Shown in pieces: positions 1-64,000 of a stretch of DNA of 64,000 nt; position 1 is the stretch's first letter; each line of letters begins with the position of its first letter. The stretch is from Pirellulales bacterium (GTDB taxonomy: Bacteria; Planctomycetota; Planctomycetia; Pirellulales; PALSA-1355), in assembly GCA_963733035.1 (NCBI GenBank), contig CAVTBU010000005.1, forward strand, positions 1,856,001 through 1,920,000. The letters run 5' to 3'. Under the pieces are notes generated by a model. That model was not told the DNA's origin. It was given only the letters and a program-made list of their open reading frames with translations, and searched no databases. Position numbers and translations under genes: made by a program.

Positions 1-12
1 GCCCGCGGTGTT

Positions 13-1203
13 TTGTTGGCCCAGCCGCCGGGCCGCTTGCCGAATTCCAGCGCGGCGAACTCCGGCTTTTCGCTCGCGCGGCTCTTGCCGGGCCATGTGG
101 ATCCGCAGCAAGAGCAAGCCTTGCATGCGATTGAGCTGGCTGGTGGCCAGCACGAAGTGGAATTTGACCAGCGTGGAAACGCGTTTACGGTCGTAACCTG
201 GAACCGTGGCAATGAGGGGCTTGATATTCTCCAGAATGTGCGTGATTTGCGATGGCTCGATCTTTCGCGCACCAATATCACCGACGCCGGACTACATACG
301 GTCAGACAATTGCAGCACTTGGCGGTGCTCAAATTGCAGCAGACCCGTGTTACGGACGAGGGGCTTGCAAACCTGAGCGGCATGTCCGAGCTCGAGGGAC
401 TTGCGCTACACGACACGAAAACCTCGCCGGCGGGCCTGCGGCATCTGGCGGCGCTCACGAACCTGCGCATTTTGAATTTGAATTGGACCCGCACGGGAGA
501 CGAGGGGCTGGCCATCGTCGGCCGGCTGCCACGGCTCGAAGAGTTGTATCTGTATGACGCCAAGGTAAGCGACGAGGGAGTGGCGCAGCTGGCTGAGTTA
601 ACGGAACTGCGAATCCTCAAATTGTCATACAACGAGATTACGGACCGCTCGATCGCGACGCTGGCTCGGTTGCCAAAGCTGGAAGCGCTTTGGCTCGATT
701 TCGGCGACATTACCGACACGGGCGTGGCGCAGCTACCGAGTTTTCCCGCACTGTATGCGATCAGCCTGGCCGAAACACGAGTGACCGATGATGGCATGCG
801 GCATTTGCCGGGCATGCGCAGACTGGCGATGCTCGACTTGTCGAACTTGCCAATCAGCGATGGCGGGCTTGCTCCGCTTGCGCGCTGTCCGGCGCTGGCG
901 GTTCTTGTGCTGGCCGGTACCGACGTGACGAACGCGGGGTTGGGTCCCGTGGCGCACATGAGCCGACTTGTGGAGCTAAATCTTAGCGGCACGAAAATCG
1001 ATGACGCCGGCCTCGGCAAGCTCGTCACTCTGCACGGACTGATGAAGTTGAACCTCGCCCAAACGAATGTGACGGATGCGTCGCTTCACCTGATAAGGTC
1101 CTGGCCACAGCTACGGGAACTCAACGTCAGCGGAACGCAGATTTCCAAGGCCGCAATCGAAAATATCGAGCGTGCTATGCCGAATCTCAAGCTTATGCAC
1201 TAA
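13..1203 (+). CDS. Leucine-rich repeat protein (planctomycete RNI-like 24-aa LRRs); true start may lie upstream of the window
   Basis: About 13 repeats of LxxLxLxxTx(I/V)(T/S)DxGL, e.g. LRWLDLSRTNITDAGL and LVELNLSGTKIDDAGL. Confidence 0.85.
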   Translation: MLAQPPGRLPNSSAANSGFSLARLLPGHVDPQQEQALHAIELAGGQHEVEFDQRGNAFTVVTWNRGNEGLDILQNVRDLRWLDLSRTNITDAGLHTVRQLQHLAVLKLQQTRVTDEGLANLSGMSELEGLALHDTKTSPAGLRHLAALTNLRILNLNWTRTGDEGLAIVGRLPRLEELYLYDAKVSDEGVAQLAELTELRILKLSYNEITDRSIATLARLPKLEALWLDFGDITDTGVAQLPSFPALYAISLAETRVTDDGMRHLPGMRRLAMLDLSNLPISDGGLAPLARCPALAVLVLAGTDVTNAGLGPVAHMSRLVELNLSGTKIDDAGLGKLVTLHGLMKLNLAQTNVTDASLHLIRSWPQLRELNVSGTQISKAAIENIERAMPNLKLMH

Positions 1204-1251
1204 ACCCCAACCCAAGACCTGGCTCGAACGACCTTGATCAGGATAAAGGCT

Positions 1252-2541
1252 ATGACACTCAGGACAACTTGTTGGCTTGGTCTCGTGGCCCTCGGACTGC
1301 TTCGTTCGCCGGGCGTCGCTGCCGAAAGCTGGCCGGAGTTTCGAGGTCCCGGGGGCCAGGGGCATGCCGTCACGCAAGACGTCCCCCTGCAATGGAGCGA
1401 GTCCGAGAATATTCGCTGGAAAACGCCTATCGCCGGGCTAGGCTGGTCGTCGCCCGTAATTTCGGGACAGCAAATCTGGCTCACTACGGCGATCGAATCG
1501 GAAGGGTCGCTTCGGGCGGTGTGCATCGAACGCGAGTCGGGGCAAATGGTGCACAATGTGGAGGTCTTCAAATACGACGACCTTGGACGCGTGGCATCGA
1601 AGAACAGCCATGCGTCGCCGACGCCGGTTCTCGACGGTGGCTTCGTGTTCGTTCACTATGGCGCACACGGCACGGCCTGCCTGACTGACGAGGGAGAAAT
1701 CGTCTGGCGAACTCAGCTTCACTACGACCATCGCCATGGCCCCGGCGGCTCGCCGGTGGTTTGGAAGGATCTGGTGATTGTGGCGTGCGATGGTCCGGAC
1801 GTGCAGTATTTGGTGGCCTTGGACAAGCATACGGGTGAGCAGCGTTGGCGCGTCGACCATCAGGGGGAACAAGCCTATTCGACGCCGACGCTCACGCAAG
1901 TCAAGGGTGTCGACCAGTTGATCACTAGCCGTGGAAACGCCGCGATCGCCTTCGCGCCACACGACGGCCGCGAGCTATGGCGAGTCAGTTACACCGGACA
2001 CTCCGTCGTTCCGCGACCGGTGGTCGCCGGCGAGATGGTCTACTGCTGTACCGGGTATTGGAACCCATCGTTGTTGGCGATTCGCTTGGACGGGAGTGGC
2101 GACGTGACGGAAAGCCACGTCGCGTTTACCGTGCGACGGGGCGTGCCAAATAATCCCTCGCCGTTGGTCGTCGGCGGACAATTGTATATGACCACGGACT
2201 TGGGAGTGCTGACCTGCATCGACGCGGCTACCGGAAAAGAACTGTGGCGCGAACGGCTGCCAGGCAACTTTTCGGCCTCGCCGGTTTTTGCCGCCGGCAA
2301 AATCTTCTTGCAGAATGAGGAGGGCACGACCCTGGTCATCGCGCCGGGCGATCGCTACGAGTTGTTGGCAACCAACCACCTGGAAGGCCGTACCCTGGCT
2401 TCGCCCGCCTTCCTGGACGGCGCGATCTACCTAAGGTCCGACACGAATCTCTACCGCATCGAGGCTCCACGCAACATGCGAGCCACGGCCACGCTTCCGA
2501 GCCGGACGCTTCAGCGTGGTGGGAAAGCGTTTCGGCGCTAG
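1252..2541 (+). CDS. Secreted PQQ-like (BamB-like) beta-propeller protein
   Basis: Signal peptide followed by WPEFRGPGGQG, WKTPIAGLGWSSPV, NSHASPTP and LASPA, typical of the expanded planctomycete family; ATG at 1252 chosen as start. Confidence 0.88.
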   Translation: MTLRTTCWLGLVALGLLRSPGVAAESWPEFRGPGGQGHAVTQDVPLQWSESENIRWKTPIAGLGWSSPVISGQQIWLTTAIESEGSLRAVCIERESGQMVHNVEVFKYDDLGRVASKNSHASPTPVLDGGFVFVHYGAHGTACLTDEGEIVWRTQLHYDHRHGPGGSPVVWKDLVIVACDGPDVQYLVALDKHTGEQRWRVDHQGEQAYSTPTLTQVKGVDQLITSRGNAAIAFAPHDGRELWRVSYTGHSVVPRPVVAGEMVYCCTGYWNPSLLAIRLDGSGDVTESHVAFTVRRGVPNNPSPLVVGGQLYMTTDLGVLTCIDAATGKELWRERLPGNFSASPVFAAGKIFLQNEEGTTLVIAPGDRYELLATNHLEGRTLASPAFLDGAIYLRSDTNLYRIEAPRNMRATATLPSRTLQRGGKAFRR

Positions 2542-2547
2542 TTGGGC

Positions 2548-3654
2548 CTAGCTCTTCATGACGCGTCCGTGCACGTAAGCGTCGGTGCCCACTTGTTCGA
2601 TCACCGGGGTCACGAGCGCCAGAGATTGTGACACTAGCCCGACGCCTTCGCCGGCCATTGGGCTGGCGGCGGATGCTCCGCCCACAATCTTTGGCGCAAC
2701 AAACGCATGCACTTCGTCAATCTGGCCGGCATCGAACAAGCTGCCCAGTAGCTTTCCGCCACCTTCGACCAACACGTTGGTCATCAGGCGGGCGCCAAGT
2801 TGATCGAGCAGCGCCCCCAAACGTTCTTCTCGCGACTCTCCTTCGCACACGGTGACGTCGCAGCCCGCATCGAGTAAAACTTGCACGCGATCTTCTGGCG
2901 CGTCGGCGCCCACGGCGACAACAACCGGCACATCGCGGGCCGTGCGCACGAGTTGGCTGGTTGGCAACAGCGAAGCCATCGTGTCCACCACGATGCGGGT
3001 GGCCGTACGCGGTCCTGGCGGGCGAGCCGTCAGCATTGGGTCGTCGGCCTGCGCCGTGCCGCGACCAACCAGGACGGCATCGACGCGTCCGCGCAATCGA
3101 TGCACGATTTCGCGCGATGCTCGACAGGAAATCCAGCGGCTGTCACCCGTGCAGGTTGCCAGCTTGCCGTCGAGCGTCATGGCCCACTTGGCAATGATCC
3201 AAGGACGACCCGTCTGCGTGAGCTTTAAATACGGTGCGTTCAACCATCGGGCCTCGGCGGCGGAAAGGCCGCATTCGACTTCGATACCCGCGGCGTCCAA
3301 TTCGACGATGCCGCCGCCGGCCACGTGTGGGAAGGGGTCCTTTTGGGCGATCACCACACGACGCACCCCGGCCGCGATCAGCGCCTGGGTACAGGGAGGC
3401 GTTTTACCGTGATGGCAACACGGTTCGAGCGTCACGTAAACCGTCGCCCCGCGGGCACGCGTTCCGGCGACGTTGAGGGCCTCGATCTCGGCGTGCGGTC
3501 CACCATAACGCGCGTGAAAGCCTTCACCGACAGTTTCGCCGTCACGCACGATCGTGCAGCCCACCATGGGGTTGGGCTCGACGGATCCCTCGCCACGGGC
3601 CGCTAATTCGAGCGCGCGAGACATGTGCCAGGCATCCAGTTCTTCCCACTGCAT
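2548..3654 (-). CDS. ribD: Bifunctional riboflavin biosynthesis deaminase/reductase RibD
   Basis: PNPMVGC, HAE, TLEPCCHHGKTPPC zinc motif, KWAMTLDGK, VLVEGGGKL. Confidence 0.97.
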   Translation of the reverse strand: MQWEELDAWHMSRALELAARGEGSVEPNPMVGCTIVRDGETVGEGFHARYGGPHAEIEALNVAGTRARGATVYVTLEPCCHHGKTPPCTQALIAAGVRRVVIAQKDPFPHVAGGGIVELDAAGIEVECGLSAAEARWLNAPYLKLTQTGRPWIIAKWAMTLDGKLATCTGDSRWISCRASREIVHRLRGRVDAVLVGRGTAQADDPMLTARPPGPRTATRIVVDTMASLLPTSQLVRTARDVPVVVAVGADAPEDRVQVLLDAGCDVTVCEGESREERLGALLDQLGARLMTNVLVEGGGKLLGSLFDAGQIDEVHAFVAPKIVGGASAASPMAGEGVGLVSQSLALVTPVIEQVGTDAYVHGRVMKS

Positions 3655-3677
3655 CGCAAGGGGGCCTCGCGTGGTGC

Positions 3678-5813
3678 TCAGTCTGGAGTCCAGATCGTTG
3701 ATTTCTTACCGCCGCCCGACGCTGGCCCGCTTTCGGGCGTCCACAGTTTGCCTGGCTCGGCGCCGCCACCTGGCACCATGACGTCGGCGCCCGGCTGCGG
3801 TGCCGCCCCGGCGGGCATGGCTGGTCGGCCGTCGGGACCGATGATGCCGGCCTCTGCCAAGATCTGATAGAGTGCCTGCGCGACGCCCGGTTCGCGAATA
3901 TGCTGATCGCGAATATGGTGCAGCAACCGATCGGCGTCGGCGACTTCGCCGCGAGCGATTCGTAACGCCAACTCCGCTAGATCCCACGGAGCAGTCGATT
4001 TCTTGCCGGCCTCGGCCGCCGCACGCGCCTGGTCCAAATAGGCTACTGCCTGCGTCCCGTCCGGCTCAATCTGTGCGAGTAGCCCATAGACCTCGGCTTT
4101 ATCAATTTTACCTTCAAGGCCGGGGCGTTCGATGACTTCCTGGGCCAGATTCCGCAGCGCCGCGATGTGGCGGTAATGATCTGCCCGCTGATAGAGGTCG
4201 ACCAACTGATCGTCCGACAGTTTCTTGACGGCGACATGACTCATTCTGGCCAGCGGCAGCTCGGCGAGCGAAGTCTGGGCCGGATCGATTTCCTCTTGCT
4301 CGGGCACGCCGAGTTTGCGGCGCAGTTCGTTGAACGCGAATTCGGACGCCACCTGGTCAGTCGCCAATTCGAGCAGTAGGATCGCCGCGAGCAGCTTGAT
4401 GCGCTGCGATGCGTCGCCGGCAACTTGTGTTGCGGACTTTCCGTCGAACACCTTGCGAGGCATTTCGCACCAGTGATGCAGCAGGATATCGCGCCGCTGC
4501 TGTTTGATCAGTTCCAAACGTTTTTCGGCAGGCGTATCCTCGGGCAAGCGCCAGTTCGTGGTCAAGGCATGCTGCAAGGCCGGCACTTCGGTGCTGACCT
4601 CCTCCTGGCCTTTGGCACCCAGTGAATCGCCGGCGATATCGGCCAGCGCCGCTTGGGCCTCCGCGAGTTCCGGACGATACACCGCGAGTTCGAGCCGAGC
4701 ATCGCGATCGGTTTGTTTGCCGTACAAGAACACCTGACCCACAACGTGCGGCACATCGGCCGGAGACAGGTCCTTGCCACTTTCAGGCACCGCCCGATTG
4801 AGCAACCAATAGGCGCCTTTGGGAGGCGGCTGATCCTCGGTGCCCATGCGTGCCAGGTCGATAGGCATTTGCAATGCGCGGGGATTTGCCGTGAGACGCG
4901 CCTGCAGAACTTCCGGGTCCGCGATGCCGTATTCGATCGACAGCACATCGACCAGGTCGATCGCCTCGGGATCGATCGACTGGGCCATTGCTTCGGCCTC
5001 GACGGCATCCTCGAGCGGAATCGACTGCGCGGCATACTTGCGCCAAGCCTCGATCGCGCGCGGCGTATCGGCCAACCAGGTGCGAAGCACGGCAATGTTG
5101 CGCCAGATCGCGGGCCAATCGCCGACTTTGGCGGCCAGCGCAGTTAAATCGTCGGCCGCCTTGCGCCAGGCACCCCGCATGGCGGGCGCCAGCGATTCGT
5201 TGAAACTGCTTTTCCAAAGCGCATCGTCAGGTGGCGGCACGAGTGGCAAGTCTTGTTTGGCCAGCAACGGAACCGACGTCGATGCATTGAGTCGCATTAA
5301 TAGTTGCAACGGCTGTTGATCCTGCGTACCGCTCATGCCGAGTTGCAGCACGAGATGCGCTCGGGCCGCAATCAATTGGTTCTCGGCCACGAGCCCCTGG
5401 GCCACCAGTCCAATGGCGTCGTAAACTTGGGCGGGAACTTGTTCGTGGCACTTCTCCAGCGCATCTTGCAGCAGCGGAATCGCGGAAACACCTCCGGACT
5501 CGGCCACCTTCATGGTTGCTTGCTCGGCCAGCGCCACGGGGTTTTCTGGGTACTTTGCGACGAAGCTCGCCAGCGTCTGTTGAGCCTTATCCTCTTCTCC
5601 CAATTGGGCCTGGAGCATGGCCTTGATCGAGAGCAGACAGGCTCGCTCTGGGTATTTCCCTTCAATACTTTCGATGTGTTCCAGGCACGCAGCCCGTTGC
5701 TCACCCTCGAGCATCCGCTGGAGCTTATCCAGTTCGGACACCATGTCGCCGCAGCAGAACTTGATTTTTTTGCCGGTGCCACCGGGGCAGGGGGCATAGG
5801 GGTCGATAGGCAT
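3678..5813 (-). CDS. Helical-repeat (TPR-like) protein with N-terminal SEC-C-like motif
   Basis: Begins MPIDPYAPCPGGTGKKIKFCC (SEC-C-like), followed by Ala/Leu-rich amphipathic helices; ATG at 5813. Confidence 0.7.
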   Translation of the reverse strand: MPIDPYAPCPGGTGKKIKFCCGDMVSELDKLQRMLEGEQRAACLEHIESIEGKYPERACLLSIKAMLQAQLGEEDKAQQTLASFVAKYPENPVALAEQATMKVAESGGVSAIPLLQDALEKCHEQVPAQVYDAIGLVAQGLVAENQLIAARAHLVLQLGMSGTQDQQPLQLLMRLNASTSVPLLAKQDLPLVPPPDDALWKSSFNESLAPAMRGAWRKAADDLTALAAKVGDWPAIWRNIAVLRTWLADTPRAIEAWRKYAAQSIPLEDAVEAEAMAQSIDPEAIDLVDVLSIEYGIADPEVLQARLTANPRALQMPIDLARMGTEDQPPPKGAYWLLNRAVPESGKDLSPADVPHVVGQVFLYGKQTDRDARLELAVYRPELAEAQAALADIAGDSLGAKGQEEVSTEVPALQHALTTNWRLPEDTPAEKRLELIKQQRRDILLHHWCEMPRKVFDGKSATQVAGDASQRIKLLAAILLLELATDQVASEFAFNELRRKLGVPEQEEIDPAQTSLAELPLARMSHVAVKKLSDDQLVDLYQRADHYRHIAALRNLAQEVIERPGLEGKIDKAEVYGLLAQIEPDGTQAVAYLDQARAAAEAGKKSTAPWDLAELALRIARGEVADADRLLHHIRDQHIREPGVAQALYQILAEAGIIGPDGRPAMPAGAAPQPGADVMVPGGGAEPGKLWTPESGPASGGGKKSTIWTPD

Positions 5814-6003
5814 GAGAGAAAAACTGCTTTTGTGGAAGGAAAGTGGCGAGCCGAGCCTGAATTCTCGAATGGTATCATTTTCGTGGTTCGAATTCGAGCC
5901 ACTGCCCGCAACGTGCGTCCGAAATCGAGGTCGCAAAAACGGCACGGCCCAGGGCAAATGTGGCCCTGGGCCGGTGGCATGCGAAGATCGTTTGGCGGGA
6001 TGC

Positions 6004-7062
6004 CTAGCTGGTGCCAGCCAGCGATTTGCGTTTCTTGGCGATCAAACTCAGCAGAGCTTTCTGCGGCTCGGTGAATTTGTGCACACCCTCTTCCATCAGC
6101 GTGGCTTCGAGATGCTCGATGTCGACCTTCTGATCGATCTCGTCGAGTACTTCCCGCGGTGGCAGCTTGTCGATATCGCGCTGGAACGTCAGACCGCTGG
6201 CCTCCACCGCTTCGTTCGTCGCCGGCGGATTGGTTTCGATGTCGCTGCCGGCAAATGCCGCCACGTATTTCCACGCCGGATCCTCGGGCTTCTTAGTGCC
6301 GGTACTGGCGAAGACGATCTCCTGATCGAGCTTCAGCTTCTTGTCGGCCCAATAGGCCTTGTTATCCGCCCAAATCCGTTTCGCACCAGCGATGCCAACC
6401 ATGCCCTGCGCGGCGGGCGAGAGGCTGGGCACGTGCTTTTCGGTGTAAACATCGACGCGCGACACGAAGATGCTGTACACGCTCTTGAACTTGCTAAAGT
6501 TGCCATAGCGTTGCGCTCCGCGCCACACGGCTTCGCGGGCCGCCTTGTACTGGCGAGGTGTAAACGTCAGCGTCACGTTGAGTGGGATACCCGCGCTTGC
6601 CAATTCCTCGAGCGCATCGATGCCGGCGGGCGTGGCCGGCACTTTCATCATGCGGTTGACATGGCCCATCGACCACTTCTTGCCGAGCTCGATGTACCGC
6701 GCAACTCGCTCGTCATGGGATGGCCCCAACTCGGGGTCTTCCAGCAATGGATCGAGCTCAAAACTCACGTAGCCATCGTTGCCGCCAGTTTGATCCCAAA
6801 CCGGTCGAAACACGGCCTGAGCCTCGCTCACTAGTTTGTCGGCCAACTTCCAAGCAATCTGTTCGTCCGTCAGCTTCTGATCCAGGAATTGCTCGATGTC
6901 CGAATCGAATCGTCCAGTCTCGATCAAGTTCGCGATAATAATCGGATTTGAAGTAGCCCCGCTAGCACCGAGGGCCCGGTTCTTGGTCACCAAATCTGGA
7001 TCGATCGAGTCGAGCCAGAGCTTGGTCCCGCTTGCCACTAGCGATCGTAAGGGAGAAGTCAT
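6004..7062 (-). CDS. tal: Transaldolase family protein
   Basis: [20 protein letters not shown], Schiff-base Lys in [30 protein letters not shown]. Confidence 0.92.
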
Positions 7063-7452
7063 CGCAGCTCACTCTCTCGTGGGATCTAGAAGTATTCCAA
7101 AACGCAATGCCATCGCCCAAAACAGCCGCTGGCGGGGGGTGATTGCACAGCCATCAAGCTGCGCCTTCCATGTCACCCTCTGTAAGTCTTTGTACCCCTT
7201 GGCTTGCAAAAGACAAGGAAAAAGGGGCCGTCGCTTCGGCTCGGTACTGTCCGTGCATCGGCTTGCTGGGCAAGCAGCAAGACTTTCCTGCGGCTGGTGA
7301 ATTTGGGTTGAGTTTTCCTTTTTTTGAGGCTCTGCCGGTTATTCCTAATTTGCGGGCAAGCGACGATCCGATCAGTCTTAGGCAGAAATTGCCCCTTAGG
7401 GCAGAAGCGCAAAGACCCCGTTCTTAGCTAGCAACAAGCGAACCGAGGAATC

Positions 7453-8835
7453 TTGGCCGTGCACAGAGGATTCTTGCTATTGCCGTGGTTGGCGCTGGCG
7501 GCGTTGGCACATATAGCCGATGCCGATGAGACGCCAAGCCCGCAAACGAGTTCCGCGCGACATGGTTCTGCTTCGGCTAAGCTCAGCCCATCGGATCGAG
7601 TGCCGGCCGGCCGGCCGGCACTCGATCCGATGCCTGGGCTCCGTCACCCCATCGTCGATGAAGCGGTGGTCCCGGCCGCCTACGTTGCGCGGGAAGAATA
7701 TCCCCCCGAGCCGCTGGGTTTCAGCGCCGCGCGGTTTAATCCGAATCCGGGCCCGCTGGTCGACCCGGCACTCGGCCCGGGTATGACCTATGGACCTTAT
7801 CGCGGAAGCTTCGAGTTCTACGATCCCCATGACCCCGACTCCCCGGCGCCGACCGTCAGCTCTGGTGCCTGGATTCGCACAGGTTGTTGGTACGGCGACG
7901 TGGCGGCCACCTATATCGGCCGTTCGGCCGCGGTTAAGAACGACATAAAGATGTCGTTCGACTTCTTTAGCCAACAAAACGTTATTGCCTCTCAGCAAGA
8001 TATGGGGTACCAGCCGGGACTCAATATCACGCTCGGTCGCTACTTGGGACGCGACTCCCAAAATCGCGATCATTCGGTCGAGTTTACGTTTCTCGGCCTG
8101 AATCATTGGCAGTTTTCCAAGAGTATCACGGCGGTTCAATCCGGGTCCATCCTGCTCTCGTTGGATTCAGCCGCCAATCCGCCAGTCTTTGAGGGGTCGG
8201 ACTTTCAAAGTCTCAACCAGACGTCGGATTTCAATAGCTACGAATTCAACTACCGCGTTGACCGTCGGCTTAGCCGCGATCGCATGGTCTATTCGCGCGA
8301 TAGCACCTGGACTCGCGAAGCCACGCCGGGATGGGTGTGTTCGTTCATCTCGGGCATCCGCACGGTGATCGTCAATGATCGGCTCTATTGGTTTGCTCAG
8401 AACTCGTTGGGAACCGGCAACTATACTGTGATGGCCCACAACAACCTGGTAGGGCCACAAGTCGGGGGCGAGTTTTTTTACGACCGTGCTTACTGGCGAT
8501 TGGGCATCCGCGGCAAAGCCGGCGCGCTGGTCAACTTTGCCTCGCAATCGAGCACCGTACAAATCCTCGATGGTAACGGTGATCCCTTGTCGCCCAACCG
8601 CAACGAATATGCCAAAGACCATTCGATGTCCTTCGTCGGCGGCGTGACCTTCCTGGGCGAGTACCGTTTCCGCCCGAACTTGGGACTAAAAGCGTCGTTC
8701 GACATGCTGTGGGTTACGGACCTCGCCTTGGCGCAAAATCAACTTACGTTTTTCCCCAGCACGCCGACGCAGATTTCGGCATCGCATCAATTGTTTTTCA
8801 ACGGCTTTTCACTCGGGCTGGAATGGTCTCGCTAA
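7453..8835 (+). CDS. Putative outer-membrane beta-barrel protein (planctomycete BBP7-like)
   Basis: Signal peptide, Pro-rich linker, amphipathic strands, NNLVGPQVG motif, C-terminal FFNGFSLGLEWSR barrel-type ending. Confidence 0.7.
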   Translation: MAVHRGFLLLPWLALAALAHIADADETPSPQTSSARHGSASAKLSPSDRVPAGRPALDPMPGLRHPIVDEAVVPAAYVAREEYPPEPLGFSAARFNPNPGPLVDPALGPGMTYGPYRGSFEFYDPHDPDSPAPTVSSGAWIRTGCWYGDVAATYIGRSAAVKNDIKMSFDFFSQQNVIASQQDMGYQPGLNITLGRYLGRDSQNRDHSVEFTFLGLNHWQFSKSITAVQSGSILLSLDSAANPPVFEGSDFQSLNQTSDFNSYEFNYRVDRRLSRDRMVYSRDSTWTREATPGWVCSFISGIRTVIVNDRLYWFAQNSLGTGNYTVMAHNNLVGPQVGGEFFYDRAYWRLGIRGKAGALVNFASQSSTVQILDGNGDPLSPNRNEYAKDHSMSFVGGVTFLGEYRFRPNLGLKASFDMLWVTDLALAQNQLTFFPSTPTQISASHQLFFNGFSLGLEWSR

Positions 8836-9156
8836 GGGAACAGTGACACTCATCGGCAGCAGCAAATCAACTGCTAGCTGACAAAGCAGGGAGCGAGGAC
8901 CTGTACGACAAGTGTGTCACCCGTAGGCGGCTGCCGTGGGAGACGGAAAATTGGGCTAAATTCGCGGTGAAATCGCTCTGCCGGCTGGCTGGTTCAGCAT
9001 AGACGCGGAGCGAGGCCGCAGGTACTCTTAACGCTTCGCCTCGGAGGGCGGACCCGCGGGTAGGAACTAGTCGCGGGCACAATGGCAAGTAGGCCGCAAG
9101 TGGTGACCGGGTGCGGGAATTTACGCATCGCGGGAAACTCGGGAAGAGCAGCGCGC

Positions 9157-11710
9157 GTGCTAAATCAATTCTTTACCCGGCATAGTTTCAAGATCATCTT
9201 GGTGGCAATTTTCTTGCTGCCCGTCATGGGTCGCGGCGCGAAAGACCCTGCAAAGCAACGACAACAACGTCCACGACTGGCTGCCCACGACCTACGAGGA
9301 AACCACGGACTTCAGTTGGTTTCAGCAGCACTTCGAGAACGAAACGTTCGTGCTCATCAGTTGGGAAGGCTGCACACTCGGCGATCAGCGGCTCGAGCTG
9401 TTGGCCAAGAAGCTGGTTCCGCCCGAAATTCCTGACCAGTACGCAAACTTTGGTCCGCTACCCGAGCCGAAGAAGCCCAAATGGTACGAAGACCTGGTCT
9501 TCTCCCACTGGTTCAAGCGCCCTGATCCGGTTGAAGAACTTGCCCGCGGATCCCTGTTCAAACACGTCGAAACCGGTCCGCGATTGCTCGATCGATTGAC
9601 GCAGGCGCCCATCAGCCTGTCGGAGGAGGAAGCCATCGGGCGATTGCGGAAGTTGTTCGTCGGTCCCGACGGCAAGCAGACTTGTGCGGTGGTGACGCTC
9701 ACCGACGAGGGCAAGCGCGATCTTCGCGTCACATTAAACAAACTCTACACCGTCTGCGAATCCGAATTGGGCCTGCCACCCGAGCGAGTCAAGATGGGTG
9801 GGCCGCCGGTCGACAATGTGGCGATCAGCGTCGAAGGCGAAAAGACGCTGCTGCGGCTATTCATCCCGGCGGGCATCGTCGGTTTGGCGCTGGCCTTCTG
9901 GTGTTTGCGAAGCGTGCGATTGACGATCATGGTGTTCGCGACCGCGCTCTATGCGGGAGCGATTAGCCTGGCAATCGTGCACTATTCCGGCGGCGCGATG
10001 AATGCCATCCTGCTCACGATGCCGGCTGTCGTGTACGTAGCCGGCATTTCGGGGGCAATTCACTTTGCCAACTACTACCGCGACTCGGTCGCCGAGGGAG
10101 GCGTCGAAGGTGCGCCCGCGAGGGCGCTGCTACATTCGTGGCTGCCGTGCGTGCTGGCGGCCGGCACGACCTCGGCCGGGCTGTTTTCATTGTACACCAG
10201 TGAGCTCGTGCCGATTCAAATGTTCGGAGTTTACTCGGCGCTGGGCGTGCTCTCGACTTTGGCTCTCTTGTTCCTGTTCTTGCCTGCCTGGATGCAGCTC
10301 TGGCCGATGCGGCCGCACAGCCTGCTCGACGGCGAGCAGCCGAAGGCCGAGGATATCGATTTGCCTGTACGCTGGCGCAAGATCCTGCAGGGCGTACTCG
10401 ATCGGCATCGCTGGGTCTTGGCGGGACTGACCTGCTTGATGCTGGTTTGCGGTCTGGGTCTGTCCCAAATCGATACTTCGATCAAACTGACGAAGCTGTT
10501 CTCATCCAGCGCCCAGATCATTCACGACTACCAGTGGTTGGAGGACAACCTGGGCGATCTGGTGCCGATGGAGGTCGTGGTCAAGATCGACGATGACAGC
10601 GGCTTGAACATGCTCGAAAAAGTGGAGCTGATCGGCAACATCGAAAAAGAGATGCAAAAGATCAAGCACATCGGCAACACGATGTCGGCCGCCACATTTG
10701 CTCCGGAGATTCCGAACAAACGCAGGGGTCTCCTCTCGGTCAACACATTGCGCGACGTCACCAACCGTCGGCTCGAAGCCAACAAGCAGGAGTACCTCGA
10801 CAGCGACTTCCTCAGCACCGAGGGAAACACGGAGTTATGGCGGGTCAGTGCTCGCGTGGGTGCTTTAAATGACGTCGACTACGGCGAGTTCAAGGACGAG
10901 ATCCGCGCGTGCGTGGAGCCGGTCATTTTGGCCAAGCGCAAGCAGCTTGCCCAACTGGCCGCGCGGCGAGCGACGCAGTCTGACAGTACGATTCAAACCG
11001 TCGCTCTCAAGTCCGCCGGGAACGATACGATGGGTATCGACGCCGTGTATACGGGTTTGGTGCCGGTGGTGTACAAAGCGCAGCGCGAGATGCTCAACGG
11101 CCTGGCCTGGAATTTCGTCACCGACCTGGCCACGATTGGCGCCGTGATGACGATCGTGTTCTGGGATCTTTCGGCCGGACTGATTCTGCTCGTGCCGTCA
11201 ATTTTCCCGATCATGATCGTGTTCGGCATGATGGGCTGGTTGGGAGTCGTTATCGACGTGGGCACCATCATGACGCCGACCGTGGCGCTAGGTGTCTCGG
11301 TCGACGATGTCGTGCACTTTCTGATTTGGTATCGACGCGGCTTGAAAGAAGGGCGGATTCGCAAAGGCGCGGTCATGCTCGCCTACGAAGGCTGCGCCCG
11401 GGCCATGTATCAGAGTTGGGCAGTGCTGGGACTTGGCTTGGCCGTGTTCGCCCTGAGTTCGTTCGTGCCCACGCAGCGGTTTGGAGCCATGATGTTCCTG
11501 CTGCTAACGGCAGCGCTCGCGGGCAACCTGTTGATGCTCCCCTCGGTGCTGACCAGCCCGATCTCGTACTTTTTCGGCCGGCGGCTCATCAAACAAGCCA
11601 AGGCTGCGCAAATCGGCGACCATCTGCCTGCGGACAAACGGCAGCCGACCCAGCCGGTCCCGTCACAAGTGCGGCACGACGTGTCCCACCGTGTGCGGAG
11701 CAGCAACTAG
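9157..11710 (+). CDS. MMPL/RND-family membrane transporter; frameshift near 9238 (probable sequence error)
   Basis: Two TM bundles with GGPPVDN, ISGAIHFANYY and ALGVSVDDVVHFL; the N-terminal TM segment in ORF 9082..9435 joins the frame of 9350..11710 (TLQSNDNNVHDWLP) at GGCGCGAAAG. Confidence 0.85.
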
Positions 11711-11725
11711 CTGCCGCTGCATTCG

Positions 11726-12997
11726 TCAGTCGGCCGCCAGCACCATGGCCACCGACTGGCCCATCAGCGTTTGGTTCAGCACCATCGCCGTCTTACGCTT
11801 CGTGGCGAGTGCTTCGTGATGCACCACGTTCACGGGGCAAGAAGGATCCGGGCGTTCGAAATTCAACGTGCGGGGAACACTTCCGGTTTCAAATGCCACG
11901 AGCGTGCCCAAAAGTTCCACCGAACCCGAACCTGCTCCCAGGTTGCCGAAATAGCTTTTCAGCGCGGTGACGGGTACATCGCCAAGTGTGTCGCGAATCG
12001 CCTGCGCTTCGGCCTGGTCGTGTATTTGTGTGCTCAGCCCATGAGCATTCACATGGCCGACGTCGGCGGGCTCGAGTTCTGCTTCAACTAGCGACTTGCG
12101 GATGGCCGAACGAATTGCCTGGCCGGGAAACGTGTGGCCAGGCGTGCAGGCCTCGAACGTGCTGGCGAATCCCAAGATTCGCGCGATGATCCGAGCGCCG
12201 CGGGCCTCGGCAGAACGGCGAGACTCGAGAACGAAAGCTGCGGCGCCCTCGCCATAAACCATGCCGTCACGACCGGCATCGAAGGGACGCGAAACGACCT
12301 GTGGATCCTCCGTACGAGGCGAACAGAGCTGGATATTATCGCGAAAGGCCCAGGTCATCGGATGAATCCGCGAACCGGTGCCGCCGACGATCATCACATC
12401 GGCCGCGCCGCGCTGAATGACACGCATCCCCTCGGCGATAGCCAGCAAACTGGAGGCCTCGGACAGCACGATCGTGTTGTTCGGTCCTCGCGCGTCCTGT
12501 GCGATGGCCACATGACAGGCCGGCATATTCGGCAAGTACTTGAGCATCCACAATGGGAACATCTCGCCCATGGCACGCTCGTCCCACTGGGCATAGTCGA
12601 ATTTGCCTTCATTGACGCACGGGCGAAACGCGTCGACAAGCTCGTTTGGTTCGAGCTGCATCATGTCGGCGCCAAATACCACACCGAAGCGCTCCGGATC
12701 GACGCCGGCGCCGGCCAGATCCGCCTGGGCGATGGCCATTTGAGCCGAGGCAAAGGCAAGCTGGATGCTCCGCGACATGACCTTCAGATTCTTTCTGACG
12801 GCCACGTGTTTTTTGGGGTCAAACCCGACGACCTCGGCACCGACCCGAACGGGAAATTCTGGCGAGTCAAACACTTGCAATCGCCGCACACCGCTGGTGC
12901 CTTCCGCCAGCGCAGCGGCGAACGCCTCGTAGCCGATCCCAATCGGGCTGGCGGCTCCGGCACCGGTGATCACGATTTCCGACGCGGCGTCGATCAT
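11726..12997 (-). CDS. Beta-ketoacyl-ACP synthase (FabF-fold) homolog lacking the catalytic Cys and second His
   Basis: IVITGAG, SRPFDAGRDGMVYGEGAA, VNAHGLST; SEASS at the usual ACAS site and KSYFGNLG at the usual KSxxGHxx site. Confidence 0.85.
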   Translation of the reverse strand: MIDAASEIVITGAGAASPIGIGYEAFAAALAEGTSGVRRLQVFDSPEFPVRVGAEVVGFDPKKHVAVRKNLKVMSRSIQLAFASAQMAIAQADLAGAGVDPERFGVVFGADMMQLEPNELVDAFRPCVNEGKFDYAQWDERAMGEMFPLWMLKYLPNMPACHVAIAQDARGPNNTIVLSEASSLLAIAEGMRVIQRGAADVMIVGGTGSRIHPMTWAFRDNIQLCSPRTEDPQVVSRPFDAGRDGMVYGEGAAAFVLESRRSAEARGARIIARILGFASTFEACTPGHTFPGQAIRSAIRKSLVEAELEPADVGHVNAHGLSTQIHDQAEAQAIRDTLGDVPVTALKSYFGNLGAGSGSVELLGTLVAFETGSVPRTLNFERPDPSCPVNVVHHEALATKRKTAMVLNQTLMGQSVAMVLAAD

Positions 12998-13448
12998 CGT
13001 AGCGGCTTTGTCACGATTGGAACGGTTTTGGCAATGGTCTTCCGAGTGGCGGACAGGTCGAGCGACGCTGTGGCCTGCACGGCATGGTCTCGCTCTTCAG
13101 CGAACGGCAATCTGTAAGCGGCATTTATGCCGAAGGTTACGAGAAATTCATCGTATCCGGACACGATTTGACGAACAAGCTGCGCAGTTAGGTTCGGCCA
13201 TCGGCATTGCCCAGGTTGACTAAATTGACTTTGAATTTGGTTGCTGAACGACCGATAGGTGATTAAGAGGTGGGAAAGCAGCCGATTTCGCTGCCTTCTC
13301 GCTCGCGTGATTGCATCATGGATGTCCCCCTTGGATCGATGCCAAGTCGGTCCCTTCCGCTCGGCTAGGACGTCCCGGCGGTGGTGCGGTCGCTCTAAAG
13401 GTTTTTCCAGGCTACGTTTCCGATTCCAATGCCGAAAGGTCTCGTCGG

Positions 13449-14549
13449 ATGATCCAGCATACCGACACGCCAGCGTTTTCGCTCGCCCAAGCTCGCCATA
13501 TTGTCAAAGACTTATTTGCCCCCCGCCCGGTGATTTACTGGGCCGACTTTCTCGGCTCGGCGTTGGGTGGCATGCTTTGCTTTACGCTCGTGCGACGACG
13601 GCTCGAGCCGTTCTCGCTCGAGCAGGGCATCGTGTTCGTGATTTGCTGCCTGCTATTCTACCGGGCGGTGCTATTCACGCACGAACTGACGCATCTGCGA
13701 TCGGGCTCGTTTCGGGCATTTCGGATTGCTTGGAACCTGCTGTGCGGCATTCCGTTGTTGCTGCCAAGCTTTACGTACTACACCCATGTCGAACACCACA
13801 TGCGGAAACATTTTGGCACTGAGCGCGACGGCGAATATATGCCGCTGGCAACGACCGGACCATGGCATATCGTGCTGTATCTTTGCCAGCCGTTTGTGTT
13901 GCCGATCATTGCCGTCGTGCGATTCATGTTCCTTGCACCGATTGGCTGGTTGGTTCCCAGCTTCCGCGCAGTTCTGCATCGCCACGCATCGTCGATGGTG
14001 ATGGATCCGACTTATATCCGCCCGTTGCCGGCCAAGAAGACGTTGCGCATCTTTCGCCTGCAGGAAGTGCTGTGCTGCTTGTGGTGCTGGTCGCTGGCCA
14101 CGCTGATGGCCAACGGCGTGGTACCGCTGGGCTTTCTGCCGACCGCCTACGCCGTGAGCGTAACGATTCTGTTCTTGAATGCCCTGCGGACGCTCGGCGC
14201 CCATCGCTACACGAACGACAATGGCCAGGTGACGTTCATCGAGCAGATGCTCGACTCGATCAACTATCCGAACCGGCCATTCCTGTCAGCCCTGTGGGCG
14301 CCGGTGGGTCTGCGATTCCATGCGCTGCATCACCTTTTTCCATCGCTGCCCTATCACAACCTGGCCAAGGCGCATGCCAGGCTGATGGCCGAGCTGCCGG
14401 CCGATTCGCCATACCGCTTGACCGAATGCCCGAGCCTGACGACGGCGCTGCGGGAACTATGGCAGAACGCTCGCAAGAGCGCCCGGCGCAGCCACACGTA
14501 TCGACCCAACGGCGTCGCTGCCCCTCAGCGTCTGACGAGCGCCCGGTAA
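13449..14549 (+). CDS. Membrane fatty acid desaturase
   Basis: Three His boxes (HELTH, HVEHH, FHALHH) with intervening TM helices; ATG at 13449. Confidence 0.88.
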   Translation: MIQHTDTPAFSLAQARHIVKDLFAPRPVIYWADFLGSALGGMLCFTLVRRRLEPFSLEQGIVFVICCLLFYRAVLFTHELTHLRSGSFRAFRIAWNLLCGIPLLLPSFTYYTHVEHHMRKHFGTERDGEYMPLATTGPWHIVLYLCQPFVLPIIAVVRFMFLAPIGWLVPSFRAVLHRHASSMVMDPTYIRPLPAKKTLRIFRLQEVLCCLWCWSLATLMANGVVPLGFLPTAYAVSVTILFLNALRTLGAHRYTNDNGQVTFIEQMLDSINYPNRPFLSALWAPVGLRFHALHHLFPSLPYHNLAKAHARLMAELPADSPYRLTECPSLTTALRELWQNARKSARRSHTYRPNGVAAPQRLTSAR

Positions 14550-14615
14550 GCCACCGGCGCACTATCAACTCGCGATTGAAACAACCGCCGGCATGTTCCG
14601 CCGGAATTCGCCGCT

Positions 14616-16390
14616 CTATTCCTTGATCAATTCCTTCACCGTCATGCCGGCGGGAATCATCGGCAGCACGTGCTCCTGGTAGGGCACTTCGACGTCGAGC
14701 ACGAAGGGGCCGGGGTAGTTGATCATTTCCTGCAGCGCGTCGACCAGCTCCGACTTGTCCTTAACATAGCGGGCGCCGGCGCCGTATCCCTTGGCAATGG
14801 TGACAAAGTCCGGATAGCGCCCGGCTGGCTTGTCGGCCGTGCCCTGGCCGACGGCTTCGGGATTGTCGATCGGTCCCAAGTAGGTATGCGCCCGGTTGCC
14901 TTCGTGAAAACGGTCTTCCCACTGCACCACCATGCCCAGGTGCTGGTTGTTGAGCAGCAGCACTTTGACCGGGATCTTTTCGCAGAAGCAGGTGGCCAGC
15001 TCCTGAATGTTCATTTGGAAGCTGCCGTCGCCGTCGATGTCGACCACCAGCTTGTCGGGATGCGCCACCTTGCGCCTACCGCCGCCGGCAGACCAAAACC
15101 CATCGTGCCCAGGCCCGAGCTCGAACACCAGGTGCGCGGCTCGCGCAGGCGATAATGCTGGGCCGCCCACATCTGATGCTGGCCCACGCCCACGGTGACG
15201 ATCGTGTCCTGATCTTTGGTCAGTTCCCACAGTTTGTGGATCGCGTACTGCGAGGTGATCGGGCCTTCGTTGCTGCCAAATTTGAACGGATCGCTCTTCT
15301 TCCAAGCCGCAATCTGCTTGTGCCAGGCGCTCAAGTCTTCGGGCGCTTCGACGATTTTGTTCAGTTCGGCCAGCGCGTACTTAATATCGCTGACGATCGG
15401 AATGTGCGCTTCCTTGTTCTTGTTCAGTTCCGACGGGTCGACGTCGATGTGCACAATCTTGCCGTGCTTGGCAAACTCCGAAACCTTGCCCGTCACGCGA
15501 TCGTCGAACCGCACGCCGAAGGCCAGCAGCAGGTCGGACTGATCGACGGCATAGTTGGCATACACGCTGCCGTGCATGCCCAGCATGTCGAGCGAGAGCG
15601 GATCGTCGCCGGGATACGCCCCCAGGCCCATCAGCGTCATGGTGACCGGAATCTTGGTCTTTCGCGCCAGCTCGCGCAGTTCGCTACTGGCATCGCCCAT
15701 GACGACGCCGCCGCCGGCATAAATCACGGGGCGCTTCGAACGCTTAATGGCCGCCGCAACCTGGGCAATCTGCTCTTGCGGTGCCTTGCGCTCCTCGACG
15801 TGATAGCCCGGCAGGTTCATGGGAGCGTCGTAGTCGGGTGCGATCTGCGCTTGCTGCACGTCCTTGGGCACGTCGATCAGCACGGGTCCGGGCCGGCCAC
15901 TGGTGGCGATGTGAAAGGCCTCGCGCATGATCCGCGCCAGATCGTTGACGTCGGTGATCAGATAATGGTGCTTGGTGATGCCGCGACAGACTTCGACGAT
16001 CGGCGTTTCCTGGAAGGCATCGGTGCCGATGACGGCCGTCTTCACCTGGCCGGTGATGGCAATGAGCGGAATACTGTCGAGCTTCGCGTCGGCAATGCAG
16101 GTCACCAGGTTCGTGGCCCCGGGGCCGCTGGTGGCCATGCACACGCCCGGCTTGCCCGTGGTGCGGGCGTAACCCTGGGCGGCAAACCCGCCCCCCTGCT
16201 CATGGCGCGGCAAGATGGTGCGAATGCGGTCCTTGTAGGCGGTGAGCGACTGGTGCAGCGGCATGCTGGCGCCGCCGGGATAGGCGAAGACGACCTCGAC
16301 GCCATGCCGAACCAGCGATTCGACAAGGATATCGGCGCCCGATTGCAAAGCCACGGTGGCACGTTTCGAGGTCGTAGTAGCCACGATCAA
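14616..16390 (-). CDS. ilvB: Acetolactate synthase large subunit; 1-nt frameshift near 15072 (probable sequence error)
   Basis: [47 protein letters not shown], then the ThDP motif [14 protein letters not shown]...NN in the second frame. Confidence 0.96.
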
Positions 16391-16457
16391 TCACTCCCAC
16401 AAGAATCCCAAACGAACGCCCAACTAGCTAACGAAAACCATTTTGGGCAAACAAATT

Positions 16458-16486
16458 AGCATACCTCGCTCCCGCCCGAGAGACAA
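16458..16486 (-). promoter_or_regulatory. Putative sigma70 promoter of ilvB
   Basis: Minus strand TTGTCT-N17-TATGCT about 70 nt upstream of the start. Confidence 0.45.
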
Positions 16487-17072
16487 GCAAAAGCGGTCCG
16501 CCGGTAGCGATTGTCCGGCACGTGCCCAGCGCTGCTTTGAGCTCTGACGCGACAGGGGGAGCTTCGGTTCGCGGCCGCGGGGGAGCAAACGCGATTGGAC
16601 CGTGCCGCACAGGCGAGTATGCGGCAGCGGCTGGCCCAGTTTCAAGCGTGCAATCGGGCGCGACACTTCCGCGGCGTCGCGACTCCTGTCCGCGTCGATC
16701 GGCGGGCGGCAAGCCGACAAATTGGTTGGCGGCGCGGCTCGATTCGGAATTCGGAAAGTTTTCGAGTGGCCCGATTTTCGAGCGTTTGGTTGCGCGCAAC
16801 TTTTCATTCCTAAGGGAGCCTGAAAAACCGATCAATTCGCCTCCCCATTTCGCGCATTTGTCCTTGTTTGACCACCGGAAAAATCTCCCAGGCCCCAGTT
16901 CAGAATGTCCCGAGCCTAGGCTAGCGGAAGTGGCGGCCCGGTTTCAATGAGTTGTCGGAATGGTGGGCGTAAATCGGTGCGCAAGGTGCGAAGACGAAGG
17001 GGTGTGGTCTGACGAAGGACGAACCGCGGATGGACACGGCCGGACGCGGATAGTCGGCAAGGGCGCGTCAAA

Positions 17073-17095
17073 GTAGCAGGCTCACGCCGTGAGCC
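17073..17095 (+). repeat. Solitary GTAG-led REP-like hairpin
   Basis: GTAG-CA-GGCTCAC-GCC-GTGAGCC: perfect 7-bp stem with 3-nt loop, in intergenic DNA. Confidence 0.4.
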
Positions 17096-17466
17096 GTAGC
17101 AGGGGTGGGGGGATTGTTGGGAGGCAGCTGGCGCGAACGTGCCGCAGGCGTTCCGATTGACAGTGGCAATTCGATCCTTGCGCCAGCGTGGTTCGTGAGC
17201 GCGGGTTGGCTGCGCAGGACATAGTGTAGACCTCTTGTGCCTCCGGCACGTGCGACATTTCTGTCGCGGCCGCGCTCGGGTTATGATGCCCCCCAAAAAA
17301 GAGGTTCGCTAGATAGTCTCCCCCTTTCACATCAGTTTCGTGCAACTCGCCTGTCGGCCTCTTACTTTTGGTGTGCTTCCAAGAAGCTGCTTACTAGCTG
17401 ACTACGCATAAACTACATTCCATGCTTGGACGGCTTGGCGTAATCGAAACGCGGACGGAGCATTGC

Positions 17467-20400
17467 ATGACACGCCTTACACGAAATGATCTCATCAATT
17501 GGGCAGCTACAAAAGCGTCAGAGGGACAATTGCCAGAACTAATTCGTCGGCTCATCCTGGCATCCAATCCATCGGTTGAAACAATCGTCATGCCTTATGG
17601 AGACTCAGTCGGGCGCTCAGGGCTTGACGGTTATGTCTACGCCAGGAGTGGTTCTACGTATGTCCACGATGGTGCCTCGGTTTGGGAATTCGGGACGAAT
17701 AAGGGGCACGTCACCAAAGCCAATGAAGACTTCAAGAAGAGGACAAATGGAACAGCGGATTATCGACAAAAGGAATTGACGTATTACTGTGTCACACCAA
17801 GGCATTGGGAGAAGAAAGCTGATTGGGTGTCCGATCCGGGACCGGCCAACGACAAGATTGTCGGTCACTGGAAGGCAGTCCGCGTCTTCGACGTCGATGA
17901 CATTCTCGGTTGGTTATCAGATTGCCCGGCCGTCGAGGCTTGGTTTTCTCGGAGGCTTGGAAAAGCAACGGCAGGCTTCCGAGATGTCGAAGGATATTGG
18001 AAGAATGTTGCGACAACGCGTTCAGACGTCATCAAGCCAGGAGCTCTCCTCGCTGGCCGTGAAGAGTTGACGAAGAAGATTCAAATACACATTGCGGGTG
18101 AAGATGAGAATCGTGGCCCGTTGGCAATACTCTGTCGATCTCCGGCGGAAGTCGTACCGTTCGCGGTCGCCTCCGTAGTGGAATCTGGCCACGAAGTCGC
18201 GATTGCACGCACAGTCGTAGTCGAGTCACGCGCTCGGTGGGAACAACTTATTGTTGAAGAATCCGGCTTGGGACTGATCGTTGCTCCACAAGTGCAGCCG
18301 AGTCGCGAAGAACTACAGCAGGCAGCGAGCCAAAATCATCGAGTCATTTACTGCTCCACCGTCGGGCACATGGAGCTGCCACGTCTGACTGAGTTCGAGG
18401 TGCGCCAAGCTCTGACTTCGTCGGGCATTGGCGAAGCAGAGGCAACTCAACACGCAATACAGTGCGGTGGAAATGGGCAACTCCTTCTGGATCGGTTGTC
18501 CGGGCTTCACGCATCGGCAAGAACGATCGGGTCCAGTCTCGATGACCGAGTAAAGGCAACTTGCCTGCTGTTGGTCGGCTGGGATGGCAACCATCCCGCC
18601 GATCGTGAAATATTCTCGATCCTTTCAGGCTTGCCATACGAACAACTTGAGACTTCGCTCATTTCTGATTCGAACGACCCTGATGGACTTCTATTTCGAG
18701 CCGATGGAAAGTTCAGACTTCTTTCGCCCGAACTTGCTTGGATTCGTTACGCGTCGCTCATCACAAAGTCCGTGATCAATGAATTTGGGGATGTTGTGCG
18801 GTACCTGCTCGCGGATGACGATCCAACTGCTGGTATGCCGGGCGAAAAGCGGCTTACGGCTCAGTTTCTCGGCAAACATCCAGAGTTTTCTGGAACCTTA
18901 CGACGAAACGTGGTGCATTCACTGGCAATCGCTGCATCGATCGGTGCCACACGATTAAATCTCGACGCTTCCATGAGTCCGTTGTTTGTGGACTGGATTG
19001 TGCGATCGACTCTGAAGGACGCGCGCTTTAGTCGCTGGGCGTCGTTTCGCGGCGAATTGTCAATTCTGGCCGAAGCCGCGCCAGATGCTTTGCTGGACGC
19101 TCTTGAACGCGATCTCCACCCGGACGGACCGCTTGCGGAGGTAATGGAAAGAACTGAGACTGGTCTCTTCTGCTCGCCTGCACACACCGGCATTCTCTGG
19201 GCGCTCGAAAGACTTTGTTGGTCCCCGCAGCATCTGGAACGAGCCATCTGTGTTTTGTTGCGGCTGGCCAGACTAAATCCTGAAATCAAATCGGGTAACA
19301 ATCCTTCAAACTCGATTCGCGAGACTCTGCAGCTTTACTGCCCGCAGACAAATGCGGACTGGTCAACGCGAGAGGCAGCGATCGCTCGTATGCTGAAAGA
19401 AGATGCAGGAACGGCCTTCAGACTGGTTATCTCGCTCTTTCCTTCGGCGCACTCAAGTTGGATGTGCCGTGAATTACCAACGTGGCGAGACTGGGCTCAC
19501 GGATATGAGCCGGGCAGGACAAATCGTCAAATCGCGATCGAACGTCGATGGTGTATCGAGCAACTTCTAGCGGTTGCTGCTGACGATGCCGAGCGATGGT
19601 GCGCTCTCATTGAACTTTGTGGGGACATCGCCGACGATCAGTTTAGTGCAGTCCTTGAGAGCTATGAGTCGACGCTGGCTAGCGGAGTATTTGAGCAGGA
19701 GGACAAACGCCTCCTTTGGGAAACAATCAACGCCATGTTGGTCGATGCGGAGTGGGCATCAGCCCAACGGCGATTGAAAAATGGTAAAGTTGTTGATGCG
19801 CACGAACTTGAAGATACGACTGTTGAGTCTGAACCACATTTTCCCGGAGAAGTTGAACGCTACGAGAGGTACGGACCACGGTTGCGACAACTGCTCGAAG
19901 CTTCAATTCCGGAGGATCCAGTTCTTGCCGGATGCCATGCATTTTTGTATGCGGCTTCCCCGAACCACTGCACACGGCACTTCTCAGATCGCTTCAATTA
20001 TGAGAGCCAGCAAAAACGTATTCGTGAATCGCAAAAGTCCATTGTCTTAGGAGTTTGGCGTGCCGAAGGCCTGGACGGTTTACGCCGCTTGGCAGCGATT
20101 GACCACGTCGCTGCGGACGTAGTTGGTGGAACAGTGGCGCTTACTGAAGAGGTGGCTATTGAATTTGCTGAGATCCTGCCGCTCATTTCGTCAACGACGA
20201 AGTCAGATCGATTGCTAGCGCGCGGATTTGTCTCTGCTTGGGCGTGGCAGCGCAAAGATTCCCTTTCGACACACGTACTCCCTCATTTAGCGACGATGAC
20301 CTCGGATGAGATGATTGCGTCATACCTAAGTTGCCTCCCTACCGTACCGGAAGTCTGGGATTGCATTGATCGGCAAATCGAATCCGTCCAGCGACTCTAC

Positions 20401-21339
20401 TGGAAAACTGCACCAGCACCTTGGGAGATCCCAGCGGGGAGGCTTTCGTACTTTGTCAGAAATCTGATTAAAGTCGCCCGCGCGGATCGAGCCGTCGACC
20501 TATTGACCTATCGACATAAGGAAATCGTCGGCGACGAAGTTGATTTAGTTTTTGAAGTGCTAGAAGCGTTGCCCCATGTCGAGCGAGATCCAGACGAGCA
20601 GCACCAAGACAGTCTCAGGTGGGAGATACAGGAACTCTTCGAAGTGCTCTACAAGGTTGGAATGTCTCAAGTCGAACGGCTTGTTTGGCTGGAACTCCTT
20701 TATCACCGTGTGTTCGACAACGATAGTCGAAAGATTCAGCCCAGAGGATTGCTAGTTGCGATTAGGGATACGCCGTCCCTTTTCGTCGATTTGCTCAGAT
20801 ATCGCTACAAAGACGACAATGGCGCATCGACCACGTCGGATAACGAGCAGACTAACGCTCTGGCGAAGCAGGTATGTGGACTGCTTCACCGACTTGCAGA
20901 ACTGCCGGGACAATCCGAATTGTGTCCAATGAGTGACGGAACGATTGCTGACTGGGTTGCTGACGTGGTCCAAATCGCTTCTGAAAGGCGATATTTGACC
21001 GCAGTTGGACTTCTGTTGTCGGACATCATGACAAGTGGAGCATGGGGCGCGATCGAAACATGGCCCACGACCGATATGGCCAAAGCGATTAACATTCTAG
21101 CCGACACAATCCCAGAGATTTTCCCACCACACCTCACGGTCAGCCTCTCGAACGCTCGCGGCGTCCACAGCATTGATCCGTCCGGACACTCAGAAAATAG
21201 CCAAGCCGAGAGGCTCCGAAATCGAGCAGATCAACTTCGACAAACCTGCCCGGCCGCATCACGGGCCCTGCGCGACGTCGCCCAAGGCCTTGATTCCGAG
21301 GCAAAAAGAAATGTAGAGCAGGCAAAGTGGGAGCGATAG
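17467..21339 (+). CDS. Large (~1290 aa) hypothetical protein; restriction-endonuclease-like N-terminus, degenerate NTPase-like region, helical C-terminus; candidate defence protein
   Basis: Uninterrupted 3.9-kb ORF with GGAG 6 nt before the ATG; N-terminal LPELIRRLI...GLDG...WEFG...KANEDFKKRT; visibly lower GC and different codon usage than neighbours. Confidence 0.7.
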   Translation: MTRLTRNDLINWAATKASEGQLPELIRRLILASNPSVETIVMPYGDSVGRSGLDGYVYARSGSTYVHDGASVWEFGTNKGHVTKANEDFKKRTNGTADYRQKELTYYCVTPRHWEKKADWVSDPGPANDKIVGHWKAVRVFDVDDILGWLSDCPAVEAWFSRRLGKATAGFRDVEGYWKNVATTRSDVIKPGALLAGREELTKKIQIHIAGEDENRGPLAILCRSPAEVVPFAVASVVESGHEVAIARTVVVESRARWEQLIVEESGLGLIVAPQVQPSREELQQAASQNHRVIYCSTVGHMELPRLTEFEVRQALTSSGIGEAEATQHAIQCGGNGQLLLDRLSGLHASARTIGSSLDDRVKATCLLLVGWDGNHPADREIFSILSGLPYEQLETSLISDSNDPDGLLFRADGKFRLLSPELAWIRYASLITKSVINEFGDVVRYLLADDDPTAGMPGEKRLTAQFLGKHPEFSGTLRRNVVHSLAIAASIGATRLNLDASMSPLFVDWIVRSTLKDARFSRWASFRGELSILAEAAPDALLDALERDLHPDGPLAEVMERTETGLFCSPAHTGILWALERLCWSPQHLERAICVLLRLARLNPEIKSGNNPSNSIRETLQLYCPQTNADWSTREAAIARMLKEDAGTAFRLVISLFPSAHSSWMCRELPTWRDWAHGYEPGRTNRQIAIERRWCIEQLLAVAADDAERWCALIELCGDIADDQFSAVLESYESTLASGVFEQEDKRLLWETINAMLVDAEWASAQRRLKNGKVVDAHELEDTTVESEPHFPGEVERYERYGPRLRQLLEASIPEDPVLAGCHAFLYAASPNHCTRHFSDRFNYESQQKRIRESQKSIVLGVWRAEGLDGLRRLAAIDHVAADVVGGTVALTEEVAIEFAEILPLISSTTKSDRLLARGFVSAWAWQRKDSLSTHVLPHLATMTSDEMIASYLSCLPTVPEVWDCIDRQIESVQRLYWKTAPAPWEIPAGRLSYFVRNLIKVARADRAVDLLTYRHKEIVGDEVDLVFEVLEALPHVERDPDEQHQDSLRWEIQELFEVLYKVGMSQVERLVWLELLYHRVFDNDSRKIQPRGLLVAIRDTPSLFVDLLRYRYKDDNGASTTSDNEQTNALAKQVCGLLHRLAELPGQSELCPMSDGTIADWVADVVQIASERRYLTAVGLLLSDIMTSGAWGAIETWPTTDMAKAINILADTIPEIFPPHLTVSLSNARGVHSIDPSGHSENSQAERLRNRADQLRQTCPAASRALRDVAQGLDSEAKRNVEQAKWER

Positions 21340-21808
21340 ATCAAACGGCCCGATGCACTGAGCCACGGTACTTAACGATCCCCTATCGCACGTCGGCGAC
21401 CTCTAGCGATTGAAACACCGAATCTGTTTTCCGTGCTTCGGTCCGACACCCCGAGGCGCCAACGACACGGTGGCGGGGCGCATAACGATTGCGGAGGAAT
21501 TCAGGCCTGTTCCGCACGGCGCGAGACTTGAGTTGCGGGGGTTGAGTTCCCAATAGACAGCCAAGGGCCGAGGACTTCGGGCGTCGCCGCGTATCACATC
21601 GATTTCACGACAATCATCGCTGCCCGATGTCCACTTGTCACTTCGGTTGATGTGACGTTGAGGCGACCGAGGCGCGCTAGTGTCGCCGAAGTGTGGAGCC
21701 GACGGGCGTCCCGGGTAACGGTCGTTTGATGACGCTTCTTATGTGAGACGGCTTTCCGCGCCTTCGGTACGAATTACTAACCGGCGGGGGCCGTTCATCG
21801 CACGCCAT

Positions 21809-23098
21809 TCACTTGGGCGCGGCCTCTGAGTCAACACAGAAAAGATGCCTTTCGCCACGAATCAAGATGCCGTTCAAGGCCGGGACAGGCGAACCGATGA
21901 CGGACTCAGCCATGTCGTTTTCGGACAACAAGTCGAACTTGTCGTCGGCGACACTCGCCACAAACACGATTCCGTCCTCGCGCGGCGCGTACAGCTTATC
22001 TCCGGCAATCAGGGGCGAGGCGTAAAAATTGGCCCGGTTCTTGGGAAACGCCGCTTCCCAAATCGTCTTGCCCGTGGCCGGGTCGATGCACGCGACTTCG
22101 CCGCGGTCTCGAACGAGAATGACACGGCCCTTGTAGACGGCTGGCGTAGGGACGAACGTGCCCACATCGTCGCGCTTCCACACATGATTGGTTTGCGTGA
22201 CGTCACCGGATCCCGTCAGTCGAATTCCATAAAGCCGCGGAACTCCTCGATCGTTGCGACCGTACGCGACGACCGCCATGTCCCCCACGATGACGGGCGT
22301 TGCAATCGTAGGCCACAGCTTGTCAGCATTGGGATTGAAATTGCCGCACGACCACGAAACGTGCCCATCGGTCGCGTTATGAATTGTGAGATGCTCAGCT
22401 CCCCAAACGAAGATCGACTCCCGTCCCTGGTGTTGAATCACCAACGGCGTTGCGTAGCCGTGATCGCATTCGATCGGTGTCGAGTAATTGCGTGCGACCT
22501 TCCAGGCGATTTCGCCGGTTTCTTTGTCGAATGCGGCCAGCCACGACTCGCCTTGATGCATGCGTGCCATGACGACGTACCGATCGGTCAACACGGGAGA
22601 AGTGCCATGATCCCAAAACAACGTGTCTTTCCCGAAACGCTCAACGAGGTCGGTCTTCCAACGCACCTTCCCGTCGAGATCAACGGCCGCAAAGGTACCG
22701 CTTTTGAAGTAGACGAACACGGCCTTTCCGTCCGTAACAGGTGACGCATTGCATCCCGATCCATTGCGGTGTTTCCCAGGGTTCTCTTTATTGAAAACCG
22801 CGCGCCATTTCTCGCGCCCGTGCGAGTCGTAGCAGAGCAGTGCGTCATGCGCCTCGATTGGAGACGTCAGGTAAATCATTTCATTGAGCACGATGGGAGT
22901 GGAACAGCCCTTGCCGGGCAATTCGGTGCTCCAGAGAAGTCTGTCGGCGCCAAACCTGACGGGATAATTCCCCTGTTCGATGCTGCCGCTGTCGTGCGGA
23001 CCGCGCCACGAAGGCCAGTCTAGCGCATCCGCCGCCAGCCCTAATCGCGGCGACCAGAGAATGAACCAGACAATCGTAACGAGTATTTTGTAAGGCAT
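21809..23098 (-). CDS. Secreted PQQ-like beta-propeller protein
   Basis: Signal peptide, WPSWRGP, LPGKGCSTP, NASPVTDG, FYASP. Confidence 0.87.
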   Translation of the reverse strand: MPYKILVTIVWFILWSPRLGLAADALDWPSWRGPHDSGSIEQGNYPVRFGADRLLWSTELPGKGCSTPIVLNEMIYLTSPIEAHDALLCYDSHGREKWRAVFNKENPGKHRNGSGCNASPVTDGKAVFVYFKSGTFAAVDLDGKVRWKTDLVERFGKDTLFWDHGTSPVLTDRYVVMARMHQGESWLAAFDKETGEIAWKVARNYSTPIECDHGYATPLVIQHQGRESIFVWGAEHLTIHNATDGHVSWSCGNFNPNADKLWPTIATPVIVGDMAVVAYGRNDRGVPRLYGIRLTGSGDVTQTNHVWKRDDVGTFVPTPAVYKGRVILVRDRGEVACIDPATGKTIWEAAFPKNRANFYASPLIAGDKLYAPREDGIVFVASVADDKFDLLSENDMAESVIGSPVPALNGILIRGERHLFCVDSEAAPK

Positions 23099-23240
23099 CG
23101 TAGGCGAGTTCCCCTGAAGTACACGAACCGGTGACGGCGCGTCAGTATACCTTTTCCCGAGGCTGTGCGAACCGCGGTAAAGGGGTCCGCCGACTCTTCT
23201 GGCCGGATCGCCGACGGCAACCGAATGCGGGCGCGCGTTT

Positions 23241-24629
23241 TCACTGCGCCCGGCCATTAGTTTTTCGACTTTCTCTGCGATCGCGTCGTGGCTCGATAAT
23301 TCGTAGCGGAGCACGCCTTGGCGGTCGATGAGCAGTACCGTGGGCAGGCGGGTGACGCGTCCCCCGGCCTTCCAGAGTTTGAGCGCTGCCGAGTCGCGCC
23401 ATGTTTACGGACTTCCAGGGGATTTCCAGACGGTCGAGGACGGCCTGTGCCCGTTCCAGTTCGTCGTCGAAGCTGATCCCCACGACTTCGAGGCCCTGGT
23501 CGTGCCAGCGGGCGTAGATTTCCTTGAGCTTGGGCATTTGCTTGAGACAGGGGACACACCAGCTTCCCCACAGGTCGACCAGCACCACTTTGCCGCGCAA
23601 CTGCTGCGAGTCGAACGGCTGGCCGCCAGCCGTCAACGAGAAGTCGTACGGCTGGTTAACTTCCGGCAGGGGCAAGGCGCGAATGCCTTGCTGGTCCGCC
23701 CGCCGCGCAGCAATCCGGGCGATTCTCTGAATGTCGTTCTGTGTCACGCCCTGGATCCCCACGTCCTGGACCTTCTCGAGTGGCAGCGTGTCGGGATCGA
23801 GGCGAAAACGATCGACAAGGAAGCCGCTATAGACTCCGGCGGGCTCGCGCACGAGACGATACCACTTCCCCTGGGCGTCGAAGGCGATGACGTCGACGCC
23901 CAGGACATTGAACGAGTGTTTGACCGTTACGACCAGGTCGGCTGCCGACTCGCCGAAGGAAACCTTGATGTCGGAATTAGACCAGCCGCGAAATTCGCCG
24001 CGGGGACCTCTGCCCGTATAGCGACGTAGCCATTGATAGCCCGCGGGCAGCGGACAGTACTTTCGCCGATCGAGCTGGGCGTCGCGGATCGCGAACGCGT
24101 ACCCTTGATTTTCGCCGGTCATCACGTCCAGCATGATTCGCGAAAGTCGGCAATCGTCGTCACCGAGCCGGTACCATTGATCGCGAACCTCAAACGAATA
24201 CCGAGGGGGCAACATTTGCGTGTCGGCGATGTTCTCGTAGATGCGATACGTTGCATCCTCGACCGGAAACTCCTCGCGATCCCAGTGGCGAATCGCGGCG
24301 ATCACGTCGTCGACCGAAAGCGGCTTCATCGCCGCCTTGAGTCGTTGGGGGTCGTCCGAGTCGGCGAGCAAACGGGCGAGGTCATTGGCAAGCCGTTGGT
24401 TCACGTCCGCGATGGCATCGTCCAGCGACGTTTGCGTTTCGGGGCCCGGTGCACTTTTATCGCCGGTTTCCGCGCCGTTGGCCTGCGCGTGGGCGGGCTC
24501 GTCGGCCGCCGCGCGGTGAACGATCGAAAGCGGAAGGAAACCAAGAACAAAACCCGCTACCAGGATCGTCGCGGTGGCCGAAAGCCGAGGGGGCCGAAGG
24601 GTCGTCGTGCATTTCATCGCCTGCCTCAC
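23241..24629 (-). CDS. Secreted multidomain TlpA/redoxin-family thiol-disulfide oxidoreductase; two compensating indels near 23397 and 23248
   Basis: GKVVLVDLWGSWCVPC and GLEVVGISFD; the expected tail LPTVLLIDRQGVLRY lies in an alternative frame between the two GCGC-associated breaks. Confidence 0.8.
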   Translation of the reverse strand: MRQAMKCTTTLRPPRLSATATILVAGFVLGFLPLSIVHRAAADEPAHAQANGAETGDKSAPGPETQTSLDDAIADVNQRLANDLARLLADSDDPQRLKAAMKPLSVDDVIAAIRHWDREEFPVEDATYRIYENIADTQMLPPRYSFEVRDQWYRLGDDDCRLSRIMLDVMTGENQGYAFAIRDAQLDRRKYCPLPAGYQWLRRYTGRGPRGEFRGWSNSDIKVSFGESAADLVVTVKHSFNVLGVDVIAFDAQGKWYRLVREPAGVYSGFLVDRFRLDPDTLPLEKVQDVGIQGVTQNDIQRIARIAARRADQQGIRALPLPEVNQPYDFSLTAGGQPFDSQQLRGKVVLVDLWGSWCVPCLKQMPKLKEIYARWHDQGLEVVGISFDDELERAQAVLDRLEIPWKSVNMARLGSAQTLEGRGTRHPPAHGTAHRPPRRAPLRIIEPRRDRRESRKTNGRAQ

Positions 24630-24841
24630 AAGTATGGTGCCGCGGCTTATCTACCCCCCCCGATTGTACCGCCAGCGGCGGCGGCGAGCAGGTGCGGCCG
24701 CACAGGTTTTTCTCGGGCTCGTTCGGCGTGCGGGCGGGGGGAATCTAGGCTACACTGCTCGGCAGTTTGAGCCGCTGGAACCGGCAAGACACGAATCGCA
24801 GGAACGCCCCTCTGCTTGGCCTCGCTAGGACGGTCGCCGCT

Positions 24842-26624
24842 TTGGATCAGCCCGACTGGTATCTCGCCCTGACCGTGGGAATCTTGCTGGGGGCTGCATT
24901 GCTTGCGGGGCAGCTCGCGCGGCTGTTGCATCTGCCGAGCGTCACGGCGTATCTCCTGGTGGGTCTGGCCCTGGGACCCCACACGCCCTTTTTGCATGCC
25001 ATCGAGTGGGTCGCAGAGCGGTTCGGCTATTCGGTCTCGCTGGCCGGCAGCCACATTTCGGAAGAGCACCTGGCTCACCTCGAACCGGTCGGCAAGTTCG
25101 CGATTGCCCTGGTGTTGTTCAATATCGGCTGTCGGCTGCCGCTGTCGAGCTTTCGGCGGACCGTCAAACGACTGTTGCCCCTGTCGCTGGGGGAAATGAC
25201 AACGACGATGGTCCTCGTCAGCGGTAGCATGGGGCTGCTGAGTGCATTCTGGAAGGATGCGGGTGTGGGCTGGCAGGCGGCCGTGCTGTTTGGGGCGTTG
25301 GCGTTGGCGACGGCCCCCGCGACGACCGTCCTGGTATTGAAGGAAAGCCGCAGCGAAGGTCCGCTCACCGAATTCACCACCGGGCTGGTGGCGCTGAACA
25401 ACCTGGCCTCGATCGTGGTGTTCGAATTGTTGTTCGTCGTGGTGCACGCCACGCGCCACGCGGACGTTTCCATCGGCTCAATCGGGGCCGAGTACCTTGT
25501 TTTGACGCGCAACCTGATTGCCGCGAGCCTGCTCGGGATGCTGGCCGGCCTGGCGGTCAGCTTTTTCTGCGGACTGGTGCCGTCCACCCGATGGCTCGTA
25601 CTGTTGACGGCCGTGATTGCTCCGTTGATGGCTGTGTGCGAGTTGTTGCACGTGCCGTACCTGCTGACTTTCTTGACGATGGGAATCACGGTTGCTTCGA
25701 CCTCGGACCTGGCCAACGAAGTGTGCGAGACGCTTGATCGACTGACCGGGCTGTTGTGCGTGGTGTTCTTTGTCATCCACGGCGCGGCCATGGACCTGGG
25801 CAAATTGTGGGCCGCCGGCGCGGTGGGGGTGGCATACATTGTCGCGCACTGCGCCGGAAAATATTTTGGCATCTATTTCACGGCCGACGCCCACCGCGAC
25901 GGTCCGCCCGTCAAACGATGGTTAGGTTCGGCATTGTTCTCACAAGCGGGGGCCGCCATCGCGCTTTCGGCCATCGCCGCGGACCGCGACAAAGCGCTAG
26001 GGCAACAGTTGCAGCACATCATCCTGGGCACCGTGGTGTTCTTCGAAATCGTGGGGCCGATCCTCGTTCGCACCGCGGTCCTGCGCCGGAGAAGTTCCAT
26101 TGGCCACGGCAATCTTTCACTCGACCAGTTCACCGGTCGAGCAATTCCGCGGGATGGTGTTCCAAATCATGCGGTCGTTTGGAGTCAATCCCTTGAAGGG
26201 CAACGTTGCCGATCAGTTGGATGTCAACCGAGTGACGAGCCGCAACGTCAAACCGCTATTGGCAGGGGCGCCGTTCGATCAGGTGCTGGACCACATTGAG
26301 CAGAGCCACGACAACACGTACCCGGTCGTCACGGACGCCAACGTGCTGATTGGCATCATTCGCTATCCGGACGTGCGCGATGTTGTCTTCGACCCGGCGC
26401 TGAAGACGCTCGTCACCGCGGAGGACATGTCGGTGCCGGCCAAGAAGGTGCTCAAGCAAAACGATACGCTGGGCGAAGCCTGGCGCTTGCTCAAAGACAG
26501 CCGAGACGACTGCATCCCCGTTGTCACCGCGGAGCCGCCGTATCACTATGTGGGCGTCGTTCGGCGGCGCGGCCTGCTGCGGCTACTGAGCCACGACGCG
26601 ATTCGCGAACAAGCCGGGGGCTAG
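24842..26624 (+). CDS. Cation:proton antiporter (CPA) with C-terminal CBS pair; frameshift near 26085
   Basis: LPSVTAYLLVGLALGP, LATAPATTVLVLKE, SQAGAAIAL, FEIVGPIL; continues as (A)GEVPLA into the CBS domains of ORF 26100..26624. Confidence 0.88.
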
Positions 26625-26657
26625 CGGCCCGCTTAAGAATTCGACGGGCTGCTAGCC
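26619..26657. terminator. Hairpin between convergent genes; probable bidirectional terminator
   Basis: GGCTAGCGGCCCG / CGGGCTGCTAGCC 13-bp stem (one G-U pair) with 13-nt loop, overlapping the antiporter stop codon. Confidence 0.5.
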
Positions 26658-26693
26658 GCACGGATGGTTTATGAGTATGAGCCGGGGAGATTT

Positions 26694-27771
26694 TTATCGG
26701 CGCCGCGCCGCGGGCTGCGCGATGCGGATCTCGACGGCGAGTGCTTCGGGGTTCGTCGCCGTCTCGAGCGCGTGGACGCCGTCGACCGTGCCATTGCGAT
26801 AGAGTCTTAACAGGTGCTTGTCGAAGCTCTGCATTCCGTTCTCTTCGGTGGCAATGTAGTCGGTGATGTCGCCGATACGTCCTTCCAGGATGTATTTCGA
26901 GGTGACCGAATCGCCGCGTAAGACTTCCACCACGGGCCACAGTTGTCCGGACTTGCTCATCGTGAGTCGTTGCGAGATGACGCCGACGAGAGACGCCGCG
27001 AGTTGTTGCCGGGCGATGCCCAGCAGCGACGGGGGGACCAAGGCCAAAAGCCGCTCGATGGTCTGAGCGGCGTTCGACGCGTGGATGGTTGCCAGCACCT
27101 GGTGCCCCGTATCGGCTGCGCAACGCCATCTGCACGCTTTCGGGATCACGCAATTCGCCGACGAGGATGACATCGGGCGCTTGGCGCATGGCCTGCCTCA
27201 AACCATGTTCGTACGACGGCGTGTCACGGCCGACTTCGATATGAGAGATGAGCGACTTCTGGCCGGCGTGCACATATTCCGTGGGATCTTCAATCGTGAG
27301 GATCTTCAGATGGAACGAACGATTGAGCAGGTCGATGATTCCCGCGAGCGTGGTTGTTTTGCCGCTGCCGGTGGCGCCGCTCATGAGCAACAATCCGCGC
27401 GGCACCTTGGCCAGTTCGGCGATGACCGGTGGCAGATGCAGTTCGTCAAGCGAGCGGATCGCAAGGGGGATTACGCGAACCACCAGGCCCGGCGTTCCGC
27501 TATGGCTGTAGAGATTGCAGCGGAACCGCGCGACGCCCGGCAGGCTGTACGAAAAGTCGAAGCCCTCGAGGAGTGCGTGGTCGATGTCGTCGAGGACCGT
27601 GCGCGGTCCGATCGAACGAATGAACTCCCGCAGTTGGTCGCCTGAGAGCGGCGGCAGTTCGATCGCCCGCAACTGGCCGTCAATCCGCATTTGCGGTACC
27701 GAACCGGTTTGCAAATGGATGTCGGCGGCATGGTGCTCCACGCCGAAACGAAGCAATTGGTCAATGGTCAT
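26694..27771 (-). CDS. pilT: PilT/PilU-family type IV pilus retraction ATPase; frameshift near 27119
   Basis: ADIHL, Walker A GATGSGKTT, TIEDPTE Asp box, Walker B ILVGELRD, His box TGHQVLATIH in the second frame, GMQSFD. Confidence 0.88.
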
Positions 27772-27781
27772 GCGAGACCGA

Positions 27782-28651
27782 TCATTTTATGGATTTCGAT
27801 TTCCGAGCCTTGTCATTTTTCCAGGGATCCACCCGCTCGAGTTCGCCTTCGATGCGTCGTTCGACGGCCGGGAGTTTTGATTCGGCCTCGGCTTCGATGG
27901 CGGGTCCTTCCTCGTAGAAAAAGTACGCCATTCCGGCCAGCAGGATCGGCAGAAAGGCGCCCAGCGTCTTCTTGAGCGGCAGCCGCACCTTCTGCCAGCG
28001 GGTTACCCAATAGTAAATCGTATAAGGCGGCAGCAGCAGGCATGCGATACCTTGAAAAAGTCCGTCTTTAAACGGAAGGGTGACGAGGTAGGCTGCGCCG
28101 ACGGCCAGCAGCCCAATGTTCGTGACGATAATGACCACGGTCCCGAGGTGCATTGCCATTTTGTATTTGAACACGAACCCAAGCAGGATTGCCGCCAACG
28201 CCAACGTTGAAACCAGGGCCAGCCAGTCGCGAAGTCGACGCAGACGACGTGCCGCGAGATTTCCGACCAGGCTTGGCAACATCACCAGAAACGAAGGGGG
28301 GCCACTCGAAGTCGGCACGCGTGCGGGCTCGCGCCGATCGACTTCAATCTCCGGACCTCCGCTATCGAGCAGTCTGTCGGCCACGCGCAACTCGACGGCG
28401 CTCGATTTGGTTTTTTTTGCCGGTTCCGCCTGAAACGCCAGTGGCTCGTGCTCGGAAAGCAGGTGAACCGGGGCCCGGGGAGGGCTGGAACTTTCGGGCG
28501 GCTTAAGATGCAGCGGCTGCTCTACTGATTGCGCGAGAGCAGGAATGACGAGCGTGTGTCCACACTGTTTGCATTTGCCGTGCCGCCCGGCATGCTCGTC
28601 GGCCGCATGCAGGGGATGTCCGCACTGTGGGCATTGGAAGTGGATCGCCAT
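27782..28651 (-). CDS. Membrane protein with N-terminal zinc ribbon
   Basis: MAIHFQCPQCG...GKCKQCG, Pro-rich linker, about 4 TM helices. Confidence 0.75.
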   Translation of the reverse strand: MAIHFQCPQCGHPLHAADEHAGRHGKCKQCGHTLVIPALAQSVEQPLHLKPPESSSPPRAPVHLLSEHEPLAFQAEPAKKTKSSAVELRVADRLLDSGGPEIEVDRREPARVPTSSGPPSFLVMLPSLVGNLAARRLRRLRDWLALVSTLALAAILLGFVFKYKMAMHLGTVVIIVTNIGLLAVGAAYLVTLPFKDGLFQGIACLLLPPYTIYYWVTRWQKVRLPLKKTLGAFLPILLAGMAYFFYEEGPAIEAEAESKLPAVERRIEGELERVDPWKNDKARKSKSIK

Positions 28652-28853
28652 TCATCAAACCCCGTAGCGCCGGACCACAATTCCATCAAATCGACGGTGC
28701 GGAGGGATGTCAAGTCTCAACGGTCACCCGCATGACGGCGCCGACATGAACGGCGGGCCAAGAGTCGAGCGCTTGGTCAGGAAACAAGGTCGGCGCCCGG
28801 AATTAGTATAGGTTACTTGCCCCGGCAACCGACTTCGAGGCACGTCGAATCGT

Positions 28854-29138
28854 TCAACGGGCATTCGGCGCGTTTTGGGGCAAGCCTCCGCGCTCCTGCC
28901 GATTCAATCGCTCCAGGATCGGCTCCATCGCTTCCAGCTCGGTGTAGTACATGGCGCTGGGGTCGATCTGGTGCGCGGACAGCCACTGCAGGCGGGCGTT
29001 TACCCGAGGACGACTGGCGAGCCAAGGAAGCGCGACGAGCCAAGCCGCGGCGAGGACCACGACTGACAGCAGGAGTGCGAGGACCCGTTTGCCGGCAGCT
29101 GTTGGTGACTGTGTTGAATTTGCTATTGGCGTCGTCAT
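28854..29138 (-). CDS. Small single-TM hypothetical protein
   Basis: Hydrophobic segment followed by IDPSAMYYTELE; lies 24 nt downstream of the YeiH-like gene on the same strand. Confidence 0.6.
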   Translation of the reverse strand: MTTPIANSTQSPTAAGKRVLALLLSVVVLAAAWLVALPWLASRPRVNARLQWLSAHQIDPSAMYYTELEAMEPILERLNRQERGGLPQNAPNAR

Positions 29139-29162
29139 CGTTCGTTTCGTTACGGCACTGTC

Positions 29163-30605
29163 CTATTCCGTCATGTTGCGGAAGACGACACGGAACATCA
29201 GCCACGCCATCAGGAGCGTCAGACATAGATTGAGCGTCTGACCGCAGAGATAAAGGGCCAGGGGTTTGCCGCCGCGAAGATACGGAGACAGTTCGCGAAA
29301 GTTCGTGGCCAGGCCGATGCTGACGAAGGCCAGACAAAAAAACCAACCGCGCAACGTACCCGTGGAACCTTTGATCATGGCATCGACGAGTTCGGGTCCG
29401 GCTGGCAACACGGCATACAGGGCCGAGAATACCAGTGAGGCCAGCACGAATCCGAGCACGAACTTGGGAAAGCGCCGCCAAATTTCCAGCAGGCTAGGGC
29501 GGGGGGCGGTGGGATCGCGCTCCACGCGCGTCACCCAGTAGACCGCCACGGCGAACGCAACCGCGCCGATCAAGATGTTCTGAATCATCTTGACCGTGGC
29601 CGCCACTTCCAGCGCCTTGGGGCCAAGCACGGCGCCGGCCGCGGCCACGGCCCCGGTCGAATCAATCGTGCCTCCGAGCCACGCACCACCCAGGATTTCG
29701 TCCATGCCGGCGGCGCGAATCACGGCCGGCATCACGGCCATCATGATCACGGTGAACGACAGCGAAAGGCCGATGGCCAGCGAAAGCTCTTCCTTCTTGG
29801 CTTTGCAGGCGGCGGCCGTGGCAATAGCGGCCGACACGCCGCACACCGACATGTCGGCCGAAATCACCATGTTGAGCGACCGTGATTCCATCTTCAGCAC
29901 TTTCTGCCCAAAGATGTAAGTGCTGACCAGCACGATCGGCGTGACAACCCAGGCCACGAAGATTCCCGGAACACCAAGCGCCAGCAGGCGGTTGAGCAGC
30001 ACCTCGGCGCCGAGCAGCACGAGGCCTGTTTTGATGTAGAACTCGGTGAGCACGGCCGGCTTGAGCACGTCGGGCGTGCCAATCGTGTTGCTCACGACGA
30101 GTCCCACGAGCAAGGCCCACAGCGCATACTCGAGGTTGTACGCCTTGACGAGACTCTGCCCGGCCATCGCATAGGCCACCGTCGCGAGTAGAAAGACGAC
30201 CGGGAATGCTTTGAGAAAGGCGCCGCCCGAGCCGCTGCGAATTTGCATCGCCACGGCAAACAGCACGCCAATGACGACGAGCGCTCCGAGCGTGCCAGGA
30301 ATGGCATTGAACGGTTTATTGTCGCCCTCTGCCGGCTTATAGAACCCAGCGACCGGGTTGTCCTTCCAGGAACCCGGCTTCGAGAGGTACGGCTTTAAGG
30401 GGTTGCTGATTTCAATCGCCTGGCCCGTGGAGGCCTGCTGCGCCAAGTCGTTCGGTCGCGTGATCCAGACCGCCAGAAACGAAACGGCCAGCAGCAGCGC
30501 CCCGCACCAGATGGCCCACCAGTCTTCCGACGTGCGCATCTGCGAGAGGGTGGTTTGCCGATCGTTAGGGGGCGTTTCGTTGGGGGGGGTTTCGTTGGCG
30601 GGCAT
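29163..30605 (-). CDS. YeiH-like / putative sulfate exporter family membrane protein
   Basis: [48 protein letters not shown]. Confidence 0.87.
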
Positions 30606-30731
30606 GGGCGTGGAACCATCGCGGCGAGGATGCCGTCGGGCGGACGGCATGCGGAAGTTACGCCCGTGTTCTAAGAGTTTTGGCCGCCGGCATCAAGGCG
30701 TAGCGCGGCAGAGCGCCGTACGCGCTACCGC

Positions 30732-31496
30732 TTAGCTTTGGCGTAGGAGTCGGCGACGGCCAAAGTAACCCATCACACACCCCACGAGTAGTAACACACA
30801 GCTCGACGGTTCGGGCGTTTCGACAATTTGCAAGCCGGCGATGGCCGGACGATTGCCGGCTTGCTTGATGATCTGCAGATCGAACGCCGTATTGTTGAGC
30901 CCCGTGAACACGGCATAGGTCGCCAAAGTCTCGTCTTGGTAGTTTGTCGCGGTCGCTTGGATGAAACCGTCGGTCGTGAAGTTCGTCGACTGCACGAGGA
31001 AGAATTCCTGGCCGCCCAGTTTGACGCTGGCGTCGGCCCCAAAATTGAAGCATGCGAGATACGCAATCACTTCATACTGCGCGTAAGGAATGTTCGTTAC
31101 GCTGACTGTCAACTGCGGTGAATTGGAGTCGAAGAAGCTTCCCTCAACCAGGCCGCGATAGAGGCGTTCGTCGGGTGTGGTATTGCCGCCATCGGAATTC
31201 ACCTCGGCATTGGCGTTGAACCAGGTGATCTGCGCACCGGAATCGACTCCGCTGTTGTCGACCAGCTTGCCCGCGATCGGCCCGCTCACGTCGGCAGTCG
31301 ATCCGTTCCCGACGGGGTTCGAATTGTTCCAGTTGACCTGCGGCACCAATCCCGCCGATTCCGCGGGCAAAATCGGGAACGGTCCGCCGCCAAAACTGGT
31401 CGCGGTGAAATTCATGCCGATGGAACCGGCACAAACTGGGGTCCCGCAAACAAGAACAATTGCAAGCGCCTGGCAAATGGGTGCTAACCGCGACAT
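30732..31496 (-). CDS. PEP-CTERM sorting domain protein
   Basis: Signal peptide; C-terminal TPEPSS, TM helix and RRR basic tail. Confidence 0.85.
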   Translation of the reverse strand: MSRLAPICQALAIVLVCGTPVCAGSIGMNFTATSFGGGPFPILPAESAGLVPQVNWNNSNPVGNGSTADVSGPIAGKLVDNSGVDSGAQITWFNANAEVNSDGGNTTPDERLYRGLVEGSFFDSNSPQLTVSVTNIPYAQYEVIAYLACFNFGADASVKLGGQEFFLVQSTNFTTDGFIQATATNYQDETLATYAVFTGLNNTAFDLQIIKQAGNRPAIAGLQIVETPEPSSCVLLLVGCVMGYFGRRRLLRQS

Positions 31497-32047
31497 AACG
31501 GTCGTCCTCTTGGTTGTAAGTGTCGAAGTTGTATTTGAACGGCGATGGTTTTTTCGCACCGAAGTCAAAACTGATGCGAGCACAAATTGATTTTCGTGGA
31601 ATGCAAACAGGAGCAAATGGCCGGCCGCAGGGCCAATGCCGGTTCGCAGGCGAGAGCCGCGACGAGTCGATGCCAATTTGGAGATGCGAAGTGGCTAGCG
31701 GTACCTGGTGTCAGGCATACAATCCACCCAAAGTAACTAGGTGCGTTTGTGAAGTCAAGCAACCCACCAGGGCCGCGAAGCGTGGAGGCTGGCGCTGCCA
31801 TCGGGACCGCGGACCGGTGGTGCGGGAAGATGCCTGGGGAGTGGACCGTGCCCTGCAAGGTTCAACCGCAAGGTCGTCGATCGCTCTTTCGTCCGACGCG
31901 CTGCGTTCGTTGCTCCGTTTTCAATTGGACAGGTACGTGTCTGGCCCTGGCAACTCGCCAGTTGGGTGCCACAGGCGCAAGAGGTTACACTATTGGGCGA
32001 GGGGCACGTAGACGGTCGAAATTGGCATCGCGCATGCGGAGCTGACG

Positions 32048-33028
32048 ATGAATTGTCGAGCAAAGTTGCACGCAGTTACGTGCTGGTCTGGTTGGACAGC
32101 ACTTGGCCTGGGAATGGCAATGCTGACATCCAGCAGAGGATTCGCCTCGGAGCCTGCCGGCAGCGTAGAGGATGCTCGCGCGGCGAGCGAGGCGGCTCTT
32201 GCCAAGATGGTCCAGGAGGATGGCTACGGCCTTCCGCGGGATAAAGATTTGATTCGCGTGAAGCCGCCGTTTGCGAGCCGTCGCATGGAGTATTACTACT
32301 GGGCCTATCCCTCGCAAGCGAGTGCGATTCCCGAAGGCCCATCGGCGATGGTGTTCCGCTGGAACAACAAAGGGCGGCTGCGTACTCCCGGCATGAATTT
32401 TTCCGGTGACCCGACGACCACCGGTTACACGCTCGTGGGCATCCTTGATTCCTTGTGTGGCATTAAAAGCCAAGAAATCGAGGGACCCAGCGACCTACTA
32501 GCAGCACCTTGCTCGGGGGATTGGGTCGTTCGCGAAGGCGCCTCCAACGATGAACTCGTGAACCAGCTCGCGACGATTCTCCGGGAGCAGCTTGCTCTGC
32601 CCGTACGGATGGAGTTCCGGGAGGCCGAACGCGAAGTATACGTCGCCAGCGGTCAGTACAAGTGGGCTCCGCTTGCCAGCCAGAGTCAACAAACCGCGCC
32701 CGACGATTCGACGAAGTCGGATCAGATTGAAATCTATGGCAAGCAGATCGTACCGGACAGTGGCGCAGGAGGAGGGTGTGGCAACTTCGAAAAATTTCTC
32801 GATTGGCTAGGAAGGTGGATCAATGCCCCGGTTGTCTCTGACGTTCGGCAACCCCCCGCTCACCAATTGTGTTGGCATTTACACGAGCGTTCACCGTCGA
32901 CGCTACAGACGCTCGGCGAAGATCACGCCCCTTCGCTGGTGCTTGCCAACATCAGTGCCCAAACCGGCCTGACCTTCAAAGCCGAGACTCGACGCGTGAG
33001 AATCCTGTTCGTGGAGCGCACCGAATAA
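32048..33028 (+). CDS. Secreted hypothetical protein
   Basis: 326-aa ORF with signal-peptide-like N-terminus; fills the gap between opposite-strand genes. Confidence 0.65.
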   Translation: MNCRAKLHAVTCWSGWTALGLGMAMLTSSRGFASEPAGSVEDARAASEAALAKMVQEDGYGLPRDKDLIRVKPPFASRRMEYYYWAYPSQASAIPEGPSAMVFRWNNKGRLRTPGMNFSGDPTTTGYTLVGILDSLCGIKSQEIEGPSDLLAAPCSGDWVVREGASNDELVNQLATILREQLALPVRMEFREAEREVYVASGQYKWAPLASQSQQTAPDDSTKSDQIEIYGKQIVPDSGAGGGCGNFEKFLDWLGRWINAPVVSDVRQPPAHQLCWHLHERSPSTLQTLGEDHAPSLVLANISAQTGLTFKAETRRVRILFVERTE

Positions 33029-33094
33029 GCCCGCAACGACAATCGTTTCGCGACCGAATGAGTCAGGGCACTAGACGCATCATACTCGCCAGGT

Positions 33095-34489
33095 TTATTC
33101 GGGCCGATTCCGGCGGTTGCGGGCTCCGCGGACGGGGATCCACTTCGCTTCGACGTTTTCGCGATTCCAGCGATTCCAATCGGCGGCGAGCTCGTTGACC
33201 TTGTCGGGCTGCTGGTCGGCCAGATTCGTCGTCTCGCCGATGTCCTGGCTGAGGTTGTAGAGCTCCGCCCCGTCCATGTTGGCCGTGGTTCGCAACTCGA
33301 TCCCGACGATGCCGGGGCCGCCGGCGCCCTTGACCAGCTTCCAGTCGCCCTTGCGGATGGCTACCTGTGGCCCAAAGCGCCAGTAGAGCGCCTCGTGCGG
33401 TGCGCCGCTTTGCTCGCCGGTCAGGTAGGGCAAGAGATTCACACCCTCGAGCTTCCACTGCGGCTCGATCGCGACGCCGGCGGCGGCCAGCGCCGTCGGC
33501 ACGATGTCGAGCTGAATGACGGGTCTGTCGTCGACTTTGCCGGCTGGGATGTGGCCTTTCCACTGGACCATGAACGGCACGCGAATCCCGCCTTCCCAGG
33601 TCTGAGCCTTGAAACCTCGCAGCGGTCCGTTCTTGCTGGTCGTTTGCCGGGTTGGGCCCCCGTTGTCGCTGAAGAAGAAGATCAGCGTGTTCTCCTCTTG
33701 TCCAAGCTCCTGGATCTTGTCGAGCACGCTACCGACGGCATCGTCCATCGCCGATTGCATGGCGGCGTAGGGGAGCCGTTTGTCATTCTTGATATTTGGA
33801 AACCGAGCAAGATACTTGTCCGTCGCTTGGAGCGGACCGTGCACGGCATTGAAGGCGAGGTAGCAAAACCACGGGCTCGACTTGTGGTGTTCAATGAACT
33901 TCACGGCTTCGCGGCCAAAGGCGTCGGTCGTATAGCCATCGATATCGGTCGTTGGCGTGGTGCCGCGCAGAATCGGATTGGCCTTATCGGCCGAGGCGTC
34001 GAGATACGAGTGCGCGCCGCCCAGAAAGCCATAGTACTCATCAAAGCCACGCTTGAACGGATGAAAGGGGGGCGCGTAGCCGAGATGCGACTTGCCGAAC
34101 CAGCCGGTCGTATAGCCGGCCGCTTTCAAGTGGTCGCCGATCGTGATTTCGCTCAGCGGCAGACCGAACGCGTCGCTGGCCGAGCGCGCCGGTCCGGGAT
34201 TGAACTCATGGCCAAAGCGCGTTTGATAGCGTCCCGTCAGGAGGCCAGCCCGAGTCGGGCTGCAATACGGTCCGCTCACGTAGCCGCTGGTGAACCGCAC
34301 GCCGCCGCGAGCGATTCGATCGATATTCGGCGTCGGAATCTGGCGGGTAAATCCCTGGCATCCCAACTCACCGTAGCCAAGATCGTCGGCCAGAATCACG
34401 AGCACATTCGGCTTTGAGGGCGCCGCGGCAAGCGTGGCGTGCCCAATCAACGACAGCAGACCAAACAAAAACAGGCATTGTCGAGTCAC
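33095..34489 (-). CDS. Cys-type formylglycine-dependent sulfatase
   Basis: PNVLVILADDLG, CSPTRAGLLTGRY, GKSHLG, FSDNGG, EGGIRVP. Confidence 0.95.
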   Translation of the reverse strand: MTRQCLFLFGLLSLIGHATLAAAPSKPNVLVILADDLGYGELGCQGFTRQIPTPNIDRIARGGVRFTSGYVSGPYCSPTRAGLLTGRYQTRFGHEFNPGPARSASDAFGLPLSEITIGDHLKAAGYTTGWFGKSHLGYAPPFHPFKRGFDEYYGFLGGAHSYLDASADKANPILRGTTPTTDIDGYTTDAFGREAVKFIEHHKSSPWFCYLAFNAVHGPLQATDKYLARFPNIKNDKRLPYAAMQSAMDDAVGSVLDKIQELGQEENTLIFFFSDNGGPTRQTTSKNGPLRGFKAQTWEGGIRVPFMVQWKGHIPAGKVDDRPVIQLDIVPTALAAAGVAIEPQWKLEGVNLLPYLTGEQSGAPHEALYWRFGPQVAIRKGDWKLVKGAGGPGIVGIELRTTANMDGAELYNLSQDIGETTNLADQQPDKVNELAADWNRWNRENVEAKWIPVRGARNRRNRPE

Positions 34490-34726
34490 GGAAGCGCCCC
34501 CGCCAAAGAAGTGACGATGCGGAAAGGAATTGTCACGGATCTCTTTTTACCCGGTTGCCCCCTACTAAACACCACTCGTTTGCCCGGGTTTCGCCGGATG
34601 TCGTTTTCGGCCCCCCTGGACGAGGCGCGGCGGTGCGATTTCGGGTATACTCAAGCGGCTCGCCGAGAGTATCACACTGCCCGACCTGCCAAGCGACCCG
34701 CCATCTAATCTTCAGGAGTCACAACC

Positions 34727-34861
34727 ATGGGCGCCAATCGTGCCGGTGACAATTTGCGTCGTAAGCGGAAACGACAGGTTAAGAACCTGCGAACGAAGTG
34801 GGCGGCCGAGGATCGCGCGGCCGAGGCGGCTGGCAAGCTGACAAAAAAAACGCAAAAGTAA
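34727..34861 (+). CDS. Small basic protein, 44 aa (below ORF track cut-off)
   Basis: AGGAG 8 nt before the ATG; MGANRAGDNLRRKRKRQVKNLRTKWAAEDRAAEAAGKLTKKTQK; TATACT at 34646-34651 upstream. Confidence 0.65.
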   Translation: MGANRAGDNLRRKRKRQVKNLRTKWAAEDRAAEAAGKLTKKTQK

Positions 34862-34908
34862 CGGCGGTTCGAGGCCAGCGAGCCTTTCGCGCCACGGAGA
34901 GCAACGAC

Positions 34909-36326
34909 ATGCACAAGTTGCCCAGGACTTCTCGACGAGCCTTTCTGGTGGCCTCGACGCTCGGCTATGCCGGCCTCCAGTTCGGTCGACCGGCGTTGGG
35001 CGCGACCACAGACGCCTCGCAAACACAGGCCGGCGGGAAAGCCAAATCCACAATCTTGTTCTTTCTGTGCGGCGGGGCATCGCACGTCGACAGTTGGGAT
35101 ATGAAGCCCGAGGCGCCGCTGGAATATCGGGGCCCGTTTCAGTCGATTGCCACGAGTGCTCCGGACATTCGTCTGTGCGAGCACTTGCCGCTGCTGTCCA
35201 AGCAGGCGCACCACCTGGCGCTCATCCGTTCGGTCGGCGGGTCGGTTAACACGAATGACCATCACGCCGGCTACTATTACAACCTGACGGGGCACGAGGC
35301 GGATCCGACGTTTCTCTCGCTGGGGAACAACCGCACGCCGTACGCCGACGATTGGCCGTTCATGGGCGCGGTGGTGGCGGCCAAGCGTCCGCCGCATCGG
35401 TATCTGGCCAACGCGATCACGCTGCCACACATGCCGAGCAAAGCGCCTACACGCGCCCCGGGCAGTTCGCGGCGCGGCTAGGCGTGGAGTACGATCCGTT
35501 GTACCTGCAAGGGAGCGTCGAGACGCCGCTCAAGTTTTCCGCGCCGTCGCTCGAGTTGCAGCAGGGAGTTAGCACTAGCCGCGTTGCATCGCGGCGCGAG
35601 TTGCTCACGGCGCTGGATGACGCACGGCGACAGTTCGACGCCAACGTCCGCACCGAAACGTGGAACCGCCAGCAAGAACGGGCGTTCAAGCTGTTGGCCT
35701 CGTCGCGGACGGCGGCGGCGTTTGACGTGGCGGCCGAACCGGAGGCTGTTCGGCAGCGATACGGCGAAAACGTTAACGGCATGAGCCTGCTGCTGGCGCG
35801 TCGCCTGGCCGAGGCCGAAGTGCCGTTTATCACGGTGTTCTGGAAAGAGGACGAGAATCGGCTCGCCAAGAAGTGCGCCAGCGCCGGCGGCTGGGACACG
35901 CACGGCAACAACTTCAATTGCCTGAAGGAAGACCTGCTGCCGACTTTCGATCAGGCGTTCTCGGCGCTCATCGAGGACCTAGCCGAGCGCAACATGCTCG
36001 ACCAGACGCTGCTGATGGTCACAAGCGAAATGGGCCGCACGCCCAAAATCGGCGACCCGCGCTCGGGCGGACAAACTGGCGCCGGCCGCGACCACTGGAC
36101 GCATTGCCTGACCGACATCCTGGCCGGCGGCGGCATTCGGGGCGGACAGGTGTATGGATCGAGCGACCGCCGCGGTGAGTATCCGGCCGACCGACCGGTA
36201 ACGCCCGCCCACGTGACGAAGACCGTCTACCACGCGATGGGCATTCACGACCTCGACGTGATGGACCGCGAAGGGCGCCCGATCAACCTGTTGGCCGAGG
36301 GCGCGGCGCTGACGTCGTTGTTCTAA
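34909..36326 (+). CDS. DUF1501 domain protein with Tat-like leader; frameshift near 35446
   Basis: SRRAFL, AKSTILFFLCGGASHVDSWDMKP, LLARRLAEA, WDTH, EMGRTP, GRDHW. Confidence 0.9.
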
Positions 36327-36398
36327 TTGACCAAATTGGGCATCGCTGCCACTGGCACACTGCGGCCACGGGCATTGTCGGGAAAGCCGATTGAACGG

Positions 36399-39300
36399 CT
36401 ACTCTCGCGTTTCGGGTGCGAACCCACGGCGCATCGTGTTTTCAGTGATGGTTCGCGGCACGACGAATTGCAGCAGGTAGTCGGGCCCGCCGGCCTTGGT
36501 ACCGATGCCAGACATGCGAAAGCCGCCAAATGGCTGGCGGCCGACGAGCGCGCCGGTGGTGCCGCGATTCAGATACAGATTGCCGACCATCAGCTCGCGA
36601 CGCGCGCGATCGAAGTGTTCTGGACTACGCGAGAACATGCCGCCCGTCAGGGCATAGTCGGTACCGTTGAACACGCGGATCGCTTCGTCGAGGTTGCTGA
36701 CTCGCATCACGCAAAGCACGGGCCCAAAGATTTCTTCCTGCGCCAGTTGGCCGTCGGGCGGAACGTCGGTGAAAATGTGCGGACCGACGTAGTATCCCTG
36801 TTCGGCGAGCGGCCCCACGTCGACAGCCAGCGCCACGCGGCCGGTCTCGCGGCCGATTTGAATGTACTTGCCAATCCGCTCCAGCGCTTCGGCGTCGATG
36901 ACGGCAGAGAAGCTGGAAGCCGCTTCTTCGGCCGGGCCGACCTTCAGGCTACGGGTGGCTTCGACGAGCCGTTCGAGAAACGTGTCGTAGACCGCGTCGA
37001 GCACGATCGCGCGCGAGCAGGCCGAGCACTTCTGCCCCTGATACCCGAAGGCGCTTTTCACGACCCCCAAGACTGCTTCGTCAAGGTCGGCGTCATCGTC
37101 GACGATGATCGCGTTCTTGCCCCCCATTTCCGCAATCACGTGTTTGACGAACTTCAGGTTGCCCCGCGCCGAGACCTCGGCCGCTTTGGCGTTGATGGCC
37201 AGACCCACGGCTCGCGAGCCCGTAAAGGCGATCGTCGCGACGCGCGGATGCTCAACCAAAGCGGCACCGACAACTTCGCCTGGGCCGGGCAGGTAGTTGA
37301 CCACACCGCTGGGGAGCTGCGCCTCGCGAAAGACTTCCATGAGCTTCGCGGCCATCACGCTCGACTGCTCGGCCGGCTTCATGACGACGGTGTTTCCGGT
37401 GGCCAGCGCCGCGGTCGTCATGCCCGTGAGAATGGCCAGCGGAAAATTCCAGGGCGCGATGACGGCGGTCACGCCGCGCGGCACATACATGAAACGGTTT
37501 TCCTCACCGGGAACATCGACGCCGTGCGGCTGTTCGAGATGCACCGCGCCAGCGGCATAATACTCGCAAAAGTCGATCGCCTCGCAGACGTCGGCATCGG
37601 CCTCGCGCCACTCCTTGGCACACTCGTGCACCTGCCAGGCGGCCAGTTCGAAGCGGCGACGGCGCATGATTTTGGCGACCGAGCGAAGATACTCGGCACG
37701 CTCTTGGGCGCCAAGCGACGACCAATCGGCCAGCGCGCAAGCAGCGGCTTCGACCGCCTGATCGACTTGCGGTTTGCCGGCGCTGGCCACGCGGCCGACG
37801 GCGCTGGCCATGTGCGAAGGACAGATCGACGCGAACCACTGGCCGGTCATCACTTCCTGACCGTCGATCACCAGCGGGTACTCTCCGTCGAACTGCGACT
37901 CGACATCGAGCAGGGCGTCTCGCATCGCTTGCCGGACTTCCTGGCGACTGAAATCTGCCGGCGGCTCGTTGCGGTAGCTGGGGGCAAACCGCGCATGAGC
38001 GGCGTGCGTCTTCTCGCGGCCATCGTTTGAGGCGTGCTCGCCTGCAAGATTCGCGGGATTCATCAGTAGTTTCTCCGCCGAGACGTGCTCGGTAAAACTA
38101 GCTCGCAGAAACGATTCGTTCGACGTGTTTTCCAGCAGCCGACGGACCAGGTAGGCCATGCCGGGAATCAACTCGCCGTACGGCATGTAGATTCGCAGCC
38201 GGTAACCGAGGTCGACCAGCGCCTGCTGCTGGGCAGCGGCCATGCCGTACAGCATCTGCAGTTCCCAGGCATCCTTGGCTAACCCCAGTTCCTGGGCAAC
38301 TGCCATACCGTGGGCCAGGGAGCGAAGGTTGTGACTCCCGAGCGCGGTGCGTAGATGATCGGAGTGTGTGAGCGCATAGCGGGTGAGCGCTTCGTAGTTC
38401 GCGTCGGTTTGCCACTTTTCCTGATACACCGGCACGGGCCAGCCGGTGGCCTGGGCGTGCACCGTTTCGTAGTCCCAGTAGGCACCTTTGACCAATCGCA
38501 CCCACACGGGCGTGCCGCGCCTTTGGACCCACGCGACCAACTTTTGCAGATCGCCCGCCGAATCTTTCAAGTAACATTGCAGGACAATGCCCACGTCGCT
38601 CGTATCGCGGAATTCGTCTTCCATCATGATTTGGCGGAAGATGGCCAGCGTCAGGTCCTTGACCTGATAGGACTCCATGTCGACGTTGACGAATGCCCGC
38701 CGCTCGCGCGCCACACGGAGCAGCGCGCGGAGTCGAGCTCCGGCCCGCTGGGACGAGCCGTCGGGATCGATCGGATCAAACTGACTATCGAGCGCCGAGA
38801 GCTTGACCGAAACATTGACGCGGGGAATTTCCCGGCCGCCGGCTCGGTCGATCTGGGGCACCTCGGGCCAGTCGTTGACGATCGGGGCGATGCCTTCGAT
38901 GAGATCGATGTATTGCCGCAGATAGTGGTCGGCTTCCGGCTCGCTGGTTACGGCTTCACCGAGCACGTCGAGCGTGAACGCGCGGCCCAGTTTACGCTCG
39001 CGCATCGCCGCGACCAGGACTTCGTTTTCGTTCGTGCCGGCAATAAACCGGCGAGCATGACCCAACGCGTTTCGCCGGGCCGCCAACGCCAGTGCCCGGC
39101 CGGCGATGGATTTGGGAGTGGCAACCGCCAGCCCCAGCCGCACGGCCGACGGCAAGTATTGCCGGACGTCGTGAAAGTACTCGTGCAGATGCTGGGTCAC
39201 CGCGGTGCTCTTGGTAAGCATCGGCAGCACGTCGATGAACCGGAACATCTGCACCTTCACCGATTCGTCCTGCATCGCCCAAGCCATGATGCGGTCGTCC

Positions 39301-39443
39301 CACCAGCGGCGGTCGAGCACCGACGGCTCCGCGGAGGCAGAGCTCGCGAACAAGTGACGCCCGAATTCGTGCGTCATGTCTTCGATGCGGGCCAACTGCT
39401 GGGGCGAAAAGTCGTGAGATACAGTCGTCACGGCATCTCTCAA
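36399..39443 (-). CDS. putA: Bifunctional proline dehydrogenase / glutamate-semialdehyde (P5C) dehydrogenase
   Basis: VRLVKGAYWD, YLVRRLLENTSN; ALDH motifs PWNFPLAI, AEMGGKNA, GQKCSACS, EEIFGPV. Confidence 0.95.
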   Translation of the reverse strand: MRDAVTTVSHDFSPQQLARIEDMTHEFGRHLFASSASAEPSVLDRRWWDDRIMAWAMQDESVKVQMFRFIDVLPMLTKSTAVTQHLHEYFHDVRQYLPSAVRLGLAVATPKSIAGRALALAARRNALGHARRFIAGTNENEVLVAAMRERKLGRAFTLDVLGEAVTSEPEADHYLRQYIDLIEGIAPIVNDWPEVPQIDRAGGREIPRVNVSVKLSALDSQFDPIDPDGSSQRAGARLRALLRVARERRAFVNVDMESYQVKDLTLAIFRQIMMEDEFRDTSDVGIVLQCYLKDSAGDLQKLVAWVQRRGTPVWVRLVKGAYWDYETVHAQATGWPVPVYQEKWQTDANYEALTRYALTHSDHLRTALGSHNLRSLAHGMAVAQELGLAKDAWELQMLYGMAAAQQQALVDLGYRLRIYMPYGELIPGMAYLVRRLLENTSNESFLRASFTEHVSAEKLLMNPANLAGEHASNDGREKTHAAHARFAPSYRNEPPADFSRQEVRQAMRDALLDVESQFDGEYPLVIDGQEVMTGQWFASICPSHMASAVGRVASAGKPQVDQAVEAAACALADWSSLGAQERAEYLRSVAKIMRRRRFELAAWQVHECAKEWREADADVCEAIDFCEYYAAGAVHLEQPHGVDVPGEENRFMYVPRGVTAVIAPWNFPLAILTGMTTAALATGNTVVMKPAEQSSVMAAKLMEVFREAQLPSGVVNYLPGPGEVVGAALVEHPRVATIAFTGSRAVGLAINAKAAEVSARGNLKFVKHVIAEMGGKNAIIVDDDADLDEAVLGVVKSAFGYQGQKCSACSRAIVLDAVYDTFLERLVEATRSLKVGPAEEAASSFSAVIDAEALERIGKYIQIGRETGRVALAVDVGPLAEQGYYVGPHIFTDVPPDGQLAQEEIFGPVLCVMRVSNLDEAIRVFNGTDYALTGGMFSRSPEHFDRARRELMVGNLYLNRGTTGALVGRQPFGGFRMSGIGTKAGGPDYLLQFVVPRTITENTMRRGFAPETRE

Positions 39444-39598
39444 GTCGGAGAGAAAGGGAAGATGTTATCGAATTCTACGCAATCGGCACACGCTGGGCGA
39501 CGTTCTGTTTTCCGTGGGCCAAGATCGCCGTCTCGGGGACGAATTCCTGGTGTTCCGCTGCCGCACGCGACTACAATTGATCGCCGAGGAATCCTGCC

Positions 39599-40759
39599 AT
39601 GCTGACATCCGTTCGACACTGCTGGCCGCCTATTGGTTTGGTGGCGTTGATCGCGGTGGCGTATGCCGCCCCTGCGAGGGCCGATGCTCCCGCGAAATCG
39701 AGCGCTGCAAATGCCGACCGCCAGCAGCAGATTGCCGCCGCGGTGCTGGCGGCGATGGAAAAGGACGAAGTTCCCGGCGCCAGCCTCGCGGTCATCGAGG
39801 ACTACGAGATTGCCTGGACCGCCGGATACGGTCGCAAGGTGGCCGACAGCGAAAACGCCGTGACGCCCGAAACTCTGTTTCAGGCAGCATCAATATCGAA
39901 GCCGATTACGGCGATGGCGACCTTGAAACTGGTCGAGCAGGGCAAGCTCGATCTGGATGCCTCGGTAAACGATCAACTCAAGTCGTGGAGCATCCCAAAG
40001 AGCAACATTGCCCAAAGGACGCCGATCAAGTTGCGTCACCTGCTCAGCCACTACGCCGGCTTGACGGTGCATGGCTTCAACGGCTACACGACCACGGAAC
40101 AACGACCGACGCTCGTGCAGGTGCTCAATGGCGAGCAACCGGCCAATTCGCCGGCGGTTCGTCCTGTCATGCGTGCCGAATACAAATTCTCCTACTCGGG
40201 CGGCGGTTACAGCGTGTTGCAGCAATTGCTGATCGACGTCAGCGGGGAGCCGTTTCCGGCGTTCATGCAAGAGACCGTACTTGGTCCGCTACGGATGTCT
40301 CACAGTACTTATGAGCAACCATTTCCCGCCGAATTGGCTGCCGAAGCCGCGGCCGGCCATCGACCGAAGGGGCTCGTGCTGGCAGGCCAGTGGCATGTGT
40401 ATCCCGAAATGGCGGCGGCCGGCCTTTGGACAACCCCTAGCGATTTGGCGCTGGCCGCGATCGATCTTTCCAAGAGCTACTCCGGGCAAGGGGGCCAGAT
40501 TCTCTCGCAAGAGATGGCCCGCAAGATGCTGACGCTGCAAAACAGCCATTGTGGGCTGGGGTTCTTTGTCAACGGCGAGGGCCAGCACCTCAAGTTCGAG
40601 CATGGCGGCGCCAACGAGGGATTCCGCTGCATGCTCGTCGCCTACCCGGAAACGGGGCAGGGCGTGGCCATGATGACCAACAGCGACACCGGCAGTAACG
40701 TCCTTACCTCGACGATAAAGCTAGTGGCCGACTTGTATGACTGGCCGACGAACGACTGA
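39599..40759 (+). CDS. Serine hydrolase, beta-lactamase class C/PBP-like
   Basis: FQAASISK (SxxK), YSGGGY, HGGANEGF; signal peptide. Confidence 0.9.
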   Translation: MLTSVRHCWPPIGLVALIAVAYAAPARADAPAKSSAANADRQQQIAAAVLAAMEKDEVPGASLAVIEDYEIAWTAGYGRKVADSENAVTPETLFQAASISKPITAMATLKLVEQGKLDLDASVNDQLKSWSIPKSNIAQRTPIKLRHLLSHYAGLTVHGFNGYTTTEQRPTLVQVLNGEQPANSPAVRPVMRAEYKFSYSGGGYSVLQQLLIDVSGEPFPAFMQETVLGPLRMSHSTYEQPFPAELAAEAAAGHRPKGLVLAGQWHVYPEMAAAGLWTTPSDLALAAIDLSKSYSGQGGQILSQEMARKMLTLQNSHCGLGFFVNGEGQHLKFEHGGANEGFRCMLVAYPETGQGVAMMTNSDTGSNVLTSTIKLVADLYDWPTND

Positions 40760-40818
40760 TAAGATTCGTCTCCAGCGCAAATACGAGCCTTGCTTTTTGC
40801 AGCCGCCGTTCCTCGCGG

Positions 40819-42047
40819 CTATCGCTTGGTGTCGCTGACGACTTTCCCTTCGATCACACATCCAACACAGTGGGTGGTGTACTCGAACGGATCGCCGTCG
40901 TAGAGGGCCAGGTCGCCGTCTTTGCCGACTTCCAGCGAGCCGACACGGTTGTCGATGCCTAGTATCTTCGCGGCATCAATGGTGATCGTGCGGAGCGCTT
41001 GATCGAATGACAGTCCGTTGGCCGCCGCCACGGCCGCTTCGAACAGTACCACGCGTGTTTTGGGCACGTACGCCTCGAAGCCGCTCTGCAGTGCCACGGG
41101 AATTCCGGCCTCGACGAGCTTGGCGGCCGTCTCGAAGCTCAGATTTTCATGTTCACCAAAGGCGCGTTGCATCGGCGCGTGACTGATCACGGGCACGCCA
41201 GCGGCCTTGATCTCGTCGATGAGCAAATACGACTCGCAAGCGCCATCGAGCCAGACTTGAATGTCGAATTCCTTGGCCAGTCGTAGCGCGCTGACGATGT
41301 CGCGCGACCGATCGGCCGTGATCAGCAGCGGCTTTTTGCGACCGAGTACTTCGACCAACGATTCCAGGTGCAAGTCGCGCGCGGGGGCTCCCCTTTTTCG
41401 CCGGCCTCTTCGGCCCGGCGTTTCTTTTCCTGATATTCGCGGGCCTTGATCAACTCGGCCCGCAACATGGCCATCGACTTGCCGCGCGTGCCCGGCGATT
41501 TGCTGCCGGTCTTTTGGGCGGCCGTGCCGATGGTGGCCGCGATCGCTTTCGACGGCTCAATCACGGCCTCGGCCACGGTGTCGCCGCGAGTTTTGGCGAT
41601 CAGCGTTTGACCGGACATCAGTTCGCCGGGGGCGTGGCAGGCATGGATCGTGGTTACGCCGAAGCTGCGAACCCACTCGACGAGCGGATCAGTGGCATTG
41701 TAGGCGTCAATCGCCCGCAGCTCAGGTTGGATGGGCGTCGAGCTTTCCAGCTGATCTTGATCGTGCGGGATATTCAGAATTCCGGAGAGGCCGACCGTCG
41801 AATGCGCGTCGACCAGACCGGGCGTGACGACCTCGGCCTCGAGAACCTTAAAACCCTCGGGAACCGCGATCTGATCCGCCCGGCCGATGGCCGTGATCTT
41901 GCCGTCCTGGATTACGACGATGCCGTCGGAGATCAGCGCGCCGGCCATGGTGTGAATGGTCTTACCACGCACGGCCACTTGGGCGATGGCGGTGGCGGAA
42001 CTAGCGCACAGGCAGGCGGCAAGCAACGTTTTTAGTACGGCGTTCAC
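40819..42047 (-). CDS. Amidohydrolase-family protein (degenerate metal site); frameshift near 41383
   Basis: VTPGLVDAHST, FGVTT, TIDAAKILG, GSLEVGKDGDL; joins as EPPARDLHLE. Confidence 0.85.
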
Positions 42048-43384
42048 TTTCCACCTCCCAGCAGCGCGGCGTCATCGTAGCAGCACATGTACGGTGATTG
42101 ACCGTGACCGGCTCCGTAGCCGCCAACGGCGTATAAATGGTCCTGCGGGTCGCTCCGGTCGAACACTTTCTTGCCGTCGGCCCAAGTTTCCAGCGTTTTG
42201 CAGTACACGCTGAGTGGATCGCCCTCGAGGATCGCAAAGTCGGCATCCTTTCCCGGGGCCAGCGAGCCGATGCGATCCTGCAGGCCAAGCATTTCGGCTC
42301 CGGCCAGGGTCAAGGCCTTCAAAGCGCCCGCTCGCGACATACCAGCTCGCACGGCCAGTGCCGCGCTACGCCTGAAAAGCCGCGAGTCGGTAATCCAGTC
42401 GTCCGTGTGGAACGCGGTCAGCACCCCGTGCTGTTCCAGGATGGCACCGGTTTCGAAACGGCAGTCGCGCGCTTCGAGCTTGCCACCGGGCGAGTCGATG
42501 ACGATGACCGAGCACGGCACTTTCGCCTCGGCGATTTCTTCGGCCACTTTCCAACCGTCGCTCACGTGGTGCAACACGACCGGAAATTGAAATTCCTTGG
42601 ATAGCCGCAGCACGGTCATGATGTCGTCGTGGCGATGCGTGTGGTGATGGACCATGCGTTTGCCCTGCATCGCCTCGACCAATGCTTCCAGATTCAAGTC
42701 GCGGGGCGGCATCTTGGCCGGATCGCCGGCGGCGCGCACGATCTTGTCGTGGTACTCGCGGGCTTTGATGTACTGTTCGCGAACCAGGTAGGCGCTCTTG
42801 CCCCGCGTGCCGGGGAACGGCGTGTCGCGCATCGAATTGGTGCCGTTGGCCATCTTCAGGCCGCCTGCCGGCTTGCCGTCGTCGTTGCGGATGAACAAGT
42901 CGTCGATTTTGTGCGGCTGCGGTTCGAGCCGCAGCTTGACGTACACGGTTTGGCCGCTGATCAGGTGGCCCGAGCCCGGCATAATGTTGAGCGTCGTCAG
43001 TCCGCCGGCGACGGCCCGTTTGAATCCCGGGTCGTAGACGTCGAGCGAATCGAAAATCCGCACGCCCGGTTGGATGGGTCCGCTGCCATCGGCCCCACCC
43101 AGCGAACCGCTGCCGCCGATGTGGCTGTGGGTGCAAATCAGGCCCGGCATGATCGTCTTGCCCGCGACATCGATCTTTTCCGCGTCGTCGGGAATCGTGA
43201 CATTATCTTTCGGACCCACGGCGACAATCTTGCCGTTGTCGATGACCAGCACGCCGTCGTCGATTTCATCTCCCTCGATGGGGATGATGTGGGCGCCAAC
43301 GAAGGCGCGGGGGCGATCGTCGGCCGCTGCCACGGCGGCGACCAGCAGGAGCCAGGTGAATGAAAAGAGCCGAAAAACACGCAT
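42044..43384 (-). CDS. Secreted amidohydrolase-family protein
   Basis: IMPGLICTHSH, GLKMANG, HHHTH, HTDD, GSLAPGKDAD; overlaps the downstream paralog by 4 nt. Confidence 0.88.
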   Translation of the reverse strand: MRVFRLFSFTWLLLVAAVAAADDRPRAFVGAHIIPIEGDEIDDGVLVIDNGKIVAVGPKDNVTIPDDAEKIDVAGKTIMPGLICTHSHIGGSGSLGGADGSGPIQPGVRIFDSLDVYDPGFKRAVAGGLTTLNIMPGSGHLISGQTVYVKLRLEPQPHKIDDLFIRNDDGKPAGGLKMANGTNSMRDTPFPGTRGKSAYLVREQYIKAREYHDKIVRAAGDPAKMPPRDLNLEALVEAMQGKRMVHHHTHRHDDIMTVLRLSKEFQFPVVLHHVSDGWKVAEEIAEAKVPCSVIVIDSPGGKLEARDCRFETGAILEQHGVLTAFHTDDWITDSRLFRRSAALAVRAGMSRAGALKALTLAGAEMLGLQDRIGSLAPGKDADFAILEGDPLSVYCKTLETWADGKKVFDRSDPQDHLYAVGGYGAGHGQSPYMCCYDDAALLGGGK

Positions 43385-43560
43385 GGATTCCCTCTCGGAG
43401 CGGGTCGCTGGAGAAGTGAGGCTGGAGGTCTGCAGTATAGTTGCCGCGGCGGCCAAGGGCTACTTCCGCCGGCCGGCCTCTTCCGTTTGAGTCGATTGTA
43501 GGACAAGATAAAGCCCACTCGCCACGGATTCCCACCTGCTTTGAAAAAAGGCTCGCCACC

Positions 43561-44226
43561 ATGCTCCGCTCAACTTTTCCTTCGCTTGTCCTGCTGGCCC
43601 TATTGCTGGTGACTCCCGCGCTGTTCGCTGATGACTGGAAGCCGCTGTTTGACGGCAAGTCGTTCGACGGCTGGGAACAAAAGGGGGGCTCGGCCAAATA
43701 CAGCATCGAAGACGGCCAGGTGGTGGGCACCAGCGTCCCCAACACCAGCAACTCGTTCCTGTGCACGACGAAAAACTACGGCGACTTTATTCTCGAGCTC
43801 GAATTCAAGGTCGACCCGCGCTTGAACTCGGGCGTGCAGATCCGCAGTCAGTGTTTTGACGAGCCGACGAAGGTCGCCGGCAAGACGATTGCCCCGGGGC
43901 GCGTGCATGGCTACCAGGTGGAAATCGACCCCTCCGACCGCGCCTGGAGTGGCGGCATTTATGACGAAGGGCGCCGCGGCTGGCTCAATGACCTGAAGGA
44001 AAATGAAGCCGCCCGTCACGCTTTCAAGCAAAACGAGTGGAACCAGTTCCGCATCGAATGCCGTGGCGATTCGATCAAAACCTGGCTCAACGGCGTTCCC
44101 GCTGCCGACCTGAAAGACGACATGACGCCCGAGGGCTTCATCGCACTGCAAGTGCACGGCGTCGGTTCTGAAACCGAGCCGCGCGAAGTTCGCTGGCGCA
44201 ATATCCGCATCCAAGAATTGGACTAG
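43561..44226 (+). CDS. DUF1080 (3-keto-disaccharide hydrolase-like) protein
   Basis: [48 protein letters not shown]. Confidence 0.92.
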
Positions 44227-44252
44227 CGAGTCGAACTCCTGCGCCGAACCGG

Positions 44253-45548
44253 TTACTCAGCCGGGTTCCACCAGCTGTCGAGCATGCTGCGAAGCATGGC
44301 GACTTGCTTTGATTGGGCCGCGGCCAGGTTTTTGGTTTCGTGCGGATCGGCCGCCAGGTCGTAGAGTTCGACGACGGCGTCGGGCTCGTTTTGCGGGTCG
44401 GGCACGATCAACTTCCAGTTGCCATCGACCATCCATCTCCAGCGCAGGTTCGCGGCCGGATCGTCGAGGTCGTTCGCGTTGTGGGTGAAGCACTCGCCAA
44501 AAATCGCTTTGCGGGCCGCCACCGCCTGCTGGTCGAGCAGGTTGATGCCCTGCATCTGGGGCGTCGGTTTTTCGCCCACCGCGGCCAATAGCGTCGGCGC
44601 CAGGTCGACTGAAACGGCCAGTTCGTCGGTCATCCGCGGCGCGACTTTACCGGGCCAGCGAATCATGATTGGCGTCCGCAGGCCGCCGTCGTATTGCGAT
44701 TGTTTTGACTTGGGGGCGTAGCGCGGGCGGTCGACGTTTTGAATCCAGCCGTTATCGGCCAGGTAGACGACAATCGTATCGTCGGCCAATTGTTTCCGCT
44801 CGAGGTGATCGAGCAAGCCGCCGACGGTTTCGTCGAACCACTCGATCATCGCCCAGTATTTTGCCACGTGCTCCGAGGGGGCGACGTTCTTGTACTTGTT
44901 GAACAGTCGCTCCGGCGGTGTGTGTGGATCGTGCGGCATCATCGGTGCGTACCAGACGAAGAAGGGCTGCTTGTCGGCTTGGGCGTCGTCGATGAAGTCG
45001 TAGATCGGTTGCATCGTTTTGCGTCCGATATCCAGTCCTTCGTCGCCATGACGCTCTCCCTTGGTCATGCCGTGCGTGAAACCGCCGCGGCTGAAATGCC
45101 CTTGCCACCACTTGCCGGTTTGGAAACTGCGGTAGCCGGCCGAGCCCAGCAACCGCGGCAGCGTGGGCACGGCTTCCAGGTGCTTATTCATGATCTCGCG
45201 GCCGGCGGCAAATGCCGGCGAACGATAGAATTGCCCGCGCTGCGTGCCCTCGGGAATGGGCGGATCGTTGCTGGTCACCTTGTGTTGGTGCGGATAGAGA
45301 CCGGTGATGATCGTGGCCAGGCTAGGGCAACAGAGGCTCGAAGGAACGTATCCCCGGCGAAACGTCAGGCTTTCGGCGGCCAGCCGATCGAGACGCGGTG
45401 TCTGCACGTGCGGATGATTCAGGAACGAATAATCCGTCCAGGCATGATCGTCGGAAATGATCATCACGATGTTCGGCCGCTGAGCGGCCCCGGCCAGGCC
45501 GGCGAGAGCCGTCAACACGATCGTCAGGAGCAGAGTGAGTCGATTCAT
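44253..45548 (-). CDS. Sulfatase-family protein with variant CxPSL motif
   Basis: PNIVMIISDD, SLCCPSLATIITG, GKWW, ADNG, GGLRTP, ELYDLAADPHE. Confidence 0.88.
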   Translation of the reverse strand: MNRLTLLLTIVLTALAGLAGAAQRPNIVMIISDDHAWTDYSFLNHPHVQTPRLDRLAAESLTFRRGYVPSSLCCPSLATIITGLYPHQHKVTSNDPPIPEGTQRGQFYRSPAFAAGREIMNKHLEAVPTLPRLLGSAGYRSFQTGKWWQGHFSRGGFTHGMTKGERHGDEGLDIGRKTMQPIYDFIDDAQADKQPFFVWYAPMMPHDPHTPPERLFNKYKNVAPSEHVAKYWAMIEWFDETVGGLLDHLERKQLADDTIVVYLADNGWIQNVDRPRYAPKSKQSQYDGGLRTPIMIRWPGKVAPRMTDELAVSVDLAPTLLAAVGEKPTPQMQGINLLDQQAVAARKAIFGECFTHNANDLDDPAANLRWRWMVDGNWKLIVPDPQNEPDAVVELYDLAADPHETKNLAAAQSKQVAMLRSMLDSWWNPAE

Positions 45549-45560
45549 GAGGTGCTTGCG

Positions 45561-46520
45561 TTATTTCTTGAGGAGGATTTCGGCCACTACGCCGTAGTGG
45601 TCGGCCAGATCGATCATTTTCCCTTCGTGCTGCTGGCGGGCCCGCTGCACGGATTGCCGTACGATGGTGGTGTGCGTGCCGCACGGATTGAGCAGCACGT
45701 GGTCGATGTGCTTGGCACGTTTGTTAGGCTTGTTCCAACTGTTCTTGCCGCTGGTGGTGGTGGGATCCGGATCGTCGAGCGGAAAGCTCGTCATTGCGTT
45801 CGCCGCGAGCAGCGTGGCGAATGCATCTTCCGCGGGGCTGAGGTTCATATCACCCAGCAAGATCTGCGGCACGCACTCGGCGCGATGCGGCACGATGATG
45901 CCCTCGGCGATTTCCGGGATTTCCTTATCCCGGGCTTCATCGTCGCCGGCCTGCAAATGCGTGCCGGCGATTTGAAACCGGAGGCCGTCTTTTTCCGCTT
46001 CAACCAACACGCAGCCCTTCTCGGCCAAGGCGTCCACGCCGGTAAGATTTTTGTAGACGATGTGGTCGACGTATTTCAGTGGAATCTTGCCGGCGAAAAG
46101 AATGCCGCCGCTGCAGGCGGCGATGCCCCGCTTGGAATCGACCGAAACGAGGTAGGGGTATTTCTCCTTGAGACCTTCCTTGAGCCGTTCCGTTATCTTT
46201 TTGTCGATGACCTCTTGCAACACGACCACGTCGTAGTCCTGGGCATTCAGAAACTCGATGATCCACGGCGCTCGCATGGCCTGGCCCCTTTGCAACGGCT
46301 CCACCGGCGGAGACGTGGGAAGCATTTGGACGTTCCAGGTCAGGATTTTGAGGTTTGCCGGCTCGCTTTCCGCGGCGGCCTTTGCGTCGTCGGCCTGGGC
46401 ATGGGCGGCGCCGAGCGTCACCAGACCGAGCCCCGCCACAAGGACGGTCATGCCAAGAGATCGGGCAATCGGATTCACGCGAGCGACTCCAAGTGCGGTG
46501 CCATGAATGCTATTGAACAC
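45561..46520 (-). CDS. Sphingomyelinase C-like EEP-family phosphodiesterase
   Basis: LTWNVQML, DVVVLQE, AEKG, GTHLQA, GDMN, IDHVL, DHYGV; signal peptide. Confidence 0.8.
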   Translation of the reverse strand: MFNSIHGTALGVARVNPIARSLGMTVLVAGLGLVTLGAAHAQADDAKAAAESEPANLKILTWNVQMLPTSPPVEPLQRGQAMRAPWIIEFLNAQDYDVVVLQEVIDKKITERLKEGLKEKYPYLVSVDSKRGIAACSGGILFAGKIPLKYVDHIVYKNLTGVDALAEKGCVLVEAEKDGLRFQIAGTHLQAGDDEARDKEIPEIAEGIIVPHRAECVPQILLGDMNLSPAEDAFATLLAANAMTSFPLDDPDPTTTSGKNSWNKPNKRAKHIDHVLLNPCGTHTTIVRQSVQRARQQHEGKMIDLADHYGVVAEILLKK

Positions 46521-48555
46521 GGAAGGCGCGGGACATGCACGTTAGCGGATGCACTTCGCCATCGGCCGTTTTGTACACTCCGCGATGCACGATTCGATAG
46601 GTACCCGGCTGGGTCTCTTTCGGGATTTGCCAATCGATGCGGCACACGAAAGGCGCCGTGCGACTGCGATTTTCCGGCGGCTGCTTCCAGCAAAGTCGAA
46701 CTTCCCAATCACCGTCGATGGCGAGCGGCTGCCAGGCGCCGTCCTGCTGCCGTTCGATCGTCGCATAAATGCGCTCGCAACGGAAATCGTTTTGGGGATG
46801 TCCGCTCCAAAACGACGCGCTGGCGGCATCGCCAGGCGAACAGACCTCGCTGACATCCGCGATAACATCGCCGAACTGGGCGGCGGTTGGCGCATCATCG
46901 GCGGGCGTTCCAAGTTGGGTCGGACGAACCGCGCCGCGCACATCGGCCGGTGGCGGTTCGGTGGCCGAGGGTCGAGCGGCCGCGATGTCGGCCGCGAGGC
47001 GCGCGAATTCCTGGGCGTAGCCGGCCTGCGTCCAGGGACCGTAGAGCGTGGCGGCTCCCTCGTAGTGTTGGATTTCGTATTCTTCGCGCGTGGCGACATA
47101 ACCGACGTAGTCATTGGCATAGCCGGCGACGGCGACGTATTTTACGTCCGGCAGCGATTGCTCGATCGCCTGGCGAAAGCGGCGGCCGCTCATCGTGGTG
47201 AACTCGGCCGGCCCGATCGCCAGCGCAAGCTGCCCAACGCGGGCGACGCCGAGGGGAATGACGTTCGGCAGCAGCGGCGGGTCGACGGCTCCCGGAGCGA
47301 ACAGGATCGGCTTGGGCCGATGGGCGGCGCGGACTTCGTCGCTGGGCGGCGCTACGGGCACCACCTGTTTGGCCAGCGTTTCGATGAGCTTGTCGGGCCT
47401 GGTCATGCCCTCCTTGAACAGCAGCGGCTGACCGCCGCCGTCTTCGGTGGAGCCGGCCGCAAAGGAGTAGCCGTAGGCAGCCGGTCCCGTGGTTTGATCG
47501 CCGTGTCCCGTCCAGGCGTCGCGAACGACCAGCGCGCCGAAGTTGACATACGCTTGACGGTAGTCGATCGGTCCGGCCAGATCCTCGGTGGCCGAGTCGA
47601 ACAGGCGAATGGCGGCCGCGCACTGGCGATCGCCCATGATCCTGGTGCTTTCGAATTCGTCCTTGCCGGGGCCGCGCTGCTTGAGCGTGAGGTTGGGCGT
47701 GACGTCGCCGCAATTGCTTTGAGCAAACGCCGCGACGAAGGACCCATTTTGATCCTGCGTCTGGGCGTGTTCGCGATTCCACCAACGCTCGAACGCAAGG
47801 GCGGCGTAGCCCTTGTTGTCGCTCGAAATGAGCCGATTGTGATAGCTCATGGAGGTGGGATGCACGGCATGCCAGTTGAGAATGCCGATCGGCTGGCCGT
47901 CGCGCACGAACTTGAGCAGGATCATTCGCGTGTCGATGTCGGCCGGATACTTGTCGCGTTCGGCCTGCGGATTTTCGAGATAGGCCGCTCGCGAACGCTG
48001 GGCGCCGCCCGCTTCCACGTCACCGACGGCGATCAGGATACGAGCCGGCTTCAAATCGCGGTGGGCCGCGACGACCGAGTCGGCAATCGCATCGACCAAC
48101 TGCTGGAAATGCTCTGGGTTGAACGGCGCGCCCAGCGGTGAGTCGGCGCCGTTGTGCCAATAGCCGCCAGGCACGGCGTGGGTATGCGTGGCGGCGAGAA
48201 CCAGGTTGTCGAGGTGGTAAACGTCGCCGATTTCCGCCGCGAGTTTTTCCAGCACCGACAACACCATCGAGTGCGTCACGCTCTGCAAGTCCGTGGTGAC
48301 GATGGCCAGGTGCTTCTTGGCATCGCGATCGGCGATCACAAACGTGCGGGCATATTGCCGCAGATGAATCCCCTCGGTGATCTGATCCGGGCGCACATAG
48401 CCGAGCATCTTGATGCCGACCGGCGGACCGGTGATATCGCGGATGGCCCGGCCAACGCGATAGGGCTGTTCGGCACGCACGGCGGTGGCGGCGCCCAGCA
48501 TGATTGACAATGCCAGCAGAATTTGCCCGCCACGGGCCAGAGTTTTTCCCATCAT
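46510..48555 (-). CDS. Neutral/alkaline ceramidase
   Basis: DITGP, GIHLRQYAR, ATHTH, AVHPTSM, SSDNKG, GDVTPN, AAGSTEDG, EFTTMSGRR, YEGAATLYGP. Confidence 0.92.
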   Translation of the reverse strand: MMGKTLARGGQILLALSIMLGAATAVRAEQPYRVGRAIRDITGPPVGIKMLGYVRPDQITEGIHLRQYARTFVIADRDAKKHLAIVTTDLQSVTHSMVLSVLEKLAAEIGDVYHLDNLVLAATHTHAVPGGYWHNGADSPLGAPFNPEHFQQLVDAIADSVVAAHRDLKPARILIAVGDVEAGGAQRSRAAYLENPQAERDKYPADIDTRMILLKFVRDGQPIGILNWHAVHPTSMSYHNRLISSDNKGYAALAFERWWNREHAQTQDQNGSFVAAFAQSNCGDVTPNLTLKQRGPGKDEFESTRIMGDRQCAAAIRLFDSATEDLAGPIDYRQAYVNFGALVVRDAWTGHGDQTTGPAAYGYSFAAGSTEDGGGQPLLFKEGMTRPDKLIETLAKQVVPVAPPSDEVRAAHRPKPILFAPGAVDPPLLPNVIPLGVARVGQLALAIGPAEFTTMSGRRFRQAIEQSLPDVKYVAVAGYANDYVGYVATREEYEIQHYEGAATLYGPWTQAGYAQEFARLAADIAAARPSATEPPPADVRGAVRPTQLGTPADDAPTAAQFGDVIADVSEVCSPGDAASASFWSGHPQNDFRCERIYATIERQQDGAWQPLAIDGDWEVRLCWKQPPENRSRTAPFVCRIDWQIPKETQPGTYRIVHRGVYKTADGEVHPLTCMSRAFRVQ

Positions 48556-48714
48556 GATTCTTATTCGCACGGCGTGCTGCGGCTGCCTGGGCCGGAGTGA
48601 TGAATTCGACAATGTGCAGTCTACGCAGCCTGAGACCTGACGTATACTGTAGGCGTTCAGATCGAGAATTTCAGCGGCCCGATTTCAGAGCTGAGTACCC
48701 AAGGAGATATCGCG

Positions 48715-49557
48715 ATGTTCGAACGCATTTCGCGAGGTATCGAGCTGACCAAGCAAAGCTGGCACGTACTCCAGGAAGAAAAATCGCTGCTCGTGTTTCC
48801 ACTGTTTAGTGGAATCGCGTGCATGCTCGTGACCGCCAGTTTCGCGGTGCCGGTTTGGGTCAGCGGCTACGGACTGTCGCTGCTCGACGAAGGGAACAAA
48901 TTGCCACAGGATCCACTGGCCTACGCGCTGCTGTTCGCGTTCTATTTCGTGAACTACTTCGTGATTGTGTTTTTCAATTCGGCGCTGATCAGCTGCGCGG
49001 TTATCCGTTTTCACGGTGGCGATGCCACGGTGTCTGACGGATTGAGCGCCGCGATGAGCCGGCTGCCGCAAATTGCGGGTTGGGCACTGGTGAGTGCCAC
49101 GGTGGGCGTGCTGCTCAAGGCGATCGAATCGCGCTCGGAAAAGTTGGGCCAGCTCGCCGCCGGTCTGCTCGGAGCCGGTTGGGCGATCGCCACGTATTTT
49201 GTCGTGCCCGTGTTGGTCGTCGAAGGGGTGGGGCCAATCACGGCGGTGAAGCGTTCGTTCGCCATCCTCCGCAAGGCGTGGGGCGAATCGATCGTCGCTC
49301 AATTCGGCATCGGCCTGATCGTGTTTGCCGCGACGTTGCTGGCGCTTCTGCCCGCCGCGCTGGGGATGCTTTCGGGCAATGTCGTCGCGGCGGCCGTGGG
49401 GATTGGCGTCACGGTCTTGTTGATCATCGTGATCTCGCTCGTTTCCGCGGCGCTCAATACGATCATCCTGGCCGCCCTGTACCTGTACGCGGCCGAAGGC
49501 CAGGTACCGAAGCAATTCGACCGCGAACTGCTTGCCGCGGCTTACGCACGCAAGTAG
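48715..49557 (+). CDS. Conserved membrane protein (DUF6159-like)
   Basis: MFERISRG...SW, FFNSAL, WAIATYFVVPVLV, KAWGE; AAGGAG Shine-Dalgarno. Confidence 0.75.
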   Translation: MFERISRGIELTKQSWHVLQEEKSLLVFPLFSGIACMLVTASFAVPVWVSGYGLSLLDEGNKLPQDPLAYALLFAFYFVNYFVIVFFNSALISCAVIRFHGGDATVSDGLSAAMSRLPQIAGWALVSATVGVLLKAIESRSEKLGQLAAGLLGAGWAIATYFVVPVLVVEGVGPITAVKRSFAILRKAWGESIVAQFGIGLIVFAATLLALLPAALGMLSGNVVAAAVGIGVTVLLIIVISLVSAALNTIILAALYLYAAEGQVPKQFDRELLAAAYARK

Positions 49558-49570
49558 GCACGGACCGGCG

Positions 49571-50923
49571 TCAGGGCGCCAGCAGCAAGCGGCCGGGAAC
49601 TTTGAGGTAGTTGATGACCTCGTTGAGGAAGCGAGCGGCCGTGGCTCCGTCGACGACGCGATGGTCGTAGGTGAGGCTCAAGGGCATCATCAACCGAACT
49701 TCGATCTTGTCTCCCTCGGTCACCACCGGCAGCTTGCGCGAACGGCCCAGCAACAAAATGGCCACCTGCGGCGGGTTGATAATCGGGGTCGAGTAGGTGC
49801 CACCGACCGCGCCCAGGTTGCTGATCGTGAACGTGCCGCCGTTGAGATCGTCGAGCTTGAACTGCGCCTTGCGTGCTTTTTCGGTCACCTCCGTGAGCGC
49901 CCGGGCAATATTGGGAATGCTCATGCGGTCGACGTCGCGAACGACCGGCACGACCAGACCGCGCTCGGTGTCGACGGCCACGCCGATGTTCACGTACTGC
50001 TTGTAAATCAGCTCTTCCTTCTCCAGGTCGACCGAGGCATTGACCATCGGATGGAGTTTGAGGGCCTGGGCACAGGCTTTCATGACAAAGGGCATCATCG
50101 TCAGCTTGATGTCGGTGCCGACATAATCGGCAAGCCCCCCCTTGCGAATCCGTTCGAGCTCGGTGATGTCCGCGTCGTCGAAGTTGGTGACGGGGGGAAT
50201 CGTGGCATGCGACTTGGCCATGTTGACGGCGATGGCTTTGCGGATGGCCGTCAGCTTTTGCTTGCGGACGAAGCCCCAATTGTCTTTCGCGTCGGTGCCG
50301 GGCGGAAGCGCCGCGGACGGTGAAGGTCGCGGAGCGGCGACGTTCTCGCGAACGGCGGCCTTGACGTCGTCTTCGGTAATACGACCGTGCGGCCCGCTGC
50401 CGGCAACGATCGTCAAATCGACGCCCAATTCGCGGGCCAGCCGCCGGGTGGCCGGTCCTGCTGGCGGCGTCTTGCCCGGCGCGGTGCTGGCCGCCGGCGG
50501 CGGCGAAGCTTTCTTGCTGGCCGGCGTCTTGGCAGCCGGCTGCTCCGCCTCGACCTCGACAACCGGCTGCTCGGCGGATTCGGTCTGCTTCTGCTCGGTC
50601 GCCTGTTTGGGGCGCGATTCCTCTTTTTTGGCCGCCGGGGCTTTGGCCTTGGCCTTTGCTCCGCTATCGGCTTTGGATTTGCCGTCGCCTCCTTCGAGCG
50701 TCAACAGCGGATCGCCGACCTTGACTTTGGAGCCTTCCGCAACGTGGACCTTGATGATCTTGCCGGCGTAAGGGCAAGGGAGTTCGACCACGGCCTTGCC
50801 GGTTTCGATCTCCATCACGCTCTGGTCGGCCGCGATCTCGTCGCCTTCGTGGACCATCACCTTGACGATGTCCCCCTCGTCAACATTCTCACCCAGGTTG
50901 GGGACAGTGAAATCGGTCGCCAT
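49571..50923 (-). CDS. aceF: Dihydrolipoamide acetyltransferase (PDH E2), single lipoyl domain
   Basis: Lipoyl ETGKA, E3-binding AGPATRRLARELG, GTFTISNLG, DHRVVDG. Confidence 0.93.
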   Translation of the reverse strand: MATDFTVPNLGENVDEGDIVKVMVHEGDEIAADQSVMEIETGKAVVELPCPYAGKIIKVHVAEGSKVKVGDPLLTLEGGDGKSKADSGAKAKAKAPAAKKEESRPKQATEQKQTESAEQPVVEVEAEQPAAKTPASKKASPPPAASTAPGKTPPAGPATRRLARELGVDLTIVAGSGPHGRITEDDVKAAVRENVAAPRPSPSAALPPGTDAKDNWGFVRKQKLTAIRKAIAVNMAKSHATIPPVTNFDDADITELERIRKGGLADYVGTDIKLTMMPFVMKACAQALKLHPMVNASVDLEKEELIYKQYVNIGVAVDTERGLVVPVVRDVDRMSIPNIARALTEVTEKARKAQFKLDDLNGGTFTISNLGAVGGTYSTPIINPPQVAILLLGRSRKLPVVTEGDKIEVRLMMPLSLTYDHRVVDGATAARFLNEVINYLKVPGRLLLAP

Positions 50924-51031
50924 GTGCTTGAGACTCCGTCGCTCGCCGTGCTTTCGCCGGGCGTTTGCAATCCAATGTATGTTCGTCGGTTAAGGCGTTT
51001 TCGATCGCCAGGTCGCTCTGCCCGCGGCCGA

Positions 51032-53712
51032 TCAGGCGCGGGCGGGATCGATCTTGTCCGGGTCGATCCCGAGTTCCTCAATGGCGGCTGCCACGTGGTT
51101 CGAATCTATGCACCCCCGCTTCGAAAGTTGATAGAGTGCAGCAACGGCAATGCTTTCGGCGTCGACTTCGAAGTGACGTCGCAAGCTCGAGCGGTCCTCG
51201 CTCCGACCGAAGCCATCGGTGCCCAACGGGAACAAGCCCTCGGGCACGTACGGCCCGATCTGTTCGGCCAAGGCACGTACGTAGTCGCTGGCGCTAATGA
51301 ACGGTCCCTGCTCCCCGGCCAGCACCTGCTCGATGTAGCTTTGCCGCGGTTTTTCAGTGGGGTGCAACATGTTCCAGCGTTCGACGGCCTGTGCATTGCG
51401 TGCCAACTCGGTATAGCTGGTCACGCTCCAAACCGTCGACGAAATCTGATACCGGTCGCAGAGGATTTCTTGGGCTCGCAGGGCTTCGCGCAAGATCGCG
51501 CCGAACCGAACAGTTGCACGTGCGGACGGTCTTTGCCCGCACTCTTGCTGCCGAACTTGTAGATGCCGCGGAGAATCCCTTCTTCCACGCCCTCGGGCAT
51601 GGACGGGTGGCGGTAGTTCTCGTTGTACAGCGTGATGTAGTAGATGGCGTCCTCGCCGTCTTCATACATCCGCTTCATGCCGTCGAGCACGATTTGCGTC
51701 GTTTCGTAGGCAAATGCCGGGTCGTAAGCCCGCACCGTGGGGAAGGCCAAGGCGTTGAGCAGGCTTTGCCCGTCCTGGTGCTGCAAGCCTTCGCCGGCCA
51801 GCGTCGTGCGTCCGGCCGTGCCGCCCAGCATGAACCCCTTGGACCGGCTGTCGCAGGCGGCCCACACCAGGTCTCCGATGCGCTGGAAGCCGAACATCGA
51901 ATAGTAGATGAACATCGGAATCATGTTGATTCCGTGTGTCGAGTAGGCAGTGCCCGCGGCGATGAAGCTCGACATCGAACCGGCTTCGGTAATGCCCTCT
52001 TCGAGCAGCTGCCCGTCTTTTGCCTCGCGATAGTAAGTGAGCATGCCGGCATCGACCGGCTCGTAGAGCTGACCGGCGTGCGCGTAGATGCCGCACTGTC
52101 GGAAGAGGCCTTCCATGCCGAACGTTCGCGATTCGTCGGGCACGATCGGCACGATGTACTTGCCGACTTTCTCGTCCTTGAGCAATTTACTCAGGAAACC
52201 GACGAACGCCATCGTAGTCGAAGCCTCGCGCTCGCCGCTCCCCTCGAGGAAGTCCTCATAGCCTTGAATCCGCGGCATCTGGCTGTTGACGGGCTTTGTC
52301 GAACGTGCCGGGACGAAACCCCCCAGAGCCTCGCGGCGCTGCTTGAGGTACTGGATCTCCTCGCTGTCTTCGGCGGGTCGATAAAACGGCGCCTGGCTGA
52401 CTTCGTCGTCCGAAATCGGAATGCCGAAGCGACTGCGGAATTCGCGCAGTTCCTTGTCGCCAAGCTTCTTTTGTTGGTGCGTGACGTTGCGGCCTTCGCC
52501 GGCTTCACCCAGGCCATAGCCTTTGATGGTTTTGGCCAGGATTACGGTCGGGCGGCCCTTGCACGCGATAGCGGCCTGGTAGGCCGCGAACACTTTTTCA
52601 GGATCGTGCCCACCACGGCGGAGCTTCTTGAGCTCCTCGTCCGACATGGCCCGAACCATTTGCAGCAGTTCGGGATACTTGCCAAAGAAGTGCTCGCGAA
52701 TGTATTCGCCGGGCATGACCGTGTATTTCTGGAACTCGCCGTCAACGACTTCGTTCATGCGGCGAACGAGCAAGCCGTGTTTATCTTTCGCCAGCAGCGG
52801 ATCCCAGCTATCGCCCCACACGACCTTGATGACGTTCCAGCCAGCGCCACGAAAAGTACCTTCGAGTTCCTGGATGATCTTGCCGTTGCCGCGCACGGGA
52901 CCATCCAGCCGCTGCAGGTTGCAATTGATGACAAACGTCAGGTTGTCGAGTTGTTCGCGACCGGCCAGCGTAATCGCGCCAAGTGATTCGGGCTCGTCGG
53001 TCTCGCCGTCGCCCAGGAATGCCCACACGTGTTGGCCCGAGGTGTCTTTGATGCCACGGTCGTGCAGGTACTTGTTGAAGCGGGCCTGATAGATGGCCAT
53101 GATCGGCCCCAGACCCATCGACACGGTCGGGAATTCCCAGAAGCCCGGCATCAGCCAGGGATGCGGGTAGCTGGAAAGTCCGCCCCCTTTTTCCAGTTCC
53201 TGCCGAAAGTTGACTAGGTGCTGCTCGTCGATGCGGCCCTCGAGAAACGCGCGGGCATACATTCCCGGGGCGGCGTGCCCTTGGAAATAAATCTGATCGC
53301 CGGAGTAGTCGTCTCCTTTGCCGCGGAAGAAGTGGTGGAAGGCCACTTCGTAGAGCGTGGCCGCCGAGGCGAACGTCGAAATATGGCCACCGATGCCGTC
53401 GTGGGCCTTGTTGGCCCGGGTGACCATGGCCATCGCGTTCCAGCGGATGATGCTCTTGATGCGGCGCTCGAGTTCGCGATTGCCGGGGTAGGGTGGTTGC
53501 TTGTCGGCGGCGATTGTGTTGATGTAGGGGGTCGTGGCCGTGAACGGCAATTCAACCCCCTCGCGATGTGCCGCTTCGCTCAACTCGCCGAGCAAAAAGC
53601 TGACGCGTTCGGGCCCTTGATTCTCCAGGACGCTCCGCAACGATTCGAGCCATTCGGCCGTTTCGAGCGGATCGGTGTCCGCATGCGAGGGAATCGTGTC
53701 AGCTTGCGACAT
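51032..53712 (-). CDS. aceE: Pyruvate dehydrogenase E1, homodimeric type; frameshift near 51502
   Basis: GGHIST, LSSYPHP, TVSMGLGP, GDGETDEPE, YSMFGFQR, GEGLQHQDG; C-terminus LGTDGFGRSE in the second frame. Confidence 0.96.
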
Positions 53713-53969
53713 GGCCTGGCTCCATAGCACTGGGGAGATCGAATTGTCCGACGAGCTGGCGACCGGTGTCGCAGCTTTTCATCGCGTCCATGCGATGACG
53801 CAGTCCGTCGAACTGTTCAACGGACTTTGAGTGCCTCCGCCGGGGGCGTGCGGTCACAAACAGCGGCAGCAGCGACCGGTTCGGTGGGAACCACCGAACG
53901 GCTGAATTATCCCCCGCCGGCCCAATTTGGTAAAGGGCTGTAAGTCCATGCGGCACAGTCCCTTTGTGG

Positions 53970-55403
53970 TTAACAGGATGACTTTTTCTTATGTTTTGCG
54001 CGTGTGCGCGGTTTGTAGATTTCGGTGGCCGTGCCCAGGAACGCTTCGGCCGCAAAACCCAACGTTTCGCTCAGCGTTGGGTGCGGGTGGATCGATTCGG
54101 CCAGATCGCGGGCCGTGGCCCCCATTTCGATGGCCACCACGCCCTCGGTCAGAATGTCGCCGGCGCTAACGCCCACGATGCCGATCCCCAAAATCCGTTC
54201 GCTCTCGGGATCGATGAGCAACTTCGTGAAACCTTCGGTGCGGCCCAGCGCAAGCGCCTTGCCGCTGGCCGCCCAAGGATATTTTACCACCTCATGTTCG
54301 ACGCCTTGCGCCTGGGCGTCGTTTTCGGTGAGCCCGGCCCAGGCAATCTCCGGGTCGGTGAACACGATGGCCGGAATGGCCAAGGGTTCGAACACAGCCG
54401 GCTCGCCCAGCAGCGCTTCAACGGCCACCTTGCCTTGATGCGAGGCTTTGTGCGCAAGCATCGGCTCGCCGGCAACGTCGCCGATCGCCGATATATGTTC
54501 GTCGGCCGTGCGACATTGGTCGTCGATGACAACGAAGCCCTTTTCGTCGATCTCGACGTCGGTGTTTTCCAGCCCGAGCCCGGCACTGTTGGGCCGCCTG
54601 CCGACCGACACCAGCACGCGGCTGAACGATTCGGTGCGTGTGCCGTTCTCGTCTTCGAAGGTGACGTCGATCACGTCCTGACCTTCGGCGACCTTGGCAA
54701 CCTTGGTGTTGAGGTAGATGTTGGCGAAGATCTTCTTCAGCCGCGTTTCCAGCGGTTTGACCAGGTCACGATCGGCCAACGGCAGCAGCGTGGGAGTTAG
54801 TTCGACAACCGTCACCTTCGTGCCGAGTTCCGCGTAGACTGTTCCCAGTTCCAGGCCGATGTATCCGCCGCCAATTACCAGCAGGGTCTCGGGCACGTCT
54901 TGCAGCGCTAGCGCGCCGGTTGAATCCATTACCCGGTCGGAGTTCAGCTTGAAGGCGCCGGGCATGGCCGGAATCGAACCGCTGGCCAGGATGCAATGCT
55001 CGAAGACCAGTTTGTCGTCCCCTTCGACGCCTTCGAGCTTAAGCGTTTGAGAATTGAGAAACGTGGCCCGGGCATGAATCACTTGCACCTTGCGGCGCTT
55101 GGCCAGTTGGGACAGGCCGCCGCTCAGGTCGGAGATGACCTTGTCCTTGCGGGCGCGCATCGTGTCGACGTCGATCTGGGGCGATTCGAACTTCACGCCC
55201 CATTCGTTCATTTCGTGCGATTCGCTGATGACGCGGGCGACGTGCAACAGGGCCTTGGAGGGAATACAGCCTTTGAGGAGGCACGTGCCGCCCAGCCGCG
55301 ATTCGGCTTCGACGAGCGTGACCTGCATGCCCATATCGGCGGCCATGAACGCGGCCGCATACCCGCCGGGTCCGCCGCCCAGCACTACCAATTGAGTCTC
55401 CAT
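53970..55403 (-). CDS. lpdA: Dihydrolipoamide dehydrogenase (E3)
   Basis: GGGPGGY, GGTCLLKGCIPSK, GGGYIGLE, HPHPTLSE. Confidence 0.97.
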   Translation of the reverse strand: METQLVVLGGGPGGYAAAFMAADMGMQVTLVEAESRLGGTCLLKGCIPSKALLHVARVISESHEMNEWGVKFESPQIDVDTMRARKDKVISDLSGGLSQLAKRRKVQVIHARATFLNSQTLKLEGVEGDDKLVFEHCILASGSIPAMPGAFKLNSDRVMDSTGALALQDVPETLLVIGGGYIGLELGTVYAELGTKVTVVELTPTLLPLADRDLVKPLETRLKKIFANIYLNTKVAKVAEGQDVIDVTFEDENGTRTESFSRVLVSVGRRPNSAGLGLENTDVEIDEKGFVVIDDQCRTADEHISAIGDVAGEPMLAHKASHQGKVAVEALLGEPAVFEPLAIPAIVFTDPEIAWAGLTENDAQAQGVEHEVVKYPWAASGKALALGRTEGFTKLLIDPESERILGIGIVGVSAGDILTEGVVAIEMGATARDLAESIHPHPTLSETLGFAAEAFLGTATEIYKPRTRAKHKKKSSC

Positions 55404-55606
55404 GGCAATCTTTCCAGCTATCGATGTTTGGAGCGCCGCGAGTTCAACGCCCAATTGTACGCTGTCGTGGAAGGTCCGGCCGAACGCGTGCGTCAGGCAA
55501 GCCGGTTATGATACCCGGCGCCCGGCTTGTCTTGAAGGTGCGAATCGTGCCGGTCGGCGCAAGGAAAATCGGGACCCGTCGCATCGATGGCGTGTCATCC
55601 ATAACT

Positions 55607-55730
55607 GGGTGCCATGCTTGCGCTTCGCAAGCATGCTCTTCCTTCGAGCAAGGCAAGAAGATCGCAGAGGCGTTTGACGCTGTGGAACTTTCATCCTGGG
55701 GCATGCTTGCGAAGCGCAAGCATGGCACCC
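55607..55730. repeat. REP doublet (REPIN-like), left copy
   Basis: GGGTGCCATGCTTGCGCTTCGCAAGCATGC at 55607-55636 and its exact reverse complement at 55701-55730, with a 64-nt spacer. Confidence 0.9.
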
Positions 55731-55797
55731 GGCACCCGGCAAGTTTAAGTCGTCTCTCTTGCTTTACACGAAGTCCTGCCGGCATGAAAATACGCCC

Positions 55798-56367
55798 ATG
55801 ACCCAGGCACATCGCAAACGTTGCCGGCGATACGACGTACCGGGGGATGCTCATTTCCTGACGTTTTCGTGTTACCAGCGGCTGCCGCTGCTTTCGCGTC
55901 GACGTTCGTGTCAATGGTTGCTTGATGCCCTCAGGAATGGCCGCGACCGGGCAGATTTCGATCTCTGGGCGTATGTTGTCATGCCCGAGCATGTGCATCT
56001 GGTCGTTTTGCCAAGGCCTGAACATCGAATTCGCGATATTCTCAAGTCGCTCAAGCAGTCCGTGGCACGCCGTGCGTTTTCCTGGTTGGAACGGAACAAT
56101 CCGGCGTTTCTCGACCGGCTCAAAGTCGTGCGGACCAACGGAACGTGGGGCTATAGATTCTGGCAGCGCGGCGGAGGATACGATCGGAACCTGCGATCGG
56201 TTGCCGATATCCATGAGAAGATCGCATACGTCCACAACAATCCAGTGCGCAGAGGCCTTGTCCAGCGAACTGTCGATTGGCAGTGGTCGAGTGCGCTAGC
56301 CTGGGAATCGGGCGGCAGCGAACCGCTGCCGATCGACCGTGATTCAGTGCCGCGGTTAAACGTCTGA
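55798..56367 (+). mobile_element. rayT: REP-associated tyrosine transposase (RAYT; Y1 HUH, IS200/IS605 superfamily)
   Basis: HFLTFSC, AYVVMPEHVHL (HUH), FWQRGGGYDRN, YVHNNPVRRGL (catalytic Tyr region), WQWSS; flanked by REP doublets. Confidence 0.92.
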
Positions 56368-56399
56368 AGGCCTTTTTGTAAGTCCGTTGCAGTGACAAA

Positions 56400-56529
56400 G
56401 GGTGCCATGCTTGCGCTTCGCAAGCATGCCCCAGGATGAAAGTTCCATAGCGTCAAACGCTTCTGCGATCTTCTTGCCTTGATACCGCTCGACGGAAGAG
56501 CATGCTTGCACTTTGCAAGCATGGCACCC
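56400..56529. repeat. REP doublet (REPIN-like), right copy, inverted relative to the left
   Basis: Same 30-mer at 56400-56429 and a variant inverted copy at 56500-56529; the 70-nt spacer is the reverse complement of the left spacer apart from 3 substitutions and a 6-nt insertion. Confidence 0.9.
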
Positions 56530-56552
56530 GAGCGCCGGACGATAATCGCCTA

Positions 56553-56852
56553 TCAGCGCAACTGTTCCAACTCGGCGCGGAGTGTTTGTTCGGGAACAAC
56601 GCCAACGTGTTGCCTGGCGATGCGGCCGTCTTTGAAGATGAGTAGCGCGGGAATTGACGAGATGCCGTAGTGGCTGGCCAACTCCTGATTCTTGTCGACG
56701 TTGACCTTGGCCACTTTGAAGTCCTTGGCCAACGACTCGATGGCCGGCGTCATCATCCGACACGGCCCGCACCAGGGTGCCCAAAAATCCACCAACACGG
56801 GCTCGGTGGATTGCAGAATCTCCTTTTTCCAATTGAATTCCTTCAGAAGCAT
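56553..56852 (-). CDS. trxA: Thioredoxin
   Basis: VLVDFWAPWCGPC, SIPAL; GAGGGAG Shine-Dalgarno before the ATG at 56852. Confidence 0.95.
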   Translation of the reverse strand: MLLKEFNWKKEILQSTEPVLVDFWAPWCGPCRMMTPAIESLAKDFKVAKVNVDKNQELASHYGISSIPALLIFKDGRIARQHVGVVPEQTLRAELEQLR

Positions 56853-56948
56853 GGCGGAAACTCCCTCGGCCAGGGCATTAGTCGAGAACGTGGTGAATTT
56901 TACCCGGCGAGCGAACCGGCGGATGTTCATCCACCGGCACTCGTCTCA

Positions 56949-58041
56949 CTACTGGGCATGCTTGCCGTGAAATTCGAGCATCAAGTCGCGAAGGGCCTGT
57001 ACGCCTTCTTTAGGCATGGCGTTGTAGATGCTGGCTCGGATTCCGCCGACGCTACGGTGTCCTTTCAGATCGACCAGGTCGCGCTGTTTCGCGGCCTTGA
57101 TGAACTCGCCTTCGAGTTCATCGCTGGGCATGCGCCAGGTGACGTTCATTTGCGAACGGCTATCGGGGCGGGCATGCCCGCGGTAAAAATCGGGATGGGC
57201 GTCGAGCACGTCGTACAGCAGCTTCGCTTTCTCCTGGTTCCGCCGGGCCATGCTTTCCAGGCCGCCGACATCCTGTTTCAGCCACCGGGCCACGAGCATC
57301 AGCACGTAGACGGCAAACACCGGAGGCGTGTTGTATAAGGAATCGTTTTCGGCCTGCAAGCGGTAGTCGAGCATCGGCGGCAGGTTCTTCGGCACCCGCT
57401 CTAGCAGGTCGTTGCGAACGATCACGACCGTGACGCCAGCGATGCCCGCGTTCTTTTGCGCAAGCGTAGATCATTCCGTAGCGGCTCACGTCGATCGGAC
57501 GTGAGAGGAAATTGGACGATGTGTCGCAGACCAGCGGAATCGATCCGGCATCGGGCTCGCTCTTGAATTCCACGCCCTGAATTGTCTCGTTGTCAGTGAA
57601 GTGGGCGTATGCCGCGCCAGAGGTGAACTTCAGGTTGGCCGGTTCGGGCAGGTGCGAGTAATTGTCGGCCTTGCCGTCCCAGACGACGTTGGCAGTGCCC
57701 AATCGCTGGGCTTCGGCCAAGGCTTTCTTGCCCCAGCTGCCGGTAAGGATATAGTCGGCGGTTTGCGTTTCGCCGCGGAGGTTCATCGGCACCATGGTGA
57801 ACTGCAGGCTGGAACCGCCCTGCAGGAACAGGATGCTGTAGTCCGACGGGATATTCAGCAGCTCGGTAAGCAGCGTCTTGGCTTCTTCGTGCACCGCGCC
57901 AAAGGCCTTTGAGCGGTGACTGATTTCGAGGATCGACGAACCGACGCCCGGTAACTCACTGACCGCGGCCTGGGCTTCCATCAATACCTTGACCGGCAAG
58001 ACGGCCGGACCGGCCGAGAAATTGTAAACACGCGGCGACAT
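56949..58041 (-). CDS. serC: Phosphoserine aminotransferase; frameshift near 57459 at the PLP-Lys motif
   Basis: YNFSAGPA, EISHRS, NETIQG, (A)QKNAG after correction, NTPP, GHRSVGGIRASIYNA. Confidence 0.96.
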
Positions 58042-58252
58042 GGCTCAGAGAATCTCCGGATTGGCGAACGGACGCGACGAGGCTCCAAACCGCCGAATAT
58101 CGCACCTGAGGCTCCGGGCGACAACTGCTGATTGCCCGCGGCGGCCGGATTGTCAGTGACGGCCACGACGGCCAAACGGTTACAACCATCGTGCTATACT
58201 TCCGGCGGCACACGATATGCACCAACGTCAGCGTGAGGACGAAGGGCACGTT

Positions 58253-59158
58253 ATGAAAATACTCGTTACCGGCGCATCGGGCCTCGTCGGCTCGCGGCTC
58301 GTGCCCGAACTGAAAGCTCAGGGCCATCAGGTCGTCGGCCTGACACGTGACAAAGCGAAGCTCCAAGCCGGCACGGCATTTTGGAATCCCATCGAGGGCT
58401 ACGTCGACCCCGAGGCTCTGAGCGGCTGCGACGCCGCGGTGAACCTGGCTGGCGAAAGCATCGCTTCGGGCCGCTGGAACGAACGGCGCAAGCAAGCGAT
58501 TCGCCAGAGCCGGGTCGATTCGACGACGACGATCGCCAAGGCCCTGGCCGGTTTGGAACCGAAGCCGCGGGTGTTGATCAATGCCTCGGCGGTCGGCTAC
58601 TACGGCTCGCGCGGCGACGAGGCGCTCGACGAAACGAGTTCGACTGGCAGCGGCGACTTCTTGTCGAGCGTTTGCCGCGATTGGGAAGCAGCGACCGAAC
58701 CGGCCCGCGAAGCTGGCATTCGGGTTGTGATGACCCGCTTTGGCGTGATCCTCAGCAAACAGGGGGGCGCGTTGGCGACGATGCTGACGCCGTTCAAGCT
58801 GGGTCTGGGAGGCAAGATTGGCAGCGGCGGTCAATATATGAGCTGGATTGCGATCGACGACGTCGTTGGAGCAATCGTTCATTGCTTGAATAGCGAGTCG
58901 CTGGTTGGACCGGCAAACATTGTGGCCCCGGAGCCGGTCACCAATGCCGAGTTCACCAAAACGTTAGGCCGCGTTCTGTCGCGGCCGACCATCTTCCCGA
59001 TGCCGGGTTTCGCGGCGAAACTTGTTTTTGGCGAGATGGGAGACGAGCTGCTATTGAGCGGCCAGCGCGTACGACCGGCCCGGTTGCTTGAGGCGGGATA
59101 CGTGTTCAAATACCCTGAGCTCGAGGCGGCGCTCGGACACGTCCTTTACGGCAACTGA
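58253..59158 (+). CDS. TIGR01777-family NAD-dependent epimerase-like protein (YfcH-like)
   Basis: ILVTGASGLVG, VNLAGE, ASAVGYYG, VCRDWE, GSGGQYMSWI. Confidence 0.92.
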   Translation: MKILVTGASGLVGSRLVPELKAQGHQVVGLTRDKAKLQAGTAFWNPIEGYVDPEALSGCDAAVNLAGESIASGRWNERRKQAIRQSRVDSTTTIAKALAGLEPKPRVLINASAVGYYGSRGDEALDETSSTGSGDFLSSVCRDWEAATEPAREAGIRVVMTRFGVILSKQGGALATMLTPFKLGLGGKIGSGGQYMSWIAIDDVVGAIVHCLNSESLVGPANIVAPEPVTNAEFTKTLGRVLSRPTIFPMPGFAAKLVFGEMGDELLLSGQRVRPARLLEAGYVFKYPELEAALGHVLYGN

Positions 59159-59168
59159 GGTTTGGCGA

Positions 59169-60179
59169 ATGCGGCAGGCGATTCTGGCGTTTGGTGTCGT
59201 GGTTTGCTTGAGCGCGACCGCGACCGCTGAGAAACCGGCTCCTAACTGGCAACTCGTGAGCAAAGCGGCGCCGTGGCAAGCCCGCGATTCGCAAGGCGAG
59301 GTCGTCTTTCGCGATCGGTTGTGGGTCTTGGGCGGCTGGTTCGATTCGTTCAAACCCGCTCCCCGCGACGTGTGGAGCAGCGGCGACGGCCAGCACTGGG
59401 AACTTGCCACCGGTGAAGCGCCTTGGCGGCACAGCGACTTGTCGATGAGTCTGGCGTTCAAGGATCGCATGTGGATGATGGGCGGTTGGTACAACGGCCG
59501 CATGCCGGGACACGAAGCTGGCAACGAAGTCTGGTCGAGCACCAACGGAAAGAATTGGACGCAAGCGACGGCCGCGGCCGGCTGGACGCCTCGGTTGGCC
59601 GCGGCCACCGTGGTGTTCAAGGGCCAAATGTGGATCCTGGGCGGCACCGAAGATTATTACTTCGGCGACTCGTCCGACCTGAAGAACGATGTCTGGTCCA
59701 GTGCCGACGGCAAGCATTGGACTTGTGCGACGGAGCATGCGGGCTGGGCACCCCGAGCGTATCATCAGGCCGTCGTCTTGAACGACCAGATGTACGTGTT
59801 GGGCGGTGGCAACTACGTGCCCACCTACGAGGCCTACAACGACGTATGGAGCAGCCGCGACGGCGTGAACTGGGAACAAGTGACCGCCAAGGCGCCGTGG
59901 GAACCGCGGCTGTGGTTCTCGGCAGTGACCTACCGCGAGCGGATGTGGATCCTCGGCGGCTGGGCCAACAACCCCTCGCGCAACCTGGGCGATGTGTGGT
60001 ATTCGCGCGACGGCGGCGATTGGCAGCAGCTTTCATCAGCGACCATCTGGAAGGAGCGCCACGAACATTCGGCGCTCGTGTGGCGCGATAAGATCTGGGT
60101 GCTCGGCGGCCACGCCCGTCCGCTTTCAAGCGAAGTCTGGTCGCTCGAGATTCCTCCCGATTGGTTCGACGAAAAGTAG
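59169..60179 (+). CDS. Secreted Kelch-like repeat beta-propeller protein
   Basis: About six repeats of W..R....VVF...(M/L)W(I/V)LGG.....DVWSS.DG..W. Confidence 0.85.
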   Translation: MRQAILAFGVVVCLSATATAEKPAPNWQLVSKAAPWQARDSQGEVVFRDRLWVLGGWFDSFKPAPRDVWSSGDGQHWELATGEAPWRHSDLSMSLAFKDRMWMMGGWYNGRMPGHEAGNEVWSSTNGKNWTQATAAAGWTPRLAAATVVFKGQMWILGGTEDYYFGDSSDLKNDVWSSADGKHWTCATEHAGWAPRAYHQAVVLNDQMYVLGGGNYVPTYEAYNDVWSSRDGVNWEQVTAKAPWEPRLWFSAVTYRERMWILGGWANNPSRNLGDVWYSRDGGDWQQLSSATIWKERHEHSALVWRDKIWVLGGHARPLSSEVWSLEIPPDWFDEK

Positions 60180-60208
60180 GCGGTCGAGGACTTCTCGGCG
60201 CGGCAAAC

Positions 60209-61686
<1,478 letters not shown>

Positions 61687-61941
61687 GAATTCCCGTCATT
61701 GTGATCCATTGAGAAGAACTCTTGCGGCGCCAAAGCCGTGGTCGCGACTCCGTTGTCAAGGTGGAAACGGTCTTGACGATTACCGGGGCGGCACGGCCTC
61801 ACAGAATCAAAACTTGGTCATATGGACCGGATTTGATATGATGTGAAGTAGCAGATTGGGCATGGCGGCGAGCGAGTCGGTGCGGCGAGCCAGCCGGAGG
61901 GAGCCCAACCCTGCCCCGCCTCGGTTCTCCCCGCCTAACGC

Positions 61942-64000
61942 ATGCCCGCTCAAACTTGCCTTTATCGTCTTGGATCTCGGCTCATGCCTCGGCCTGTTTG
62001 TTATCTCATCGTGCAAGTGGTCGCACTGTGCTGCGCGACCGACGTGCTTGCAGACGAGACCAGCGGTCCGCAGGCAGATTCGATTTCTCAATTCCGCGGC
62101 CAGGTTGCGCCACTGGTAGTGAAATACTGCGGCGACTGCCACACAGGAGAAGAGCCGACCGGCGGTTTGCAGTTTGACAAGCCTCTGGCTCGCGTGGACG
62201 TGGCCGGTGATCGTCAGACGTGGGAGAAGATCACGCGTAAATTGCACGACGGCGAAATGCCTCCCGAGGACCAGCCGCAGCTTGAGCCAAATGAGCGGGA
62301 ACAGATCACGGCCTGGATTGACGCGCAGTTGGCCCAGTTCGGCTGTGGCGACGAGCGTGATCCCGGACGCGTAACGATTCGGCGGCTGAACCGCAATGAA
62401 TACAACAATACGATTCGCGACCTATTGGGCGTCGACTTCCATCCGGCCGATGACTTCCCGTCGGACGACGTCGGCTACGGTTTCGACAATATTGGCGACG
62501 TGCTTTCGATGCCGCCAATTCTGTTGGAAAAGTATCTGGCCGCCGCCGAGGCGATTTCGGCCCGCGTGCTGGGCACCGATCTGGCCAACCTGGTGACCAA
62601 TGAAATCAACGGCGGCCAGATTGTTGACGGCGGCGCCCGAATCGTCAGCAGCAGCGAAATTGAAGTAAATACCAAGATTCGTATGTTCGGCACCGGCGTC
62701 TACATGTTTCGCGTCCGCGCTTGGGGCGACCAGGCGGGCGACGAACCGGTGCGGATGGCCGTCTACCTCGACAAGAAGCTGGTCCGCCGCTTTGACGTGC
62801 GGGCGGTCGACGGCCAGAGACAAACCTACGAGGGGTGGCTGACGACGCGTGGCGGCCGACACACCGTCGAGGTGGTGTTTGAAAACGACTACTACCAGCC
62901 CGAGCAGCCGGAACCCAACGACCGCAACTTGTACATCGAGCATCTCGAAGTGATGGGGCCGTATCCTGCGAACTTCCAGCAGGTGATTCCACGCGAGCAC
63001 ACACCGGAGGACAAGCTGCTATTGGCGCGCGAGATTATCAGCCGCGTGATGCGCAGGGCGTTTCGACGTCCGGTCAGCGACGATGAGATCAACCGCGTGC
63101 TGAAACTAGTGGAGATGGCCGATCGCGAAGGCGAGAACTTCAACGTTTCTATTGGGCTGGGACTGCAGGCAATGCTCGTATCGCCTTATTTCCTGTTTCG
63201 CGTCGAGCTCGACCCCGAGCCAAACAATCCCGACGCGATCCGCACGCTCAACGACTTTGAACTGGCCACGCGTTTGAGTTATTTCCTATGGAGCACCATG
63301 CCCGACGAGGAACTGTTCGCGCTCGCCCGTTTGGGCACGCTTCGGCAGGGCGACAATCTGGAGTGTCAGGTGCGGCGGATGTTGGCCGACAACAAGGCCC
63401 AGGTCCTGGTCGAAAACTTTGCCGGCCAATGGTTGCAGCTTCGCAACCTGGAGATTGTGGCCCCCGACAAAGGGAAGTATCCCGGTTTCGACGAAGCACT
63501 GCGACGGGCGATGCGGCAAGAGACGGAGCTGTTTTTCGCCGCCATCATGCGCGATGACCGGAGCGTGCTCGATTTCATCAACGCCGACTTTTCCTACGTC
63601 AACGAGCGGCTGGCAGAGCACTACGGGATTGCAGACGTCAAGGGCGAGGAGTTCCGCCGCGTCGAGCTTGATCCGGCGCAGCGCGGCGGTGTACTCACGC
63701 AGGCCAGCGTGTTGACGGTAACTTCGAATCCGACCCGCACGTCGCCCGTGAAGCGCGGCAAATGGGTGCTGGAGAATCTGTTTGGCACGCCGCCGCCACC
63801 GCCACCGCCCGACGTGCCAGAACTCAAGGAAGAGGCGGCATTGACCGGCTCACTCCGTGAACGCATGGAACAACACCGGTCCAATCCGGCCTGTGCCGTC
63901 TGTCACAGTCGCATGGACCCGCTGGGCTTCGGCCTGGAGAACTACGACGGCATTGGCGGCTGGCGGACCAAGGACGGGCAGTTCGACATCGACCCCTCGG
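61942..64000 (+). CDS. Planctomycete cytochrome c / DUF1587-DUF1595-DUF1592-DUF1588 protein, truncated by the window end (absent from the ORF track; alternative start at 61984)
   Basis: Manual translation: KYCGDCH, EMPP, RRLNRNEYNNTIRDL, LSYFLWSTMPD, NFAGQWL, SPVKRGKWVLE, CAVCH. Confidence 0.9.
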   Translation, partial: MPAQTCLYRLGSRLMPRPVCYLIVQVVALCCATDVLADETSGPQADSISQFRGQVAPLVVKYCGDCHTGEEPTGGLQFDKPLARVDVAGDRQTWEKITRKLHDGEMPPEDQPQLEPNEREQITAWIDAQLAQFGCGDERDPGRVTIRRLNRNEYNNTIRDLLGVDFHPADDFPSDDVGYGFDNIGDVLSMPPILLEKYLAAAEAISARVLGTDLANLVTNEINGGQIVDGGARIVSSSEIEVNTKIRMFGTGVYMFRVRAWGDQAGDEPVRMAVYLDKKLVRRFDVRAVDGQRQTYEGWLTTRGGRHTVEVVFENDYYQPEQPEPNDRNLYIEHLEVMGPYPANFQQVIPREHTPEDKLLLAREIISRVMRRAFRRPVSDDEINRVLKLVEMADREGENFNVSIGLGLQAMLVSPYFLFRVELDPEPNNPDAIRTLNDFELATRLSYFLWSTMPDEELFALARLGTLRQGDNLECQVRRMLADNKAQVLVENFAGQWLQLRNLEIVAPDKGKYPGFDEALRRAMRQETELFFAAIMRDDRSVLDFINADFSYVNERLAEHYGIADVKGEEFRRVELDPAQRGGVLTQASVLTVTSNPTRTSPVKRGKWVLENLFGTPPPPPPPDVPELKEEAALTGSLRERMEQHRSNPACAVCHSRMDPLGFGLENYDGIGGWRTKDGQFDIDPS

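Follow-up and report, generated by a model that had tools for sequence, protein, structure and literature searches.

The open reading frame at 17467..21339 (+) of the window (the whole 64,000-nt stretch of DNA that was analysed) is a genuine gene coding for a protein of 1,290 aa. The enclosing open frame spans 17422..21339 (+), and its first ATG would give 1,305 aa. Initiation at 17467 yields 1,290 aa, matching the database copy P0002 in length, and close orthologues start at the same MTR... residues. No signal peptide was seen by eye on the protein. The features of the gene and its flanks are collected in Table 1.

Table 1. Features of the gene and its flanks, with positions in the window and residues (aa) of the encoded protein.
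Feature	Position	Strand	Basis
Upstream gap without supported gene, presumably holding the promoter	16391-17466 (1,076 nt)	.	Pfam, PADLOC, Rfam
GGAG, putative Shine-Dalgarno-like	17457-17460	+	6 nt upstream of ATG 17467; read from sequence
Whole gene; family large and unnamed, proteins of ~1,250-1,380 aa	17467..21339	+	1,290 codons + stop
Putative restriction-endonuclease-like effector domain, aa 1-170	17467..17976	+	AlphaFold2, Foldseek (fold class, weak individual matches), conservation
Second, weaker PD-Lambda-4_A match, aa 139-188, collinear with the first	17881..18030	+	Profile 150-198, E 0.0024
Nucleotide-binding-domain-like alpha/beta core, aa 194-305; strands 219-222, 249-252, 269-272, 292-297	18046..18381	+	Model, Foldseek
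LLAGREEL, hhGRExE-type motif, aa 194-201	18046..18069	+	Motif scan, alignment
AILCRSPAE, aa 220-228; strand 1 and expected Walker A loop site, no GK[ST]	18124..18150	+	Alignments
Helical and winged-helix domains, aa 306-420; W372 and D379 invariant	18382..18726	+	Model, alignment, Foldseek
Putative sensor, aa 421-1290; helical over modelled part (to aa 560)	18727..21336	+	AlphaFold2 model, conservation
Best-conserved sensor segment, aa 532-653	19060..19425	+	PADLOC PD-Lambda-4_A profile 559-673 of 1,283, E 2.7e-10
Downstream gap without supported gene	21340-21808 (469 nt)	.	Pfam, Rfam

A preliminary description had noticed a lone gene, visibly more AT-rich than its neighbours, between long gaps, and this observation was confirmed: the motifs it had read are in place and neither gap holds a supported gene. 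The GC content of the gene is 0.532 against 0.605 for the whole window, and no other part of the window is as rich in AT, with z = -5.9 calculated from 524 non-overlapping windows of 3,873 nt (mean 0.610, sd 0.013, minimum 0.574). GC3 is 0.525, compared with 0.606-0.804 in nine Pfam-supported neighbouring genes. Both deviations agree with the AT-richness seen by eye and support the foreign composition that had been proposed. The two gaps contain three ORFs 120 aa or longer, none of which matched Pfam or PADLOC; an Rfam scan of 16000-22000 gave no match and no tRNA was found in the window.

The N-terminal domain modelled alone with AlphaFold2 (pLDDT 90.7) shows the core order helix, three strands, helix, strand of the PD-(D/E)xK superfamily (DSSP: H17-33, E37-41, E55-59, E69-75, H81-95, E104-109). 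Three motifs fall on this core, GLDG at 52-55, WEFG at 73-76 and KANEDFKKR at 84-92. In the model, D54 precedes strand 2 and E74 ends strand 3, the places expected for the acidic residues of a catalytic D...(D/E)xK, with K84, D88 and R92 on the following helix. All 102 aligned relatives keep D54, W73, E74 and K84, 99 have D88 and 101 have R92; since the motifs are conserved across the family, they stand far above chance. The canonical (D/E)xK is absent: two residues after E74 there is no Lys, the position being Gly in 75/102 relatives and Ser in 26/102.

For this domain, searched as residues 1-190, the best 10 PDB matches by Foldseek were BstEII, Avs3, two FokI entries, VC1899, EcoO109I, two MspJI entries, BsaWI and LlaBIII, with Avs3 within the top two. 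Among the 50 BFVD matches listed (probability up to 1.00, TM-score on the query up to 0.47), 24 carry informative names and 17 of these are nucleases or restriction enzymes. No match in PDB or BFVD reached E ≤ 0.001, each being weak. With the catalytic domains of Mrr, type IV and type IIS enzymes, the domain shares its core topology, and its nearest structures are FokI, MspJI, LlaBIII, BstEII and viral models named 'restriction endonuclease' and 'Mrr-like'; it differs from them in that the Lys has moved off strand 3 onto the helix and in lacking a Pfam match even at E ≤ 10. The PD-(D/E)xK-like fold with a displaced Lys, as previously suggested, is thus upheld through weak matches to the fold and the invariant K84. 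From the model, the domain is a putative nuclease. An Atlas search returned an Mrr_cat cluster (score 0.88), which is a lead only.

Residues 1-560 were modelled with a pLDDT of 89.0 and a pTM of 0.82. When this model was compared with the PDB using Foldseek, all nine matches at E ≤ 0.001 were STAND entries, namely Avs3 (two chains), EfAvs5, AVAST5 (two chains), chain C of the maltose-regulator entry 8bob, Avs4, Apaf-1 and NLRP2, and AAA+ proteins came next. TM-scores were low, between 0.17 and 0.31. The nucleotide-binding-like, helical and winged-helix domains of the model follow the order and fold of STAND proteins, and the STAND-like fold claimed earlier is borne out for aa ~190-560, where the significant matches are all STAND proteins.

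In STAND proteins, an hhGRExE motif precedes the P-loop strand. The corresponding LLAGREEL is present here, with R198 invariant in an alignment of 17 sequences (A3) and nearly invariant in another (A2). The P-loop site reads CRSPAE, and E228 is invariant in the family. A Walker A motif (GxxxxGK[ST]) at the P-loop site was found in 0/296 anchored relatives, with three stray GK[ST] elsewhere, in agreement with the earlier reading of a GRE motif without GKT/S. Strand 3 reads GLIVAPQ rather than the Walker B hhhhD[DE]; over the strand-3 span, hhhhD[DE] occurs in 8 relatives of 296 and hhh(x)P in 282, by a pattern count and not a structural alignment.

The C-terminal part had been described as Trp-studded helical repeats. 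Trp accounts for 24 residues within aa 451-1290 (2.9%) and for 35 of 1,290 in the whole protein (2.7%), and the modelled chain is helical up to aa 560. No Pfam repeat family, including TPR, matched the protein. Overall, the protein has a three-part build: an endonuclease-like N-terminal domain, a STAND-fold module without Walker motifs, and a long C-terminal region that partly matches the Avs8A profile.

PD-Lambda-4_A was the sole PADLOC family matched by the window protein. The matches are local (E 2.7e-10 and 0.0024), covering about 170 of 1,290 residues, and none was full-length. The profile was also matched at E ≤ 0.01 by 8/25 relatives, while 4/4 enterobacterial members from loci and 7/8 further members gave no match. 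By these two short collinear matches, PD-lambda-4A, renamed Avs8, is the single named relative at the sequence level. The preliminary description had called the system undescribed and could not assign it to a named one; this view is unsupported or overstated, given the PADLOC link, and both inactive STAND modules and a case of degenerate Walker motifs in an Avs8 homologue are already published.

Avs8 is described as an Mrr nuclease joined to a STAND module and a sensor, in which binding of HK97-fold capsid protein is followed by degradation of DNA (bioRxiv 10.1101/2025.07.02.662641; Nature 2026 PMC13581612), the reference Avs8A being WP_000963924.1 from E. coli ECOR07 (PD-lambda-4A: Vassallo 2022, as cited). 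The present protein resembles it in the order of its parts, with an endonuclease fold at the N-terminus, a STAND fold next and a long sensor at the C-terminus, and in length, with 1,290 aa against a profile of 1,283 positions. A figure legend likewise describes both Walker motifs, A and B, as degenerate in the tested homologue KpAvs8 (Nature 2026 PMC13581612). In contrast, E. coli Avs8A is reported to have a P-loop and to require ATP in vitro (bioRxiv 10.1101/2025.07.02.662641; PMC13581612), whereas the present family lacks both Walker A and Walker B throughout. This family-wide loss of ATP-binding motifs makes it probable that the switch of the family works without nucleotide, but a nucleotide-free working switch is an assumption, because E. 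coli Avs8A needed ATP. The published nuclease mutant of EcAvs8, Q78A-K80A, marks a QxK motif there, as opposed to E74-x-G/S plus a helix Lys here. The Avs8 operon has two genes, and no Avs8B-like neighbour lies beside the window gene; its lack weighs little since Avs8B is reported to be dispensable for defence (bioRxiv 10.1101/2025.07.02.662641; PMC13581612), which implies that Avs8A acts as a single protein.

Among other known systems, Avs1-5 (AVAST; Avs3 8dgc, Avs4 8dgf, EfAvs5 9jap) supply the top structural matches for aa 1-560 and follow the same scheme of effector, STAND module and sensor, but no similarity was found at the sequence level and PDB sequence searches gave no significant match. 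Avs1-5 and other solved STAND sensors are reported to have working Walker motifs. Inactive STAND modules (iSTAND, iSTAND2, BrxB/BrxF) have been described by Kaur et al. 2021 (PMC8195603) and in a BREX survey (PMC12839542). Judged by these descriptions, they are alike in the STAND fold, the eroded NTP-binding motifs and the setting within a conflict system; they differ in belonging to multi-gene systems (MoxR-vWA ternary, BREX), while here one gene carries its own effector. Neither the 94 ORFs scanned around the homologues at 13 loci nor the window ORFs include a MoxR AAA+ or vWA gene.

Clustering at 50% identity divides the family into at least 4,614 clusters, with relatives across many phyla, and has no name in Pfam or NCBIfam. 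An N-terminal extension is found in ~40 of 142 representatives, with an HTH in some, and records call these transcription regulators.

The neighbours of the gene in the window are housekeeping genes. Integrase, transposase and defence genes were absent among 55 window ORFs scanned with Pfam, PADLOC matched 0/5 flanking ORFs, and no flanking repeats suggesting insertion were found around the gene. Homologue loci were also studied, 13 by scanning and one by similarity, and restriction-modification, retron, toxin or mobile-element neighbours were clear in 9/14 (a raw count without a background rate, so enrichment near defence genes is not established). They include a type I R-M operon (L009, L014), retron II-A with an integrase (L012), HipA (L011), IS elements (L001, L010), HsdR/PIN/IS (L015), a conjugative element carrying the homologue (L003), and an integrase with a methyltransferase (L017). 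L016 was ambiguous, and L002, L005, L013 and L019 had no defence or mobile neighbour. Defence or mobile neighbours occur at most of the homologue loci and not in the window itself. The GC content of the gene was below that of its flanks in 10/12 homologue loci. No flanking ORF was common across 16 loci compared and no conserved partner gene was found, consistent with the stand-alone gene claimed at the outset.

On balance, the protein is best interpreted as a distant Avs8-like sensor-nuclease whose STAND module is inactive, with a putative role in defence. It is considered fairly probable that the gene product is of the Avs type, acts as a single chain inside the cell to sense phage infection and is remotely related to Avs8 (PD-lambda-4A). 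The earlier interpretation keeps its three-part architecture, its claim of an undescribed system is unsupported or overstated, and the window neighbourhood contains no defence or mobile gene. In the proposed mechanism, the C-terminal region would bind a conserved phage protein, which by analogy with Avs8 may be the capsid protein. Binding would lift autoinhibition and let the STAND-like module drive oligomerisation, with no nucleotide being bound or hydrolysed; the N-terminal domains would then be gathered and DNA cleavage switched on, so that the phage would be stopped and the cell lost. It may possibly be, though we hold this as the lesser case, that the protein is a plain Avs8 member by sensor structure, the Avs8 authors defining the family by a sensor structural cluster that includes EcAvs8 and KpAvs8 (PMC13581612), from a degenerate-Walker branch of the KpAvs8 type, with system and trigger (the HK97-fold major capsid protein) already known. 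Besides the collinear matches, the protein length and the KpAvs8 motifs, this is supported by a 1,248-aa family member in Klebsiella pneumoniae, in a cluster of 395 sequences, and by the Avs8 authors favouring enterobacterial homologues (PMC13581612). Against it, the Klebsiella, E. coli and Salmonella members show no PD-Lambda-4_A match at E ≤ 1, identity between the window protein and proteobacterial members is only ~25-28%, and the QxK motif of Avs8 differs from E74-x-G/S.

Since a canonical (D/E)xK is absent and the structural matches to nucleases are all weak, the protein could also be a sensor or scaffold without nuclease activity, whose endonuclease-like N-terminal domain would bind DNA or a ligand, whose inactive STAND module would serve as a nucleic-acid receptor and whose output would be transcriptional or through partners. 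iSTAND modules have been proposed as nucleic-acid receptors (PMC8195603; PMC12839542) and HTH-fused relatives exist; this is unlikely, though, because invariant D54, E74 and K84 with near-invariant D88 and R92 form an active-site pattern, and neither a conserved partner gene nor MoxR-vWA genes were found among the scanned neighbours. Less likely still, the protein could serve plasmids and integrative elements as a selfish module, for addiction or for competition between elements, for instance by excluding rival plasmids, rather than defend against phages. This would fit the 25 plasmid records with a relative, 12 of them conjugative, the conjugative element of L003, the IS elements beside L001, L010 and L015, and HipA and other toxin-antitoxin genes nearby, but the window copy is chromosomal without mobile genes, other relatives lie within type I R-M operons or beside a retron, and the architecture is that of proven phage sensors. 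A housekeeping or regulatory STAND-like protein of the MalT or AfsR signal-transducer type, vertically inherited in Planctomycetota, is very improbable in view of the deviating GC and GC3 and of the absence of any flanking ORF common to the window, L001, L002, L003 and L005 despite 71-78% identity of the orthologues. The housekeeping neighbours, the annotation of some relatives as XRE or HigA regulators and the 8bob match speak for it, yet Pfam shows no DNA-binding output domain in the window protein.

STAND/NLR sensors are thought to fire via nucleotide exchange. The family, with its STAND fold well kept and its Walker motifs absent from every member examined, would be a natural test of switching by ligand binding alone. 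Tentatively, a very large, multi-phylum family of Avs type may have permanently replaced the STAND nucleotide pocket, with E228 at the Walker A Lys/Thr site beside the hhGRExE Arg. If so, it would be a natural nucleotide-free switch whose endonuclease active site is likewise a variant of its own (D and E on strands, K on a helix), and should such proteins still form oligomers and respond to a phage trigger, STAND/NLR-type activation would not require nucleotide exchange. Should KpAvs8 turn out to belong to the family, less would be gained: one tested example would already exist, and the planctomycete protein would be a distant member. Thousands of unannotated genes would be added to defence-gene catalogues, as current PADLOC, Pfam and NCBIfam models miss the relatives found in Klebsiella, Salmonella, E. 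coli and Vibrio. Effector swapping is also seen in the family: trypsin replaces the N-terminal domain in relative P0051, and P0037 carries an extra PtuA-like ATPase.

The start at 17467 chosen in the preliminary description gives a protein of 1,290 residues, identical in length to its database copy (P0002), and the N-terminal start MTR... is shared with the close orthologues in the alignment. A GGAG sequence is found 6 nt 5' of the ATG. The gene has a GC content of 0.532; in 524 non-overlapping segments, each equal to the gene in length, the mean is 0.610 (sd 0.013, minimum 0.574), which puts the gene at z = −5.9, and no stretch of the window is more AT-rich. GC3 is 0.525, compared with 0.606–0.804 in nine Pfam-supported neighbouring genes, and the AT-rich composition reported earlier was borne out. 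The long non-coding gaps were also found on both sides, with no supported ORF, Rfam match or tRNA in Pfam, PADLOC, Rfam and tRNA scans; the three ORFs of 126–142 aa on both strands of the upstream gap had no match in Pfam or PADLOC. Scans for flanking repeats, promoters, terminators and Rfam families around the gene stayed at chance level. Tryptophan makes up 2.7% of the residues, and no signal peptide was seen by eye. All five motifs quoted in the preliminary description were located in the protein (table).

Coordinates of the gene, protein segments (aa) and related loci; L numbers denote homologue loci in other genomes
Feature	Position	Description
Open frame of the gene	17422–21339	+ strand
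Upstream gap	16391–17466	1,076 nt; GC 0.592, normal
Downstream gap		469 nt, 3' of the gene
GLDG	aa 52–55	N-domain
WEFG	aa 73–76	N-domain
KANEDFKKR	aa 84–92	N-domain
LLAGREEL	aa 194–201	STAND-like module
AILCRSPAE	aa 220–228	STAND-like module
N-domain core, helices	aa 17–33, 81–95	model
N-domain core, strands	aa 37–41, 55–59, 69–75, 104–109	model
Small alpha/beta core, strands	aa 219–222, 249–252, 269–272, 292–297	AlphaFold2 model
Three helices	aa 309–345	AlphaFold2 model
Winged helix	aa 360–418	AlphaFold2 model
Helices	from winged helix to aa 549	AlphaFold2 model; helical structure modelled to aa 560
PD-Lambda-4_A match	aa 532–653	profile positions 559–673 of 1,283; E 2.7e-10
PD-Lambda-4_A match	aa 139–188	profile positions 150–198; E 0.0024, protein cut into fragments
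Insertion in C-terminal region	aa 761–812 (about 19747–19902)	~35–50 residues
L009 (Advenella MAG)	2679–13756	homologue is fifth and last gene of a tight hsdR-hsdM-YhcG(PDC-S02)-hsdS operon
L014 (Gemmobacter MAG)	1125–12238	same arrangement as L009
L012 (Lelliottia)		downstream of mnmE; homologue after integrase and type II-A retron
L011 (Pectobacterium)		homologue between mnmE and hipA
L010 (Buttiauxella)		IS element and RimK-like genes; same mnmE site
L001		flanked on either side by IS elements
L015 (Oceanococcus MAG)	9995–13491	stretch with the shortened homologue; neighbours HsdR, PIN and an IS element
L003 (Schlesneria MAG)		TraG-like protein, relaxase, caspase-HEAT protein
L003, second ORF	643–4518	+ strand; 1,291 aa
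L017		integrase and methyltransferase
TPP enzyme ORF 1	15011–16390	− strand of the window; TPP_enzyme_C positions 1–42
TPP enzyme ORF 2	14616–15305	− strand of the window; TPP_enzyme_C positions 41–151

The protein belongs to a large family that has no name in Pfam or NCBIfam. Neither database gave a match for the whole protein, nor for four fragments of it at E ≤ 10, and neither the protein nor the family profile had a significant hit when searched by sequence in the PDB. A word-indexed search found 51 relatives; the orthologues of 55–79% identity that carry names are from Planctomycetota, and full-length relatives at 22–28% identity come from other sources. Exhaustive phmmer with aa 1–1200 against 1.84 billion cluster representatives retrieved 4,614 proteins at E ≤ 0.001, 3,519 at ≤ 1e-10 and 1,927 at ≤ 1e-30, most of the family members being 1,230–1,410 residues long. 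With the Lelliottia member as a second query, 885 proteins were obtained at E ≤ 1e-20, including clusters from Klebsiella pneumoniae (395 members), Salmonella/Raoultella (117), E. coli (26), Vibrio cholerae and Serratia, annotated as hypothetical throughout. The Lelliottia gene had no blastn match in complete E. coli genomes, and a protein 38% identical to its product is present in draft E. coli records.

The N-domain was modelled separately (aa 1–190, 60 alignment rows) with a pLDDT of 90.7, and its elements come in the same order as in the restriction-endonuclease, PD-(D/E)xK, fold. All structural matches had E > 0.001; the PDB list is headed by BstEII, Avs3, FokI, VC1899, EcoO109I, MspJI, BsaWI and LlaBIII, followed by Can2, NucS/EndoMS and Cap4. 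In a viral library, 24 of the 50 rows listed have an informative name, and 17 of these are nucleases or restriction enzymes, the highest probability being 1.00. Among 102 aligned relatives, D54, W73, E74 and K84 are invariant, and D88, R92 and R112 are kept in 99, 101 and 98. D54 comes before strand 2 and E74 at the close of strand 3, with K84 on the next helix. Since the second residue after E74 is Gly (75/102) or Ser (26/102) and never Lys, the displaced lysine proposed earlier is a fair description. The evidence supports assignment to the restriction-endonuclease fold class, with putative catalysis.

The model of aa 1–560 (AlphaFold2, 47-row alignment) had a mean pLDDT of 89.0 and a pTM of 0.82. 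In the PDB, Foldseek returned nine matches at E ≤ 0.001, all of them STAND entries: Avs3 (8dgc, two chains), EfAvs5 (9jap), the AVAST5 filament (9nc9, two chains), chain C of the maltose-regulator entry 8bob, for which the STAND label was taken from the entry and not from the chain, Avs4 (8dgf), Apaf-1 (3shf) and NLRP2 (9l4l). The AAA+ proteins RuvB, RFC and FtsH rank after them. TM-scores were low (0.17–0.31), which is usual when multi-domain proteins are compared across different states. LLAGREEL matches the hhGRExE motif of STAND proteins (motif name from Leipe et al., 2004), with R198 invariant in a 17-sequence alignment. CRSPAE occupies the site after strand 1 where a Walker A loop is expected, and E228 is invariant across the family alignments.

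The survey of Walker-motif loss covered 308 members of the family that are 1,000 residues or longer; the N-domain motif served as an anchor in 296 of them. GK[ST] was found at the P-loop site in 0/296, with three stray occurrences elsewhere, and the strand-3 span reads hhhhD[DE] in 8 and hhh(x)P in 282 of the 296, as pattern counts and not structural alignments. Judged from these sequences, the missing motifs are therefore a property of the whole family and not decay of the window copy. The earlier observation of a STAND-like position lacking GKT/S was confirmed, and the architecture of nuclease-like head, STAND-like module and C-terminal region stands on models, Foldseek and motifs. Conflict systems with inactive STAND modules have already been described (iSTAND, iSTAND2 and BrxB; PMC8195603, PMC12839542), and these modules differ in being parts of multi-gene systems.

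The N-domain and aa 521–660 are the best-conserved parts; the C-terminal region outside aa 521–660 is the most variable, and an Atlas search with the C-terminal part reached a score of only 0.76, too low to be informative. The insertion in this region occurs in planctomycete orthologues and is absent from distant relatives (A1 family alignment, columns 1001–1060). The build also varies at the ends: in the distant relative P0051, a trypsin replaces the N-domain, and another relative, P0037, has a PtuA-like ATPase added at the C-terminus. An N-terminal HTH is present in 4/25 relatives. In 40/142 anchored representatives, the N-terminus is extended by at least about 77 residues, and a crude HTH profile matched 8 of these 40. 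Control-protein and CapH-type models match the extension in two loci, consistent with a toxic gene regulating itself.

A genome scan with A4, the alignment of close orthologues, gave 19 loci. Neighbour ORFs (94, from 13 loci) were searched with Pfam and a subset with PADLOC, L014 being judged by its likeness to L009. Clear defence or mobile-element genes were found within four ORFs on either side in 9/14 loci as a raw count; L016 is ambiguous, and L002, L005, L013 and L019 have no such neighbour within that distance. The GC content of the homologue is below that of its flanks in 10/12 loci. In the window, the 55 ORFs scanned with Pfam include sulfatases, planctomycete cytochrome-domain proteins, the pyruvate dehydrogenase complex and PutA, with no integrase, transposase or defence gene, and PADLOC matched none of the five flanking ORFs. 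All-against-all comparison of flanking ORFs found none common to the window and the 71–78% identical orthologues at L001, L002, L003 and L005, and no small partner gene conserved across loci.

Taken together, fold, motifs, conservation, composition and context make an Avs-type phage sensor the most likely reading. The C-terminal region would bind a phage protein and thereby switch on the nuclease-like head, leading to cleavage, and the STAND-like module would act in oligomerisation as a scaffold for assembly and would do without nucleotide; the role in defence is likewise inferred. The main rival concerns classification, namely that the protein is already an Avs8 (formerly PD-lambda-4) of the KpAvs8 type. 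PD-Lambda-4_A, which is Avs8A, is the sole PADLOC family matched, and the two collinear matches with near-equal total lengths suggest a weak link by remote homology along the whole build. The earlier statement that no named system could be assigned was therefore too strong. The same profile matched 8/25 relatives at E ≤ 0.01, 2/9 homologues from the loci at E ≤ 0.001 and 1/8 further members at E ≤ 1; Klebsiella, E. coli and Salmonella members had no match at E ≤ 1. According to a preprint (bioRxiv 10.1101/2025.07.02.662641), Avs8 binds HK97-fold major capsid proteins and then degrades dsDNA, requiring Mg and ATP, and Avs8B is dispensable for defence. This ATP requirement differs from the absence of Walker A at the P-loop site in the family studied here. 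A Nature 2026 paper (PMC13581612) classes Avs8 with capsid sensors, names an EcAvs8 Q78A-K80A mutant in its source data and, in the legend of an Extended Data figure, describes the Walker motifs of the homologue KpAvs8 as degenerate. The chances that KpAvs8 belongs to the family are roughly balanced; a literature search found no paper naming six Klebsiella, Citrobacter and E. coli accessions.

Other rivals are a non-catalytic sensor, a plasmid competition module and a housekeeping regulator. The missing lysine two places after E74 speaks for a non-catalytic sensor, and the invariant D54, E74 and K84 speak against it. In favour of a plasmid competition module, relatives were found in 25 plasmid records, of which 12 are conjugative; against it, the window copy lies in a chromosome, with no mobile gene among the ORFs scanned. 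The plasmid copies bear the annotations HTH regulator, HigA or hypothetical. A housekeeping regulator would agree with such annotations but fits poorly with the composition and synteny data of the window gene. One Salmonella plasmid hit (H25) is a fragment gene of 110 aa.

Several minor observations were made at the loci. The operon arrangement of L009 and L014 is common to two different classes of Pseudomonadota. All three enterobacterial homologues (L010, L011, L012) lie downstream of mnmE with differing cargo, and the site looks like a single integration hotspot with variable content. At L003, the second ORF, ~5 kb from the homologue, was considered as a paralogue and rejected, since it matched PADLOC 'caspase' (3.7e-15) and 'HEAT-ARM_XIII' (4e-12); the two are separated by genes for a TPR protein and a TraG/TrwB-like ATPase, with a relaxase and a Toprim protein encoded downstream. 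The L015 homologue ends after 819 codons with an rve-type transposase immediately next to it, and is probably a copy cut by an IS element. Two copies ~30 kb apart (L006, L007) occur on contig JAWKUB010000010.1 of one Planctomycetaceae MAG, one with 1,084 codons starting 73 nt from the contig start and the other as a 229-codon N-terminal ORF only. In the window, an acetolactate-synthase-like TPP enzyme (14616–16390) is encoded in two overlapping ORFs, and the split of TPP_enzyme_C over both suggests a frameshift, which would mark a pseudogene or reflect an error in sequencing.
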